DNA of 61,704 bases, counting the filler. It is 7 parts of 7 records of this genome, joined end to end, with 100 filler letters (N's around TTAATTAATTAA, not from the genome) between each part and the next. Parts side by side here need not be neighbours in the genome. Positions count along the whole stretch, not along the records: positions 53,271 to 61,704 come from SRR31156797_20505; 6 more parts are not named here. One strand, given 5' to 3'. A program made the translations under genes and the position numbers. This document shows, in pieces, positions 1 through 61,704 of this stretch. The notes under the pieces were generated by a model that worked only from the letters and a program-made list of their open reading frames with translations, did no database searches and was not told where the DNA came from. How positions within the stretch are numbered: position 1 is the stretch's first letter; each line of letters starts with the position of its first letter.

Positions 1-1
1 C

Positions 2-1060
2 GGCATCGCCCATGATTTCAACAATATTCTTTCTTCCATGCTTGGATATACCCATATCGCCAAAAGCCATTTAGGGAATAATCCTTCAGCTGACTACGCA
101 CTGGATAATATTCTTTCAGCAGGTGAGCGAGCAGCAGATCTGATCCAGCAGATCTTAACCTTCAGTAGACAGGAAGAGTCACCTGAGCCCTATAACCCGC
201 TCAAAATACAATACATATTAAAAGAGGCTCTCAAGCTAATACGCGCATCACTGCCGGCAACCATCAAACTCGAGCAAGACATAGATAATAGTTGTGGCGC
301 AATTCTGGCTGATGCCGGAAAAATGCATCAAGTTATCACTAACCTCCTGGCAAATGCCAGAGAGGCTATCAAAGACGATTATGGCCTGCTCAGTGTCCAA
401 TTAAAACAACAGGAGGCCGGAAAAAAGGTCTGTCTCATAATTTCTGACAATGGCTGCGGAATGGACAGCCAAGCTGTCAAACGTATTTTTGATCCTTTTT
501 TCACCACCCAGCCAAAGAACCACGCCACAGGGCTTGGTATGTCGGTGGTGCACGGCATCGTAAAACAGCATGGCGGCACCATTGATGTACAAAGCCAGGT
601 CAACAAGGGGACGACCTTTACTCTTGTATTCCCGGCAATGAAGGTAAAAAAAATAAAAGCAAAACCCAAAACAGAACAGGTACCAGGAACCAATGAACAC
701 ATACTTATCGTTGACGACGAACCACAGATAGTTGAATTCCTCAGCTTTTTACTCAAAAAAACCGGATACAAAGTTACTCCCTTTACCGACAGCTTAGCGG
801 CTGTCAAACATTTCCGGAACAACAGTAACGACTTTGATTTAGTCATCACTGACCTGACCATGCCCGACATGACAGGAGCAGAGTTGACTAGAGAAGTTTT
901 ATCTCTTAGGCCATCCCTTCCGGTTATCCTCACTACAGGGTACAGTGACAGCATTAACAACGACAAAACCCAAAGGATAGGCATCAGGGAAATCATGGAA
1001 AAACCTCTGCGAAAAAACGACCTGATTCATACAATCAAAAAGGTGCTGGACAATGGCTGA
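2..1060 (+). CDS. Hybrid sensor histidine kinase (HisKA-HATPase-REC), 5'-truncated
   Basis: H-box GIAHDFNNIL read from nt 2; N box (QVITNLLANA), G1 (DNGCGM), F box (FDPFFTT), G2 (GLGMSVVHGIV); C-terminal receiver (LIVDDE...DLVITDLTMP). Confidence 0.93.
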   Translation, partial: GIAHDFNNILSSMLGYTHIAKSHLGNNPSADYALDNILSAGERAADLIQQILTFSRQEESPEPYNPLKIQYILKEALKLIRASLPATIKLEQDIDNSCGAILADAGKMHQVITNLLANAREAIKDDYGLLSVQLKQQEAGKKVCLIISDNGCGMDSQAVKRIFDPFFTTQPKNHATGLGMSVVHGIVKQHGGTIDVQSQVNKGTTFTLVFPAMKVKKIKAKPKTEQVPGTNEHILIVDDEPQIVEFLSFLLKKTGYKVTPFTDSLAAVKHFRNNSNDFDLVITDLTMPDMTGAELTREVLSLRPSLPVILTTGYSDSINNDKTQRIGIREIMEKPLRKNDLIHTIKKVLDNG

Positions 1061-2438
1061 CATTCTCATCCTTGATGATGACAAGGTCCTATGCAAAATG
1101 CTCTGCGAGCAGATGGAAAACAACGGTCATTCAGCCGCCATGACCTATACCCTAGGCACTGGAATTACCGCGGCACAAACGGGGTCTTTTGACGTGGTTC
1201 TCCTTGATGTAGAATTACCTGACGGCAACGGCCTGGAACATATCCAAAGCTTTAAAAAGAGTCCGTCAAATCCGGAAGTCATCATTATCACTGGTCAGGG
1301 AGAGGCCGATGGAGCAGAGCGTGCTGTTATCAGCGGTGCCTGGAGCTATATTGAAAAGCCACACGTTATCAGAGAGATTGACCTCCACCTGACAAGAGCC
1401 CTGCAGTATCGCAAAGAAAAACAAAAAATACAAAAAGTACCCGTTGCACTGAAAAGAGAGCGAATTATCGGCAGTAGTGCGGTACTCAATACCTGCTTCG
1501 ACCAGGTAGCCAGAGCAGCATCCTCTGACGTGAGCGTCCTGATAACCGGACCTACAGGAACAGGCAAAGAACTGTTTGCCAAGGCTATTCACGAAAACAG
1601 CGCCAGGCATAATGAAAATTTTGTTATTGTAGACTGCGCGGCTCTACCGGAAACGCTTATCGAGAGCACCCTCTTTGGTCATGTCAAGGGCGCTTTTACC
1701 GGGGCTGATAAAGGCCAGGATGGGCTGGTAAAGCACGCCCACCAGGGAACCCTTTTCCTGGACGAAGTTGGTGAACTCCCGTTATCAATCCAAAAAACCT
1801 TTCTTCGCTTACTCCAGGAACATGAATATCGCCCGGTGGGTTCATCGCGTCACCACTTCAGCAATTTCAGACTGGTTGCAGCCACCAATAGAAACCTTGA
1901 AGATATGGTCAGGGAGGGCAACTTCAGAAGCGACCTGCTTTTCAGACTTGAAGCCTTCACTCTCCAACTTCCTCCTCTCAAAGAACGTTTGGAAGACATC
2001 AGAGAACTGGTAACGTATTTTATCTCACAGCTCTGCGAACGCTATAACACCGAATCAAAAGGTATCGGCACCGACCTCATAGAAACCCTGGCCGCTTATG
2101 ACTGGCCAGGAAATGTGAGAGAGCTGTATCAGACCATAGAGCAACTTTTCACCAGTCCATCACTTGGGCCGACCTGTTTCTCCATCCACCTTCCTGAAAA
2201 ATTCAGAATATTGCAACTCCGCGCAGGTTTTAATGGCAGAAACGACCTCCCCTATTCCCCACAAGCATTACAAGATCCCCTCCCCTGGCGTGTTTTTAAA
2301 GAACAGTGCGAGAAGGAATATGTGAGTAAATTACGCTCTACTGCTCAAGGTAATGTCAGCCGGGCATGTAAACTCTCCGGACTCTCTCGGACCAGACTGT
2401 ACCAACTTATCAAAAAATACGATTTGCCGTTTTCATAA
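1053..2438 (+). CDS. NtrC-family sigma54-dependent response regulator (REC-AAA+-Fis HTH)
   Basis: Receiver N-terminus, Walker A GPTGTGKE, GAFTGA loop, LFLDEVGE, WPGNVREL, C-terminal HTH. Confidence 0.96.
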   Translation: MADILILDDDKVLCKMLCEQMENNGHSAAMTYTLGTGITAAQTGSFDVVLLDVELPDGNGLEHIQSFKKSPSNPEVIIITGQGEADGAERAVISGAWSYIEKPHVIREIDLHLTRALQYRKEKQKIQKVPVALKRERIIGSSAVLNTCFDQVARAASSDVSVLITGPTGTGKELFAKAIHENSARHNENFVIVDCAALPETLIESTLFGHVKGAFTGADKGQDGLVKHAHQGTLFLDEVGELPLSIQKTFLRLLQEHEYRPVGSSRHHFSNFRLVAATNRNLEDMVREGNFRSDLLFRLEAFTLQLPPLKERLEDIRELVTYFISQLCERYNTESKGIGTDLIETLAAYDWPGNVRELYQTIEQLFTSPSLGPTCFSIHLPEKFRILQLRAGFNGRNDLPYSPQALQDPLPWRVFKEQCEKEYVSKLRSTAQGNVSRACKLSGLSRTRLYQLIKKYDLPFS

Positions 2439-2638
2439 GCAACCGCACTTACAACAGCGGCTATGGCAACAGGAAATGGCTGCATTGAAGAAAGCCCCTC
2501 TTTCTGTCCACAAAAGTTAACACACACACGATAGTTTACACCCCTTTTGCCTCCCAAAAAATGATATCTGCTCTATCCTCCCTCTGAATCCCCACGAATT
2601 ACAGCAATATTTTATTTAGGCCACTGTCAGGCGCAAAA

Positions 2639-2654
2639 CGGCACACTTGCTGCA
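2639..2654 (+). promoter_or_regulatory. Sigma54 -24/-12 promoter
   Basis: CGGCAC-ACTTG-CTGCA with exact GG-N10-GC spacing, just downstream of a bEBP gene and about 90 bp upstream of the next operon. Confidence 0.7.
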
Positions 2655-2740
2655 ATTTCACTAGTAACAAATCAAATTGCTTTTAAAAGTGCACAGCAAT
2701 TTGTCCACTTACCAGACTATGCCATGAATATATCTATGCC

Positions 2741-3196
2741 ATGAATATATTTTTCTCATCCTCAATAAAAAACCCATGCAGCCATACCTGTTCTTTTCAG
2801 TCCTGTCCGGAAAAATACCTCTGCAAGCTCAGGGAAATCCCCTGCCTTGCCGAAATAAATCTGCTCCCCAACGACTTGCTTTTCAAACCTTCCCTTTCAT
2901 CGCCACTCAAAGGCGGAGACCTTCTTATTCTCCATATTGACACCCAGAAAGACCTGGAACAATTGATCGAAAGACGAAAGGCCGTGGAACAATTTCGTCT
3001 TATTCTCATCATCGGTGAACAAGCTTACCACAACTGCAGGAGTTACCATTTGCTTACCCCCCGCTTCATCATGACATCCGAACAAGACGTAACTGTGTTG
3101 AAAGACGTTGTTGGAAAAATGTCTGGTTATGCCCATGTTGCAGCTCCCGATCAGCAATCAGCTCACAACGCAACACTCAAACCTTCTGCCAGGTGA
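2741..3196 (+). CDS. Hypothetical protein, possibly degenerate receiver-like fold
   Basis: 151-aa ORF between the sigma54 promoter and cheW; no recognisable catalytic motif. Confidence 0.6.
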   Translation: MNIFFSSSIKNPCSHTCSFQSCPEKYLCKLREIPCLAEINLLPNDLLFKPSLSSPLKGGDLLILHIDTQKDLEQLIERRKAVEQFRLILIIGEQAYHNCRSYHLLTPRFIMTSEQDVTVLKDVVGKMSGYAHVAAPDQQSAHNATLKPSAR

Positions 3197-3200
3197 AACC

Positions 3201-4745
3201 ATGACTCAAGAAAAACTCTTTGCCTCGTTTTTGCTCGACAAAGCCCAGGGGGTGGAAATTGCTCTGAGAGCCGAACAGGTAACCGAAGCAACCCACATCC
3301 AGGGAGGTATCCAAAAACTGCCTGGCAGCGTCGATTTCCTTGAAGGGTTTATGCATCTTCGCGACGATGTCATCCCGGTGATCAACCTGAAAAAAAGGCT
3401 CGGCTTTACCCCTGAAAACTATCCCCCAGACGCCAAAGTAGCTGTCATTTCTCTTTTCAATACCCGCTACGGACTGCTGTTTGAGGACATCCGGGAAGTA
3501 TTCCGGGTAAAATCGGAAACAATAATACCCATCAACCCAGCACTGAGGACAAAGGATCAGGCAATTTCTGCTCTTATAAAAATTGAACCCGGCAAACGGG
3601 CTGTGGAAATACTTGACCTGAACCATCTGTTCATTAATCCCCCAGCAGACACCTCAGATCACGTAGGAGACCAAATTCCCCTGGAATCGGTTACCCGACA
3701 AACAACCTACTCACGCTATGTCATCTTCCGCTCGGGCCAGCAGGACTACGGCGTATCTGTTGACATAGCTAGGGAAATAACCTTTTGCAGTGAGATTAAC
3801 GAAATGTTCAAGAGCGGGATAATCGCCGGCGCGATTGAGCTCCGCGGCAGGTCCATCCCTGTAATGGACACCCAAGTCCTCCTTACCAACAGCGACGAGG
3901 AAGAGTTGGTCACCGGGGAGAACTCACGCATCCTGATTCTTGCCTCAGACAACTGTTCTGTCGGCCTGGTTGTGGATGAGATTAAAGAGATCACAACTGT
4001 TGCTGATGACTCAATCCTTCCCTTCCCCTATAGCGATAACGAGAACGTGAAAGGAATGCTGTCTGGACCTGGACAACAAAATACCATTCTGCTGGATGTA
4101 CACAACCTGATATGTACCCATACTGACGCCATTAAATCCATGGCAAACATCGGCAACAGCGGTAAGGAACAGGAAGCTGAGGATACCCATACGGGTTCCC
4201 CTGCCATTACCCACCACCTTATTACTGAAAACTGCTACCTGATATTCACCATCGGCAAAAATTTTGCCATCGAGATAAAAGACGTCAAGGAAATAATTGA
4301 AAGCGATCATGTCATGAAAGTGCCGGGGGCTTCCGGTTACAGTACAGAGGTCATTAACCTCCGCGGAAAAATTGTCCCGATCATAAACCTCAGGGCTTTT
4401 TATCAATTTGATATACACCAAAAAGCAGGGCCTAACAAACTGATCATCTGCAGTGCTCACGGCCAGACAGTAGCTCTGGAGGTGGACCAAATAGTAACAA
4501 TTTACAAGCAAGAACAATTCTATAACACGCCCTCTTTGGGTAATCAGCTACGCAGCAAAAAAGATACTCTGGACCGACTCATCGAATACCTCAATGATAT
4601 AGGGATCAACGAGCATGTCCTGGTACTGAACATACACAGCCTGATCCGTAATCACCTCCAACTTGAAACAAAAAGTCTACAGGCACCAGACGTGCGTGCT
4701 GATGAACGTGCCGACGATACAACAATTGAACAACCCAAGGGGTAA
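3201..4745 (+). CDS. cheW: Chemotaxis adaptor with three tandem CheW domains
   Basis: Three CheW signatures: GFMHLRDDVIPVINL, GAIELRGRSIPVMDT, EVINLRGKIVPIINL; start reassigned to ATG 3201 after AGGTG RBS. Confidence 0.88.
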   Translation: MTQEKLFASFLLDKAQGVEIALRAEQVTEATHIQGGIQKLPGSVDFLEGFMHLRDDVIPVINLKKRLGFTPENYPPDAKVAVISLFNTRYGLLFEDIREVFRVKSETIIPINPALRTKDQAISALIKIEPGKRAVEILDLNHLFINPPADTSDHVGDQIPLESVTRQTTYSRYVIFRSGQQDYGVSVDIAREITFCSEINEMFKSGIIAGAIELRGRSIPVMDTQVLLTNSDEEELVTGENSRILILASDNCSVGLVVDEIKEITTVADDSILPFPYSDNENVKGMLSGPGQQNTILLDVHNLICTHTDAIKSMANIGNSGKEQEAEDTHTGSPAITHHLITENCYLIFTIGKNFAIEIKDVKEIIESDHVMKVPGASGYSTEVINLRGKIVPIINLRAFYQFDIHQKAGPNKLIICSAHGQTVALEVDQIVTIYKQEQFYNTPSLGNQLRSKKDTLDRLIEYLNDIGINEHVLVLNIHSLIRNHLQLETKSLQAPDVRADERADDTTIEQPKG

Positions 4746-4748
4746 CCA

Positions 4749-5678
4749 ATGGAAACCAAGAAAGACACCACAACATCTGACATGAACACTTCGTACCTTA
4801 ACCTTATGATGAATCCCGGATTTATTGTCAATGATGAGCACATTATTACCTGGGCTAATGAGGCTTTCCTGGACCAGTTTAACCTGCAGCAAACTGATGT
4901 CATAGATAAAATGACTTGTGAAGAAGCCTGCCCTACAGAGCTTTGCGGCACAAAAGACTGCCCAGTAAGTAAGGCAACCAGGATCGGCAAGCCTGCATCA
5001 GCAGAGGTCATTTACAAAACTCCAGAGAACCAAATCCGCCAATTCCAATCCAGCGCCCGCCCGGTCAACGGCAAGGGAAACGGCACCTTTGTTTCCATGA
5101 ACGATATTTCAGAACTAAAAAGCACCCAGGCAGACCTACGCCAGGTTATGACAGATCTTAACGTGATTCCGACTCCTATCATAGAGATTGACAAGAATTT
5201 CTCGATTACTTTCATAAACCCGGCTGGGGCAGCTGTGGTTGGCTCAACCCCTGATGAGGTGGTTGGGAAAAAATGCTATGACCTGTTCAAAACCCCTCAT
5301 TGCAAAACCGACAAATGTGCCTGTGCAAGAGCCATGAAAACCGATTCTGTGGTAACCGAACACACCATTGCCAGGCCAAAAGATGGAGTGATTGTCCCTA
5401 TAAAATATACAGGAGCACCGATTAAAGATGCCAAGGGCAACATCAAGGGTGCAATTGAATATGTGGTAGACGTTACGGAAGAGACAAAGCAAAAACAGGC
5501 TGCTGATGAGAAAATCGAAAATCTCAACACCATACCTACTCCCATCATGTCGATTGACACTGACTACAATATCACTTTCATGAATCCTGCGGGAGCCGCT
5601 GTGGTCGGATCTACCCCGGACGAACTGGTAGGAAAAAAGTGTTACGATCTCTTTAAAACCCCCCACTGTAAAACAGAC
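4749..5678 (+). CDS. Multi-PAS protein with Cys-rich PAS repeats, probably a soluble chemoreceptor; 3'-truncated
   Basis: At least three PAS units, two near-identical (IPTPI..ID....ITF.NPAGAAVVGSTPDE.VGKKCYDLFKTPHCKTD); follows cheW. Confidence 0.8.
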
Positions 5679-5778
5679 NNNNNNNNNNNNNNNNNNNNNN
5701 NNNNNNNNNNNNNNNNNNNNNNTTAATTAATTAANNNNNNNNNNNNNNNNNNNNNNNNNNNNNNNNNNNNNNNNNNNN
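5679..5778. other. Artificial contig spacer
   Basis: N44-TTAATTAATTAA-N44; stops in all six frames; composition changes across it. Confidence 0.99.
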
Positions 5779-7634
5779 CCTCCCAGGGCGCGGTCGCTCT
5801 CTTCGGCCAGTTCTTTCAGGATGGCACTCAGTCGCTCCGTCTCTTCAAGGGCCTCCCGGTTGACCGTTCCGATGGAGGTTCCGGGCAGGATGTCATGGAA
5901 CTGAAGGGTGAGGAGCCCTTTCCAGCACTCCTCCAGCCTTACGGCATGGGCCCTGAGAAGGTCCTCCCGGCCTCCCCTGCGGAAGAGCCGCACCTCCCGG
6001 AGTTCCTGCTCCCTGAGAGCGTACTCCAGCTTGCGGTTCATCCTTTTCAGGGCAGCCATGGTCGTATACGTGCCCCTGTGAAGCTCCAGGTAGAGCTCTC
6101 CTTTGTATAGGGGAAGGGCTTCGGGATCGGGACAGATCTCTTCCAGGGCCTCGCTCAGGCCGGCCCAGCGGTTCCGGGGCAATCCCTGAAGGTCCTCCAT
6201 ACGCCTCATCATCTCGATATCGGCTCTCATGGTGCCGCCGCCTCCGTCCCCCTCTCCGATGGAACGGAGCAGGGCGTCCTGGCAGTCCTTGTGCTGAACC
6301 CTGTCCCAGGCCGCCTTCATCTGCTCGGGGCTGTTCAAGCCCTCGTAGGCGGTAGTGATAAAATGGGTGGGGATGACGGTCCCGTCGATCCCCTGCCAGC
6401 GGAAGAGATCGAAGGGGAAGCGGGTGGTATCGTTCCAGCTGATCTTGCTGGTGACGAAGCGCTTGATGCCGCAGCCCGCCAGGATCTGGGGCATGCCGGC
6501 GGTATAACCGAATACGTCGGGCAGCCAGAGCACGTCCCCTGTGTAGCCGAAGAGCTCTCTCGTGGCCTTCCGTCCCATCAGAAACTGCCGGATCAGGGAC
6601 TCCCCTCCCGCCAGGTTGCAGTCGGCCTCTACCCACATGCCCCCGTTGGGTTCCCACTGGCCTCTGTCCACAGCCCTCTTAACGCCAGCGAAGATCGCGG
6701 GGTAGTTCTCCTTCAGATCGACCATCTGCACCGGTTGGGAAAATAAAAAGCGGAACTCAGGGTACTCGTCCAGATAGCTGAGCATATTGGCGCAGGTCCG
6801 GGCGCTCTTCCGGGAGGTTTCGGCCATGGGCCAGAGCCAGGCATGGTCCAGATGGGCGTTGCCCAGCGAATAGATCCGGGGGGCCAGGCTGCCGTTCTTC
6901 AGCTTCAGCAGGGGCTTCAGGGCAGGCCGGACGGCGGCGCATTGCTCCCGCAGCTCTGTCTCGGAGGCCGTGAAATCGATATCCATAAGCCCACGGTGCA
7001 TATCCCGGACCAGGCGGCTGCGCAGGAGGCTCCCCTCTTCCTGGATACCGGCGGTCTCGAAAAGGACTTTCAGGTCATAGTAAAGATCATAGATCGCCCT
7101 TTCCCGCAGGAGGAGGCGGGGCTCCTCCAGGATAAGGGGATAAGAGCCCTGACGATGGGCCACGGTGGTCATCACCCGGGGGCCGTCGAAGGGGTGGTAA
7201 CCCGGGAAGGTATGACCCGCCCAGGCCTCAATGGCCACATCCAGTTTGCCGTCAATGACCTGCTCGGGCCGTAAACGGAGCTTTCCGTGGAAGGGATTGA
7301 GGGCGCCGGCGGGTTCGCCGTTTACAAATACCAGGCTGTCTGTCTGGGGCCGAGCCTCCAGGAAGAGCTCCCCGCCGGCCGCGATCCCGGGCTCTCCGAG
7401 AGCGATGCGGCTGCGGAACCACCAGCTTTTATGATCCTCTCCCCAGCTGTGGGGAAAGGCGTCAACGGGATGCCACTCCATATCCCGCTCCGTCGGCACG
7501 GAGCGATAGATCCTGTCTGTGATGCCGTACTCCCACCGCGCCGACAGGACGGCGGGCGGCAGGGCCCGATACTTCCTGCGGTCCAGAAACTCCAGATACT
7601 GGGCGATCCTCGCCTCGCTCTTCTTATAGATCAT
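5779..7634 (-). CDS. GH38 alpha-mannosidase, 3'-truncated
   Basis: GNAHLDHAWLWP, WLPDVFGY, YKGELYLELHRGTYTT, QFHDILPGTSI motifs. Confidence 0.93.
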
Positions 7635-7641
7635 ATGCCTT

Positions 7642-8820
7642 TTACCCTTTCACCCTCTCGAGGGCCTGCTCCAGATCCTTCAGCAGGAGGGCGCTGTCCT
7701 CCAGTCCCGCGTGGCAGCGGATCAGAGAGATCCTGTCATCGGGGATGTCATCCTTATCCGCCCACTTGACGGCGGCGGGAAAGATCAGGCTCTCATAGCC
7801 GCCCCAGCTGACGGCCCTTTTGAAAAAGCCCAGGGCATTGGTAAAGGCCTTTACGTCCTCCAGGTTCCTGCTCTTGAGGCGAAAGGAAAAGAGACCTGAT
7901 CCCCCCCTCATCTGCTCGCAGGCCAGACCGTACTGGGGATAGGATTCCAGGAAGGGATAGAGAACGCTCTCCACCTTGGGATGCTGCTCCAGATAGGCGC
8001 ATAGCTTCTTCGCATTCTCAAAGTGGACGGGCATACGGATATGCATGGTTCTCATGCTCCGCATCACCAGCCAGGCCAGCATGGGATCGGGTACGGGACC
8101 GTTCACCAGAAACTCGTCGTTGAAGATCCTCTTCACGTCCTCGTCGGAGCCGACGATCACGCCCCCTACCACATCCGAGTTGCCCCCCAGATACTTGCTG
8201 ACCGAATGGACGGCCAGGTCTATCCCCATCTCCAGGGGATTCTGGAACAGGGGGGTGGCCCAGGTATTGTCAATGATGGTCTTGATGCCCCTGGAACGGG
8301 CGAAAGAGCCGATCTCTTTCAGATTCTGCAGTTTGAAGGTGAAGGTGGTAGGGCTCTCCAGGATGATGATCCTGGTCTCGGGGCGCACGGCCTTCTGGAA
8401 ATCTTCGATCCGGCAGCCCTCCACGAATGTGCATCCGATTCCGAAGCGCTTCAGATAAACATCCGCCAGGTGGCGGGTCCAGGTGTAGCTGTCCTCAACG
8501 GCGACGATATGGTCCCCCGTTTTCAGGAAGGCGCTGGCCGCAAGGGTCATGGCCGCCACTCCGGAGGACACCAGCTTGGCCCGTTCCCCCTTTTCGAGGG
8601 CGGCGATCTTCTGCTCCGCCAGATTGACGGTGGGATTGTTTCCTCTGGTATAGAGGTAGCTCTTGCTCTCATCGGCCAGGGCGTCCCGAAAGTCCTCATA
8701 GGATTTGTAGCAGAAGATGGAGGTTTGAAATATGGGAGGGCTGACGGCCCCGAAGGGCAGTTCCCTCTCACCCTGATGATGAAGGATGGCGGTCAGGTCT
8801 TCCTGAGAATCGTATGTCAT
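7642..8820 (-). CDS. PLP-dependent Cys/Met metabolism (trans-sulfuration family) lyase
   Basis: PPIFQTS, YTRGNNPT, DNTWATP, HSVSKYLGGNSD (PLP lysine), AVSWGGYESL. Confidence 0.92.
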   Translation of the reverse strand: MTYDSQEDLTAILHHQGERELPFGAVSPPIFQTSIFCYKSYEDFRDALADESKSYLYTRGNNPTVNLAEQKIAALEKGERAKLVSSGVAAMTLAASAFLKTGDHIVAVEDSYTWTRHLADVYLKRFGIGCTFVEGCRIEDFQKAVRPETRIIILESPTTFTFKLQNLKEIGSFARSRGIKTIIDNTWATPLFQNPLEMGIDLAVHSVSKYLGGNSDVVGGVIVGSDEDVKRIFNDEFLVNGPVPDPMLAWLVMRSMRTMHIRMPVHFENAKKLCAYLEQHPKVESVLYPFLESYPQYGLACEQMRGGSGLFSFRLKSRNLEDVKAFTNALGFFKRAVSWGGYESLIFPAAVKWADKDDIPDDRISLIRCHAGLEDSALLLKDLEQALERVKG

Positions 8821-8842
8821 TTTATTCTTTCTTCCTTATTGA

Positions 8843-9679
8843 TTATCCTTTGACGCTGCCCTCGGTCAGACCGGCTACGATGTAACGCTGACCTATGCCG
8901 AAGACGACCATGGTGGGCAGGAGGGCGATGATGATCCCCGCGCTCATAACGTCCCAGCTTATACCCGCTTTGGAGATGAAGGAGTTCAGGGCCACGGGAA
9001 CGGTCATCTTCTCGTCCGAGAGAAGCAGCATCACCGCCAGGAACAGCTCGTTCCAGATATTGATGAAAGCAAAACTGAACAGAGCCGCCATACCCGGCAG
9101 GGTCACCGGCAGGATCACATGGGTCAGAGACTGAAAGGTGGAACAGCCGTCTATCATGGCCGCCTCCTCCAGACTCGCCGGTATTCTGTCAAAGAAACTC
9201 TTGGCCATGATTGTGGAAAAGGCGACCACCGTAGCGATATATACAACACCCAGTATCCCCAGGTTGTTCACCAGCCCCATCTTGGAGAGGGTGGTAAAGA
9301 GGGGAACCATCAGGATAAAGGTGGGTATGGTCTGAGTGAAATAGAGGGCCAGCAGGGTATTCTTTTTGAAGCTCCGCCCCTTGTATCGGCTCAGCGCGAA
9401 ACCGCTGGAGACCGATACCACCATGGCGCCGAAGGAGGCGCAGAGGGAGAGGCCGAGGGAGTTCATAAAATAGCGGCCGAAGCTTGAAAAAGAAAAGAGC
9501 TTCTGGTAGCTGGCCAGGGTCGGGGTTTCGGGCCAGTAGCGGAGAGGCCAGGTATAGATCTCTTTGGGGCCTTTGATGCTGGTCACGAAGATCCAGTAGA
9601 GGGGGCCGATGGCCATAAGTAGGAAGACGCCCAGAAGCACATGGCGCATGATCCTTTCGACAAGGGATTTCTGTTTCAT
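8843..9679 (-). CDS. Carbohydrate ABC transporter permease (MalG-like)
   Basis: Hydrophobic helices; EAA loop SLEEAAMIDGCS. Confidence 0.95.
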   Translation of the reverse strand: MKQKSLVERIMRHVLLGVFLLMAIGPLYWIFVTSIKGPKEIYTWPLRYWPETPTLASYQKLFSFSSFGRYFMNSLGLSLCASFGAMVVSVSSGFALSRYKGRSFKKNTLLALYFTQTIPTFILMVPLFTTLSKMGLVNNLGILGVVYIATVVAFSTIMAKSFFDRIPASLEEAAMIDGCSTFQSLTHVILPVTLPGMAALFSFAFINIWNELFLAVMLLLSDEKMTVPVALNSFISKAGISWDVMSAGIIIALLPTMVVFGIGQRYIVAGLTEGSVKG

Positions 9680-10560
9680 ACCTCACCCTCCTTGCGGGAC
9701 ATAATGTTCAGATAGAAGGTGGCGTAGGCAAACAGGAGAACCATGATGATAACGCCGATGGCGGCGCCCTGGCCGTAGTCGTACTCTTTGAAAATCTTAT
9801 TGATCATCTGCGTGGCCAGGATATTGGTCCTGTTCACGGGACCGCCGTTGGTCATGGCGTAGATGATGTCAGGAAAGTTGATGATCCACATGGTCCTCAG
9901 AAGGGTGGTGCTGACTATGGTGGGCCGGATATAGGGTATGGTCACGCTGAAGAGCTGATGGAACCGTCCGGCTCCGTCTATGGTTGCCGCTTCGTAGAGC
10001 TCACCGGGAACGGACTGCAGGGCCGCCAGAAGCATGATCCCGAAGAAGGGTACGCCGTACCAGACATTGGCGATGATTACCGAGACCATGGCCAGTTTGG
10101 GAGAGGAAATAAAGCCGATGGGCTCGGCGATGATCCCCATCCTGATCAGGACATCGTTCACAAGCCCGAACTGACCGTTAAAGAGCCAGGCCCAGGTCAG
10201 ACCGATGGCGAATCCCGAGAGGGCCCAGGCATAGAAGACCAGTCCCGAATAGATACCCCGTCCCTTAAAGGGCTCCTTCATAAGCATGGCCAGCAGAAAC
10301 CCCAGGAGAAACTGGAGGACCAGAGAGCCGACTACCCAGACCAGGGTATTCCATAGAATCTGGAGAAACCTGATATCCTTGTTGGTCATCACATTGAAAA
10401 AGTTTTCGAAACCATTGTAATGCAGGTTCGACAGATCGAACATATTATAGCTCTGAAACGCTATGGTCGCTCCCTTCAGAACCGGCAGATAGATGAACAG
10501 GATGAGCAGAGCCGCCGCCGGCAGGAGCATAATCCTGTGTGTATTACGCTCGGAAATCAT
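9676..10560 (-). CDS. Carbohydrate ABC transporter permease (MalF-like)
   Basis: EAA loop ELYEAATIDGAG; TNGGP motif. Confidence 0.95.
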   Translation of the reverse strand: MISERNTHRIMLLPAAALLILFIYLPVLKGATIAFQSYNMFDLSNLHYNGFENFFNVMTNKDIRFLQILWNTLVWVVGSLVLQFLLGFLLAMLMKEPFKGRGIYSGLVFYAWALSGFAIGLTWAWLFNGQFGLVNDVLIRMGIIAEPIGFISSPKLAMVSVIIANVWYGVPFFGIMLLAALQSVPGELYEAATIDGAGRFHQLFSVTIPYIRPTIVSTTLLRTMWIINFPDIIYAMTNGGPVNRTNILATQMINKIFKEYDYGQGAAIGVIIMVLLFAYATFYLNIMSRKEGEV

Positions 10561-10674
10561 GATGTCTCCTTGAAAAAGTAAAGAGGGACGCCCCGCCGTC
10601 GGGCAGGGCGCCGTTTTTTTTAATTATCCGGGGGCCCTCCCGAAGGAAGGAACCCCATTGCTATAGAATCGTTA

Positions 10675-11961
10675 TCAGTAAGCCCAGTACTCGGACCACT
10701 TGGCGATGGCTTCGTCCACGGAGATCTCGCCCAGGAGGAGAGACTGCATGTACTGCTCCTGAACCTGTCCCCATCCGGGGTACTTGGGAGAATCCAGGGG
10801 GTACTTGATGAACTCGTAGGTATCGGTGTCGCTCATGGTCTTTTCCCATGCCTTGTACACGCCGGAGCTGAAGTAGGGATCGGAAGCGTAGGTAGCGCCG
10901 TGGATGGGCAGGGGGCCGTAGGCCTTACAGAACTCGGCGTTCTTTTCGGCGCCGGTCATATAGGAGAGGAAGTCCCAGGCGGCGTCGGCTTTCTCGGTGT
11001 AGCTGGGGATACCCAGACCGGCGAAGCCGTAGTCCAGGTAGGACTTGCCGCTCTTTCCCACGGGAAGGGGGATAACGGTGTAGTTATCTTCACCCAGCTG
11101 CTCGTTAACCAGAGCTACCGTATCGGGGTCCTGGATCAGGAAGGGAGTGGTTCCGGAGATGAAAGCGTTAACCTGCTCGTTGAATCCCCAGTTGACACCG
11201 TCGGAGGGAACGGCCTTCTGGAAAAGCTCGACATAGTCGGCAACGGCCTGACGGGCCACGGGATTATTGAAGGCGAACTTACCGTCGCTTGTCTTGTAGA
11301 CATTGCTGCTGTCGATGTTGTCCACATCGGAGAGGATCATAACGTCGGAGATCTTGAAGGCGCTTCCCTTACCGCGGAAACCGAAACCGAACTGGGCGGC
11401 GTTCTTTCCGGAGATCTCGATGGCCATCTGATACATCTCTTCCATGGTGGCGGGCATCTTGTCGTAGCCGTACTGCTTGAGGATGTCGGTTCTGACGAAC
11501 AGGGCCTTTACGAAGAAGAACTGGGGGATCAGATAGGGGGTGTTGTCCACGGTATTGGCCGCAGAGACGGCCAGGGGCAGGAGGTCGCCGGCCTCATCCC
11601 ATTTGTCCATATAAGAAGTCAGGTCCATCAGCTTGCCGTTGTTTACAAACTGCTTGACCGTATGGTCGCGAACCTCGATCACGTCCAGATCCTGGTTGGA
11701 GGTGAGCATCAGGGTGAGCTTATTGTCAGCCTGCTCGTAGGGGGGAGAGATCAGATTCACCTCCGTGCCGGGATTGGCGGCCTTGTAATCGTCGATGATG
11801 GACTGAATGGTGGCGGTTCTGCCGGGACTGGTCATGGTTTCGAAAAAGGTAAGGGAAACCTTTTCGTCTCCTCCGGCCTCCTGCTGGCCTCCGGCAAACA
11901 GGGGGGCTGCGAATACACACAGTACAAGAACGGTCATAAGAACATTCTTTAAGCTTTTCAT
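10675..11961 (-). CDS. Carbohydrate ABC transporter solute-binding protein
   Basis: Signal peptide ending LFAGGQQE (spirochaete style); start reassigned to MKSLK at 11961 after GGAG RBS. Confidence 0.92.
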   Translation of the reverse strand: MKSLKNVLMTVLVLCVFAAPLFAGGQQEAGGDEKVSLTFFETMTSPGRTATIQSIIDDYKAANPGTEVNLISPPYEQADNKLTLMLTSNQDLDVIEVRDHTVKQFVNNGKLMDLTSYMDKWDEAGDLLPLAVSAANTVDNTPYLIPQFFFVKALFVRTDILKQYGYDKMPATMEEMYQMAIEISGKNAAQFGFGFRGKGSAFKISDVMILSDVDNIDSSNVYKTSDGKFAFNNPVARQAVADYVELFQKAVPSDGVNWGFNEQVNAFISGTTPFLIQDPDTVALVNEQLGEDNYTVIPLPVGKSGKSYLDYGFAGLGIPSYTEKADAAWDFLSYMTGAEKNAEFCKAYGPLPIHGATYASDPYFSSGVYKAWEKTMSDTDTYEFIKYPLDSPKYPGWGQVQEQYMQSLLLGEISVDEAIAKWSEYWAY

Positions 11962-11979
11962 GAAAGACTCCTTATATTT

Positions 11980-12175
11980 TGGTACAGCCAAATTAAGATT
12001 TGGTATTACCATTTTTAAATTACAATCTGAATTTGTCAAGAATTATTATGAAATATCTTAATCTGGCGCTTTAAATTTCGGATCTACCTACAATAATGTA
12101 GTTTTATATCTCCAAAAATACTTTTCCTTGCATTCCGGGGAATGAATGGTATACTGGTCAGAAATGGTATTACCA
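11980..12175. promoter_or_regulatory. GntR-type operators TGGT-N3-ACCA in a divergent promoter region
   Basis: TGGTATTACCA at 12001-12011 and 12165-12175, variant TGGTACAGCCA at 11980-11990; TTGACA on the minus strand at 12034-12039; TTGCAT-N16-TATACT on the plus strand at 12128-12155. Confidence 0.75.
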
Positions 12176-12203
12176 AAATAGAGGACAATGGATCAATTCA
12201 GAT

Positions 12204-13120
12204 ATGAAAGAATACAAGTTCGAGCAGATCAGCAACACCATCAGGCATCAGATCGGCGGTGGATTCTGGAAACCAGGTGATAGAATATACTCAGAACGAC
12301 AGCTCGCCGAGATCCATGATGTGAGCAGGCTTACGGTCAAGAGAGCCCTGTCCACCCTCGTTTCCGAAGGCATTTTAGAGTACAAGGAAGGCAGGCAGGG
12401 TACCTTTGTAGCCGAGACAAGCGGTCCGGAAGAAACGATTGAGGATGACGAAAAAGGGGTGCGCTTCATTGGTGTTGCCGTCGACAACCATACGCCCGCA
12501 TTTGCTTCTCATATCCTTCAGGGGATTCATGACGGTCTCTGGCAGAATGGCTATCACACGATTTTCTGCAACACCTACCAGGAGAATGAGTCCATCCTTG
12601 AGCAGGTCCGCAGCCTCATAATACACACCAGGATCAGGGGATTTATATTCACGCCCCTCCTCGGACCCGGATCAAAGAAGGCCAACAAGGACATCCTGAC
12701 CCTGCTGGAAAATCACTCGATCCCCTGCGTTCTTGTTGACCGCTACCACACGGAAAGAGAGGATCACCGCATCACCTTGAACAACAGGGACAGTTTTCGA
12801 ACCCTTGCCGAATACCTGAGGGATAATGATTTTCATCGGATTCTCCTGGTGAACGGTTTCGAATCCACAAGCTCCGCCGACAGAGTGAAAGGAGTGTACG
12901 ATGTCTATTCTTCAGGGGAAGAGGACGATCTCTTTGCTATGCAAATAGATCTTGACGAACGGGAACTCCATCTCCACGGCACAATCCCCCAGCACATTAT
13001 CCGGGAGGTTGAGAGGAAGGGGCCCTTCAGCGCTCTGTTAGGCCTCAACCAGCAGCTACTGGATGCGGGCAAAAAGATCATGAAAGAGTTGAATCAGAAG
13101 GCCCTGACGGCGACCATCGT
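12204..13120 (+). CDS. GntR HTH fused to a LacI-type sensor domain (AraR-like), 3'-truncated
   Basis: PGDRIYSERQLAEIHDVSRLTVKRAL...GTFV followed by a periplasmic-binding-like domain. Confidence 0.9.
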
Positions 13121-13220
13121 NNNNNNNNNNNNNNNNNNNNNNNNNNNNNNNNNNNNNNNNNNNNTTAATTAATTAANNNNNNNNNNNNNNNNNNNNNNNN
13201 NNNNNNNNNNNNNNNNNNNN
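13121..13220. other. Artificial contig spacer
   Basis: N44-TTAATTAATTAA-N44. Confidence 0.99.
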
Positions 13221-13571
13221 CACTGGGACTTTGAAAGGGCCCTCCCCGTTCTGGGAAACAGGGCGCATTCTGTCTGGGGCAACCTGGAAAGGGCCTGCGA
13301 GTCGGGAACCCGGGTCCTGGCCAGGATCACTGTGATCCCCGGATTCAACGACTCCGAAGAGGACATGAGGGAATTCGCCCGCAGGATTCACCCTTACGGG
13401 GGGCTAAGAAACTTCCGATTCGAGATGCTTTACTACCATGAATACGGCAGAGAGAAGTGGGAGGCCATAGGGAAGGATTACCGTGGTCCCGAAGGCAGCA
13501 TAAGCCAGGAGAGCAAAGAGCGTTTCATAAAGATTTTCGAGGACAGGGGCATTCCGGTGGTCACGAGCTGA
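13221..13571 (+). CDS. Glycyl-radical activating enzyme (radical SAM), C-terminal fragment
   Basis: RITVIPGFNDSEED...LYYHEYGREKW, typical of PflA-family C-termini; lies directly upstream of the GRE. Confidence 0.85.
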   Translation, partial: HWDFERALPVLGNRAHSVWGNLERACESGTRVLARITVIPGFNDSEEDMREFARRIHPYGGLRNFRFEMLYYHEYGREKWEAIGKDYRGPEGSISQESKERFIKIFEDRGIPVVTS

Positions 13572-13641
13572 AGGCCCCTGGGCCCTGTCCCCAAAAAACA
13601 CCTGAGCGCCAGTGGCGCTTAGGATAATAGGAGTAAAAACA

Positions 13642-16059
13642 ATGGATTGGCAGAGGATATACGATAACGATAGAGCGGCGGAGCTGGCGGACGGCTTCTT
13701 CAGGGAGCAGAAGGAGACGACTGTCCTGAACGGCTGGTTCAGGGTGCTGGAGATCCACAAAGACCTGATGGGCGATCTCCCCGAGGGCCTTTCCCCTGAG
13801 ATGCTGGCGGCCAGGAAGCTCAAGGCCGTGGCGGAGAACCTGCCCTTGAGCATCAGCGCCTCCGCCGTATTCGCCGGCAGCCAGAACGACGCCTTCTCCA
13901 GCAGCTACGCCCTGATCCATCCCTCCTTCAAGGTAGAGGAGTTCAAGGGCTACTGCGATCCCCTGGCTGTTTTCAGCGACCTGGGCGAGGAAGAGGGAAT
14001 GACCCCCCAGCGGATCGAATCAGTTAAGGACTACTACGCAGGAACCGCCTATGTCCGGGACCTGAAGAAGGCCTACAGGGGCTGCACCGAACAGACCGAA
14101 GAGGCCCTTTTCTTTATCGAGCAGGTGACAGGCCATCTCATCCCCGACTTCTCCCGCCTGATAAGGGAAGGCAGCGAGGCCGTCAGGGCGGACATACAGG
14201 CAAGGATTGCCTCCGAGGGGGACGAAGAGAAGAAGGAGGCCCTCGGGGCCATGCGCATCAGCCTGGGGGCTTTGGAGATCCTGGCCGGCCGTTACAGGGA
14301 AATAGCCATGTCCCGCAGGGACGGGGAGAGCGATCCCCGGAGACAGCAGGAGTGGGATCTGATGGCCCGAACCCTGGAAAAGATCCCCCGGAAGGGAGCG
14401 GAAAGCCTCTACGAGGCCATCCAGTTCTACATACTCTGCTGGCAGACCATGTGCCTGGAGCAGAGCCCCAATCCCTACGCCTTCTCGGCGGGGAATATCG
14501 ACCGCCTTTTCGAACCCTACAGGGCGAATGATAAGGCGGACAGATCCGCAGCGGCCGGACTCTTCCAGGCCCTTCTGGCCTTCTACAATGTGGGAGACCG
14601 AAGCTGGGCCATATCCCAGAACATGCTGCTCAGCGGCAGAAGCATGGATGGAAGGGATCTGACCAACGAGACGAGCTACGCCTTGCTCGACGCGTTCTAC
14701 AGGGGACGCTACCCCCAGCCCATCCTCTCCATGCGCCTGCACAAGAACAGCCCTGAGAAGCTCTTCCGGGAGACGGGACGCTTCTTCTTCACCCCGGGGC
14801 AGCTGACCCCCTCCCTCTTCAACGACGACTCCATGCTCCCCATCCTGACGGAGAGGGGCGTAAGCCCCGAGGACGCGGAGAACTACGCCGTCGCCGGCTG
14901 CCAGGAACCCCTGGTCATGGGCAAGGACAACGGAAACACCACCAACAGCTGGCTCAACCTGGCCAAGGTACTGGAGCTCACCCTGAACGAGGGGCGTTCC
15001 ACCATCACCGGACGGAAGCTGGCCTCCTCTCCGGGGGAACTGGACGGAAAGGCAAGCTCCGGAGAGGCCGCGGAAGAACCGCAAGCCCGGGAGCTGCTCT
15101 TCCGTATCCGGGAGTTCTATTACAAGCAGCTGGATAAAACGATGGACGCCATGTGCGCGGCCGCCGACGACTGCAGCCGGGCCCTCTCCCATCTGAGGGT
15201 CCCCTTCCTCTCCTGCGCCATGGGAGGGATCGAGTCGGCTGTTGACCTGAGGAACGATAGGAAACAGGGCACCCCCTACAACGGCAGCGGCTGCCTGATC
15301 CACGGCCTCTCCGTCCTGGCCGACTCCTTCCGCGCCCTCTCGGACTATGCTGACAACAAAACTGAGGAGGAGTGCCGTACCCTGCTCAAGGCCCTGAAGG
15401 AGGATTTCAGGGACGCCGACTCCCTGCGCCAGTACCTGCAGGAGAGCGCCAAGTTCGGCAACAACGACGGGAGCGTCGACGATGAGGCGGCGGAGATCGT
15501 CACCCGGGTATCCGACAGGCTGAGGGAGAGAAGGAACTACCTGGGCAATCCCTTCCGCCCGGACTGGAGCTCTCCCTCCACCCACCTCCTCTACGGCTAC
15601 TGGACCGGTGCCACCCCCGACGGACGGCAGGCCAGGAGCATGCTGGGATACGGGGTGGATCCCCTCTACGGAGAGGCCACCACGGGCATGAACTCCCGGC
15701 TCCTCTCCCTCCGCAAGCTCCCCTACGAGAAGATGGACGGCGGCTGCGCCTGCCATCTGGGCATCAATCCCGCTTACTTCCCCGAGGAGAGCCTGGAGGA
15801 GAAGGGAGCGGCCTTCCGCCGCAGGGTACTGGATCCCCTGTTCAACCTCAGCGCCGGTTCGGAGCGCATAGAGCCCTTCTACCTCTATGTGAACGTCACA
15901 ACCGCGGACACCCTGCGCAAGCTGCTGGCGGATCCGGAAAAGTACGCCCCCTCGGGGGTCTACATCATGAGGATACACGGGACCTTCGTGAACTTCCTGG
16001 ACCTCTCGCCGGCCATTCAGGAGGACATCATCCTGCGCCTGGACAGCAGCGCGGCATGA
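13642..16059 (+). CDS. Glycyl-radical enzyme (PFL-like family), divergent
   Basis: GHLIPDF, SAGNIDRLFEPY, QPILSMR, Cys loop AGCQEP, KFGNND, GATPDGR, C-terminal MRIHGTFVNF...QEDIILR; start at ATG 13642 after AGGAG. Confidence 0.88.
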   Translation: MDWQRIYDNDRAAELADGFFREQKETTVLNGWFRVLEIHKDLMGDLPEGLSPEMLAARKLKAVAENLPLSISASAVFAGSQNDAFSSSYALIHPSFKVEEFKGYCDPLAVFSDLGEEEGMTPQRIESVKDYYAGTAYVRDLKKAYRGCTEQTEEALFFIEQVTGHLIPDFSRLIREGSEAVRADIQARIASEGDEEKKEALGAMRISLGALEILAGRYREIAMSRRDGESDPRRQQEWDLMARTLEKIPRKGAESLYEAIQFYILCWQTMCLEQSPNPYAFSAGNIDRLFEPYRANDKADRSAAAGLFQALLAFYNVGDRSWAISQNMLLSGRSMDGRDLTNETSYALLDAFYRGRYPQPILSMRLHKNSPEKLFRETGRFFFTPGQLTPSLFNDDSMLPILTERGVSPEDAENYAVAGCQEPLVMGKDNGNTTNSWLNLAKVLELTLNEGRSTITGRKLASSPGELDGKASSGEAAEEPQARELLFRIREFYYKQLDKTMDAMCAAADDCSRALSHLRVPFLSCAMGGIESAVDLRNDRKQGTPYNGSGCLIHGLSVLADSFRALSDYADNKTEEECRTLLKALKEDFRDADSLRQYLQESAKFGNNDGSVDDEAAEIVTRVSDRLRERRNYLGNPFRPDWSSPSTHLLYGYWTGATPDGRQARSMLGYGVDPLYGEATTGMNSRLLSLRKLPYEKMDGGCACHLGINPAYFPEESLEEKGAAFRRRVLDPLFNLSAGSERIEPFYLYVNVTTADTLRKLLADPEKYAPSGVYIMRIHGTFVNFLDLSPAIQEDIILRLDSSAA

Positions 16060-17099
16060 GAAACCGGGAGGGGGACACGCTCTACCAGAGGATCCGGCTC
16101 GATTTCTTCAGCAGGGTCTACAGGGGGGAGATTGAACCGGGCCAACCGCTCCCCGCCGAGCGGAAGCAGGCCGAAGAGCTGTCGGTCAGCCGGGGAACGA
16201 TCCGCAAGGCCCGGAAGATGCTTGAGGAGGAGGGCTTTATCGCCAACACCCAGGGCAGCGCCGCCGTCTACACCCCCCTGACCGGCGGGGGCCGGGGCAA
16301 AAGCGAGATCGTCGCGGCGGTGGTTCCGGTCCACAATCCCTTCTTCATGTCCTACTACAGGGCCTTCGAACGGGAGGCGGAGAAAGAGGACATCCTGGTG
16401 ATGATCAAGCAGCTGGACCACAGCAACGCCGGGCGACTGGAGAAGGTGCTCTTCTCCCTCTTCCTCAAGGGCATACGGGATATCGTTCTGTGGCCCTACG
16501 ACATCCGCCCGGCCTACGAGTATATTGAGAGGCTCAGCGGGCTGGGCATGAATATCATCCTCTTCGATACGGTCCGGGACGCCCCCTTCTGCGATTACAT
16601 CAGCGTGGATAACAGGCATGCCGTAAAGAGCCTTTACGACTGTCTGAAACAGAGGGATTGCACCGCCGTCACCTATATAGGTTGGGACACCGGCTCCCTG
16701 ACCAGCAACAGCGAAAGGGAGGCTGTCTTTCGTGATCTCTGCGATGCTGACGACGGGATCATCAGGCTGCCCTGGAACCAGGAGCTCCTCACATCCCGGC
16801 AGCTGATGGAAAATCCCCTGATACGGGAGCTGCTGGAAACGGACGGGAACAGGGGGATCCTCTGCGGAAACGGCAAGATAGGCATAACCCTGGAACAGCT
16901 GCTCATACAGAGGGGCAGAGACGATCTCCAGCTGGTCTCCATGGACAACTTCGAGGAGTCCGAGGCCCTGGGAATGACGGTCTATGAACAGCCCTTTGAA
17001 AGGATGGGCGCAAAGACATTCGAGATCCTCAGCCGAAGGCACCGGGGAAAGGATATGCCCGGCAAACACTACATAGAAGGAAGGTTGGTAGAACGATGA
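16056..17099 (+). CDS. GntR HTH fused to a LacI-type sensor domain
   Basis: PGQPLPAERKQAEELSVSRGTIRKA, then a sugar-binding-like domain; ATGA overlap with the GRE. Confidence 0.9.
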   Translation: MRNREGDTLYQRIRLDFFSRVYRGEIEPGQPLPAERKQAEELSVSRGTIRKARKMLEEEGFIANTQGSAAVYTPLTGGGRGKSEIVAAVVPVHNPFFMSYYRAFEREAEKEDILVMIKQLDHSNAGRLEKVLFSLFLKGIRDIVLWPYDIRPAYEYIERLSGLGMNIILFDTVRDAPFCDYISVDNRHAVKSLYDCLKQRDCTAVTYIGWDTGSLTSNSEREAVFRDLCDADDGIIRLPWNQELLTSRQLMENPLIRELLETDGNRGILCGNGKIGITLEQLLIQRGRDDLQLVSMDNFEESEALGMTVYEQPFERMGAKTFEILSRRHRGKDMPGKHYIEGRLVER

Positions 17100-18363
17100 A
17101 TCTGATAGGACTGGATATCGGCACGACGACGATCTGCGGAGTGCTCTACTCCCTGGACAAGAACAGGACCGTAAACACCCTGGTAAGGGACAACGGTTTC
17201 ATCAGCGGCCCCGAGGGGGAGTACCTGCAGGATCCGGACAGGATCTTCGCCGATCTGAAGGCCCTGCTGGATGAGCTGATCGACGGCGCCGCCGGCCCGG
17301 TAGGGGGCATCTCCCTCAGCGCCCAGATGCACGGCATCCTCTACACCGACAAAGAGGGCCGGGCGGTCACGCCCTTCTACACCTGGCAGAACCAGAGGGG
17401 GAACCGCCTGGAACAGGGCCGCCAGTTGGATACCTCCCTGACGGAGAAACTGGGGTATCCGGTCTACTCGGGCTACGGCTTCGTGACCCACTACTCCCTC
17501 CATCATGAAGGGCTGATCCCCTCTGAAGCCGTCCGGTTCTGCAATATCGGAGACTATGTCTGCATGCGCCTGGCCGGACGGAGGCTGCCCGTAACGGACC
17601 TGACCCTGGGAGCCAGCATGGGCATCGCCGACATACGCGGCGGCGGACGGTCCGCCGGCCTGAAAGAGACAGGGCTGGGGGACGATGAGAGGATCCCCGA
17701 ACTGGTCTCGTCCACAGAGCTCCTGGGCGAGTACCGGGGCGTTCCTGTGGTACAGCCCATAGGAGACAACCAGGCCAGCTTCCTGGGATCGGTGAAGGAC
17801 AAGGGCGGCAGCCTGCTGATCAACTACGGCACCGCAGGCCAGATCTCCTTTCACAGAGACAGCTACGCCGATTATCCGGGCTTTGAGACCCGGGCCCTGG
17901 GCAATGAGGGCTACATCCATGCGGCCTTCTCCCTCTGCGGAGGCAAATCCTATATGGTGCTTGCGAACTTCCTGAAGGAGACGGCCCTCCTCTTCGGGGC
18001 CCCTGAGGAGACCGATCCCCTGAAGATCATGGATGCCATGGATCTGGACTTCTCCAAGACACCGGACGGGGAGGGTGAACAGCGGATAGAGGCCCTTCCC
18101 CTCTTCCTGGGCGAACGGGGGAAGGCGGAGAGCTACGCCTTCTTCAGAAACATCACCGACTGGAACTTCAATCCCCAGAATACGGTGAGGGCCCTGGTCC
18201 AGGGTATGATAGACGAGCTCAAACGCTTCTACGATCCCCTTCCCCCGGAGGTACGCAGCCCCATCGGCACCCTGGTGGGAGCCGGGAACGGCATCAGGAG
18301 GAATCCCCATCTGATCAGGGCCGCCTCCCAGTCCTACGGCATGCCCCTCTCCCTGCTGGATTT
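17096..18363 (+). CDS. FGGY-family carbohydrate kinase (sedoheptulokinase-like), 3'-truncated
   Basis: GLDIGTTTI, SAQMHGI, YTWQ, GDNQASFLG, LINYGTAGQIS, PLFLGER. Confidence 0.85.
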
Positions 18364-18463
18364 NNNNNNNNNNNNNNNNNNNNNNNNNNNNNNNNNNNNN
18401 NNNNNNNTTAATTAATTAANNNNNNNNNNNNNNNNNNNNNNNNNNNNNNNNNNNNNNNNNNNN
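18364..18463. other. Artificial contig spacer
   Basis: N44-TTAATTAATTAA-N44. Confidence 0.99.
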
Positions 18464-18604
18464 ATCATATGATCCAATAATCTACATGCGTTCACCCTGT
18501 ATCAGCGGGTTTGAAAAGGAATTGAGGTTGACTTTGGAACAATGTTGATTGATAGTAATTTTATGAACACCATTCAGCAATCAATAAAAAAGAGGAGGTA
18601 ATCC

Positions 18605-19309
18605 ATGATTTCAAAACAATTTGGTTGGCTGTTTTTGGTAATCACAATGGTTATACCCCTGTTGTTCGCCCCCATGGCGGCCGCCGAAACCTGGAGGATC
18701 ACCTCCCTGGACTGGCAGCCCTATTCCGGATCGGACATCAAGGACCAGGGCAAATCAATCGCAATCCTCAGAGACATTCTTACCCGGCACGACATTGAAT
18801 TGATCGTAGAGTTCTATCCCTGGAAGCGGGCCCAGAAACTTGCGAAAACCCGAAAATATGTGGGATATTTCCCCGCCTGGCCCGAGGAGGTGGCACCGGG
18901 ATTTCTCCCGTCCCTCCCGGTGGACTGGTCCTACATCGGTGTCCTGACCTACACGGGATCAAACCTTGCCTGGGAGAGCATCGACACGCTATATGAAGCA
19001 AACAAGGTGATCACCATTTCCACCTATGTCTATCCCACGGAGATCGAAAACGCCATGAAACGGTTTCCCGGAAATGTCATCACCTCTCCCGACGAAACCC
19101 TTTGTGCAAAGATGCTGGGTAAAAAGCGGGCCAGGGCCGCCATCACCGATCCCGACGTGATGCTTTACAACGCCCAGAAGGAGGGGATCAAAAACATCGA
19201 AATTCTGAAAAAAAATCTTCAAAAGAAAGAACTTGTCATCGCGTTCAGGGATGACGAGGCCAACAGGCAGAGACTCGAATTCCTGAACAAAATTCTCACT
19301 GAAAAATAA
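18605..19309 (+). CDS. Periplasmic solute-binding protein (family 3-like), copy 1
   Basis: Signal peptide (AAA-E); LDWQPYSG, FYPWKRA motifs. Confidence 0.85.
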   Translation: MISKQFGWLFLVITMVIPLLFAPMAAAETWRITSLDWQPYSGSDIKDQGKSIAILRDILTRHDIELIVEFYPWKRAQKLAKTRKYVGYFPAWPEEVAPGFLPSLPVDWSYIGVLTYTGSNLAWESIDTLYEANKVITISTYVYPTEIENAMKRFPGNVITSPDETLCAKMLGKKRARAAITDPDVMLYNAQKEGIKNIEILKKNLQKKELVIAFRDDEANRQRLEFLNKILTEK

Positions 19310-19486
19310 CCCTTGCCAAAGCCCCCGGCCCCCATTCCCCAGGGGTGTCACAGGGCTGTTATCAGCGGGTTTGGAAAAGAATTATGGTTGACTTTGAAAT
19401 GAAGTTAAACCATACTATTTTTTAAATCTGATTCAGGGTTCGACAGGAAACAAAGACCTTGGGGGACAACGATAAGGAGACGCTGC

Positions 19487-20191
19487 ATGGTTTTCAAACA
19501 ATTTGGCTCGCTTGTATTGGTTGTCACCATTGTTGCGCTCCTGCTGGTTCCAACCCTGGCCGTTGCCGAGACCTGGAGAATCACCTCCCTGGACTGGCAA
19601 CCCTATTCAGGATCGGACATGCGGGACCAGGGAAAATCAATCGCAATACTCAAGGAAGTTCTTGCCCGGAACGGCATTGAACTGATCGTTGAATTCTACC
19701 CCTGGAGACGGGCCCAATACCTTGCCAGGCAACCGCAATACCTGGGATATTTTCCGGCCTGGCCCGAGGAGGTGGCAGAGGGGTTTGTGGCGTCTCCCCC
19801 GGTGGACTGGTCCTACATCGGAGTCCTGACCCCCACCGGCTCCAACCTTGCCTGGGAAAACATTGACAAACTCTATGAGAACCACAAGGTGGCCACCATC
19901 GTAACCTACGCCTATCCAAAGGAAATCGAAGATGCCATGAAACGTTTTCCCGGCCACGTCATCACCTCTCCCAACGAAACCCTTTGCGCGAAGATGCTGG
20001 TGGGAAAACGGGCTGAGGCAGCCATCACCGATCCCAACGTGATGCTCTACAGCGCAAAGCAGGTGGGGATCACCAATATAGAAATTCTTAAAAAGGATCT
20101 CCGGAAAAAGGCGCTTGTCATCGCGTTGAGAGATGACGACGCCAACAGGGAGAGAATCGAGTTTTTGAATAAAATTCTCACTGAAAATTAA
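19487..20191 (+). CDS. Periplasmic solute-binding protein (family 3-like), copy 2 (tandem paralogue)
   Basis: Same length (234 aa) with long identical stretches shared with 18605-19309. Confidence 0.85.
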   Translation: MVFKQFGSLVLVVTIVALLLVPTLAVAETWRITSLDWQPYSGSDMRDQGKSIAILKEVLARNGIELIVEFYPWRRAQYLARQPQYLGYFPAWPEEVAEGFVASPPVDWSYIGVLTPTGSNLAWENIDKLYENHKVATIVTYAYPKEIEDAMKRFPGHVITSPNETLCAKMLVGKRAEAAITDPNVMLYSAKQVGITNIEILKKDLRKKALVIALRDDDANRERIEFLNKILTEN

Positions 20192-20256
20192 CCCCTGCCC
20201 AACCCCCCTCGCCCGGAGTTCGCTGGTTGCCAGGAGATCCCAAGGAGAGAAGCCAG

Positions 20257-23200
20257 ATGTTCGACCTAGTTCAAAAAAAGATCGCAGTGAAACTTGCCGG
20301 CATCATTGTTCTGGTCGTCACCCTTGTGAGCACCATCTCCGTCGTCTATTTCAACAGGACCAACAGCGCTCTTCTGATGGAAGACCTGGAAAAAGAGATC
20401 GCCAATGCCGTCAAACTCTCTGAAATGGTCTATTCCCAGTCCCTGTGGAATTTCGACGACAATGAAGTGAGCCGGTTGAACAATGCCCTGCTCAAAAACG
20501 ACATCGTCGTGGCAATCAATGTCTACAACATGGCCGGCCTTGTCAGGGCACACCGGAAGGACGGCCTGAACGCCATACAGTTAACCGCTCCCTTTGAACT
20601 CTCCGAAGAGAATCCCCTCCACAGAATGGTCACAAGCAAAATCAAACGGAACGATGAGCTTCTTGGCAATTTCGAGCTGTTTTACACCGAGGAGTTCATT
20701 GCCGCGGCCAACAAAGAGGCGAGCGTCAGGATGATCGTCTCCTTTGGCATCATCGCGGCCCTGATCACCGTGGTGGTCTTTTTCGTGCTGGACCGCCTCG
20801 CCATCCAGCCGGTGCTGACCCTGGCTAAACACTCCCGGACCATCGCCGAAACCAGTGACTACTCCGTAAAAATTGAGAAGCAGGATAGAAAGGATGAGGT
20901 CGGCACCCTGGTGAACGGCTTCATCAACATGCTCAAACAGATCAACACCAAGGACCGGGAACGGCAGGAGCTCTACACCACCCTCAAGGAGAGTGAAAAA
21001 AAATTTCGTTCCATCTTTGCCAAACTCCAGAAAGCCATCGACACGGATGACTACTCCCTGAGGATCACCCCTGAATCCAGGGATGACGACCTTGCCAACT
21101 CCCTGAACAAAATGATCCGGAGCCTGGAGGTGGCCGACATTGAATCCACCCGGCAGAACTGGCTCAAAACCGGACAGAACGAGCTGAACAGCATCATTGC
21201 CGGAGAACAGAACATCGAACGCCTCTGCCTCAAGGCGATCACCTATATTGCCGACTATCTGGGCGCCCAGGTGGGAACCTTTTTTGTGGAGGAGAAAAAA
21301 GACCTCTTCAAGCTGGTGGCAACCTATGCCTTTACCACGAGAAAGGGGATCGCCAACAAATTTGCCCCGGGTGAAGGACTGGCGGGCCAGGCAGCCCTTG
21401 AGAAAAAAAGAATTGTCTTCACCCAGGTGCCGGAATCCTACATCAAGATCAGCTCCTCCCTCGGCAATGCCCAGCCGACCAGCATCCTTGTCCTCCCCCT
21501 GGTATACGAAGACAGCGTCAAGGGGGTCATGGAGCTGGGGTCGATATCGGAATTCACGGACGATCAGCTCGCTTTTGTCGAAATGGCGGCAAGCACCCTC
21601 GGCGTCGCCATCAATACGGCCCTGTTCAACGAACAGCTTGCCGCCCTCCTGGACAGGACCCAGGAGCAGGCAGAGGAGTTGAGGGTCCAGCAGGAGGAAC
21701 TCAAGACAGCGAACCAGGAGCTGGAAGAACAGACAGAGAGCCTGAAGAAGTCGGAAGCCAAGCTTCAGCTCCAGCAGGAGGAACTCCAGGCAAGCAACGA
21801 GGAGCTGGAGGAAAAGACCGAGATGCTCGAGAGCCAGAAGGAGGAGATCGAGAAAAAGAACCGCATCCTCAAGGTCCAGCAGAAGGAGGTGGAAGAAAAG
21901 GCCGAGCAGCTTGAGATCGCCACCCGGTACAAATCGGAATTTCTGGCCAACATGTCCCATGAACTCAGGACCCCCCTTAACAGCCTGCTGATCCTCGCCA
22001 ATATGCTGGCCGAGAACCAGGAGAACAACCTCACCGAGGATCAGGTGGAATCGGCGGCATCGATTCACAGAAGCGGCCAGAACCTTCTCCACCTGATCAA
22101 CGACATCCTCGACCTCTCCAAGATCGAGGCCCGGAAGATCGAACTGAGCATTTCCGGCATCACCATGGAGAGCCTCTTATCCAACGTCAGAAGCGAATTC
22201 ATGCACGTGGCCAGAAAAAAGAACCTCGAGTTCACCACCCGTGTGATGGAGAACGTTCCAAACGCCATCACCACGGATGTTCACCGGCTGGAACAGATCC
22301 TGAGGAACCTGGTGGGCAATGCAATGAAGTTCACGAAACAGGGGTCGGTATCCCTTACGGTTTCAAGGCCTTCCCCCGGGATTTCCCTGACCCGGAAGGA
22401 GCTCGATCCCGACAGGACCATCGCCATTGCCATCGAGGATACGGGGCTGGGCATCTCCAGGGAAAAACTCGGGATCATCTTCGAGGCCTTTAAGCAGGTG
22501 GACGGCTCCATCAGCAGGCGCCACGGCGGCACCGGCCTTGGGCTCTCCATCTCCCGGGAGCTTGCCCTGCTTCTGGGGGGAGAAATCCAGGTGGAAAGCC
22601 AGCCCGGCAAGGGTACGGTCTTCACCCTCTACATCCCCGAGGTGCTCTCCCTTCCCGCCCCGGAAAAGAAGCCTGTTTCCGAACCCGTCCCCAAAACTGT
22701 TCCAACCCCTGTCCCGGCGCCTGAACCCTTGCCGCCCCGGCAGGCGGAGCCCCCAGGGCCGGAACCGGCCCCCGAAGATGCGCCGGCGGCCGATGTCCCC
22801 CCGGGTAAAAGGACCATCCTCATCATCGAAGATGACACGGAATTTGCCGGGATCCTCGCCAAGTTCTTCAAGCAGAACGGATACGACGCCATTGTGGCGG
22901 AGAACGGGGAAATCGGGATCAAACAGGCCATCGAACACAGGCCGACAGCCATCACCCTGGACATCGGCCTACCCGGCATCGACGGCTGGACAGTCCTGCA
23001 CGAACTGAAACACAACCCGGCAACCCGGCACATCCCGGTTCACATCATGTCCGCCTTTGACAATACCCGCCAGGGCCTGGAAAAAGGCGCCGTGGGCTAC
23101 CTGACAAAACCCATCAGCCAGGACGACCTGAAACAGGCCCTGGGCCGGATCGAAGGGATCCTTGCCAGCGATGTGAAGGAGCTTCTGGTGGTGGAGGATA

Positions 23201-23979
23201 ACACGGAACTCCGGAAGAGCATCCTCAAGCTGTTGACCACCCACGACATCAACGCCGTTGCCGTGGGCACCGGCAAGGAGGCCATCGGGCTGTTGAAAGA
23301 GAAACGGTTCGACTGCATGATCCTGGACCTTGGGCTTCCGGACATCTCGGGGTTTGAACTCCTGGACAGGATCAACAGTGACCATCGCCTGGAAACCACG
23401 CCGGTCATCATCTACACGGGACGGGAGCTGAGCGAGGAGGAGAATGAAAAGCTGGAACGCTATGCCTCAAGCATCGTCGTGAAAAGCGCCGTTTCCATGG
23501 AGCGGCTCCTTGACGAAACCGCCCTGTTCATGCACCGGGTAGAGAGCGACATGCCGGAACAGCACCAGAAGATGATTCAGAAGGTTCGGGACAAGGGCGG
23601 CGAAATCCTGCCCGGCAAACGGGTGCTCCTGGTGGATGACGACATGCGCAACGCCTTTGCCCTGAACAAATTTCTCAAATCCCGGGGCATGAAGGTCACC
23701 ATTGCCAACAACGGACAAAAGGCCCTGGAAATCCTGGACAAGGGGGAAAAGGTGGATATTGTCCTCATGGACATCATGATGCCGGTAATGGACGGCTATG
23801 AAACCATGAAACGGATCCGGAAGCAGGAGAAGTTCAAGTCCCTTCCCATCCTCGCCCTGACGGCAAAGGCCATGGAGACCGACCGTGAGGAATGCATCCG
23901 GTGCGGGGCCAACGACTACCTGTCCAAGCCGGTGGACACAAACAAATTGGTAACCATGCTCAGGGTATGGCTATACTGA
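20257..23979 (+). CDS. Membrane hybrid histidine kinase: TM-periplasmic-TM-HAMP-GAF-coiled coil-HisKA-HATPase-3xREC
   Basis: Two TM helices, DEVGTL HAMP, GEGLAGQAA GAF, SHELRTPLN H-box, GGTGLGL, three receiver domains; start at MFDL 20257. Confidence 0.94.
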   Translation: MFDLVQKKIAVKLAGIIVLVVTLVSTISVVYFNRTNSALLMEDLEKEIANAVKLSEMVYSQSLWNFDDNEVSRLNNALLKNDIVVAINVYNMAGLVRAHRKDGLNAIQLTAPFELSEENPLHRMVTSKIKRNDELLGNFELFYTEEFIAAANKEASVRMIVSFGIIAALITVVVFFVLDRLAIQPVLTLAKHSRTIAETSDYSVKIEKQDRKDEVGTLVNGFINMLKQINTKDRERQELYTTLKESEKKFRSIFAKLQKAIDTDDYSLRITPESRDDDLANSLNKMIRSLEVADIESTRQNWLKTGQNELNSIIAGEQNIERLCLKAITYIADYLGAQVGTFFVEEKKDLFKLVATYAFTTRKGIANKFAPGEGLAGQAALEKKRIVFTQVPESYIKISSSLGNAQPTSILVLPLVYEDSVKGVMELGSISEFTDDQLAFVEMAASTLGVAINTALFNEQLAALLDRTQEQAEELRVQQEELKTANQELEEQTESLKKSEAKLQLQQEELQASNEELEEKTEMLESQKEEIEKKNRILKVQQKEVEEKAEQLEIATRYKSEFLANMSHELRTPLNSLLILANMLAENQENNLTEDQVESAASIHRSGQNLLHLINDILDLSKIEARKIELSISGITMESLLSNVRSEFMHVARKKNLEFTTRVMENVPNAITTDVHRLEQILRNLVGNAMKFTKQGSVSLTVSRPSPGISLTRKELDPDRTIAIAIEDTGLGISREKLGIIFEAFKQVDGSISRRHGGTGLGLSISRELALLLGGEIQVESQPGKGTVFTLYIPEVLSLPAPEKKPVSEPVPKTVPTPVPAPEPLPPRQAEPPGPEPAPEDAPAADVPPGKRTILIIEDDTEFAGILAKFFKQNGYDAIVAENGEIGIKQAIEHRPTAITLDIGLPGIDGWTVLHELKHNPATRHIPVHIMSAFDNTRQGLEKGAVGYLTKPISQDDLKQALGRIEGILASDVKELLVVEDNTELRKSILKLLTTHDINAVAVGTGKEAIGLLKEKRFDCMILDLGLPDISGFELLDRINSDHRLETTPVIIYTGRELSEEENEKLERYASSIVVKSAVSMERLLDETALFMHRVESDMPEQHQKMIQKVRDKGGEILPGKRVLLVDDDMRNAFALNKFLKSRGMKVTIANNGQKALEILDKGEKVDIVLMDIMMPVMDGYETMKRIRKQEKFKSLPILALTAKAMETDREECIRCGANDYLSKPVDTNKLVTMLRVWLY

Positions 23980-23995
23980 TGAACACAGGTCGAAC

Positions 23996-24844
23996 ATGAT
24001 GAACAACGAAGAGATCGAGATACAAGTCCTGCTGAATGCGATCCAGCTGAAATACGGGTATGACTTTTCCCAGTATGCCAATGCGTCCCTGGTCCGGCGA
24101 ATCCACAAGAGCCTTGCCGACAGCGGTTACAAGCGGATATCGGAGATGATTCCCCCCATCATCCACGACAAGGATTTTTTCAACACTTTTCTCAACAACC
24201 TTACGGTCAATGTCACCGAGATGTTCCGGGATCCCCCTTTTTTCCGGGCCATACGGCAAAGGGTGATCCCCTACCTCAAGACCTTTCCCTTCATAAAGGT
24301 GTGGTCCGTGGGGGTTGCCACCGGCGAAGAGGTCTATTCCCTTGCCATCCTGCTCAAGGAAGAGGGCCTCTATGACAAGGCCCTGATCTATGCCACGGAC
24401 TTCAACGACACCGTCCTTGAAATCGCCCAGAAGGGAATCTATCCGGCCCAGTCCGTCAAGACCAGCACCCGGAACTACCAGAAATCCGGCGGAAAGCACT
24501 CCTTTGCGACCTACTATCACGCCGACTACGATTCGGTGATCTTTGACAGGGCCCTCAAGAAAAACATCGTGTTTGCAAACCACAATCTGGCAACCGACGG
24601 CGTGTTTGGAGAGATGAACCTGATTCTGTGCCGGAATGTGCTCATCTACTTTAACAGGGAACTCCAGGACCGGGTCCTTAATCTCTTCCACGATAGCCTT
24701 CGAACCAACGGCTTTTTATGCTTGGGAAGCAGGGAGACCATCGATTTTTCCACGGTTGCCGGCGCCTTTGTTCCCGTGAAAAAAAGACTTCGGATCTTCC
24801 AGAAAAAGATGGGCCAGGCCCAGGAGACAAACGATGAAGATTGA
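23996..24844 (+). CDS. cheR: CheR-type protein-glutamate methyltransferase
   Basis: TVNVTEMFRDP, VWSVGVATGEEVYS, LILCRNVLIYF. Confidence 0.95.
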   Translation: MMNNEEIEIQVLLNAIQLKYGYDFSQYANASLVRRIHKSLADSGYKRISEMIPPIIHDKDFFNTFLNNLTVNVTEMFRDPPFFRAIRQRVIPYLKTFPFIKVWSVGVATGEEVYSLAILLKEEGLYDKALIYATDFNDTVLEIAQKGIYPAQSVKTSTRNYQKSGGKHSFATYYHADYDSVIFDRALKKNIVFANHNLATDGVFGEMNLILCRNVLIYFNRELQDRVLNLFHDSLRTNGFLCLGSRETIDFSTVAGAFVPVKKRLRIFQKKMGQAQETNDED

Positions 24845-25424
24845 TTTCAACGCCGTTGTAATCGGGGTTTCCGCGGGAGGGTTCCAGGCCCTTCACACCA
24901 TCCTCCCCCTCCTGCCCAAGGATTTTCCAGCCCCTGTGATCGTTGTTCAGCACAGGATGGCCGGGGAGGACGACTTTTTCATCGATTCCCTGAACAGCAA
25001 ATCCCTTATCAAGGTCAAGGAGGCCGAAGAACGGGAGAAGATACGCCCGGGGACCGCCTACATCGCCCCCGGCGGGTACCATCTGCTCATTGAAAAGGAC
25101 CACACCTTCAGCCTTTCCGTGGACGAGCCGGTCTGCTATGCAAGGCCCTCCATCGATGTCCTGTTTGAAACCGCCGCCCGGGTCTGGGCCTCACGCCTGG
25201 TGGGAATCATCCTGACCGGAGCCAACAGCGACGGCAGCAACGGCATCAAAACCATCAAACAGGGAAACGGGCTCACCATCGCCCAGGATCCGGAAACGGC
25301 CGAGGTGAATCTCATGCCCCTGGCCGCCATCGCAACCCGTTGTGTTGATTTTATTCTACCCCTTGAAGATATTCCCCCGTTCCTGACAAACCTTGTGGAG
25401 GATACCCATGAAAACGCCCGATAA
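24834..25424 (+). CDS. cheB: CheB methylesterase, catalytic domain only (no receiver)
   Basis: GVSAGG, VVQH, RPSIDVLF, LTGANSDG. Confidence 0.95.
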   Translation: MKIDFNAVVIGVSAGGFQALHTILPLLPKDFPAPVIVVQHRMAGEDDFFIDSLNSKSLIKVKEAEEREKIRPGTAYIAPGGYHLLIEKDHTFSLSVDEPVCYARPSIDVLFETAARVWASRLVGIILTGANSDGSNGIKTIKQGNGLTIAQDPETAEVNLMPLAAIATRCVDFILPLEDIPPFLTNLVEDTHENAR

Positions 25425-26766
25425 CAGACCGACAATACTCATGGTGGACGACACCCCGGAAAACCTTCTTGCCCTGAAGCAGTTGACCAGGAAACTGGAT
25501 GTCAACGTCATCACTGCGACCTCGGGCAATGAGGCCCTGAACCTGACCCTCCACCACGACTTTTCCCTGATTCTCCTGGATGTGATCATGCCCGAAATGA
25601 GCGGATATGAAGTTGCCGAACTTCTCCAGAAGAATGAGAGAACCGCCTCCATTCCCATCATCTTCATCTCGGCCATGGACAAGAGCGATATCATGGAAAT
25701 CAAGGGATACAGCATGGGAGCCGTGGATTTCATCTTTAAACCCATCAACGAAACCGTGCTGACCAGCAAGATAAAGGTCCACCTGGAGCTTTACCAAATG
25801 AGACGCACTGTCGAGACAATGATGCATAAACAGAAAACAGAAAAACCCAAAATTCTCACCGTGGATGACCACCCGGAAAATCTCTTTGTCCTGGACAAGC
25901 TGCTGAAAAAGCTTGATGCCGACATCATCCAGGCAAACAGCGGAAACGAGGCCCTTGCAAAGGTGCTGGACCATGACTTTGCCCTGATCATCCTGGATGT
26001 CCAGATGCCGGAAATGGATGGTTACGAAGTGGCCGAGATCCTGAAGTACGATGACAGGACGGAAAAGATTCCCATCATCTTTGTCACGGCCATTGACCGG
26101 GATGACGCAAAGGAGATCAAGGGATATCACAAGGGAGCGGTGGACTTCATCTTCAAGCCCCTGAACGAATTCATTCTCCTGAGCAAGGTCAAGGTCTTTC
26201 TTGAACTGTACAAGATAAAACACGGGCTTGAACGTCTTGTGGCCGAACGAACCCACGAGCTGAAAAAAAACAACGAACAACTCAAGGCCCAGATCACCAA
26301 AAACGTCCTGGCCAAAGAGGAGCTTGCGGAATCCAGGACCTATCTCATGGATGTCATCAACGCCATCTCCTCCTCCCTGATCAGCGTGGATGCCGGGGGA
26401 AATGTCCTTGATATGAACAAGGCTGCGGAAAAACTCACAAGGATCCTTGCGGACGATGCCCGGGGAAAGCCCATCGGAGAACTCCTGCCATGGTTCGACT
26501 GGCTGACCCGGGAAGCGGTTCTGGCCATCGAGACAGGAACCCCCCTTGAAAAAACCCGGGTCGCCGTATCCATTGACGACAAACACCATGTGAACGATCT
26601 TGTCATCTACCCCTTGAGTTCCACCAAAAACCAGGGCGCGGTGGTCAGGATCGACGACGTTACGGACAGGGCCCGGATGGACGAGATCATGATCCAGTCT
26701 GAAAAGATGCTCTCCCTGGGAGGACTTGCCGGCGGAATGGCCCATGAGATCAACAATCCCCTGGCC
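25408..26766 (+). CDS. REC-REC-PAS-histidine kinase, 3'-truncated
   Basis: Two similar receivers (VDDTPENL / VDDHPENL), a PAS domain, and LAGGMAHEINNPL at the contig end. Confidence 0.92.
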
Positions 26767-26866
26767 NNNNNNNNNNNNNNNNNNNNNNNNNNNNNNNNNN
26801 NNNNNNNNNNTTAATTAATTAANNNNNNNNNNNNNNNNNNNNNNNNNNNNNNNNNNNNNNNNNNNN
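26767..26866. other. Artificial contig spacer
   Basis: N44-TTAATTAATTAA-N44. Confidence 0.99.
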
Positions 26867-26870
26867 ATAC

Positions 26871-26908
26871 AGGGTTGCGCTGCGGTTTGCGGCGCAGCCC
26901 TTTTTTTT
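26871..26908 (+). terminator. Rho-independent terminator of an upstream gene outside the contig
   Basis: GGGTTGCGCTGC...GCGGCGCAGCCC stem followed by T8. Confidence 0.8.
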
Positions 26909-26955
26909 GTCCCGGAGGATTTGAAAACAGTTAGAAAAATAGTTTAAAAAACTGA

Positions 26956-26983
26956 TTGACATATCCATGAGCCGTGCTAAGAT
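26956..26983 (+). promoter_or_regulatory. Sigma70 promoter of the ROK gene
   Basis: TTGACA-N16-TAAGAT with extended TG; ATG only 6 nt downstream. Confidence 0.6.
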
Positions 26984-26989
26984 TTTCAT

Positions 26990-28216
26990 ATGAACAGGAG
27001 AAGAACCGTCAAACAGAACAACAGGAAGATCATCCTCGATCTGGCCCGAAAGGCGGGCGGCTTCTCCATTGCGGAGATCTCAGGGAAGAGCGGAATCAGC
27101 AAGACCACGGTGAACAAGGTTCTGGATTTCTACATCGATCAGGGCCTGGTGCTGGAGGCGGGGAAGGGCGGATCCTCCGACGAGGGCGGCAAAAGGCCGG
27201 CCTTGTTTCAGTTCAACAGGAACTACGGATACGTGGCCTCCCTTCATGTGGGCCCGGGGTTCATCAAAGGGATACTGACGAACCTGACGGGAGAGATCGT
27301 CCACTCCGTTCACATGGCCCTGCCCGAACCGCAGGTCCATGAGATCGCCGGGCAGCTGGCCCTTCTGATCCGGGAGTTCAAAGACAGAGCGGATGAAGGC
27401 TCGGTCGCCCTGATCGCGGTGGTCCTCGGCCTGCCGGGGATCGTGGATCCCGATCTGGGGATCTCCGTATATTCTCCCCATTACGATTGCTGGGGGAACG
27501 ACGTGCCCATGCTGGATATGGTGAAGGATAAGCTTGATTTTTCTGTGCCCTTCTATATGGACAACATCAATCGCTTTCAGGCCTTTGCCGAGAAGGCCAT
27601 GGGCTGCGCGGAGCATGTGAGCAATTTCCTGATCCTCGACGCCATCGAGGAGGGGGTCGGCGCGGGGGTCGTGCTGAACGGCACCCTCCGGCACGGCGTG
27701 CATAACCTGTCCGGAGAGATCGGGCATATGGTGCTGCTTCCCCGGAGCGGCGACCTCTGCATATGCGGCGGGAGGGGCTGTTTCGAGGCCATGGTCTCCC
27801 GGAAGAGGATCGAGCGTCTGGCGGACGAGGGGCGCGGCAGGTTTCCCGGTTCCGCCGTATTCGCCGGGGCCGGGGGCTTCGAGCTGGACCATCTGTTCAA
27901 GGCCGCCAGGGAACGGGATCCCCTGGCCCGGGAGATCCTGGAGGATGTCGCCTCGTGGTTCGCCCTGGGACTGAACAACATCATCATGGTGAACGATCCC
28001 CATCTGGTGGTTATACAGGGGATCTATACGGATGCGGGCGACTGGTTCCTGGAGCGGATCAAGGAGGAGATCAGCCGTCTCTCCTATCCGGACATAGACC
28101 GCAGGCTGGACATCGTCTACTCCGAACTGGGCCCCGACCGGGGCGTGCTGGGCGGAGCGGCCTATGCGATCTGGGATTTCTTCGAAACCACCGATATATA
28201 CGGGCGGGTTTCCTGA
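26990..28216 (+). CDS. ROK-family transcriptional repressor (NagC/XylR-like)
   Basis: N-terminal HTH, GGKRP, GEIGHM...CICGGRGCFE zinc motif. Confidence 0.94.
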   Translation: MNRRRTVKQNNRKIILDLARKAGGFSIAEISGKSGISKTTVNKVLDFYIDQGLVLEAGKGGSSDEGGKRPALFQFNRNYGYVASLHVGPGFIKGILTNLTGEIVHSVHMALPEPQVHEIAGQLALLIREFKDRADEGSVALIAVVLGLPGIVDPDLGISVYSPHYDCWGNDVPMLDMVKDKLDFSVPFYMDNINRFQAFAEKAMGCAEHVSNFLILDAIEEGVGAGVVLNGTLRHGVHNLSGEIGHMVLLPRSGDLCICGGRGCFEAMVSRKRIERLADEGRGRFPGSAVFAGAGGFELDHLFKAARERDPLAREILEDVASWFALGLNNIIMVNDPHLVVIQGIYTDAGDWFLERIKEEISRLSYPDIDRRLDIVYSELGPDRGVLGGAAYAIWDFFETTDIYGRVS

Positions 28217-28267
28217 CAAAAGGTGAATCGCTATGCGCAGGCATAGTCAATATACAGGAGGAAAATT

Positions 28268-29320
28268 ATGAAGTGTAGGTTTTTCGCATTGGCAATGGCA
28301 GGACTGATGGCTCTATCGACAGGTCTGTTCGCCGCGGGGCAGCAGGAGGGCGGTTCGGGCGAAGCGACCCTGGGCACGGCTATCAGAACGCTCCAGAATC
28401 CCTATCAGGCGAATTACAAGGTTGGAGGAGACCTGTATGCCGCCGAGGCCGGCGGACTGGAGCATGTGGTTCTGACCTGCGAAGGAAGCAGTGAGAAGCA
28501 GCTGAACGATATCAAGGCCCTGGTCGCCAAGACCGGCGGGGATATGGTCCTTATGGTAGATCCCAACGAGGCGCCCAACGTCGTCCCCATCGGACGGGCC
28601 ATGGAGGACGCCGGCGTATACTGGGTTTCCTGGTGGAACAAGCCCGAGGAGGTAAAGGTGATGGACTACCCCCACTGGGTGGCGCATATCTCCTATGACG
28701 GACTCGGGGGCGGTGAGTTTACCGCTCAGGCTCTCGTAGACGCCATCGGCGGCGAAGGAAAGATCATCGCCCTGCAGGGAATGCTGGCCAACTCGGTCGC
28801 CCAGGACCGTTTTCAGGGTCTTCAGAATGTACTGGCCAAGAATCCCAAGGTCGAACTGGTCGCCTATGAGGCCGCCGACTGGGACAGATCCATCGCCTAT
28901 GACAAGACCATGAGCATGCTGGTGGCCAATCCCGATATCAAGGGCGTCTGGGCCGCCAACGACAATATGGCTCTGGGCGCTCTGGAAGCCCTGAGAAGCA
29001 AGGGCCTGGCCGGTAAGGTTCTGGTGACCGGACTGGACGGCGTGGAAGAGATCTTCACGGCCATCGAGAACGGCGAAGCCGCCGCGACCGTATACAACGA
29101 TTCCAAGTACCAGGCCGGTATCGCCCACGCCCTCGCCATGGCTGCCTACAAGGGCGATCTGGATGTGAAATCCCTCCCCGCTGAGAAGAGACAGTTCTTT
29201 GCCGAGGCCGTTAACGTAGACGCGTCAAACGTCAAAGAGGTGGTGGACGTCTATGTCAACGGAACGCCCGACTACGATTTCGGTGATCTGTTCGGATCCT
29301 GGGCCCGGGCCATGAAGTAG
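28268..29320 (+). CDS. Monosaccharide ABC transporter solute-binding protein (RbsB-like)
   Basis: Signal LFAAGQQE; ADWDR, WAANDNMALGA, VTGLDG. Confidence 0.93.
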   Translation: MKCRFFALAMAGLMALSTGLFAAGQQEGGSGEATLGTAIRTLQNPYQANYKVGGDLYAAEAGGLEHVVLTCEGSSEKQLNDIKALVAKTGGDMVLMVDPNEAPNVVPIGRAMEDAGVYWVSWWNKPEEVKVMDYPHWVAHISYDGLGGGEFTAQALVDAIGGEGKIIALQGMLANSVAQDRFQGLQNVLAKNPKVELVAYEAADWDRSIAYDKTMSMLVANPDIKGVWAANDNMALGALEALRSKGLAGKVLVTGLDGVEEIFTAIENGEAAATVYNDSKYQAGIAHALAMAAYKGDLDVKSLPAEKRQFFAEAVNVDASNVKEVVDVYVNGTPDYDFGDLFGSWARAMK

Positions 29321-29378
29321 GATTCTCCACAGGAGGGGGATCATCTCTCCCTCCTCATCCATTAAAAAAGAGGAAAGA

Positions 29379-30386
29379 ATGGAAGTTGAAACCATGGATA
29401 AACCGAATTTGAATCTAAAGGCCCTGTTTCTCAGGTTCAGGGAGATGACGACCGTCTCGGGCCAGATTATATCGTTGCTTATCGTATTTCTGATATTCGC
29501 CGTGGGAACAGGCGGGAACTACCTGTCCCTGAACAATATCGTCACCATACTCAGCCTTTCCGGGATCCCCATGATCATATGTCTCGGATTGCATCAGGTC
29601 ATCATCATGGGAGCCATGGACCTGTCCCTTGAAGGGATCATCGCTTTCTGCGCCGTCATATGCGGACTGCTGATCAGGAATCCCGAGACAACCATGGATA
29701 TTGGAATGGGAATATTCCCCGTCGTCATCATCGTGGGCATGGTCTGCGGTTATTTCAGCGGGTTGATCAATACAAAGCTGAAGATGCCCTCGTTTATCTC
29801 CACCCTGGGCATCAGCTGGATCACCTTCGGGCTGGCGGTCATCTTCAGCGGGGGGATCTCCATCCCCCTGGAGGACGACAGGTTCCAGCACATTATGAAC
29901 GGAACGATCGCCGGATTCCCCAACATCACCCTGATCGCTCTCTTCATATTCGCGCTCATGTATGTGTTCCAGAAGAAATCCAGCCTGGGGAAGCACATGT
30001 ACGCCATCGGGGGGGATGAGATCCTGGCCCGTCAGGCCGGAGTCAATGTAGACCGGGTCAAGATCATCGTCTTCGCCCTGGGCGGGGCCATCTACGGCAT
30101 CGCGGCGCTCTTTCTCGTCGCCCGGCTGAACAGCTCGGCCGCCCGCCTGGGGAACAACCTGCTCTTCCCCGCCATGACGGCTGTGGCGGTCGGAGGCGTT
30201 TCCCTGTCCGGCGGAGTGGGGACGGCCCTGAACGCCGTTCTGGGTACCCTGATCGTAACGTCCCTCAACAACGGAATGGTGCTGATGCATATCAGTCCCT
30301 TTATGCAGAATGCGGTGAACGGGGTCGTGCTGATCACGGCGGTGGCTCTGACCATCGACCGCAAGAAGATCGGACTTATCAAGTAG
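29379..30386 (+). CDS. Monosaccharide ABC permease (RbsC-like)
   Basis: GAMDLS, YAIGGDEILARQAGV, AVAVGGVSLSGG. Confidence 0.93.
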   Translation: MEVETMDKPNLNLKALFLRFREMTTVSGQIISLLIVFLIFAVGTGGNYLSLNNIVTILSLSGIPMIICLGLHQVIIMGAMDLSLEGIIAFCAVICGLLIRNPETTMDIGMGIFPVVIIVGMVCGYFSGLINTKLKMPSFISTLGISWITFGLAVIFSGGISIPLEDDRFQHIMNGTIAGFPNITLIALFIFALMYVFQKKSSLGKHMYAIGGDEILARQAGVNVDRVKIIVFALGGAIYGIAALFLVARLNSSAARLGNNLLFPAMTAVAVGGVSLSGGVGTALNAVLGTLIVTSLNNGMVLMHISPFMQNAVNGVVLITAVALTIDRKKIGLIK

Positions 30387-30399
30387 GCGGGAGAGGATT

Positions 30400-31920
30400 A
30401 TGAGTAAAGAATCGGTCATCAGCCTTAAGAACGTGACCAAGAGTTTTCCCGGTGTCAAGGCGCTCAAGGGATTCGATATGGAGATCTACAGGAACGAGAT
30501 CCTCGGGCTTGTAGGGGAAAACGGCGCCGGGAAGTCGACCCTGATGAAGATCCTGATCGGCATGTATCAGCTGGATCAGGGGACCATGTCCCTCCGGGGG
30601 GAAGAGCTCGTCTTCAGGGACGCCCAGCAGTCCATAAGACAGGGGGTGGGGATGGTGTTCCAGGAGGGATGCATGATTCCCAATCTGACCATCGCGGAGA
30701 ACCTGTTCCTCTGCCATGAACAGGATTTCAAATCCTGGGGACTGATCAGCAATAGGAAGATGACAGAGGCCGCCCGGGAGGCCTTAAAGCATGTGGAGCT
30801 GGACGTCGACCCCTCTACGCCCGTGCACAAGCTTACGCCGGCCCGGAGGCAGATGGTGGAGATCGCCAGGCTGCTCCTGCTCTGCCGCATGTACGGAAAG
30901 GAGAACCCCGTGCTTATCCTTGACGAGCCCACGACGGTTCTGCTGGAAAAGGAGGTGGACACCCTGTTCCGCATCCTCAATGAGATCAAAAAGGAAGCGA
31001 CCATCATACTGATCTCCCACAGGCTGGAAGAGGTTATCGAGAACTCTGACCGCATCGTCGTGCTCAAGGACGGCGACTATGTCACCGAGATGCCCGGCGG
31101 CGAGGCCGATATCCCCACCATCGAACAGCTGATGGTGGGCCGGGATCTGGCGGACGAGCACTACAGGGAGAGCGAGCAGACCAGGGGTGAGGAGGATACC
31201 TGCCTCTCCGTGAGGGCGCTCGGCCTGAAGGGGAAATTCGAGCCCATCTCCTTTGACGTCAGGAAGGGGGAGATCGTCAGCCTGGTCGGATTGATCGGTT
31301 CGGGGAAGGAGGAGCTCTGCCACTGCATAACGGGGGTGGAGACCGCCGACGAAGGCGAGATCCGTATGGACGGGAAGCCGGTGCGGATCAGCAATCCCAA
31401 TGATTCCATACAGAACAAGATCGGATACATTCCCATAGACAGGCGCAAAGAGGGCCTGGCCACCGATATGGATGTCTCCGAGAACATCAACCTGCTGGTC
31501 CTCGACCGTTTCAAGAAGGGCGGCCTGCTGAATCCGTCGGGAGAGAGGAAGAACGCATCCTACTGGGCCGGCGAGACCAGGGTGAAAACCCCTTCCCTGA
31601 AACAGAAGTGCGGAAACCTGAGCGGAGGGAACCAGCAGAAGGTCGTTCTTTCCAAGTGGCTGACCGCCGACTCCCGGCTCCTTATCCTGGAGCACCCCAC
31701 CAGGGGAATCGACGTTGGCGCGAAGGATGAGATCTACCACCATATCAGGGAGCTGGCCAGGAGCGGAAAGTCCATGCTGATCATGTGCGATACCCTGGAA
31801 GAGGATATCGGGCTGTGCAACCGCATGATCATCATGAAAGACGGCCGCTTCGTCAGAGAGCTGGACTGCCCGAAAGAGAGCAAGCCGACTCCGGCCGACA
31901 TTATCTCATCCATAGTATAG
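30400..31920 (+). CDS. Monosaccharide ABC ATPase (RbsA-like, two NBDs)
   Basis: GENGAGKST, LILDEPT, LSGGNQQKV, PTRGIDVGAK. Confidence 0.95.
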   Translation: MSKESVISLKNVTKSFPGVKALKGFDMEIYRNEILGLVGENGAGKSTLMKILIGMYQLDQGTMSLRGEELVFRDAQQSIRQGVGMVFQEGCMIPNLTIAENLFLCHEQDFKSWGLISNRKMTEAAREALKHVELDVDPSTPVHKLTPARRQMVEIARLLLLCRMYGKENPVLILDEPTTVLLEKEVDTLFRILNEIKKEATIILISHRLEEVIENSDRIVVLKDGDYVTEMPGGEADIPTIEQLMVGRDLADEHYRESEQTRGEEDTCLSVRALGLKGKFEPISFDVRKGEIVSLVGLIGSGKEELCHCITGVETADEGEIRMDGKPVRISNPNDSIQNKIGYIPIDRRKEGLATDMDVSENINLLVLDRFKKGGLLNPSGERKNASYWAGETRVKTPSLKQKCGNLSGGNQQKVVLSKWLTADSRLLILEHPTRGIDVGAKDEIYHHIRELARSGKSMLIMCDTLEEDIGLCNRMIIMKDGRFVRELDCPKESKPTPADIISSIV

Positions 31921-31930
31921 GAGTTCCAAG

Positions 31931-32911
31931 ATGAATAACCTTTTCAAGACCCTGTCGAGGGGGAAAGACGGTGCGGAGAAGAAGCAGATTCCCTCCATCT
32001 TTTACGCCCTGGGAATGCTGATCTTCTTTGTTCTGGTGTTCTCACTGGTCAATCCCTCGTTCTTCAAGCGCTATAATGTTATGACCATCGGGACGTCCAG
32101 CGTGATTCTCCTCGCCGTCGGCATGGGGCAGGTGTTCACCATCCTGACGGGAGGCATCGACCTGTCCGTGGGCGGGATCATGTCCCTGGTGTCCGTCGTC
32201 TTTATGATCACCCTGGAGCCCTTGGGCTACGGAGCCTATCCGGTCGCCCTGCTCGTCGGCCTGGCGGCCGGTTTCCTGAACGGCTACCTCAATGCCAAGC
32301 TCAGGATCCCTTCGTTTATCACGACCCTGGGGAGCGGGGGGATATTCGTCAGCATCGCCTATATGATCTCGGCCAAGCCCTTGTCCGCGCCGGCGCCGAG
32401 CTTCGGGGTACTGGAGTTTATCAACGGAAGCGCTCTGGGCGTTAAGAACATCATGCTTATCGGCGTGGTCATATTCGTTATCTTCTACATCATCCAGACC
32501 TATACGATCACGGGACGGCATATCATGTTTATGGGAAGCAACGAAAAGATGTCCTGGATGAGCGGCCTGGATATCTTCAAGCTCCGGGTACTGGCGTTCA
32601 CCCTGTCGGGTATCGGCGCCGGTCTGGCGGGGATCATGCTCTCCTCCACCCTCTACAGCGGATACCCCACCATGGGGAACGTCTATGTGCTCAACTCCAT
32701 CGCCACGGTCGTGGTGGGGGGGACGGCCATGACGGGAGGGGCCGGAGGGATTCTGAATACCCTTGTGGGCGCTCTTATCATGAGCGTGATCAACAACGGC
32801 ATGAACGTCATCGGCGTCGATGTGTACGCGCAGCAGAGCTTCCTGGGCGTGCTGATCATCATCGCCGTGGCCATCAGCTTCGACAGAAAGAAACTGACCG
32901 TAATCAAATAG
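31931..32911 (+). CDS. Monosaccharide ABC permease
   Basis: GGIDLSVG, TVVVGGTAMTGG. Confidence 0.93.
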   Translation: MNNLFKTLSRGKDGAEKKQIPSIFYALGMLIFFVLVFSLVNPSFFKRYNVMTIGTSSVILLAVGMGQVFTILTGGIDLSVGGIMSLVSVVFMITLEPLGYGAYPVALLVGLAAGFLNGYLNAKLRIPSFITTLGSGGIFVSIAYMISAKPLSAPAPSFGVLEFINGSALGVKNIMLIGVVIFVIFYIIQTYTITGRHIMFMGSNEKMSWMSGLDIFKLRVLAFTLSGIGAGLAGIMLSSTLYSGYPTMGNVYVLNSIATVVVGGTAMTGGAGGILNTLVGALIMSVINNGMNVIGVDVYAQQSFLGVLIIIAVAISFDRKKLTVIK

Positions 32912-32982
32912 CGGCTTTCCTGTATGGCCGGCGGCGGACATCCCTCTCCGCCGGCTTCCGCTACCAGCCATTGGAGGCAATC

Positions 32983-34413
32983 ATGAATCTCAAGATAGGA
33001 CTGGCCGGCGCGGTACATATCAATATGCCCGGCGACGATAGAGCTCTGTTCGCTCAGGTGAGCAGTGTGATGAAAGACAAGGAGAAGGATCTGGACTATG
33101 AACTGGTCCTGTGGACGGAAATCCTGACAAGCGAAGAGGGGAGCGCCAAGGCCCTCCGCTATTTCAGAGAACAGGGGGTCGACCTGATCCTTCTGTTCTG
33201 CGCCTCCCTTCCCTACGGCAGGGCGGTTCTCCCCTTCGCCGAGTTCGAGGGCGCCCTGGGGATCTGGTCCGTTCCCGAGCCGGCGAGCGGCGGTGTGCTG
33301 CAGCTGAACTCCTACTGCGGTCTGAATATGTTCGGTTCCATACTGAGGAACTACTTCCCCGAACGGGACCTGAAGTACAAGTGGTTCTACGGCATGCCCG
33401 ACGCGGAGATTTTCAACCGCCGTCTGGACGCCACCGTCCGGGCCCTGAAGGCCGTGAAGAGGCTGAAGGACCTCCGGATAGGACAGATCGGGGATCTGGC
33501 AGACGGTTTCGAGAACCTCTATGTGGATGAGCGGGTGCTTTACGACAGGCTGGGAACGAAGGTCTACGCCCGCCATACGGTGGAAGAGATCGTGGCCCGG
33601 GCCGAAACATACAGGACCGGCGGGGTGGAAGAGGAGATCCGCCGCATCCGCGCGGAGGGGCGCTGCGTAGGCCCCTCCGTCTCGGCGTCGCATCTGGAGA
33701 AGGCGGCCCGGATCAATCTGGCCCTGGCGGACTTCGCCCGTGAGAACCGCTACGACGCCCTGGCTGTCAGCTGCTGGAGCCGTTTCCAGGAGGTCTACGA
33801 TGTGGCCGTATGCGGCGCCATGAGCCGCTTGAACCAGATGGGGGTCGTCGCCCCCTGCGAGGCGGATATCAGCTCGGCGGTCGGCATGGTCATGCTGGGC
33901 GCCATGGGAGGAGGTCCCGCCTCGCTGAACGATATGGTGGCTCTGGATGAATCCGATACGAGTCTGGCCCTCTGGCACTGCGGCGTCGCCCCCGGCTGCT
34001 GGGCGGACGAAAGGGGCGTCTCCTGGGACGGGCACTTCAATATCGGACGCTATGAGGGGAAGGAATGGATCGGCAGCGGCGTCGTCGCCGACATGAATTT
34101 CAAGAGGGGCCTCAAGACCGTCTGCGCCCTGCGCAATGACTTCTCCAGCCTCTTCCTTCTGACAGGCGAGTCTCTGTCCGAGAAGAAAGGCTATGCCGGT
34201 TCGGGAGGATGGCTGGGGGACCTGAAGGTCAACGGAAGATCCGTCACCATCCCCGATCTGATCAACACCATTTCCGTCGGGCGGGTGAACCATCACTATC
34301 CCGCCGCCTTCGGGGACCTGAGCGCCTCTGTCAACGAGTTCGCCTTCTGGACGGGGATGAAGGTACAGGACGCCGTTCCCTATACGGACCATATGGTCGA
34401 TTTTTCGGACTGA
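32983..34413 (+). CDS. L-fucose/L-arabinose isomerase family protein
   Basis: LNSYCG, YDALAVSCW, PCEADI, LWHCG, HHY motifs; start at ATG 32983. Confidence 0.85.
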   Translation: MNLKIGLAGAVHINMPGDDRALFAQVSSVMKDKEKDLDYELVLWTEILTSEEGSAKALRYFREQGVDLILLFCASLPYGRAVLPFAEFEGALGIWSVPEPASGGVLQLNSYCGLNMFGSILRNYFPERDLKYKWFYGMPDAEIFNRRLDATVRALKAVKRLKDLRIGQIGDLADGFENLYVDERVLYDRLGTKVYARHTVEEIVARAETYRTGGVEEEIRRIRAEGRCVGPSVSASHLEKAARINLALADFARENRYDALAVSCWSRFQEVYDVAVCGAMSRLNQMGVVAPCEADISSAVGMVMLGAMGGGPASLNDMVALDESDTSLALWHCGVAPGCWADERGVSWDGHFNIGRYEGKEWIGSGVVADMNFKRGLKTVCALRNDFSSLFLLTGESLSEKKGYAGSGGWLGDLKVNGRSVTIPDLINTISVGRVNHHYPAAFGDLSASVNEFAFWTGMKVQDAVPYTDHMVDFSD

Positions 34414-34436
34414 GATACTGAGATAAGGATGGATAT

Positions 34437-35483
34437 ATGAAAGCTGTTGCGGTAATGAAACCGGGGCAAGCGGAGATCGTGGATCTTCCCGTTCCCGGGA
34501 TATCGGATTACGAGGTGCTGGTGCGGACGGAGATCTCTTTTATCTGCAACGCCACCGACAGAAAGGTCATGGACGGCCATTTCCCCGGGATGGGGACGGA
34601 GTGCTATCCCCTGATCCTGGGCCATGAGACCGTGGGGCGGGTGGAAGCCGTCGGCCCGAAGGTGAGGAGTTATAAAACCGGAGACAGAACCGTCGGCGGA
34701 CTTATGCTCGCTCCTCCGGGGGACGGGTTCAAGAGCGGATGGGGCGGCCACTCTGAGTATGTGATCATCACGGACGACCGCGCCATGAAGGAGGACGGCG
34801 CGGCCGATGAGGAGCACGGCTGGAACGACTCCCTCCAGATCATGCAGACCGTCCCCGAGGATATCTCTCTGGAGGCGGCCGGACTGCTCTGTACCTGGAG
34901 GGAGGTCTACGCCGGCATGTTTACGGATTTCAGCCTGAAGGCGGGGGACCATATCGTGGTGTTCGGCGCCGGTCCCGTGGGGTTGAGCTTTATCCGCTTC
35001 GCCCGTCTTACGGGGCTGGGAAGGGTCATCTCCGTAGACCCGCTTCAGGGCAAACGGGAGAGGGCCCTGGCCATGGGGGCGGATCAGGCCGTTGCGCCTG
35101 ACAGCGCCGAGCTGGAAGCCCTTGTACGGGAACAGAAAGGGGGATTCGATGCGGTGATCGACGCGGTGGGGCATGAGAATATCATCAACGCCGCCCTTCC
35201 CATGGTGAAGATGGCCGGTAAGATCTGCGTCTACGGCGTGGTGGGGGCTACCGAGATCACCCTCAAGAAAGACAGGGCTCCCTACAACTTCAATCTTCTC
35301 ATTCACCAGTGGCCCACCCGGGATGCCGAGGCCGCGGCCCAGGCCCCCCTGATCGAGTGGATCAGGCAGGGGAAGCTGAATGCGGATGATTTCGTGACCG
35401 GACGCTTTCCCATGGAGGAGTTCGAAAGGGCCGCTGAGGCGGTTAAGGATCCCGATTCCATCAAGACGATGCTGACATTCTAG
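34437..35483 (+). CDS. Zn-dependent medium-chain (polyol-type) dehydrogenase
   Basis: ICNATD, PLILGHE, GAGPVGL; the structural-zinc Cys cluster is absent. Confidence 0.9.
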   Translation: MKAVAVMKPGQAEIVDLPVPGISDYEVLVRTEISFICNATDRKVMDGHFPGMGTECYPLILGHETVGRVEAVGPKVRSYKTGDRTVGGLMLAPPGDGFKSGWGGHSEYVIITDDRAMKEDGAADEEHGWNDSLQIMQTVPEDISLEAAGLLCTWREVYAGMFTDFSLKAGDHIVVFGAGPVGLSFIRFARLTGLGRVISVDPLQGKRERALAMGADQAVAPDSAELEALVREQKGGFDAVIDAVGHENIINAALPMVKMAGKICVYGVVGATEITLKKDRAPYNFNLLIHQWPTRDAEAAAQAPLIEWIRQGKLNADDFVTGRFPMEEFERAAEAVKDPDSIKTMLTF

Positions 35484-35559
35484 AGAGAGGCCTTCAGGCC
35501 CTCTCCGTAAAAAATAGCCAGGGCGGCCGTGGCGTCCTGGCAGAATATGAGGAACAGAT

Positions 35560-37074
35560 ATGAAATCCTATCTTCTAGCCCATGACCTGGGTACCAGCGG
35601 CAACAAGGCCACACTCTTCGATCTGGAGGGGCGGCTTATAAAAAGCGAGACCTCGGCCTATGAGACCTTCTACAGCAACGGCAACTGGGCCGAACAGGAC
35701 CCCGCCGACTGGTGGCGGGCCGTCTGCGATTCCACCCGCAGCCTCCTGCAGGGCCTGGATCCGAACGAGATCGCGGCGGTCTGCTTCAGCGGGCAGATGA
35801 TGGGCTGCCTGCCCGTGGACCGGGAGGGCCGGCCCCTGCACCGCCATCTGCTCTACTGCGATCAGAGATCCACCGACCAGGAGAGGATCCTGGTGGAAAA
35901 ACTGGGGATGGAGGAGGTGTACAGGATTACCGGACACCGGGCCTCCGCCTCCTACGGCATCACGAAGATGCGCTGGTTCAGGGACAATCTTCCCCGGGTT
36001 TTCTCGGAGACCTCCAAGTTCCTGAACGCCAAGGACTATATGAACTTCAGGCTCACCGGCCGGATGGTGACCGACTACAACGATGCCTCGGGAAACAACG
36101 CCTTTGATATCCACGCCCTGGAGTGGTCCGGAGCGATACTGGAGGCCATGGAGATCCCTCCGGAGATGCTGCCCGAGGCCGTTTCGTCTACGGCTGTCGT
36201 CGGCACGGTGACCCGCGAGGCGGCGGAGGCCAGCGGCTTGAAGGCCGGTACCCCCGTTATCGCCGGTGCCGGCGACGGCGGCTGCGCCACCGTGGGGGCG
36301 GGGTCGGTCAGGCCGGGGAAGGCCTACAACTACCTGGGCTCCTCCTCCTGGATCTCCACCACCAGCAAGGGCGTTGTGAGCGATCCCGAGATGAAGACCT
36401 TCACCTGGGTCCATCCCGTTCCGGGATACCTGCAGCCCTGCGGGACCATGCAGACCGCCGGAAGCTCCTACAACTGGCTGATGAGAGAGCTCTCCCTCAG
36501 GGAAGCGGATCTGGCCTCCGAGTCGGGAAAGAGCATCCATCTGATCCTTGAAGAGCTGATGGCTCTGTCCCCCGCAGGGGCCAATGGGGTGCTCTTCCTT
36601 CCCTATATGCTGGGGGAGAGGAGCCCCCGCTGGAATCCCGATGCCAGGGGGGCCTTCCTGAACCTGAACCTCGAGACCACCCGGGCCGATATGTTCCGGG
36701 CCGTCCTGGAGGGGGTGACCATGAACCTGGACATCATTCTGGAGATCTTTCAGAAGGAGCTCCCCATAGAAAGCCTCCTGGTCATCGGAGGGGGGGCACA
36801 GGGACGGTTCTGGAATCAGCTGATGGCCGACATCTTCGGCATCCCCATCCAGGTTCCCCGTTACCTTGAGGAGGCCACCAGCATGGGAGCGGCCATCATC
36901 GGCGGCGTGGGATGCGGCGCCTTTGACGATTTCAGTGCGGCCGAGCGATTCATCGAGGTCGATCGGGTCGTAGAGCCTTCGGAAGCCCAGGCCGCGTATG
37001 GGCCTTTGAGATCGGTGTTCGACCGGGCATACGGGGCAGTTGAGCCTCTATTTACCGACTTTAAAACGATTTAA
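35560..37074 (+). CDS. xylB: Xylulokinase-like FGGY kinase
   Basis: AHDLGTSGNKA, EQDPADWW, SGQMMG, GAGDG, PYMLGERSP. Confidence 0.82.
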   Translation: MKSYLLAHDLGTSGNKATLFDLEGRLIKSETSAYETFYSNGNWAEQDPADWWRAVCDSTRSLLQGLDPNEIAAVCFSGQMMGCLPVDREGRPLHRHLLYCDQRSTDQERILVEKLGMEEVYRITGHRASASYGITKMRWFRDNLPRVFSETSKFLNAKDYMNFRLTGRMVTDYNDASGNNAFDIHALEWSGAILEAMEIPPEMLPEAVSSTAVVGTVTREAAEASGLKAGTPVIAGAGDGGCATVGAGSVRPGKAYNYLGSSSWISTTSKGVVSDPEMKTFTWVHPVPGYLQPCGTMQTAGSSYNWLMRELSLREADLASESGKSIHLILEELMALSPAGANGVLFLPYMLGERSPRWNPDARGAFLNLNLETTRADMFRAVLEGVTMNLDIILEIFQKELPIESLLVIGGGAQGRFWNQLMADIFGIPIQVPRYLEEATSMGAAIIGGVGCGAFDDFSAAERFIEVDRVVEPSEAQAAYGPLRSVFDRAYGAVEPLFTDFKTI

Positions 37075-37141
37075 ATTGAATGGCAGCCTCCTGTTCCGCA
37101 GGGGGCGCCTGGCCGGTTCCGATGATGTTCAAGAATAGAAT

Positions 37142-37171
37142 TTGACAGATTTGAAAAAGGGGTGATACAAT
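37142..37171 (+). promoter_or_regulatory. Sigma70 promoter
   Basis: TTGACA-N18-TACAAT with extended TG. Confidence 0.6.
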
Positions 37172-37214
37172 CTGAAACGTTTTAGGTTATATGGAGGTAA
37201 AGCGTTCCGCCCCT

Positions 37215-38275
37215 ATGAATAAGACGATTCTCATTGTAGACGACAACTTCAGGGCCTTTAAAAGCCTTACCCTCAACTTCAGGTCCCAGGGCTACGACAC
37301 CCGCTACGCCTCATGCGGAGAGGAGGCCGTCTCCGCCCTGAGACGGGAGCCCTTCTGCATCGTCCTTCTCGACCTTATGCTGGGGGATGAGGACGGCCTG
37401 GATGTGCTGGAACGGATCAGGGCCCTCTCCGACGCCCCCCCCGTGATCATGATCACCGGTTACGCCGGCATTGATTCGGCGGTGGACTCCATCAAAAGGG
37501 GGGCCTTCAACTATCTGCAGAAACCCGTTGATTTCGATCGTCTGCTGGATATGATCGAGACGGTCATGGCGGGAGAGTCGGGGGGAGTCCGGCTTCAGGC
37601 CTTCGAAACAGAGCTCTATAAAACCCGGTCTCCCGAGATGAAGCGGGTGATGGAAAAGGCCCGGAAGCTCGCGGCCACCGACTTCCCCGTGCTGATCCTG
37701 GGAGAGAACGGAACGGGGAAGGAGCTGATGGCCGAGTACATCCACCGGCACTCGGTCCGGAAGGACGCGGATCTCCATAAGATCAACTGCGCCGCCTTTC
37801 AGGAGAGCATCCTGGACAACGAGCTGTTCGGCCATAACAAAGGGGCCTACACCGGGGCCGACGACGATTTTAAGGGAATCTTCGAACTGGCCGACGGCCA
37901 GACCCTCTTTATGGACGAGATCGGGGACATGTCCCTGGCCATACAGGCCAAGATCCTCAGGACATTGCAGAACCGCGAGATCCGCCGCATAGGCGGGAAC
38001 AGGGTCATCACCGTGGACGTCCGCTTCATCGCGGCCACCAACAAGGACATCGAGGCTATGATCGGAGCGAAGGAGTTCCGGCAGGACCTCTACTACCGCC
38101 TGAACACGGCGATCGTCCACATCCCCCCTCTCCGGGAACGACTGGATGACATAGACTATCTGGCGGATATCTTCCTGAAGGATCAGCCCGGCGGCGATGA
38201 CAGGGGCTTCTCGGAAGAGGTGTTGGAGATCTTCCGGGAATACGGCTGGCCCGGCAATGTGAGGGAGCTGAAGAA
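37215..38275 (+). CDS. NtrC-family sigma54 response regulator, 3'-truncated
   Basis: REC, GENGTGKE, GAYTGA, LFMDEIGD, WPGNVREL; start could be 37191. Confidence 0.94.
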
Positions 38276-38375
38276 NNNNNNNNNNNNNNNNNNNNNNNNN
38301 NNNNNNNNNNNNNNNNNNNTTAATTAATTAANNNNNNNNNNNNNNNNNNNNNNNNNNNNNNNNNNNNNNNNNNNN
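38276..38375. other. Artificial contig spacer
   Basis: N44-TTAATTAATTAA-N44. Confidence 0.99.
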
Positions 38376-38456
38376 ATGTTTCTTCATTCTTAATCTACCT
38401 CTTCCTCTTTGGTGGCTCTATGGATTGAGTCGCCCTTTTTTTGTCTCTAATACCTA

Positions 38457-38499
38457 TTGACTGTGAAAGGATATAGTAGTATCATAGAACATACATTCG
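38457..38499 (+). promoter_or_regulatory. SigA promoter with a Firmicutes LexA (Cheo) box
   Basis: TTGACT-N17-TATCAT followed at once by AGAACATACATTCG (GAAC-N4-GTTC with one mismatch). Confidence 0.7.
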
Positions 38500-38540
38500 A
38501 ATGTATCAAATGCAACTTCAAGAAGTAGAGGTAAATAGAT

Positions 38541-38759
38541 ATGAACACGGTTGGTTACAGAATTAAAAAGCATAGGATGGGTAATATGCTATCGAGAAGA
38601 GAGCTTGCAGAGAAAGTGGACATTACTCCGGAAGCAGTAAGGAACTATGAGGTAAACAAAAGGCTGCCCCGGATGGGCATCGCTATTAGGTTATCAGATG
38701 TATTGGGTGTAAGTTTAGATGATTTGTTCAGGGATGGTGCAGAGGATGAAGAAAAATGA
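38541..38759 (+). CDS. XRE-family HTH regulator
   Basis: LSRRELAEKVDITPEAVRNYEVNKRLP; GAGGT RBS. Confidence 0.9.
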   Translation: MNTVGYRIKKHRMGNMLSRRELAEKVDITPEAVRNYEVNKRLPRMGIAIRLSDVLGVSLDDLFRDGAEDEEK

Positions 38760-38871
38760 GGGTGAGAGAGAAAAAAGACAAAACATATTGATGAGCAATA
38801 TAAAATACATAATAATTGGTAATGAACGGATTAAAAGTGTGCTATGGAATAATAAAGAGAAGAATGAGTAG
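38746..38871 (+). CDS. Possible 41-aa ORF (MKKNEGERE...NKEKNE)
   Basis: Overlaps the 3' end of the XRE gene and ends at the terminator; weak RBS. Confidence 0.35.
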   Translation: MKKNEGEREKRQNILMSNIKYIIIGNERIKSVLWNNKEKNE

Positions 38872-38893
38872 GGGATTGTTATAATCCCCTTTA
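38870..38893. terminator. Hairpin terminator between the convergent XRE and higA genes
   Basis: AGGGGATT-GTTAT-AATCCCCT followed by a T-rich tract. Confidence 0.65.
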
Positions 38894-38915
38894 TTCTATG
38901 CAAAAGTATAGTTGT

Positions 38916-39965
38916 TTATATATAGTTGAATTGTTCATATCCGATTAATTCATCGTGTTGTAAAAAGCCGACAATAATACATGGTAGTATATTTTGTTTC
39001 TTAGCAAATCCCGTTATGCTTTGTTTTGTAAAAACTTTCTTTGAAGTAAATTCTGCGTAATCATCAAGATTTACAAGTAAACTACGTGCAAAATCATTCG
39101 CTTCTTTTTCTTTTGGTTTAGATTCTTTAGTTTCTTCTTCCATTGAGATTATTGGTTCTTTTGAATCATAATGAAGAAACAGATGTGCTATTTCGTGCAT
39201 GAAGGCAAACCACCGATGTGAGTGACTTTTAAAACGTCCACTTAGGTATATTGTGGGAAGCCCTTTATAAGTGGTGAGTGCACCTCTAACTTTACTATTT
39301 GTTATAGCTTCACAAATGACTAAGTAAATACCTAGTTTATTACATAATCTACGGCAACTATTTAGTGATAGTTCAGTTTCGTGATTGGTAGATAAAAGCT
39401 TGAATTTATCAAAATTCTTTTTTAATTCAGATTTATTATAAGTTTTCTCACCTAATTCTTTGTTTTGAATTTCTATTTCAGTTTCACACAAATTCATCCA
39501 TATTGCAATTGCTTCTTTTTCGCCGCCATCTTCCATGAAGTCTGCGTTTATATTTGCATAAGCAGCTTCAAACTGACTAAACTTACTTATTTTTAGTAAC
39601 TTCAACATTTCTATTGCTTGTTCTACTAGGCTCAAACCTAAACCTTCAAAAACTTCTTTAAATCTAAATCTATTTGCTGTAGCTTTTAAATTGATATTAT
39701 TTAAATCGCCCTTTTCTTTCTCCCTTGCTAAGTATTCCCTATATTTACTTTCATAATTTATCCAATACGAAGCCTCAATACCTGTTAATACTTTTTCAAG
39801 TTTTAATGCAAATTCTACAGTTAAAACGCTTTTATCGTTAAGCACATTAGATATATGTTTTTCTGTCATTCCAGTTCTCTTAGCTAATTCTTTTTGACTA
39901 ATTTTATACTCATCAAGATATTCTTTTATTAAATTTCCTGTTGGTGAAATATATATGTTTTTCAT
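38916..39965 (-). CDS. higA: HigA antitoxin HTH fused to an ImmA/IrrE (M78) metallopeptidase
   Basis: PTGNLIKEYL...SQKELAKRTG...ALKLEKVL...YWINY; FMHEIAH (HExxH) and EKEANDFA. Confidence 0.9.
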   Translation of the reverse strand: MKNIYISPTGNLIKEYLDEYKISQKELAKRTGMTEKHISNVLNDKSVLTVEFALKLEKVLTGIEASYWINYESKYREYLAREKEKGDLNNINLKATANRFRFKEVFEGLGLSLVEQAIEMLKLLKISKFSQFEAAYANINADFMEDGGEKEAIAIWMNLCETEIEIQNKELGEKTYNKSELKKNFDKFKLLSTNHETELSLNSCRRLCNKLGIYLVICEAITNSKVRGALTTYKGLPTIYLSGRFKSHSHRWFAFMHEIAHLFLHYDSKEPIISMEEETKESKPKEKEANDFARSLLVNLDDYAEFTSKKVFTKQSITGFAKKQNILPCIIVGFLQHDELIGYEQFNYI

Positions 39966-39981
39966 ATCTTCACAGCCTTTC

Positions 39982-40296
39982 TTAATGGTAGTCTTCTAAG
40001 TTGATTATTCTTATATCAGTTATAGTTGTTAAGTCGTTAATATTGAAATCGCCAATTGGCTCAATGATAAATCGATGATTTCTTGAGTAATCAACACCCC
40101 AATGATCTTTTAAATCACCTTCTAACTTGTGTCTTCTTGGGGGCGGAATATGAGGTATTTTTTTTAAATTGTCCACATTTTTTAATTCTGAATGCCTATT
40201 AAGTATATTTTTCCAATGTTTAGTATAGTGCTTTTTAATTAGTCTTGGGTCTGATAGTATTTTCTCCAATTTAGTTGATGAGTATTTTATATTCAT
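39982..40296 (-). CDS. higB: HigB/RelE-family toxin
   Basis: MNIKYSSTKLEK...RHKLEGDLKDHWGVD...RFIIEP...IINLEDYH; upstream of higA; start reassigned to 40296. Confidence 0.88.
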   Translation of the reverse strand: MNIKYSSTKLEKILSDPRLIKKHYTKHWKNILNRHSELKNVDNLKKIPHIPPPRRHKLEGDLKDHWGVDYSRNHRFIIEPIGDFNINDLTTITDIRIINLEDYH

Positions 40297-40311
40297 GAAG
40301 CTCCCCCCGTC

Positions 40312-40387
40312 GTTACATATTTTAACATAATTAACCTCATAGGTCAATTTTATATTTGTTTATATATTGTAACATTTTTGTTATAAT
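40312..40387. promoter_or_regulatory. Divergent promoters of higBA and the sce7726-like gene
   Basis: Minus strand: TTGACC(40347-40342)-N17-TAAAAT overlapped by GTTA-N7-TAAC. Plus strand: extended -10 TGTTATAAT inside the palindrome ATTGTAACA-N4-TGTTATAAT (40366-40387). Confidence 0.6.
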
Positions 40388-40414
40388 ATAAATTGAAAGA
40401 TAGGTAGGTACGAG

Positions 40415-41224
40415 ATGAATAATATAAACGACAAAGAGCCAACATTGAGTGATGTGCAAAGGCTAAATGCGGTTTACTCAACAATTGAATTAAAAAAGAA
40501 TTTATATAACAACTTGAATGAAACACTTGATTCAAGATATCTTGATGCCTTATCAGAGTATAATGTTCATCAAATCTATAATCATGTCATATTAAAATAT
40601 TATCCCAATGAAGTAAGCGTAAAATCAACTTTTATCAACCAAGTACTACTAAAAGGGAAGTCACATATTAGTATATTCGAGTTACCTATAGTAAATAGTC
40701 GTGCAGATTTGTGCAAAATAAATGGTGAAAGTGTAGTATATGAGATTAAAACTGATTTAGATAATTTTACCAGGTTATCAAAACAAATCAACGATTACAA
40801 GAAGGTATTTGATAAAGTATATGTTATATGCTCAACAAATAGATTAGAACAAATGAAGAATCACATATCAAAAGATATTGGTATATATACTTATAGAATT
40901 ACTAAAAGTAGTCGCTATATATATAAGCTAGAGAGAAAAGCGCTAAAGAATGATAATTTGGATAACGAAGAGCAATTAAAGGTACTATGGAAAAAAGAAT
41001 TACGTGCCCTAGTAAATAACAGTATTGAATCAAAAGAAGAAATGATTGAATTTTTATTGAATACAATGGATAGAAACCAAATTAACAGCATATTTAAAGA
41101 ACAATTAAAGAAACGTTATCAGAAGAAGTGGGATTTCTTTAAGGAAAATCATGAACAATTACTTGAAATCGATTATCAATGGTTTTATAAAAATACATTC
41201 AATCCGGAATTCATATATCATTGA
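40415..41224 (+). CDS. sce7726-family PD-(D/E)xK nuclease-like protein
   Basis: FELPIVNSRADLCKING...VYEIKTDLDNFTRLSKQINDYKKVFDKVYVI. Confidence 0.82.
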   Translation: MNNINDKEPTLSDVQRLNAVYSTIELKKNLYNNLNETLDSRYLDALSEYNVHQIYNHVILKYYPNEVSVKSTFINQVLLKGKSHISIFELPIVNSRADLCKINGESVVYEIKTDLDNFTRLSKQINDYKKVFDKVYVICSTNRLEQMKNHISKDIGIYTYRITKSSRYIYKLERKALKNDNLDNEEQLKVLWKKELRALVNNSIESKEEMIEFLLNTMDRNQINSIFKEQLKKRYQKKWDFFKENHEQLLEIDYQWFYKNTFNPEFIYH

Positions 41225-42315
41225 TTTAAGTATTTGAATATTTGATGTATATATCGTCTAATACAAATATTTTTCCAAGTAGCCCAACTTCCATATTTAG
41301 GTATAGAGTCTATTTCTTTGTACCCTATACAATCGTTATTGATATCTAAAGTCTCTCTCATATCAAGCACTTTGGGCAATACATATTTGTAGCCCAGTAT
41401 GCCCATTTTTCTATTTTTATGAGTACATACCCAGAAATGGTTCTCGCTATAATCATAAAGTAGTGCAATTGCTGCACCTTCAGAAGGTTCTTTAATTGAA
41501 GGCAATTTATCTCTTATTCCACAGTAATCACCGAAACCGTTAAAAGTGTAATCCTCTATTATTAATCTTGCAGAAGTATCGATTAAATCAGTATACCCTG
41601 CCTCAGGATATTTGTTGTTATATATTTTAACTCGTACCGGAGAATTGAGCAGTATTTTGCATGCTTTTATATCCATATCTTCCAATTCAGACAATTCAGT
41701 AAATTTTGTATCAGGTTTCTGTTCCTGAATATCAAATAATAAAAAATCATTGTCCCTTAAATTGCTTTTTAATATTGTTTCATACTTATCTAAAAATTCT
41801 TCAGTAATTCTTAAAGCAATTTTGGTGTTTTTATTTTGCAAATCAGTAATAAAGGACTTTAACTCGCTCATAGCTAGCTCAAAACCTTTTTTTATTGAAA
41901 TAACCGGTATGAAATTTTGATATTTTGATACTTCATTCAATCTCTTCATGTATAAATCAAGATTATTATTTAGGTTGAATGATAACGCAACTTTATTAAC
42001 ATCTATATCTTTACCATATTTATCAATGGTAAACCTAAAAAAGTCTATAAATGCAAGTTTACTGTCCACTCTTTCGTTTATGCAGTCTAGTGTAACAATA
42101 TCATCTTCTGTGGGGTCTTCTTTTTCTCTTATTCTACGTTTACCGCATTGCTTATAAACATAATCACCAGTTTTTGGATTGATTTTAAAATCTAAATCAT
42201 ACTCATCATTTAATATTTCAATCAGGGGTATAATTGTATCTGAAAAACAATAATTAAGTGCTTTTGCAACTCTCATTTCTTCTTGCCTAGTTTTTAACAT
42301 TGGTACATATATCAT
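41218..42315 (-). CDS. Beta-family (P4 beta / sce7725-like) protein
   Basis: N-terminal MIYVPMLKTRQEE, IIPLIEI, IPVISI, IALRI, GFGDYCG, C-terminal GSWATWKNICIRRYI; start at 42315 after GGAGGT. Confidence 0.78.
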   Translation of the reverse strand: MIYVPMLKTRQEEMRVAKALNYCFSDTIIPLIEILNDEYDLDFKINPKTGDYVYKQCGKRRIREKEDPTEDDIVTLDCINERVDSKLAFIDFFRFTIDKYGKDIDVNKVALSFNLNNNLDLYMKRLNEVSKYQNFIPVISIKKGFELAMSELKSFITDLQNKNTKIALRITEEFLDKYETILKSNLRDNDFLLFDIQEQKPDTKFTELSELEDMDIKACKILLNSPVRVKIYNNKYPEAGYTDLIDTSARLIIEDYTFNGFGDYCGIRDKLPSIKEPSEGAAIALLYDYSENHFWVCTHKNRKMGILGYKYVLPKVLDMRETLDINNDCIGYKEIDSIPKYGSWATWKNICIRRYIHQIFKYLNQ

Positions 42316-42353
42316 CTCTCCCACCTCCATATTTCTTCTTTTGTATTTATATC

Positions 42354-43058
42354 CTAGTACACATTATAGTATTTAGGGTCTAACTCATAAAAATCCCATT
42401 GACCGTGGGTTTCATTGTAACCCACATATTTCTCCTTCATTTCAGCTAATGTCATAAGGTTATCAACACCTGAGTAAACATAAACTATAAATGTCTCTTG
42501 ACCAGTTTTATTACCATTATAAACGTATCTTAAAGTAAATATATAAGGTCTACCAGATTCATCCTCATTAGTTGTAAATCTATACTCATAGTTTGGATCT
42601 TTATCATTCCACCAATCTTCATAATGAAAAACCAGAATTTTTTTAGTAATTGAGTTTTTATTTAACCAAAATGTATTTGCTATTGTATAAGTTCTATCTA
42701 AGTCCTCTAAACTTATTTCTTCCAGCTCTCCTGTAAGACTAAAAATGACTTCCTCTTCTTCGGTATCTGGTAAAATCTTGCCAGTTGCATTATCCTTTAT
42801 AGCTTTTTGTATATGAAGTTTGACCTCAGTTATTTCTTCGTCTTTAAAACTTAGGCAATCCCAGTTTAGAGGGAAAATAATATGATCAGATGGCCAATTC
42901 TTAAATTCTCTAACAAATACTACCATTCTTGGTTCATAAACATTTACTCCAAAGCGTGGAGCAACATATGCTATTGTTACTGATACTATAATTGTAACTA
43001 TTGTTAGTATACATGCAATAAGACCTATTTTTATATCTCGCTTCTCATATATTGACAT
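42354..43058 (-). CDS. Hypothetical protein with an N-terminal membrane anchor
   Basis: Single hydrophobic helix at about aa 11-33, then a soluble domain. Confidence 0.7.
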   Translation of the reverse strand: MSIYEKRDIKIGLIACILTIVTIIVSVTIAYVAPRFGVNVYEPRMVVFVREFKNWPSDHIIFPLNWDCLSFKDEEITEVKLHIQKAIKDNATGKILPDTEEEEVIFSLTGELEEISLEDLDRTYTIANTFWLNKNSITKKILVFHYEDWWNDKDPNYEYRFTTNEDESGRPYIFTLRYVYNGNKTGQETFIVYVYSGVDNLMTLAEMKEKYVGYNETHGQWDFYELDPKYYNVY

Positions 43059-43388
43059 TTTAGTCTTGCTCTTCGGATTACTCCTTATGCTCTTTATATA
43101 GTTTACGAGTTTATAATATTCATTCTTAATAGTTTCACCTCTATATTTCCTATTTTGTATTAATATCCCACCTATATTTCAAAAAAAAATATTATGCCTA
43201 TATTGCTTATTATTTAATTTATATCCCCGCATCTATTACAGCATCTTTTAGTCTTTGAAAATTTTTAGAGTTACTATTCTTCGTTCTAGAATACCCTGAC
43301 AATGATTTCGGGGCAAAATCAGGTAACTTCCTTATTATCTGTTTATACTCTTTTTCAGCATTTTCCATCCCTATATGTTCCTGTACTG

Positions 43389-44280
43389 TTAACGTACTAT
43401 CTCAACAAATAATTCAGTCATATTGCTGTAGATATGTTTCCCTATTTCAATTATATATTCACCATCACCTGAGTACTCAACAATAAAGTAAGTGTCGTAT
43501 ACCGCACCAGAACGAATGTCTATTAGCCAATCGTTTGGATAATCATCATCAAGGTACATGCTGCGGTCTTCGTACTTGATACCGTCTTGTGAGAATACGT
43601 TGATATGAGTGCCCATCCATAAGTTTTGTGTTTTGTCACTGTTATTTTCTATAGTCACAGAAAAACTATTATACTATCTGACTAAACCCAATAATTATCA
43701 CAAGTAGCTACCTCGTAGCCTGTAAAAGTAACAAGAAGGCCATCTACATCAACAGGATAATTCAAAGAGGGCTTAGGGGTAGAAGTAGGCTCTGGTGTTG
43801 ACGTATTTGTGGGCGTAGGTTTAGGTGAGTTGGTTTGAGTAGGTGTAACTTCTTCTTGAATATGCACACCTTCCAATGTTGGGGTTGACTCTATAGTGGT
43901 TTTTTCACACCTGTATAACGAACAACAACAAATATTATTACCACTATAAGACCTGAAAAAATGTAGATACCAATTGGGGGTATATTTGTTAGTTGTTCGT
44001 CAGGATTTAAAACAGAGTCATTCACATTTTCTGAGCCTTGTAAATCTATTCTCTCTTTTTTTGTAATTGCTTCACGCTTCACGTTTTTCGTTGAAAGAAC
44101 TATGTTCAGTGCCATTTAGTTTATGGAAGTTCGCAATATTTTTTGCTCCAAGCATCATAAGTACGAAGCCAGTAAGAAGTATGATTAAAAATATGGCTCC
44201 TATTTAAAAAGCATAATAAAAGAACCTATTATTAAAAGTAGACCAATGTTAGTTTATACTGTTCCATTTTTTACATATTT
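43389..44280 (-). pseudogene. Fragmented membrane-anchored surface protein (TM, P/T linker, DUF4352-like domain)
   Basis: Collinear fragments in different frames; frameshifts at the A6 run (43900-43905) and the T5 run (about 43661-43665), plus in-frame TAG at 43682-43684; upstream limit approximate. Confidence 0.65.
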
Positions 44281-44447
44281 ATTTTTCAATTTACTACATC
44301 TTAATTATTTTTATGTTTAATTACCACTAACTAACTACTGTAATTATTACCAATCAATTTTCCTTGTTCCTAAACTGCCTATCATTTATCCTGTTTTATA
44401 TTTACTGTAGGTCTAAATCCATTTTGCTTCGTTTTTACGCATTGATA

Positions 44448-45911
44448 TTAATCCATAATGCTATCTATTAATAGTCTGCTGTCTTCGAACATCTGAGAAT
44501 AAGTGTATATTGTTTCAAACGCTTTTATTTCTTTTTGAGTTAATTCATAATCCAGCTTGGAGCCATCATCATTAAAAAATCTCATATATGGATTCTCTGC
44601 ATTGAGCACTTTTTCGTAATCGTCATCAAGTAAGTTGAGTTCACATCTTTCAGTTATTCCGTAATCTACTGTTCTGACTACATCATCATAGCTAAAAGAA
44701 TCGTATATGTACTCACTGTCGTTTACATATAACTTAACATTTTCCATAAAGAACCAAGAACTTCTTTTGAAGCCAATCTCAACACTCATGCCCAAGTCGA
44801 AGAATGGTATAAAGTGATTACTGTAGGATATTTCACTTAGCCCTTTAGCGAACAATGTATTATCTTCTTCTGTGAAATTGCTATATCCATACTCCAAATA
44901 TGTGTTTATGTACTCACTCATAACCGTTAGATTCTCTGTTATTACATCCCAATCGTTATTGGGAAGATATTCTTCTAGATACCACCTATTATCAACGACA
45001 AAGCTAATGGCATCTTCAATTTGAATTTGATTGGAGTAAAAAAGTATTCTGATTTCATTATAAGCCCTGAAGCATAACGCATTGTTAAATGCAGTGATAT
45101 TGGTGATGTTGTTTGAACTGATGAACAAATCCATGTCTTCAAAAACTGAATCTATGCCCTCTGATTTAATTAAATCCTCATACTCTTTAGACAAGAGGAA
45201 GTCGCTAAGCCTAACTTCAATATCTGCTTTTGCATTGATAAAACTATATTTGTCAAAGTAGGTGATTATTGTATTAGAATACTTTTCTTTATTATATCGT
45301 GATATTTCGTCGAAATCAGTTTCTAGTTTGCTAATAATCATATTTTCGAACTCTTCAAGTGCAAATTCTTTTAGAAATTCTTCATATTCTTCAAATTCGC
45401 TAAGTTCATCTTCCGCTATATTCCAAAATGATTGTGTGAATAGTGTGAGTTCACCGAAGTTAGTATTTAGTTCGTCTAAAAACTCTTGTTTTAGGCCTTC
45501 TTGCCTCTCTAATTCGATTTCTAATTCGATTTCTTGTCTAGCAGTTTCTCTTGACGCTGAATTATCGTTTACTTCCCCGGTAAGTGACTCGATATAATCA
45601 CCTACTATATAATTGAATGTCGAATCTATATCTTCAAAGTAAGATATAATTGAACTATCTGGTATTTGTATGTCGTCATTGTATGTCTTATACTCAGCGT
45701 CTATATGGCTTATCAGAATATTACGTAATTCCTCTTGCTGCTCTGTTGCAAATGCCTTTTCGTAGTTGTTTTCTAAAATTAGCTCATTTGCAGCATCATA
45801 TTCATATTTAGATAAGTGTGTTGTAATCTCGTTGTATGTTTCTTCGCTTATAGAGCAAGCGGAAAAAACTAGTACGATAGTTAAAAGTAAAATAACATGA
45901 ATTTTTTTCAT
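44448..45911 (-). CDS. Large acidic lipoprotein of unknown function
   Basis: MKKIHVILLLTIVLVFSA-C lipobox; very D/E-rich; start reassigned to 45911. Confidence 0.8.
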   Translation of the reverse strand: MKKIHVILLLTIVLVFSACSISEETYNEITTHLSKYEYDAANELILENNYEKAFATEQQEELRNILISHIDAEYKTYNDDIQIPDSSIISYFEDIDSTFNYIVGDYIESLTGEVNDNSASRETARQEIELEIELERQEGLKQEFLDELNTNFGELTLFTQSFWNIAEDELSEFEEYEEFLKEFALEEFENMIISKLETDFDEISRYNKEKYSNTIITYFDKYSFINAKADIEVRLSDFLLSKEYEDLIKSEGIDSVFEDMDLFISSNNITNITAFNNALCFRAYNEIRILFYSNQIQIEDAISFVVDNRWYLEEYLPNNDWDVITENLTVMSEYINTYLEYGYSNFTEEDNTLFAKGLSEISYSNHFIPFFDLGMSVEIGFKRSSWFFMENVKLYVNDSEYIYDSFSYDDVVRTVDYGITERCELNLLDDDYEKVLNAENPYMRFFNDDGSKLDYELTQKEIKAFETIYTYSQMFEDSRLLIDSIMD

Positions 45912-46123
45912 AATCATCTCTCCATTTTTGTTATTTATATTAATCACATATGCTAGATGTGTAATTTTTACTAATCAATTTTCCTTGTTTCTAAACTCCC
46001 CGTTTTTGCACCTAAACTAGCGGTAATTACCATGTATTTACATTGACATATATTACCTTGGGTTTTATTATACAATTTAATGAAATATTCACATATTAAA
46101 AAATATATATTAAATATATCTAC

Positions 46124-46166
46124 TTGACTACACAACACATAGAGCGTAGTATAGAACATACGTTCT
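46124..46166 (+). promoter_or_regulatory. SigA promoter with a perfect Firmicutes LexA box, pointing into the 3' end of cI
   Basis: TTGACT-N17-TAGTAT then AGAACATACGTTCT (46153-46166). Confidence 0.8.
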
Positions 46167-46196
46167 TTTAATAGAAAAATATAAGGGAGTACGAAT

Positions 46197-46343
46197 ATGA
46201 AGATGAAGAGAGAAGAAGGTACAATTACAATCAATAAATATCGCAACTGCACAAAACAACACAAAACAACTATTCGCCTCTTTCTAGCATTTTATTTATG
46301 GACTTTAAGAAAGCTTTCGCAATGCCCCTTTGGTCAGAACTAA
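46197..46343 (+). CDS. 48-aa SOS-controlled microprotein, candidate antirepressor (absent from the ORF track)
   Basis: AAGGGAG RBS; MKMKREEGTITINKYRNCTKQHKTTIRLFLAFYLWTLRKLSQCPFGQN; overlaps the cI 3' end antisense. Confidence 0.6.
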   Translation: MKMKREEGTITINKYRNCTKQHKTTIRLFLAFYLWTLRKLSQCPFGQN

Positions 46344-46611
46344 GCTCATTATACATTCTAAGAAACTCCTGCTCATCAGGTGTTAAATCACTCTCGTTTG
46401 AGGGTGATTTTTTATTGTCCGAAAGTCCTAAGAGGAAATCTGTGGAGCACTCAAACAAAGACGCTAACTTTTCTAATGTTAATGCATCTGGAATACTCAC
46501 ACCTCGTTCATACGAACTATATGTTTGGCGCTTAACCTTTAAGTAGTCGGCTACATCTTGTTGGCTATAAGGTGTGTTTTTTCGAGCTTTTTTTAAATTT
46601 TCACTTAGCAT
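46270..46611 (-). CDS. CI-like prophage repressor (XRE HTH plus short helical C-terminal domain, no S24 peptidase)
   Basis: SQQDVADYLKVKRQTYSSYERG...STDFLLG; divergent from cro; start is 46611 or 46629. Confidence 0.9.
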   Translation of the reverse strand: MLSENLKKARKNTPYSQQDVADYLKVKRQTYSSYERGVSIPDALTLEKLASLFECSTDFLLGLSDNKKSPSNESDLTPDEQEFLRMYNELSSDQRGIAKAFLKSINKMLERGE

Positions 46612-46635
46612 ATTATTCTCACAATACATTTATTG

Positions 46636-46763
46636 TAGCAAATAATAATTGCTAATACAATATATGAAATAATAAATTGCAATAAAGCAAATATACATTG
46701 CAATTAGTGTTGACAAAGCAATTATAATTTGCTATTATATGAATATAGCAATTTTAAATTGCG
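46636..46763. promoter_or_regulatory. Phage switch operator array (five GCAA-N7-TTGC sites) and lytic promoter
   Basis: Sites at 46636-46654, 46665-46681 (degenerate), 46686-46702, 46717-46734 and 46746-46763; TTGACA(46710)-N17-TATTAT(46733). Confidence 0.85.
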
Positions 46764-46770
46764 GAAAGGA

Positions 46771-46980
46771 GTGATTGTTCTGAGAAACTGGTTAGTGGAG
46801 CAACGTAAGAAATGTGGTCTCTCGCAATCTGAAGTTGCGAAAAAGGTGGGAGTGACTAGGCAGATGGTAAGCGCAATAGAGCGTGGTGAAAATCCGTCAG
46901 TGGACACAGCAAAGAAACTCGGTAAAGCACTTGATGTTGACTGGACAAGATTCTACGATGAAGAGAGAAAAGGGGCGTGA
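46771..46980 (+). CDS. Cro-like XRE regulator
   Basis: LSQSEVAKKVGVTRQMVSAIERGENPSV; start uncertain (GTG 46771 or CTG 46780 after AAGGAG). Confidence 0.88.
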   Translation: MIVLRNWLVEQRKKCGLSQSEVAKKVGVTRQMVSAIERGENPSVDTAKKLGKALDVDWTRFYDEERKGA

Positions 46981-46983
46981 TGG

Positions 46984-47106
46984 ATGCCATATTACAGCGA
47001 AGATGAACAAGAAGCCTTAAACCTATACAGAGAGTTAAAGCATAGAGAGACTGTAATAGCTAAATTGCTTTGCGTGATACTAAACCGAATATTAGAAAGG
47101 AATTAA
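46984..47106 (+). CDS. 40-aa microprotein homologous to the CI C-terminal domain (absent from the ORF track)
   Basis: AAGGGG RBS; MPYYSEDEQEALNLYRELKHRETVIAKLLCVILNRILERN; 15/36 ungapped identities with the CI C-terminus. Confidence 0.78.
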   Translation: MPYYSEDEQEALNLYRELKHRETVIAKLLCVILNRILERN

Positions 47107-47108
47107 TT

Positions 47109-47270
47109 ATGCCAAATGTTGAAGATTTAAAAGTGAATATATCCATGAAAAATTCCAGGAAATTTGAGAGGAAATGCAAGCAAGTTATTTCAGCGGTAAG
47201 CGAACTACAAGAGTGCATTAGTAGTTCTCCAGATGTGAAAAAATTGCTTGCATCATTCTTAGAATTCTAG
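47109..47270 (+). CDS. Small phage hypothetical protein
   Basis: GAAAGGA RBS, then MPNVEDLKV... Confidence 0.55.
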   Translation: MPNVEDLKVNISMKNSRKFERKCKQVISAVSELQECISSSPDVKKLLASFLEF

Positions 47271-47560
47271 TTTTTTTGTGCGTATAAGGTGCCTGCAGTG
47301 CTAAGCATATCTCCCCATGAATCGAACGAAGTCACACTACTAATGTACTCGTCAAAATCTTCATCGGGTATAGCTTTAAAATCTTCCTGTGATTTCACTG
47401 TCCACTTACTGTTATTAAGCAGGTCGTAAAATGAAGAGAACTTTGAGTGCTTTTGCATGAAAGACTTTGTGAAGAGTTCCGAAAACTCAAACTCACCTGA
47501 TAAGCTTTGAATTCTATCGTTGAGTTCTTTTAATACAGAGTCATCAAATTCGAAAGACAT
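47267..47560 (-). CDS. Phage hypothetical protein on the antisense strand of the early lytic operon
   Basis: AAAGGGG RBS; MSFEFDD...ELFTKSFMQKHSKFSSF...FDSWGDML. Confidence 0.7.
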   Translation of the reverse strand: MSFEFDDSVLKELNDRIQSLSGEFEFSELFTKSFMQKHSKFSSFYDLLNNSKWTVKSQEDFKAIPDEDFDEYISSVTSFDSWGDMLSTAGTLYAQKN

Positions 47561-47635
47561 AAATTTCCCCCTTTCTATATTACTTGCCATAAATAGTAAC
47601 ATATATGGAAAATAACGACAAGAAAGGAGAAACAC

Positions 47636-48391
47636 TTGGAACAATTAACCAAGACATTATCTAGCCTAGAAGTGGCTGAAATGGTAGGAAAGCAGCACAA
47701 GGAATTGTTGAGAGACATAAGAACTTATATTTCTCACCTTAACGAGAGCAAAGATGCGCTGGTTGTAGGAGAGCGCAAAATTGCGCTTACCGATTTTTTT
47801 ATTGAAAGTTGCTACAAAACTTTACAAAACAAAAAACTACCATGTTACCTGTTAACCAAAAAAGGTTGTGAACTCGTAGCTAATAAACTAACAGGTGAAA
47901 AGGGAACTAGATTTACTGCAACATATGTTAATAAGTTTAACGAGATGGAACAGCAGAATATTTCAGTAGAACAGTTACTGCAAGACCCTGACACAATCAT
48001 CAGGTTGGCGACTAACTGGAAAGAAGAGAAAACCAAAAGGTTGATGCTGGAAGAAAAGATAGAGCAGGACAAGCCGTATACAGAATTCGGTATCGCTATT
48101 GGTAATGCAAGTGAAGCAGTAAAGATTGGTACATTTGCTAAATCACTCGCTAATGCAGGCATTGACACAGGACAAAATCGACTTTTTAAATGGCTAAGGG
48201 TGAACGGTTACTTAGAAAGCAATAACGAGCCTTACCAAAGGTATGTATCAATGGGATTGTTCAAAATAAAAGTTAATAAAGTGAAACCAGCATATGGCGA
48301 TCCTTTCTTTACTTATACAACATTAATTACAGGTAAAGGACAAAAGTATTTCTATGAAAAGCTGAAAGTAAAAAAGCAGAAAGGAGCATAA
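47636..48391 (+). CDS. Phage antirepressor, Rha N-terminal domain plus ANT/KilAC C-terminal domain
   Basis: LSSLEVAEMVGKQHKELLRDI, YLLTKKGCELVANKLTGEKG; TGQNRLFKWLR...ITGKGQKYF; TTG start after AAAGGAG. Confidence 0.92.
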   Translation: MEQLTKTLSSLEVAEMVGKQHKELLRDIRTYISHLNESKDALVVGERKIALTDFFIESCYKTLQNKKLPCYLLTKKGCELVANKLTGEKGTRFTATYVNKFNEMEQQNISVEQLLQDPDTIIRLATNWKEEKTKRLMLEEKIEQDKPYTEFGIAIGNASEAVKIGTFAKSLANAGIDTGQNRLFKWLRVNGYLESNNEPYQRYVSMGLFKIKVNKVKPAYGDPFFTYTTLITGKGQKYFYEKLKVKKQKGA

Positions 48392-48393
48392 CA

Positions 48394-48624
48394 GTGAAAT
48401 TATCAGTACCAGAAACAGCAAAGATACTTGAATGCTCACCAGACCATGTAAGGCAGAGCATGAAGCAGGGCAATTTGAATATTGGCTCATGGGCGCAGCA
48501 CTCAGGGAGATGCTCATACAATATTCAGTCTGGCGCATTGGCAAGACACATGAATGTGGCAGAGCAGGTAATCATAACAATAGTTTTGAAGATGAGAGAT
48601 GAAAAAAATCTAGAGGTCGCATAA
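48394..48624 (+). CDS. Small excisionase-like HTH protein
   Basis: LSVPETAKILECSPDHVRQSMKQG..IG. Confidence 0.65.
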   Translation: MKLSVPETAKILECSPDHVRQSMKQGNLNIGSWAQHSGRCSYNIQSGALARHMNVAEQVIITIVLKMRDEKNLEVA

Positions 48625-48739
48625 GCAACCTCAAAACAGAAACGAAAAGTGAGAGGGGAGTGATAGGGCAAAAAGTGAGAGTGAATGAGGAATTCAATAG
48701 GCTATACCAATATATTAGCAGAAAGGAGGAAGTGAAAAC

Positions 48740-49306
48740 ATGACACAAACAGCCCTAAATACACCAGTAAGCGGACAATGTATTACAGGTTCTGTGTACA
48801 AGCGAAAAATACATGCTGTAGGTAAGACGATTACTCAGTTTGTTGATGAACTTAATAACAGAAGCTTACCATACTGTGAGCGCAATGTACGAAAAAAGCT
48901 AAGTGACAATGAGCCGGGGGAGCCATCACCAGAAATGGTAGCAATAATGGTTGAAGAACTGGGATTTGATTACGAATTAGCTTATATGTATCTGAGAGAT
49001 AATCCTGTGGCTAAGTTAATATTACCGGAGAAGGTAAGTAAAAAGCCCTTAGCCCAAGTGGCTATAACGCTGATGGTAGTTTCGGATATGATGCAGAGTA
49101 AAAGCAAGATGCTGCTAGAGATAGCTACAGATGGGGTAATCTCGCCAGATGAGGAAGAACAATTTGATGAGTACATGGAAACCATGGATAAAATGATGGC
49201 ATCGTGCCTTGAATTGTTATTTATAGATGGTGTGAAGTACAAAATGAAAAAGAACGGATTACAGATGCCCGGTCACCAAACTAAGCACTGTAATTCCATT
49301 CCTTAA
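48740..49306 (+). CDS. Phage regulatory (CII-like) protein
   Basis: HTH-like N-terminus and LLEIATDGVISPDEEEQF motif; strong RBS. Confidence 0.6.
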   Translation: MTQTALNTPVSGQCITGSVYKRKIHAVGKTITQFVDELNNRSLPYCERNVRKKLSDNEPGEPSPEMVAIMVEELGFDYELAYMYLRDNPVAKLILPEKVSKKPLAQVAITLMVVSDMMQSKSKMLLEIATDGVISPDEEEQFDEYMETMDKMMASCLELLFIDGVKYKMKKNGLQMPGHQTKHCNSIP

Positions 49307-49344
49307 AGACAACCAAATTATATCACGAAAGGGGATATAGCACA

Positions 49345-49518
49345 ATGCCAAAAGAAAAACACTGGAACGGATGCTTTAATTCTAAGGAAAGCAAACATGT
49401 ACCTAAGCATACAAAGACAAGATGTCGCTTTTGTGGTGAATATGGATATGTAGTATGCCCTGAATGTGTGAAAGAAATAAATGCTTCAATTGGAAATTCG
49501 AAGGAAGTGGCTGTATGA
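49345..49518 (+). CDS. 57-aa zinc-ribbon phage protein (absent from the ORF track)
   Basis: AAAGGGG RBS; CRFC...CPEC; ATGA overlap with the next gene. Confidence 0.65.
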   Translation: MPKEKHWNGCFNSKESKHVPKHTKTRCRFCGEYGYVVCPECVKEINASIGNSKEVAV

Positions 49519-49751
49519 GCAAAATTTCAGTTTTCCCCAAATATATCTGGACAGTTGATAACAATTGGACTACTCACCATGAAGTAAAGGAAGTCAAAAT
49601 TGACGAGGACGGCAAGAGAATATTTATATGTAAGTTTGCTGGTAAGGACAGTTTGCTGTTTCCAATTTACGAATCTGTGCAAAAGGTATTCTTTACTGAG
49701 GAGGAAGCAGAAGTGAGGATAAACCCCAATGAAAGGAGTGGGTTCAGGTGA
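49515..49751 (+). CDS. Phage hypothetical protein
   Basis: Start reassigned to MSKIS by ATGA coupling. Confidence 0.6.
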   Translation: MSKISVFPKYIWTVDNNWTTHHEVKEVKIDEDGKRIFICKFAGKDSLLFPIYESVQKVFFTEEEAEVRINPNERSGFR

Positions 49752-49855
49752 GTAATTATACATGCCCTTATTGTGGCTCAAATTACGATACAGTCACAGA
49801 AGTTCATAACTGTGATTGCCAAGAGGATAAAGAAAGTGAGGAAGATGATGAGTGA
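49748..49855 (+). CDS. 35-aa Cys-rich phage protein (absent from the ORF track)
   Basis: GTGA overlap, AAAGGAG RBS; CPYCG...CDC with an acidic tail. Confidence 0.55.
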   Translation: MSNYTCPYCGSNYDTVTEVHNCDCQEDKESEEDDE

Positions 49856-50078
49856 CTTTGACAATTGGCTATATATGCAAGCTGATAAACAATATGATGA
49901 ATCAAACCAAGAACCAGAACTTATCTGCGACGAATGCGGTGAACCAATATATGAATATGACTTGTACTTAGACCTGCCTAACGGCATGAGAGTACACGTA
50001 GATTGTATTAATCCAGAGCATGTGGACGAAGAGTACCTGGCTGAAGATGTGCTGGAAGAGTGTAGGAGGATAGCATGA
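49845..50078 (+). CDS. Phage zinc-finger-like protein
   Basis: ICDECGEPIYE...HVDC; start reassigned to MMSDF. Confidence 0.65.
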   Translation: MMSDFDNWLYMQADKQYDESNQEPELICDECGEPIYEYDLYLDLPNGMRVHVDCINPEHVDEEYLAEDVLEECRRIA

Positions 50079-50905
50079 GTGAAGCTACTATTGATAGCAA
50101 GGAAATGATTATCGTTGAACAGCTGCCAATAATAACTGAAAAGCTGATAAACGTAAGCTTATTAATTGAGGAGAGAGTAAACCATGCTCTTTCCCTCGAT
50201 GTAACGGAAACAACACTGTCAGAAGTGAAGAAAGTACGAGCAGGGTTAAATAAAGACAAAGCCGACTTAGAGAACAGGAGAAAAGACGTAAAAAAGGCGG
50301 TTATGGACCCGTACAGTCAGTTTGAAACAGTATACAAAGACTTGGTTCTGAATAAATTCACTAAAGCAGACACAGAACTCAAATCCAAGATTAGTAATGT
50401 AGAAAACGGTATAAAGAGAAAAAAGCGTGAAAAAGTTGAACAGTATTTCAATGAATATGCTCAAAGTAAGGATATTAATTTTATCAGCTTTACTGATGCT
50501 AAGTGTAATGTAACGCTGTCAGCTTCCGTTAAATCGCTTAAAGAAGGCTGTAAAGACTTCATTGACAGTATATCTGCAGGACTGGAACTGATTGAAACTC
50601 AGGATCACAAAGATGAAATACTTGTTGAGTTTAAGAAAAATCTAAATGCTGCTGTAGCCATTACGACTGTAGTCAATAGATATAAAGCTATTGGAGAAGA
50701 GAAAGCACGCAGGGAAGCAGCTAAGGCTCAAAAGGAACAAAAGAAAGAAGCTGTAAAGAAAGTAGAAGCTATACAAGCAGAGACAGTGCCGGTAGTAGAT
50801 GATTCACAGGAAATTGTGATACTAAATTTAAGGGTCAAAGCAACCAAGGAAAAACTTAGGGCATTAAAGACATTTTTATTACAAGGAGGATATGAAATTG
50901 AGTAA
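50075..50905 (+). CDS. DUF1351-family phage protein
   Basis: EQLPIITEKL...VKKVRAGLNK...ENRRKDVKKAVMDPY; usual position upstream of the recombinase. Confidence 0.8.
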   Translation: MSEATIDSKEMIIVEQLPIITEKLINVSLLIEERVNHALSLDVTETTLSEVKKVRAGLNKDKADLENRRKDVKKAVMDPYSQFETVYKDLVLNKFTKADTELKSKISNVENGIKRKKREKVEQYFNEYAQSKDINFISFTDAKCNVTLSASVKSLKEGCKDFIDSISAGLELIETQDHKDEILVEFKKNLNAAVAITTVVNRYKAIGEEKARREAAKAQKEQKKEAVKKVEAIQAETVPVVDDSQEIVILNLRVKATKEKLRALKTFLLQGGYEIE

Positions 50906-51584
50906 TGAAGTAGCTGTTGTTTACAGTATAGGTGATTCAGAAATTAAGCTAACACCGAGTATAGTACAAAATTACATAGTAGGCTCAAATGCAGAAATAA
51001 GCATGCCTGAGTTTAAGATGTTTACCGAGCTATGTAAGGTTAGAAAATTAAATCCATTTCTGAAAGAAGCATACTGCATCAAATACGGCAATGAACCAGC
51101 ACAGGTAGTAGTTGGTAAAGATGTTTTCGTCAAGAGGGCTGTATTGCATCCAGATTACGATGGTAAGGAGTCAGGGCTAATTGTAAAGAACGATAAGGGC
51201 AAGATAGAAGAGCGACAAGGGTGCTTCTATTTAGATGATGAAGAGATAGTAGGTGCATGGGCTAGAGTGTTCAGAAAGAGCTGGGAGCATCCTGAATATG
51301 TAAGTGTTGCCTTTGATGAGGTTGCAAAGCGTAAGAAAAGCGGTGAACTAAACAGTAACTGGCTAAGACAGGGGGCAACTATGGTTGTAAAAGTTGCAAC
51401 AGTTAGAGCACTTAGAGAATCTTTTGTTGATGATTTAGGCGGTATGTATGTCGAGGAAGAGTTTACACAGGTTGATAATTCCATAGTAGATATTACTCCT
51501 TCACAAGACCCTGTATTCACTGAACCAATACCACCTCAGAACGACTTCACAGACAACGATCAGGTAACTCTAGATGATTTATGA
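50892..51584 (+). CDS. bet: Phage recombination protein Bet (RecT/Red-beta family)
   Basis: LCKVRKLNPFLKEAYCIKYG...VGAWARVFRK...W....ATMVVKVATVRALRESF...GMY. Confidence 0.9.
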   Translation: MKLSNEVAVVYSIGDSEIKLTPSIVQNYIVGSNAEISMPEFKMFTELCKVRKLNPFLKEAYCIKYGNEPAQVVVGKDVFVKRAVLHPDYDGKESGLIVKNDKGKIEERQGCFYLDDEEIVGAWARVFRKSWEHPEYVSVAFDEVAKRKKSGELNSNWLRQGATMVVKVATVRALRESFVDDLGGMYVEEEFTQVDNSIVDITPSQDPVFTEPIPPQNDFTDNDQVTLDDL

Positions 51585-52215
51585 TGTCATAGCTTCATCC
51601 AGTTATGGTAATGCTACGGTCATCGAGAATACAGTTCTAATAGACTGTGGTATGCCGTACAAAGCTATATCAAAATATGTGGACAGGCTAAAAATAGTTT
51701 TGCTTACCCATAGTCATAAAGATCATTTTAATAAGAAAACAATAGCTAGGCTATCAAGACAAAGACCTATGCTGAGATTTGGCTGCGGTAAATGGCTTGT
51801 ACTTCATTTGCTGGATTGCGGAGTATCAAAAGCCAATATTGATGTCTATGATATGGATGTTTGCTATAACTATAAATCATTAAAAATCATTGCATTTAAG
51901 TTATTTCATAACGTTCCAAACTGTGGATATAAGCTGATGATTAACCATCAAAAGGCTATCTACGCAACAGACACTAACAGGATAGAAACCACAGCTAAGA
52001 ACTATGATTTGTACTTAATTGAAGCTAACTATGGCGATAAGGAAATCCAGCAGAGAATAAGAAATAAACGCTTTCAGCCATATATATATGAGCTTGGTGT
52101 GCTGAAAAACCACTTGTCAGAATCAAAGGCATTTGACTTTATTATGAGTAATGCAGGTCCAAATAGTAGGTACAGGCTTATGCATCAGCATGCAGAGAGA
52201 AAGAAGGCGAATTAA
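51574..52215 (+). CDS. MBL-fold metallo-hydrolase, putative phage exonuclease partner
   Basis: ASSSYGN, LIDCG, THSHKDH, YATDT, IEANY, NHLS. Confidence 0.88.
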   Translation: MIYDVIASSSYGNATVIENTVLIDCGMPYKAISKYVDRLKIVLLTHSHKDHFNKKTIARLSRQRPMLRFGCGKWLVLHLLDCGVSKANIDVYDMDVCYNYKSLKIIAFKLFHNVPNCGYKLMINHQKAIYATDTNRIETTAKNYDLYLIEANYGDKEIQQRIRNKRFQPYIYELGVLKNHLSESKAFDFIMSNAGPNSRYRLMHQHAERKKAN

Positions 52216-52490
52216 TGAAGTCGATTATACAAGATGATAAAGCCTGCTATATAACAGGCTCTACAGACAACTTACATGAACATCATATTTTTGGTGGCAG
52301 TAATCGTAAATGGAGTGAAAAATTCGGTTTGAAGGTATGGCTTAGAGCAGACTGGCACAATATGTCTGACTATGGAGTACATTTCAATAAAAATTTTGAC
52401 AGACAACTTAAGAAAACAGGGCAGATGTTTTTTGAAAAAACATATTCACATGAAGAATTTATGCAGTATTTCAGGAGGAACTATCTATGA
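52215..52490 (+). CDS. Small HNH-like phage protein
   Basis: CYITG...HEHHIFGGSNRKWSEKFGLKVWL...H...GVH. Confidence 0.7.
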   Translation: MKSIIQDDKACYITGSTDNLHEHHIFGGSNRKWSEKFGLKVWLRADWHNMSDYGVHFNKNFDRQLKKTGQMFFEKTYSHEEFMQYFRRNYL

Positions 52491-52861
52491 CACAAGCATC
52501 AAGTGAGTTTAAAGAAGTTAAGAAACTAGAGGGCAGTCCTTTTCAGATAGCGTGTGAAGAAGATTGCAAGATATATTCAAGAATGCTTGATGTATATATG
52601 GGACTGCAAGGTGATACTGTAAATGCTGCACAGGCGAATAATATCGCAAATACAGCTCTTGTACTTGCTTCCAGATGGTCAGATATTTGTTCTTACTCGA
52701 AAAGCATAAGCCTGAGATTTGGGTTTGGAAAGTCTGATTTTAGTATGTGGGCACATGAACGCTATTCCGTGCTAAAGGATATCCATATACATGCCAGAAT
52801 GATATGGAGTAAAGCGGAGGACGAATACAGGGAAACCATGAAATATGGCGGACAGACTTAG
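52487..52861 (+). CDS. Phage hypothetical protein
   Basis: ATGA-coupled ORF in the early operon. Confidence 0.65.
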   Translation: MTQASSEFKEVKKLEGSPFQIACEEDCKIYSRMLDVYMGLQGDTVNAAQANNIANTALVLASRWSDICSYSKSISLRFGFGKSDFSMWAHERYSVLKDIHIHARMIWSKAEDEYRETMKYGGQT

Positions 52862-52867
52862 AGAGGT

Positions 52868-53170
52868 ATGGATATGAATAACAACAACTACTATACAATC
52901 CAAGGCTGGATGAGGAATATGCTCCAATTAAAGGGGAATGAGTTAATGCTTTTTGCATTGATATATGGATTTTCACAAGATGGAGAAACGGTATTCAATG
53001 GAAGCTTAACATATATGGAAAAAGCAATAGGAGCAACAAGACCTACTGTTGTTAAGACACTAAACGCATTAGTAGAGAAAGGACTGATTACACGAATCAG
53101 CAGTAAAAAAGGTAATAAATACTTTACTAGTAAAGAAACTAAACTAGTTAAAAATCTTTCAGAAACTAGT
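52868..53170 (+). CDS. Phage replication initiator (N-terminal wHTH), 3'-truncated
   Basis: NYYTIQGWM...LKGNELMLFALIYGFSQDGE..FNGSL.Y. Confidence 0.8.
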
Positions 53171-53270
53171 NNNNNNNNNNNNNNNNNNNNNNNNNNNNNN
53201 NNNNNNNNNNNNNNTTAATTAATTAANNNNNNNNNNNNNNNNNNNNNNNNNNNNNNNNNNNNNNNNNNNN
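53171..53270. other. Artificial contig spacer
   Basis: N44-TTAATTAATTAA-N44. Confidence 0.99.
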
Positions 53271-53467
53271 GTGAAACTCCACTCCCGGAGTCCGCCTGAA
53301 TTCCCTCATGGGGATAATCGAATAGAAGCCTTGTACATGCATATTGAAATCGCTCATACCTGAATTCTAGTGCCCGGGAAAAGGGAAAGCAAACAGGATA
53401 TCCCGGGGGGAACGGGATAGGAACAGGAAAGCCAGAGGCCCTTGCTGCCGGATAGGGTATCGCCTTG

Positions 53468-55267
53468 CTACCCAAGGACGGGAATGGTTATCTTGAACTC
53501 GCATCCCCCCTTCTCCAGGTTCCGGAATTGCATCTCGCCCTTGTATTTTCTGATGATTCCGTAACTCATGGGGAGGCCCAGCCCCATATTGCTCCCGGTT
53601 TTCTCCTTTTTCGTCGAATAAAAAGGCAGAAAGATCGATTCCCTGTCCCTCTCGCTTATTCCGGGGCCGCTGTCCGTAATCAAGAGGATCAGGGCGTCTT
53701 TTTCCGTCTCCGTCTCGATCTCGATCCGGCCGCCCCCCTGCATAACCTCAAAACTGTTCTTGATCAGATTCAGCAGAACCTGTCGGATCTCAGTCTTGCC
53801 GGCGTCTATGAAGATCTCATCGTAAGAAGAGCCGAAACGGCATTGGATCTTCCGCTCCCCCGCAGCGGGTTCCAGCAGGGTCAGGGTCTGTCGGATAAGC
53901 TGATTCACATCGAAGACGGTCGTCCTGCTCTCCCTGCTTCCCGAAAAAGAGACCAGGTTGGAGACGATTTGCTTGATCCCGTCCATCTCCTCTTCAAGCA
54001 TGACCACGACCTCGGAGGCCTTTTCCCGGGGAGGGTTCATCCTCAGAAAACTGAGATAGTTGTAGATGATTTCCAGGGGATTGTTAATCTCATGAGCCAC
54101 CCCCGCCGCCAGAAGGCCCAGGGAAGCCAGGTTCTCGGACAGGTTCATCCTCTGCCGCATCTCTTCCTGTTCGGTGATGTCCTCGATGATCGTTATGTTT
54201 CCGATGGGAAAGCGGCCGTCGAAGATCGGGTAGATCTTGATATTCGTCAGGACCTCTCCTATCTTCAGATGAAGCAGATTGGATTCCTCGTTCCTGTTGA
54301 AACAGTGCTGGATCCGTTCCAGAGAGTCTTTGTCGGGGATGATGACATCCAGCGGGCGATTCAGAAAAGCTTCAGGTTCGGAATGGAAGAAAAGCATTCC
54401 CTGGTCATTTATCATCTTAATCCGATTGTCGTCATCCGTAACGATCAGGGTGATGGGCAGATTCTTCAGTATCGCCTCGTTGTAACGCAGAAGCTGATAG
54501 AACTCCTTGTTCAGATCCTCCGACTCGGCGCTCCGGGCCACCTGTGTATAGCAGAGCTTGATCAGATTCAGACGGTCCATATTCCCCGTCGCATCGGTCA
54601 GAAGGATCTTCCCGTCCCGGATGACAGAGATTTTATCAGCCAGATCATACACGTCGTCGATGCGGTGGCTGATGCAGATGACAGCCAGTCCTTCGGCGGC
54701 TTTCCGTTTCAGGATGCGGATGACCTTGTCGAAATGCGCTCCGTTCAGCTTTGCCAGCGCTTCGTCGATGATCAGCAACTTCGGCTCTCTGAATAGGCAG
54801 CGCAGGAAGTCCAAAACCACCTTTTCCGACATGGTCAGGCCGGCATACTGGTCATGGGGATCGAGATCGAAACCGTATTCCCTTATGACCTTCTCCGCCT
54901 GCTGATACATTTTCCTTCTGCCGTTAAAGGGAAAGGGACGGAAGATCTTTTCGGGAAGGAACATATTCTCGGCAACCGTGAAGTAATCGATGAGCCCTTC
55001 GTCCTGAAAGATGATCTGGACCCCCGGATTCTGCATGGACTGGAACCTGCGGAACCGCATCTCCCTGCTGTCCCAGACTATGGTTCCGTCGGAGGGTTTC
55101 TGATTGAGGGCCATCAGCATACCGATCGTGGATTTTCCCGTCCCCCTGTCGCCGATCAGCGCATGGATCTCTCCCCTTCTCAGGGAAAAATCAAGACCCC
55201 TGATCTCCGGGAGCCCTTCCGATGAAAGGCTGATGTTTCTGAGTTCCAGGATCGGATCAGCCGTCAT
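53468..55267 (-). CDS. Fusion protein: sugar-ABC ATPase domain, PAS, histidine kinase (HisKA-HATPase)
   Basis: Walker A GDRGTGKST, Q-loop IIFQD, Walker B LLIIDE, H-loop ISHR; PAS (ILKNLPITLIVTD...ITIIEDITE); H-box GVAHEINNPL, QVLLNLIKNS, DSGPGI, FLPFYSTK, GLGL. Confidence 0.92.
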   Translation of the reverse strand: MTADPILELRNISLSSEGLPEIRGLDFSLRRGEIHALIGDRGTGKSTIGMLMALNQKPSDGTIVWDSREMRFRRFQSMQNPGVQIIFQDEGLIDYFTVAENMFLPEKIFRPFPFNGRRKMYQQAEKVIREYGFDLDPHDQYAGLTMSEKVVLDFLRCLFREPKLLIIDEALAKLNGAHFDKVIRILKRKAAEGLAVICISHRIDDVYDLADKISVIRDGKILLTDATGNMDRLNLIKLCYTQVARSAESEDLNKEFYQLLRYNEAILKNLPITLIVTDDDNRIKMINDQGMLFFHSEPEAFLNRPLDVIIPDKDSLERIQHCFNRNEESNLLHLKIGEVLTNIKIYPIFDGRFPIGNITIIEDITEQEEMRQRMNLSENLASLGLLAAGVAHEINNPLEIIYNYLSFLRMNPPREKASEVVVMLEEEMDGIKQIVSNLVSFSGSRESRTTVFDVNQLIRQTLTLLEPAAGERKIQCRFGSSYDEIFIDAGKTEIRQVLLNLIKNSFEVMQGGGRIEIETETEKDALILLITDSGPGISERDRESIFLPFYSTKKEKTGSNMGLGLPMSYGIIRKYKGEMQFRNLEKGGCEFKITIPVLG

Positions 55268-56549
55268 GGCCCATTCCGAATTTATCCAGCTTGTTGTAGA
55301 GGGTTTTCCGGCTGATGTTCAGCATCTCTGCGGCGCGCTTCTTGTTGTTTCCGGCGGCGCTGAGGGTTTGGAGTATCAGGGTCCTTTCCTGCTCCTCAAG
55401 GGAGCTGAAGGAGGAGGGCATATCTTCCTGTTCCCATATGCCATGGGGAAGGTCCGCCGGGGATATCTCATCCCCCGTAGCCAGGGCTCCCGCGTAATGG
55501 ACCGCGTTTCTCAGTTCCCTGATGTTTCCGGGCCAGGGATAGTGGAGCAAGGCGGCGACGGCTTCGCTGGAGAAGCGCAGAGGCCGTTCGGTAAAATGCT
55601 GTTCCAGGAAATGCTCTGCCAGCGGAAGTATGTCCTCGGGCCTCTCCTTGAGGGAAGGGATATGCAGAATGGCCGTGCTCAGACGGTAGTACAGATCCTC
55701 CCGGAAGCGCTTCAGACCCATCATCTCTTTCAGGTTTTTATTGGTCGCCCCGATGAAACGGACATCGATGCGAATGTTCCCGTTGCCGCCGATACGGCGG
55801 ATTTCCTGATTCTGAAGGGTTCTGAGAATCTTAGCCTGGGTCTGCAGGGACATATCCCCCAGCTCGTCCATGAACAGGGTCCCCCCGTCGGATCGCTCAA
55901 AGATACCGGCGAACCGACTGTCCGCCCCCGTATAAGCCCCTTTCTCATGTCCGAAAAGCTCGTTGTCCAGAAGATTCTCCGGGAAGGCCGCGCAGTTGAT
56001 GCTGTGCAGCTCCCTTGAGCCGCGCTTTGAATGCTGATGCAGGAAGTAGGCGAGCCTCTCCTTTCCCGTTCCGCTGTCTCCGGTAATGAGAACCGGAAAA
56101 TCCGTTTGAGCCAGCCGTTCCGCCTTCGCAAGCAGATTGACCATAATCTTGGACTTGGTGATGATCCGCTCTCCCTCCCCGGGCTCCCTGCGCTTGAGGG
56201 TATGCTCAATGATCTTCAGAAGATTGGGGAAGTTCAAGGGTTTCTGTACGTAATCGGATGCGCCCCGCTTCATGGCGATCACCGCCGTTTCGATGGATCC
56301 GTATCCGGTTATCATGATAACCGGCAGCTTGGGATACAGACGCCTTATCTTCACAAGGACGTCCAAACCGCTTTCCTCTTTCAGGGAGAGATCCAGTAAA
56401 ACGATATCCGGCAGGCTTCTGCCCAGCTTCCCGAGGGCATCGGAACTGTTCAGCGCGTAATGATAACTGAAACCGAGCTGTTGAAAATTCATCTCAAGGC
56501 TCTTACAGAGTTTCTCTTTGTCGTCGATTACAAGTACTGCTTTATTCAT
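55257..56549 (-). CDS. NtrC-family sigma54 response regulator
   Basis: REC, GDSGTGKE, GAYTGA, WPGNIREL, Fis HTH; start reassigned to MNKAV 56549; overlaps the kinase start. Confidence 0.95.
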   Translation of the reverse strand: MNKAVLVIDDKEKLCKSLEMNFQQLGFSYHYALNSSDALGKLGRSLPDIVLLDLSLKEESGLDVLVKIRRLYPKLPVIMITGYGSIETAVIAMKRGASDYVQKPLNFPNLLKIIEHTLKRREPGEGERIITKSKIMVNLLAKAERLAQTDFPVLITGDSGTGKERLAYFLHQHSKRGSRELHSINCAAFPENLLDNELFGHEKGAYTGADSRFAGIFERSDGGTLFMDELGDMSLQTQAKILRTLQNQEIRRIGGNGNIRIDVRFIGATNKNLKEMMGLKRFREDLYYRLSTAILHIPSLKERPEDILPLAEHFLEQHFTERPLRFSSEAVAALLHYPWPGNIRELRNAVHYAGALATGDEISPADLPHGIWEQEDMPSSFSSLEEQERTLILQTLSAAGNNKKRAAEMLNISRKTLYNKLDKFGMGHDG

Positions 56550-56628
56550 GGTCCCGCCCGAAGAAGAGTGACATCCGCCGATGGATCTGTCAAGAGAAAA
56601 ATCAGTACCCGAAAAAGGACGGAGAAGC

Positions 56629-56680
56629 TGTGTAAAACTTACACATATCAGGGCCCCAGGGGCTGTGTATTTTCTACCCA
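56629..56680. promoter_or_regulatory. Tandem bEBP enhancer sites TGTGTA-N5-TAC(A/C)CA
   Basis: TGTGTAAAACTTACACA (56629-56645) and TGTGTATTTTCTACCCA (56664-56680), 35 bp apart and about 110-160 bp upstream of the -24 element. Confidence 0.75.
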
Positions 56681-56788
56681 TACCCCACCGGTTCATCATA
56701 GAGTCATGGCGGATTCGGGAAAGGGATCCGGCCTTTAATACCGGGCAGCCAAGCATTTAAAAAGAAAAAGTTTTCAATGTTCAGAAAT

Positions 56789-56804
56789 TGGCATATCATT
56801 TGCA
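56789..56804 (+). promoter_or_regulatory. Sigma54 -24/-12 promoter of the ABC operon
   Basis: TGGCAT-ATCAT-TTGCA with exact GG-N10-GC spacing, 33 nt before the SBP start codon. Confidence 0.88.
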
Positions 56805-56837
56805 TTTGTAGCGGAAAACAACAGAAAGGAGATTTAT

Positions 56838-57791
56838 ATGAAAAAGAATCTGGTACTCGCATTGCTGATTGCCGCAATCCTTACGGTCGCTCCCGCGCTG
56901 TTTGCGGGCGGACAGGCCGATAAGGCCGACGACGGGAAAACCACGGTAGGTTTCGCTCAGATCAAGGAAGACAGTCCCTGGCGGACAACCGAAACCAACT
57001 CGGTTCAGCAGGAAGCCGAGCGCCTGGGTATCGAGCTGAAGCTTTCCGTAACGGATCAGGCCGGCCAGATCGCCGCCCTCCGTGACTTCATCGCCCAGGG
57101 CGTTGACGGCATCCTTCTCGCTCCTCAGACCGCAAGCGGCTGGGATGAAGTTCTGATGGAAGCCAAGGACGCAGGCATTCCCGTGGTCCTTCTGGACAGG
57201 GGCCTCGATTCGCCCGAAGAGCTCTGGGTCACTCAGATCTCATCGGACTTCGCGTTCGAGGGACGGGAAGCCGGAAAATGGATTGCCGAGCGACTGGACG
57301 GCAAGGGAAAGGTCGTTGAGCTCTTCGGCGATCCCGCCGCAGATCCCGCCATCAAGCGGAGCGAAGGCTTTATGGAGATCATGGCCGACTATCCCGGTAT
57401 CAAGGTGGTGGAATCCAAGACCGGAGAATGGAGCCAGGACAAGGGCCGCCAGGTCGTGGAAGCATGGCTTGCCGCCGGCGTGGAGTTTGACCTTATCTAC
57501 GCCCATAACGACGGTATGGCTCTGGGCGCCATCGAGGCCCTCAAGGCCGCCGGCAAGGATCCCGGAAAGGATGTTCAGATCATCTCCATCGATGCGATAA
57601 AGGCCGCCTTCGAGGCCATCGAGCGGGGCGATATGAACGCGACCGTCGAGTGCAGTCCCCTTCTGGGTCCCATGGGTTTTGAAGCCCTTCTGGCCGCTAT
57701 TGACGGCAAAGAGGTTGATCAGTACATCATCACCCCCGACTCCCTCTATGACGAGAGCAACTACAAAGATCATCCCACCGGCGGATTCTGA
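56838..57791 (+). CDS. Sugar ABC solute-binding protein, YtfQ (galactofuranose)-like
   Basis: VGFAQ..E.SPWRT, GWDEVLMEAKDAGIPV.LLDR, SDFAFEG, AHNDGMALGA, ATVECSPLLGP. Confidence 0.88.
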   Translation: MKKNLVLALLIAAILTVAPALFAGGQADKADDGKTTVGFAQIKEDSPWRTTETNSVQQEAERLGIELKLSVTDQAGQIAALRDFIAQGVDGILLAPQTASGWDEVLMEAKDAGIPVVLLDRGLDSPEELWVTQISSDFAFEGREAGKWIAERLDGKGKVVELFGDPAADPAIKRSEGFMEIMADYPGIKVVESKTGEWSQDKGRQVVEAWLAAGVEFDLIYAHNDGMALGAIEALKAAGKDPGKDVQIISIDAIKAAFEAIERGDMNATVECSPLLGPMGFEALLAAIDGKEVDQYIITPDSLYDESNYKDHPTGGF

Positions 57792-57821
57792 TTTCCCGTC
57801 AGGTCCTTAGCGTAATGAACC

Positions 57822-57851
57822 GGACCGGTCTTCCGGAAGGAGGGCCGGTCC
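57822..57851 (+). terminator. Intercistronic stem-loop after the SBP gene (mRNA stabiliser or partial terminator)
   Basis: GGACCGGTCTTCC-GGAA-GGAGGGCCGGTCC followed by TTT. Confidence 0.55.
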
Positions 57852-57938
57852 TTTCTCGGAATGCGTTCGCAAATGAAATGAAAGGGCGATCCCCTTTGCG
57901 GGACGCGGACTCTTATATGTAAAGAAAAGGATGAAATC

Positions 57939-59438
57939 ATGGGAGAAATCCTTAGCGTAAAAAAAATCAACAAGTCCTTTGTCGGTGTGAAGGCTCTGGA
58001 CGATGTGGATTTCGACCTGGAAGAGGGAGAGATCCACGGCTTGATGGGAGAGAACGGAGCGGGGAAATCCACGCTCATAAAGGTGATCACAGGCTTTTAC
58101 ACCCGGGATAGCGGATCGGTCTATCTGAACGATGAAGCCGTCTCCTTTCAGTCCCCCAACGAAGCGGTGGATCATGGGATCAGCACGGTCTATCAGGAAA
58201 TCAACCTGATCCCCATGCTATCGGTGGCAGAGAATATCTTTCTCGGAAGGCAGCCGAAGAGAAAGAACGGAGCCATCGACTGGAAGAGCATGAACCGGCG
58301 GGCCGCCGAGGCGGTGAGACGCCTGGAGCTGGACCTGGACGTGACCCTTCCCCTGAACAGCTACTCCGTAGCCATTCAGCAGATGGTATCCATAGCCAGG
58401 GCCCTGGACGTGCAGGCGAAGGTTCTGATCCTCGATGAGCCGACGTCCAGCCTGGACCAGTTTGAGGTGGAGCAGCTGTTCAAGGTGATGAGGAAACTCC
58501 GAAGCCGGGGGATCAGCATCATCTTCATCACCCATTTCCTGGATCAGGTGTTCGAGATAACCGACCGGATTTCCGTCCTGCGGGACGGCAGATTCGTAGG
58601 CGTATTCCAGACCCGTGGCCTGGACCGGATCCAACTGATATCGCAGATGCTGGGAAAGGAGCTGAAAGAGCTGGACAGCTCTCTGTGGAGGGACGGATCC
58701 TCGGAGAGCGGAGAAACCCTGGTCTCTCTGAAGAACGTCGCCAAGGCCGAGTACATCCAGCCCTTTGACCTTGAGCTGAAGAAGGGCGAGGTCCTGGGAC
58801 TGGCGGGCCTTCTCGGCTCCGGTCGCACGGAGATAGCGAATCTCCTCTACGCGGTGACCCGCCCCGACAGCGGAGAGATCAGAGTAAAGGGCGTCAGGGC
58901 CAGGCTGAAGTCACCCCGGGACGCCATCTTCGCAGGCATGGGCTACTGCCCCGAAGACCGGAAAGAGGAGGGCATCATCCCCGAGCTCAGCGTCCGGGAA
59001 AATATCATTCTGGCCCTTCAGGCCAAACGGGGGATCTTTCGTTTTCTGTCAAAAAGGAAGCGCGACGAGATCGCGGAAAAGTACATCAGGGCCCTGGGGA
59101 TAAAGACCCCCGACGCCGACAAGAGCATCAAGGGCCTGAGCGGCGGGAACCAGCAGAAGTGCATCCTCGCCCGATGGCTGGCCGCCAATCCCGAGCTCCT
59201 CATACTGGACGAGCCCACGCGCGGTATCGATGTGGGAGCGAAGGTGGAGATCCAGAAGGAAATCCTGGACCTGAAGAACAAGGGGCTTTCCATATTATTC
59301 ATCTCTTCAGAACTGGAGGAGGTCGTGCGGGTGTCCAACCGCGTCTCCATTCTGCGGGACCGAAAGGTCGTGGGAGAGTTAAACTCTACGGAAATAAGCG
59401 AGCAGGCAATCATGCGCGCTATAGCTGAAAATGAATAA
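57939..59438 (+). CDS. Sugar ABC ATPase, YtfR-like
   Basis: GENGAGKST, YSVAIQQMV, LSGGNQQK, DEPTRGIDVGAK. Confidence 0.94.
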   Translation: MGEILSVKKINKSFVGVKALDDVDFDLEEGEIHGLMGENGAGKSTLIKVITGFYTRDSGSVYLNDEAVSFQSPNEAVDHGISTVYQEINLIPMLSVAENIFLGRQPKRKNGAIDWKSMNRRAAEAVRRLELDLDVTLPLNSYSVAIQQMVSIARALDVQAKVLILDEPTSSLDQFEVEQLFKVMRKLRSRGISIIFITHFLDQVFEITDRISVLRDGRFVGVFQTRGLDRIQLISQMLGKELKELDSSLWRDGSSESGETLVSLKNVAKAEYIQPFDLELKKGEVLGLAGLLGSGRTEIANLLYAVTRPDSGEIRVKGVRARLKSPRDAIFAGMGYCPEDRKEEGIIPELSVRENIILALQAKRGIFRFLSKRKRDEIAEKYIRALGIKTPDADKSIKGLSGGNQQKCILARWLAANPELLILDEPTRGIDVGAKVEIQKEILDLKNKGLSILFISSELEEVVRVSNRVSILRDRKVVGELNSTEISEQAIMRAIAENE

Positions 59439-60516
59439 TAAAAAGGACTCTAATATGAATAAAACACTGTTAAGCATACAGGATCCCCTGGCCAAGCGCC
59501 TGCTGTGGGCGCTGTTCGGCCTCTTCGGGATTCTGGTATTGAACCTGCTTATTTCCCCGGAGTTCTTCGAGGTCTCCCTTCAGGAAGGGGGCAGGCTGCA
59601 CGGAAACCTGATAAGCATACTTCGCAACGGCGCCCGGGTCGCCATCCTCGCCGTGGGCATGACCCTGGTCTACGCCACGGGGGGAATAGACCTTTCCGTG
59701 GGATCGGTGATGGCCGTGTCCGGCGGAATGGCCGCCCTGATTATCAGGCCGGGGTATCTGCAGGGCCTGCCGGTGGTGGATCCGCAGCCGGCCCTGATCA
59801 GCATCATCCTCCTGCCCCTGCTTATATCGATGCTCCTGGGACTGATCAACGGCGTCATGGTGGCCGTGGTGAAGGTACAGCCTATCATCGCGACGCTGAT
59901 CATGATGTACACGGCCCGGGGGCTGGCCGCGCTGATGGTCAAAGGCCAGACCCCCACCTACTACGGCGTGCCCTTCACCAGGATCGGAACCGGCTACTTC
60001 GCCGGTTTTCCCATACCCGTATGGATCGCCCTGATCATATTCCTGACCACCCTGCTCATAGTGAAAAGGACGGCCATCGGGATCTTTATAGAGGCGGTGG
60101 GAGAGAACAAGACGGCCAGCCGCTTCGTCGGAATCAAAACGACCTCCATCATCATCTCGTCCTATGTGTTCTGCGCCCTGCTGGCGGGCGTCGCGGGGCT
60201 TGTCCATGTCTCCGGCGAGTCCAGTACCAATCCCTACAGCACGGGCTTCATGATCGAGCTGGACGCCATCGCGGCGGTCATCATAGGCGGCAGTATCAAC
60301 GGAGGCCGCTTTACCCTGACCGGATCGCTGATCGGCGCCTATATCATACAGAGCCTGTCCACCACGGTTTACTTTCAGCGCTGGCCCTACGAGTATTCCC
60401 TCGTGTTCAAGGCCATTGTCATCATCGCGGTGGCTTTGATCCAATCCGAAGCCCTGCGGAAGAAACTGATGGAACTGTTCAGGACGCCCGGCGGAGCGAA
60501 AGGAGAGGAACGATGA
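59431..60516 (+). CDS. Sugar ABC permease, YtfT-like
   Basis: GRLHGNLISIL, ATGGIDLSVG, QPIIATLI, ELDAIAAVIIGG. Confidence 0.9.
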   Translation: MNNKKDSNMNKTLLSIQDPLAKRLLWALFGLFGILVLNLLISPEFFEVSLQEGGRLHGNLISILRNGARVAILAVGMTLVYATGGIDLSVGSVMAVSGGMAALIIRPGYLQGLPVVDPQPALISIILLPLLISMLLGLINGVMVAVVKVQPIIATLIMMYTARGLAALMVKGQTPTYYGVPFTRIGTGYFAGFPIPVWIALIIFLTTLLIVKRTAIGIFIEAVGENKTASRFVGIKTTSIIISSYVFCALLAGVAGLVHVSGESSTNPYSTGFMIELDAIAAVIIGGSINGGRFTLTGSLIGAYIIQSLSTTVYFQRWPYEYSLVFKAIVIIAVALIQSEALRKKLMELFRTPGGAKGEER

Positions 60517-61514
60517 ACCGGAAGCATTTACTGAAAAACCTGAGACCCAATGTCAGCAACATCCCCATTCTGACGACGGTCTTTATCTTCCTGTTGATGT
60601 ATACGGCGGCGTCTCTGCTCTTTGACGGCTTCTTCAGCCTCTATAACTTCGTCAACATCATCAAGGCCGTGGCCTATATAGGCATCATCGCCGTGGGAAT
60701 GACCTTTGTCATCATCTCGGGCGGGATAGACCTGTCCGTTGGTTCGGTGGTTGCGTTCACATCGATCTTCATTGCCAAGATGACCAACGTATGGGGTTAC
60801 CCGTCCTGGTTCTCCATGCTGATCTGCCTGGGGATAGGGATCCTCATGGGCTACATGGTCGGCGTGCTGATCGCCCATTTCGAACTGCCCCCGTTTCTGG
60901 TGACCCTGGTCATGATGTTCCTGATGCGGGGTCTGGCCTATATGGTTCACCAGGGTACGCTGAGCATACAGTCGGATCCCTTTATCTCCTTTATGAAAAG
61001 GACGGGGTTGAAATTCGGTCCCGCCAGGCTGAGCCTCTATGTGATGATTTTCTTTCTGATCCTCCTGCTGGGCATCATCGTCTCCCGATACACGAAATTC
61101 GGAAGGACCGTGTACGCCATCGGAGGGAACGAAAAATCGGCCGTAATGATGGGCCTCCCGGTCCTGCGCTCCAAGGTGCTGATCTATACGATCAGCGGTT
61201 TCCTCAGCGCCCTGGGAGGGATCGTGTTCACCATCCATGTCGCTTCGGGCAAGCCCCATAACGCCCTGGGCCTGGAACTGGATGTCATCGCCTCGGTCGT
61301 CATAGGAGGGACGCTCCTGTCCGGCGGTTCGGGTTACGTCATAGGAAGCTTCTTCGGCGTCCTGATCTACGGACTGGTCTTCAAGCTGCCCTCCTATATC
61401 TCTTCCTTCAGGGAGTGGTGGGCCCAGATCCTTGTGGGACTGCTGGTTCTCGGATTTATACTGATACAGACCTATATAACCAGGAACTCCTCAAAACTGG
61501 CTAGACGCTCCTAG
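60513..61514 (+). CDS. Sugar ABC permease, YjfF-like
   Basis: GMTFVIISGGIDLSVG, YAIGGNEKSAVMMGLPV, ELDVIASVVIGG; true start is ATG 60513, not 59505. Confidence 0.92.
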   Translation: MNRKHLLKNLRPNVSNIPILTTVFIFLLMYTAASLLFDGFFSLYNFVNIIKAVAYIGIIAVGMTFVIISGGIDLSVGSVVAFTSIFIAKMTNVWGYPSWFSMLICLGIGILMGYMVGVLIAHFELPPFLVTLVMMFLMRGLAYMVHQGTLSIQSDPFISFMKRTGLKFGPARLSLYVMIFFLILLLGIIVSRYTKFGRTVYAIGGNEKSAVMMGLPVLRSKVLIYTISGFLSALGGIVFTIHVASGKPHNALGLELDVIASVVIGGTLLSGGSGYVIGSFFGVLIYGLVFKLPSYISSFREWWAQILVGLLVLGFILIQTYITRNSSKLARRS

Positions 61515-61523
61515 CCCTGTCCA

Positions 61524-61570
61524 CTCAGCACCGGCGGTCCCTTCCCCGCCGCCGGTGCTGAGCTTTATTT
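61524..61570. terminator. Terminator hairpin between convergent genes
   Basis: CTCAGCACCGGCGG...CCGCCGGTGCTGAG stem, then TTTATTT. Confidence 0.8.
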
Positions 61571-61589
61571 AAAAATCCCACTTGAAAAC

Positions 61590-61704
61590 CTAATGGCTCT
61601 CGGACTGGTCTATCCTCTCGAGATGCTCTTCCGCCTCCTGGAGAGAGGAATACCCCGCGCCTTCGGCCATGGCCTTGAGGATCTTCAGGGCAAGGTTCTC
61701 CCCC
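61590..61704 (-). CDS. 3' end of an unidentified gene
   Basis: Open frame ...ENLALKILKAMAEGAGYSSLQEAEEHLERIDQSESH* ending just before the terminator. Confidence 0.5.
   Translation of the reverse strand, partial: GENLALKILKAMAEGAGYSSLQEAEEHLERIDQSESH

What the first reader, a model, noticed from the sequence alone, without database searches (positions are those of the whole stretch)
53468..55267. Sugar-ABC ATPase domain fused to a PAS-histidine kinase: candidate transport-coupled sensor
Seen: one uninterrupted 599-aa ORF. Its first ~245 aa form an RbsA/MglA-type nucleotide-binding domain (GEIHALIGDRGTGKST, IIFQD, TVAENMFL, LLIIDE, ISHRIDDV, ISVIRDG) with a degenerate signature (LTMSEK). A PAS domain and an NtrB-type kinase (AHEINNPL) follow, and there is no transmembrane helix. 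The NBD is collinear with the N-terminal half of the neighbouring ATPase (57939-59438), as if a kinase had replaced the second NBD. Established: kinases that sense through transporters (BceS-BceAB, PhoR-Pst) are separate proteins. I know of no characterised NBD-kinase fusion. Inference: the NBD docks on the sugar permeases or pairs with the ATPase, converting transporter state or ATP occupancy into kinase activity.
Basis: partly seen in the sequence, partly recalled or inferred. Interest (0 to 1): 0.88.

Follow-up and report, generated by a model that had tools for sequence, protein, structure and literature searches.

The report
Sensor kinase with transporter ATPase domain
A soluble bacterial sensor kinase carries, as its input end, a copy of half of a sugar transporter's ATP motor and sits, with its partner regulator, beside such a transporter in nearly every relative, pointing to an unstudied way of coupling sugar uptake to gene control.

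Summary
On the minus strand, 53468-55267 is one 599-aa ORF with ABC_tran + PAS + HisKA + HATPase_c and no membrane segment. It is not an assembly chimera. 119 of the 120 best homologues share the architecture, and contigs from two other studies bridge the NBD/PAS junction.

I examined 72 family genes in three phyla. A sigma-54 activator gene lies directly upstream in 72/72, and a CUT2-type sugar ABC operon lies alongside in 65/72. The window's operon has a -24/-12 promoter 34 nt before its binding-protein gene.

All kinase NBDs form one clade inside the N-terminal halves of CUT2 ATPases. ATP-binding residues are invariant (120/120). The signature and D-loop are replaced, and the catalytic Glu/His pair is intact in only 89/120.

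In 59 cassettes, only the NBD co-diverges with the transporter, most with the permease. The effect is small but survives de-duplication.

Best reading: a sigma-54 two-component switch for the importer, whose ATP-binding NBD reads the transporter. Docking itself is unproven. Six literature searches found no description. This scan met the same family on five other genomes.

The parts
53468..55267 (-). NBD-PAS histidine kinase gene, 599 aa (P0001)
   Evidence: ORF. Pfam ABC_tran+PAS_9+HisKA+HATPase_c. 119 of the 120 best homologues share the architecture.
54533..55267 (-). N-terminal ABC nucleotide-binding domain (residues 1-245), CUT2 N-half type. Walker A 39-47, Q-loop Q88, altered signature 144-149, Walker B 164-169, H-loop H201.
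   Evidence: NCBIfam YtfR 144.8 bits over residues 6-247. BLASTP to the neighbouring ATPase. Tree. Motif counts.
54455..54577 (-). NBD-to-PAS linker (residues 231-271), the most conserved segment of the protein
   Evidence: 64% mean identity to the window protein across 119 homologues, against 37% for the NBD core and 59% for DHp. Invariant L235, F256, N263, A265, L267, L270, P271 in A1.
54170..54454 (-). Cytoplasmic PAS domain (residues 272-366)
   Evidence: Pfam PAS_9 275-366 and PAS_4 267-368. AF2 model shows a PAS-like strand/helix pattern.
53471..54169 (-). Kinase core: DHp/HisKA with H392, then the HATPase_c catalytic domain (residues 367-599)
   Evidence: Pfam. H392, N500, N504, D532, G534, G562 and G564 are invariant in 120/120.
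55257..56549 (-). Sigma-54-dependent response regulator (bEBP), 430 aa from the likely true start at 56549. The open frame runs up to 56756.
   Evidence: Pfam Response_reg, Sigma54_activat, AAA_lid_14, HTH_8. Translation starts MNKAVLVIDD, with D53, a GAYTGA loop and an HTH. Orthologues are 437-455 aa.
56627..56682 (.). Two copies of a 21-nt element containing a TGTGTAA/TTACACA palindrome. Candidate activator binding sites, about 110-160 nt upstream of the promoter.
   Evidence: the repeat finder D1/I1. Function is inferred, not tested.
56789..56804 (+). Sigma-54 type -24/-12 promoter TGGCATATCATTTGCA, 34 nt before the ATG of the binding-protein gene
   Evidence: One mismatch to TGGCAC-N5-TTGCW. 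Similar sites face the ABC operon in 18 of 22 loci mapped by hand and in 40 of 59 cassettes by script.
56838..57791 (+). Periplasmic sugar-binding protein, YtfQ-like
   Evidence: Pfam Peripla_BP_4, E 3.6e-56. NCBIfam YtfQ 274 bits, below its cut-off of 510.
57939..59438 (+). Transporter ATPase with two NBDs, YtfR-like
   Evidence: Pfam ABC_tran x2. NCBIfam YtfR 699 bits, below its cut-off of 850.
59431..60516 (+). Permease 1, YtfT-like
   Evidence: Pfam BPD_transp_2. NCBIfam YtfT 268 bits, below its cut-off of 535.
60513..61514 (+). Permease 2, YjfF-like. Its ATG overlaps the stop of permease 1.
   Evidence: NCBIfam YjfF 325.7 bits, below its cut-off of 363. Start read. Homologues.

Best explanation
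The kinase and the activator gene upstream of it form a two-component switch. It turns on the divergent YtfQRT/YjfF-like sugar ABC importer operon from a sigma-54 promoter.

The kinase is cytoplasmic. Its input module is an ATP-binding domain that hydrolyses poorly or not at all. That domain descends from the N-terminal half of a CUT2 importer ATPase.

Proposed mechanism (inferred): the NBD, as a pair in the kinase dimer, engages the cytoplasmic face of the cognate importer, meaning the permease coupling helices and possibly the ATPase's C-terminal half. It then undergoes the ATP-dependent closing and opening that the transporter imposes when sugar-loaded binding protein docks. The very conserved NBD-PAS linker passes this movement to the PAS/DHp helices and sets autophosphorylation of H392. 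Phosphotransfer to D53 of the activator then drives the operon.

Shown in silico: the architecture, family conservation, operon linkage, promoter, motif pattern and origin of the NBD.

Inferred: physical contact with the transporter and the direction of the signal.
For: 1. Regulatory wiring.
- An activator gene lies directly upstream in 72 of 72 family genes.
- CUT2-type ABC genes lie in the fetched flanks in 65 of 72.
- A -24/-12 site lies 34 nt before the window's binding-protein gene.
- Such sites occur in 18 of 22 hand-mapped loci and 40 of 59 scripted cassettes. The background is 57 sites in 897,554 positions.
- rpoN is present in 5 of 5 carrier genomes.

2. The input must be specific to each cassette. 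Genomes carry up to 6 paralogues, each beside its own importer, with very different binding proteins (phmmer 23-265 bits). The kinase has no periplasmic or membrane part.

3. The NBD is under selection as an ATP binder.
- G39, G44, K45, Q88 and D168 are invariant in 120/120.
- E169 is kept in 98/120 (Ala in 17) and H201 in 109/120. Both are intact in only 89/120.
- The signature is LxLS[DE][RK] instead of the CUT2 LSxGxQQ.

4. There was a single capture of an N-type NBD. The 36 kinase NBDs form one clade (SH-aLRT 99) inside the N-half group, apart from the C halves.

5. Co-divergence in 59 cassettes, after regressing out kinase-core and activator distances.
- NBD distance still tracks the permease (r 0.20, p 0.001) and the ATPase C half (0.17). 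It tracks the N half (0.11) and the binding protein (0.08) less.
- PAS and linker show none.
- After de-duplication (n = 42, 37, 32), NBD-permease stays at 0.17-0.20 (p 0.001-0.011). A part unique to the permease remains at 0.14-0.17 (p about 0.015). The activator's residual links vanish.

6. The linker is the best conserved segment (64% mean identity), as expected of a transmission element.
Against: - The operon already encodes a complete two-NBD ATPase. It does so in the window and in nearly all cassettes, so no docking site is obviously vacant.
- The co-divergence signal is small (r 0.15-0.2). Mantel-type permutations are liberal for related sequences. In the first sample of 14-19 cassettes the signal was not robust. 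The per-column version is diffuse and gives no interface.
- Kinase subfamilies and transporter types have been re-assorted. For example, the ATPases of L128/L111 and of L127/L110 are sisters, while their kinases lie in different subfamilies. That is awkward for a tightly co-adapted contact.
- Some positions kept in true N-halves beside Walker A and the Q-loop (K50, E89) are not kept in the kinases.
- The window protein lacks the aromatic A-loop residue that 66 of 120 members have.
- Seven of 72 genes have no such operon in the flanks fetched. One of them (L124) sits beside arabinose catabolic genes instead.
- No structure of a CUT2 permease exists to map contacts.
Confidence: 0.45

Rival explanations
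1. Cytoplasmic ligand sensing. The PAS domain, or the NBD itself, binds the imported sugar or a metabolite of it. The NBD serves only as an ATP-dependent dimerisation or energy-charge gate, so the operon is induced only when both sugar and ATP are available. No contact with the transporter is needed.
For: - PAS domains commonly bind small ligands (general knowledge).
- The helical part of the PAS (about residues 295-340) is variable and carries indels between subfamilies, while its sheet is conserved. That could reflect different ligands.
- ATP-binding residues are invariant but catalytic ones are not, as expected of a nucleotide sensor.
- The transporter has its own complete ATPase.
- L124 lies beside sugar catabolic genes rather than a transporter.
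Against: - PAS divergence shows no residual link to the binding protein or any transporter part (r about 0). The NBD does show one.
- A pure energy sensor would not explain up to 6 paralogues per genome, each tied to a different importer.
- It gives no reason why the captured domain is specifically an importer N-half kept for so long with its Q-loop region intact (Q88 120/120, F96-N101 conserved).
Confidence: 0.27
2. N-half mimicry. The kinase NBD pairs head-to-tail with the C-terminal NBD of the transporter ATPase. It supplies a Walker A/B/H-loop face to that domain's canonical signature, and so reads the ATPase cycle rather than the permease.
For: - The kinase NBD keeps exactly what an N half gives to the consensus site (Walker A, Walker B, Q-loop, H-loop). 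It has lost what an N half gives to the already degenerate second site (signature, D-loop).
- The C half of the window ATPase has a degenerate Walker A (GLLGSGRTE) and a canonical LSGGNQQ (alignment).
- NBD divergence tracks the ATPase C half (r 0.17) more than its N half (0.11).
Against: - The ATPase's own N half is tethered to its C half and should outcompete an outsider.
- The link to the C half weakens after de-duplication (p 0.016-0.06) and is not unique once the permease is controlled for (r 0.08, p 0.07).
- One cassette (L125) has only a single-NBD ATPase of the N-like kind.
Confidence: 0.13
3. The NBD is a structural leftover, or merely a dimerisation scaffold without a sensing role. 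Alternatively the ORF is an assembly or annotation artefact.
For: The signature and D-loop are degenerate. No experiment exists.
Against: - ATP-binding residues are invariant across three or more phyla (120/120).
- The NBD-PAS linker is highly conserved.
- 119 of the 120 best homologues are full-length fusions.
- Independent contigs bridge the junction.
Confidence: 0.04

Closest known systems
PhoR-PhoU-PstSCAB phosphate signalling (E. coli, Salmonella)
   Same: The state of an ABC importer is relayed from its cytoplasmic ATPase side to the cytoplasmic PAS domain of a histidine kinase. The kinase's regulon includes that importer. PhoU is described as bridging the PstSCAB transporter and PhoR and as acting through the PhoR PAS domain. 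I saw only the abstract starts of PMC13577022, PMC9239213 and PMC4423584 in the listing. Here an NBD sits directly in front of a PAS domain in one chain.
   Different: - PhoR is membrane-anchored.
- An adaptor (PhoU) mediates, and the NBD (PstB) is the working motor and a separate protein.
- The regulator is OmpR-type, not sigma-54 dependent.
- No PhoU-like gene was seen among the neighbours scanned. The rest of the genome is not available.
BceRS-BceAB type modules of Firmicutes
   Same: A kinase without a sensor of its own depends on an adjacent ABC transporter for its signal and controls that transporter's expression.
   Different: - BceS is an intramembrane-sensing kinase that contacts the permease in the membrane.
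- The transporter is a peptide-resistance exporter type.
- No domain is shared or fused, and the regulator is OmpR-type.
CbrA 'transceptor' of Pseudomonas
   Same: A transporter part is covalently fused to a histidine kinase. [quoted passage not shown] Its partner CbrB is a sigma-54 activator (recalled).
   Different: In CbrA the fused part is a membrane solute carrier that binds the substrate. Here it is the soluble ATP-binding domain of an ABC importer, and the kinase has no membrane part.
CUT2 (TC 3.A.1.2) importer ATPases: RbsA, AraG, XylG, MglA, YtfR
   Same: The NBD aligns end to end with their N-terminal half (NCBIfam YtfR, XylG, AraG, E 1e-39 to 1e-42). It nests among N halves in the tree.
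   Different: - Only one NBD, with the signature and D-loop replaced and the catalytic residues not universally kept.
- Followed by PAS and a kinase.
- Scores are far below every equivalog cut-off (144.8 against 850 bits for YtfR).
NtrB/AtoS-type cytoplasmic PAS kinases with NtrC-type activators
   Same: PAS + HisKA + HATPase_c core with an AHEINNPL H-box. The best NCBIfam hit is AtoS over residues 251-597. The partner best matches AtoC, NtrC and ZraR.
   Different: The AtoS score is 206.5 bits against a cut-off of 646, so this is not an AtoS equivalog. AtoS and ZraS have membrane or periplasmic input, and none has an NBD.

Membership tests
ABC transporter nucleotide-binding domain (PF00005), CUT2 N-half type | Walker A GxxGxGK[ST] | tested here: met
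   GDRGTGKST at residues 39-47. G39, G44 and K45 are invariant in 120/120 family members.
ABC transporter nucleotide-binding domain (PF00005), CUT2 N-half type | Walker B hhhhDE, Q-loop Gln and H-loop His | tested here: met
   LLIIDE 164-169, Q88 and H201 are present in the window protein. Family counts: D168 120/120, Q88 120/120, E169 98/120, H201 109/120.
ABC transporter nucleotide-binding domain (PF00005), CUT2 N-half type | Signature motif (LSGGQ; LSxGxQQ in CUT2 N halves) and D-loop (SALD) | tested here: not met
   The window protein has LTMSEK. The family consensus is LxLS[DE][RK]. The Q that is 100% conserved in 23 true N halves is variable here. DEPT..LD is replaced by DEAL.KL[ST].
ABC transporter nucleotide-binding domain (PF00005), CUT2 N-half type | Works as the motor of a transporter, docked on permease coupling helices | not testable with these tools
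   No solved CUT2 permease exists to map contacts. Only indirect co-divergence with the permease is available.
HisKA-class histidine kinase | H-box with phospho-acceptor His; N, G1 and G2 boxes of the catalytic domain | tested here: met
   Pfam HisKA and HATPase_c. H392, N500, N504, D532, G534, G562 and G564 are invariant in 120/120. Autophosphorylation itself is not testable here.
AtoS / ZraS equivalogs (NCBIfam NF008468, NF007688) | Whole-protein score above the curated cut-off | tested here: not met
   AtoS 206.5 bits against 646. ZraS 135.5 against 479. Both match only residues 251-597 or 367-597.
Sigma-54 dependent two-component activator (NtrC class) for the partner gene | REC with acceptor Asp, AAA+ Sigma54_activat domain with GAFTGA-type loop, Fis-type HTH | tested here: met
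   Pfam Response_reg, Sigma54_activat (E 1.7e-62) and HTH_8. D53 and GAYTGA are read in the translation. All NCBIfam equivalog scores are below their cut-offs.
Transporter-coupled ('co-sensor') two-component systems (Bce, Pho, Uhp, DctA/DcuS kinds) | Kinase lacks a ligand sensor of its own and is genetically tied to a transporter whose expression it controls | tested here: met
   No membrane or periplasmic part. An ABC operon lies beside 65 of 72 family genes. A sigma-54 promoter faces the operon.
Transporter-coupled ('co-sensor') two-component systems (Bce, Pho, Uhp, DctA/DcuS kinds) | Physical contact with the transporter, and loss of signalling without it | not testable with these tools
   Needs genetics or biochemistry. 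Distance-matrix co-divergence is only suggestive.
YtfQRT-YjfF galactofuranose importer (NCBIfam equivalogs) for the neighbouring operon | Scores above curated cut-offs for all four subunits | tested here: not met
   YtfQ 274 against 510, YtfR 699 against 850, YtfT 268 against 535, YjfF 325.7 against 363. Best described as YtfQRT/YjfF-like, with the substrate unknown.

The most novel reading that the evidence does not exclude
The kinase dimer occupies the two NBD docking sites of a fraction of the cell's importer permeases. This makes dedicated 'sensor transporters' that do not pump. Sugar-loaded binding protein docking outside closes the two ATP-loaded, hydrolysis-poor NBDs inside, and that closure switches the kinase on. 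This would be a covalent ABC 'transceptor': the periplasmic binding protein gives the sugar specificity, and the ABC power stroke is re-used as a signalling stroke.
Probability: 0.3. Interest if true: 0.88.

Novelty: new variant of a known kind. Interest (0 to 1): 0.72.

Why it matters
Kinases that sense through transporters are known, but in every studied case the two are separate proteins, or the fused part is the membrane carrier. How transporter state reaches the kinase is still debated, for the Pho system among others.

Here evolution has welded an ABC nucleotide-binding domain directly onto a PAS-kinase. It has kept that domain's ATP-binding residues for a very long time in at least three phyla, and multiplied it up to six times per genome beside different sugar importers.

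That gives a compact, soluble and genetically simple model for three questions:
- How is an ABC domain's ATP-driven movement turned into a phosphorylation signal?
- Can ABC importers double as receptors?
- How do paralogous cassettes stay insulated from one another?

It would also correct routine annotation ('ATP-binding cassette domain-containing protein', 'histidine kinase'). It would explain how sigma-54-dependent sugar uptake is controlled in spirochaetes, Planctomycetota and KSB3 bacteria.

Tried and rejected
- Complex prediction of the NBD (residues 1-250) with the two permeases, each with a 41-row alignment, returned 'no answer' (score 0.01, mark 0.32). It counts neither for nor against binding.
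- No RNA holder was listed among the public runs, so nothing can be said on expression.
- The window has no held genome. Paralogue number, rpoN and PhoU-like genes could not be checked in this organism itself.
- The metagenome scan with the single protein gave only one further full-length locus (L130). The genome-contig scan used kinase-core patterns and returned mostly ordinary kinases: 7 full-length fusions (L001-L006, L028) among the 80 loci kept.
- PDB searches found no relative of the permease by sequence or by profile. Contact residues could not be mapped. The NBD matches only generic ABC ATPases.
- The AF2 monomer model has good domains but low inter-domain confidence (mean pLDDT 76.3, pTM 0.43; linkers below 50). 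I drew no conclusion on domain packing.
- The first co-divergence test on 19 cassettes was not robust: r 0.31, falling to 0.12 (p 0.17) in the main subfamily alone. It was replaced by the 59-cassette analysis.
- The per-column version was diffuse. Nearly every region was 'significant', which shows the permutation test is liberal, and no interface emerged.
- Chimeric assembly is rejected.
- A recent fusion with the neighbouring ATPase is rejected. The kinase NBD is not closest to its own neighbour.
Full report
**1. The observation**

The finding's coordinates hold one open frame of 599 codons, but on the minus strand. All eight quoted motifs are at the stated order and places.

Pfam finds ABC_tran (residues 23-171, E 3.7e-21), PAS_9 (275-366), HisKA (383-442) and HATPase_c (492-597). 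NCBIfam aligns residues 6-247 end to end with the first half of CUT2 sugar-importer ATPases (YtfR, XylG, AraG; E 1e-39 to 1e-42). It aligns residues 251-597 with AtoS. All of these scores are far below the equivalog cut-offs.

No 19-residue window exceeds a hydropathy of 1.07, against 2.79 in the neighbouring permease, so the protein is soluble. The NBD aligns without gaps to the N-terminal half of the neighbouring ATPase (28% identity, E 9e-31) and less well to its C-terminal half.

**2. Not an artefact**

Of the 120 best homologues, 119 carry PF00005 + PF00512 + PF02518. They are 593-646 aa long and 39-89% identical. The exception is a 527-aa protein from a 4-kb contig.

Contigs of two other public studies bridge the NBD/PAS junction at about nt 54532: X3 record 19 covers 54320-54746, and X2 record 12 covers 53479-54594. 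X1 may be the source of this DNA and is not counted.

**3. Surroundings in the window**

The gene upstream on the same strand overlaps the kinase start by 11 nt. It encodes REC + Sigma54_activat + HTH_8. Its real start is probably the ATG at 56549, giving 430 aa that begin MNKAVLVIDD, with D53 and a GAYTGA loop. Orthologues are 437-455 aa.

Divergently transcribed are a YtfQ-like binding protein, a YtfR-like two-NBD ATPase and YtfT- and YjfF-like permeases. All score below the equivalog cut-offs, so the sugar is unknown.

The site TGGCATATCATTTGCA lies 34 nt before the binding-protein ATG, one mismatch from the sigma-54 -24/-12 consensus. Two copies of a 21-nt element holding a TGTGTAA/TTACACA palindrome lie 110-160 nt further upstream. 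They are plausible activator sites, but this is inference.

**4. The family and its context**

Full-length relatives occur at these rates:

| Group searched | Genomes with a match |
|---|---|
| Spirochaetota (sampled) | 13 of 401 |
| Phylum of a Planctomycetota genome | 7 of 401 |
| Phylum of a KSB3 genome | 7 of 9, with 2-6 copies each |

Source names add Desulfomarina and 'Spartobacteria'.

I fetched up to 9 kb on each side of 72 family genes and mapped neighbours with phmmer, using the window's own proteins as queries.
- An activator gene lies directly upstream in 72 of 72.
- CUT2-type ABC genes lie in the flanks in 65 of 72.
- The seven others are: L124 (arabinose catabolic genes and a LacI-type gene instead); L145 and L157 (contig ends); L163, L165 and L180 (none seen); and L173 (binding protein and permease 7.4 kb away).
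- L130 looks like the same organism as L118.

Binding proteins differ widely between cassettes (23-265 bits against the window's), so the cassettes serve different sugars.

Sigma-54 type sites (at least 9 of 11 consensus letters, with GG and GC fixed) face the ABC operon in 18 of 22 loci mapped by hand. By script they occur in 40 of 59 cassettes within 1.3 kb, and in 30 of 59 within 400 nt. The background is 57 sites in 897,554 positions, or 0.025 per 400 nt. Thirteen of the 19 misses are Planctomycetota loci, where the consensus may differ. rpoN is present in 5 of 5 carrier genomes tested.

**5. Origin of the NBD**

The tree held 79 NBDs: 36 from kinases, 23 N halves and 17 C halves of the adjacent ATPases, and 3 single-NBD proteins. 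The kinase NBDs form one clade (SH-aLRT 99). That clade sits inside the N-half group, which is separated from the C halves (93 and 99) (27 of the 40 A1 members were left out for speed).

No kinase NBD is closest to its own neighbour. The fusion is therefore old and probably single. A deeper subfamily (26-32% identical to the window protein) has the same architecture and context.

**6. What the NBD has kept and lost**

Counts below are from 120 full-length members, with P0016 left out.

| Feature | Status in the family |
|---|---|
| Walker A G39, G44, K45 | 120/120 |
| Q-loop Q88 | 120/120 |
| Walker B D168 | 120/120 |
| Catalytic E169 | 98/120 (Ala in 17) |
| H201 | 109/120 |
| E169 and H201 both intact | 89/120 |
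| Kinase H-, N-, G1- and G2-box residues | 120/120 |

The signature reads L-x-L-S-[DE]-[RK]. The second Gln of the CUT2 N-half motif, 100% conserved in 23 true N halves, is variable here. DEPT..LD has become DEAL.KL[ST].

Some positions are conserved only in the kinases: H35/A36, the HRIDDIY stretch after the H-loop (D204 120/120, Y207 118/120), and the C-terminal helix.

The 231-271 linker is the best conserved part of the whole protein, at 64% mean identity. The comparison values are 37% for the NBD core, 41% for PAS, 59% for DHp and 45% for CA.

The pattern is that of an ATP-binding switch whose hydrolysis is dispensable and whose output runs through the linker.

**7. Which part of the kinase follows the transporter?**

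For 59 cassettes with all parts recognised, I regressed pairwise distances.
- After removing kinase-core and activator distances, NBD distance still correlates with the permease (r 0.20, p 0.001) and the ATPase C half (0.17, p 0.001).
- It correlates less with the N half (0.11) and the binding protein (0.08).
- PAS and linker residuals are about zero.
- With the other transporter parts also controlled, only the permease link remains (0.15, p 0.002).

After removing near-duplicate cassettes (n = 42, 37, 32), the NBD-permease link stays at 0.17-0.20 (p 0.001-0.011). Its unique part stays at 0.14-0.17 (p about 0.015). The activator's residual links disappear.

The effects are small and Mantel-type tests are liberal. 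The first small sample was not robust, and the per-column version gives no interface. I treat this as weak support that points in one direction, namely that the NBD rather than the PAS is matched to the transporter.

**8. Explanation**

It is secure, in silico, that this is a two-component switch for a sigma-54-driven sugar importer operon. It is also secure that its input module is an ATP-binding derivative of an importer N-half.

The input must be specific to each cassette, because there are up to six paralogues per genome and the kinase has no membrane part. The most economical reading is therefore that the NBD reads its own importer.

The main rival is a cytoplasmic ligand at the PAS with the NBD as an ATP gate. 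A third option is pairing with the ATPase's C half. That option fits the complementary motif pattern, but it must overcome the tethered N half.

The existence of a complete ATPase in almost every cassette, and the re-assortment of kinase subfamilies against transporter types, count against a simple replacement model.

**9. Comparison and novelty**

The nearest functional parallels are:
- The Pho system, in which PhoU bridges the PstSCAB transporter and PhoR and acts through the PhoR PAS domain (abstract starts only).
- Bce-type modules (recalled, not read here).
- The CbrA transceptor (abstract start only).

None has an ABC NBD fused to a kinase. Six full-text searches found no paper describing such a protein. 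Supplements and subscription journals were not searched.

The ESM Atlas lists this protein's cluster (62 members). It also lists other ABC_tran+HisKA clusters, among them GAF-containing ones in Actinomycetota (these are leads only).

This scan has met the same family on five other genomes, with the same reading. I re-tested those claims here and added the three-phylum synteny count, the hydrolysis-residue statistics, the linker conservation and the co-divergence analysis.

Noticed in passing
window 28268-32911 (+), 37191-38327 (+), 2-2438 (+): The window holds a second CUT2-like ABC operon (binding protein, permease, about 506-aa ATPase, permease) with no NBD-kinase beside it. It also holds two more sigma-54-activator-like genes, at 1053-2438 (preceded by a kinase-like ORF) and at 37191-38327. 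These rest on phmmer hits with the window's own proteins only.
   Followed up: no
window 51574-53218 (+): Downstream of the kinase, on the other strand, lies a run of short ORFs. It includes a metallo-beta-lactamase-fold protein (51574-52215) and a small HTH_36/MarR-like protein (52868-53218). Two ORFs have no Pfam match. The run is unrelated to the sugar cassette and could be a boundary of different origin.
   Followed up: no
L125 (G118:C34) 5703-12124: One cassette of the deeper subfamily has the order activator-kinase-binding protein-permease-ATPase on one strand. Its ATPase has a single NBD (265 aa) instead of two. The kinase NBD there is 42% identical to the window ATPase's N half, more than that single-NBD ATPase is (37%).
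   Followed up: partly
L124 (G148:C31) 7299-16130: An NBD-kinase/activator pair has no ABC operon within 9 kb. It lies next to a LacI-type gene and araB/araD/araA-like genes. A good -24/-12 site (TGGCATGAATATTGCA) points away from the activator gene, toward a Big_5/ice-binding-like protein gene.
   Followed up: partly
L116 (G005) and L172 (G610); L156 (G812); L028: Two NBD-kinase/activator pairs can flank or adjoin one another within 10 kb. In L116 and L172 a single ABC operon lies between two divergent pairs, which raises the question of two sensors for one importer.
   Followed up: no
L112 (G003:C11) 189-3846: A second CUT2 operon lies 5 kb from an NBD-kinase and is not the one next to it. 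It has a perfect 11/11 -24/-12 site 32 nt before its binding-protein gene. The adjacent operon shows none.
   Followed up: no
ESM Atlas clusters: Other ABC_tran+HisKA architectures exist as sizeable clusters: ABC_tran+GAF_2+HisKA of about 850 aa (166 members) and about 826 aa (64 members), mostly Actinomycetota, and a 515-aa form in Spirochaetota (136 members). Scores are 0.82-0.84, so these are leads only. They suggest that NBDs as kinase inputs are broader than this family.
   Followed up: no
window 53300-57900: Near-identical DNA (a few differences per kb) is held by public runs labelled coral or coral-reef metagenome, from several studies.
   Followed up: partly
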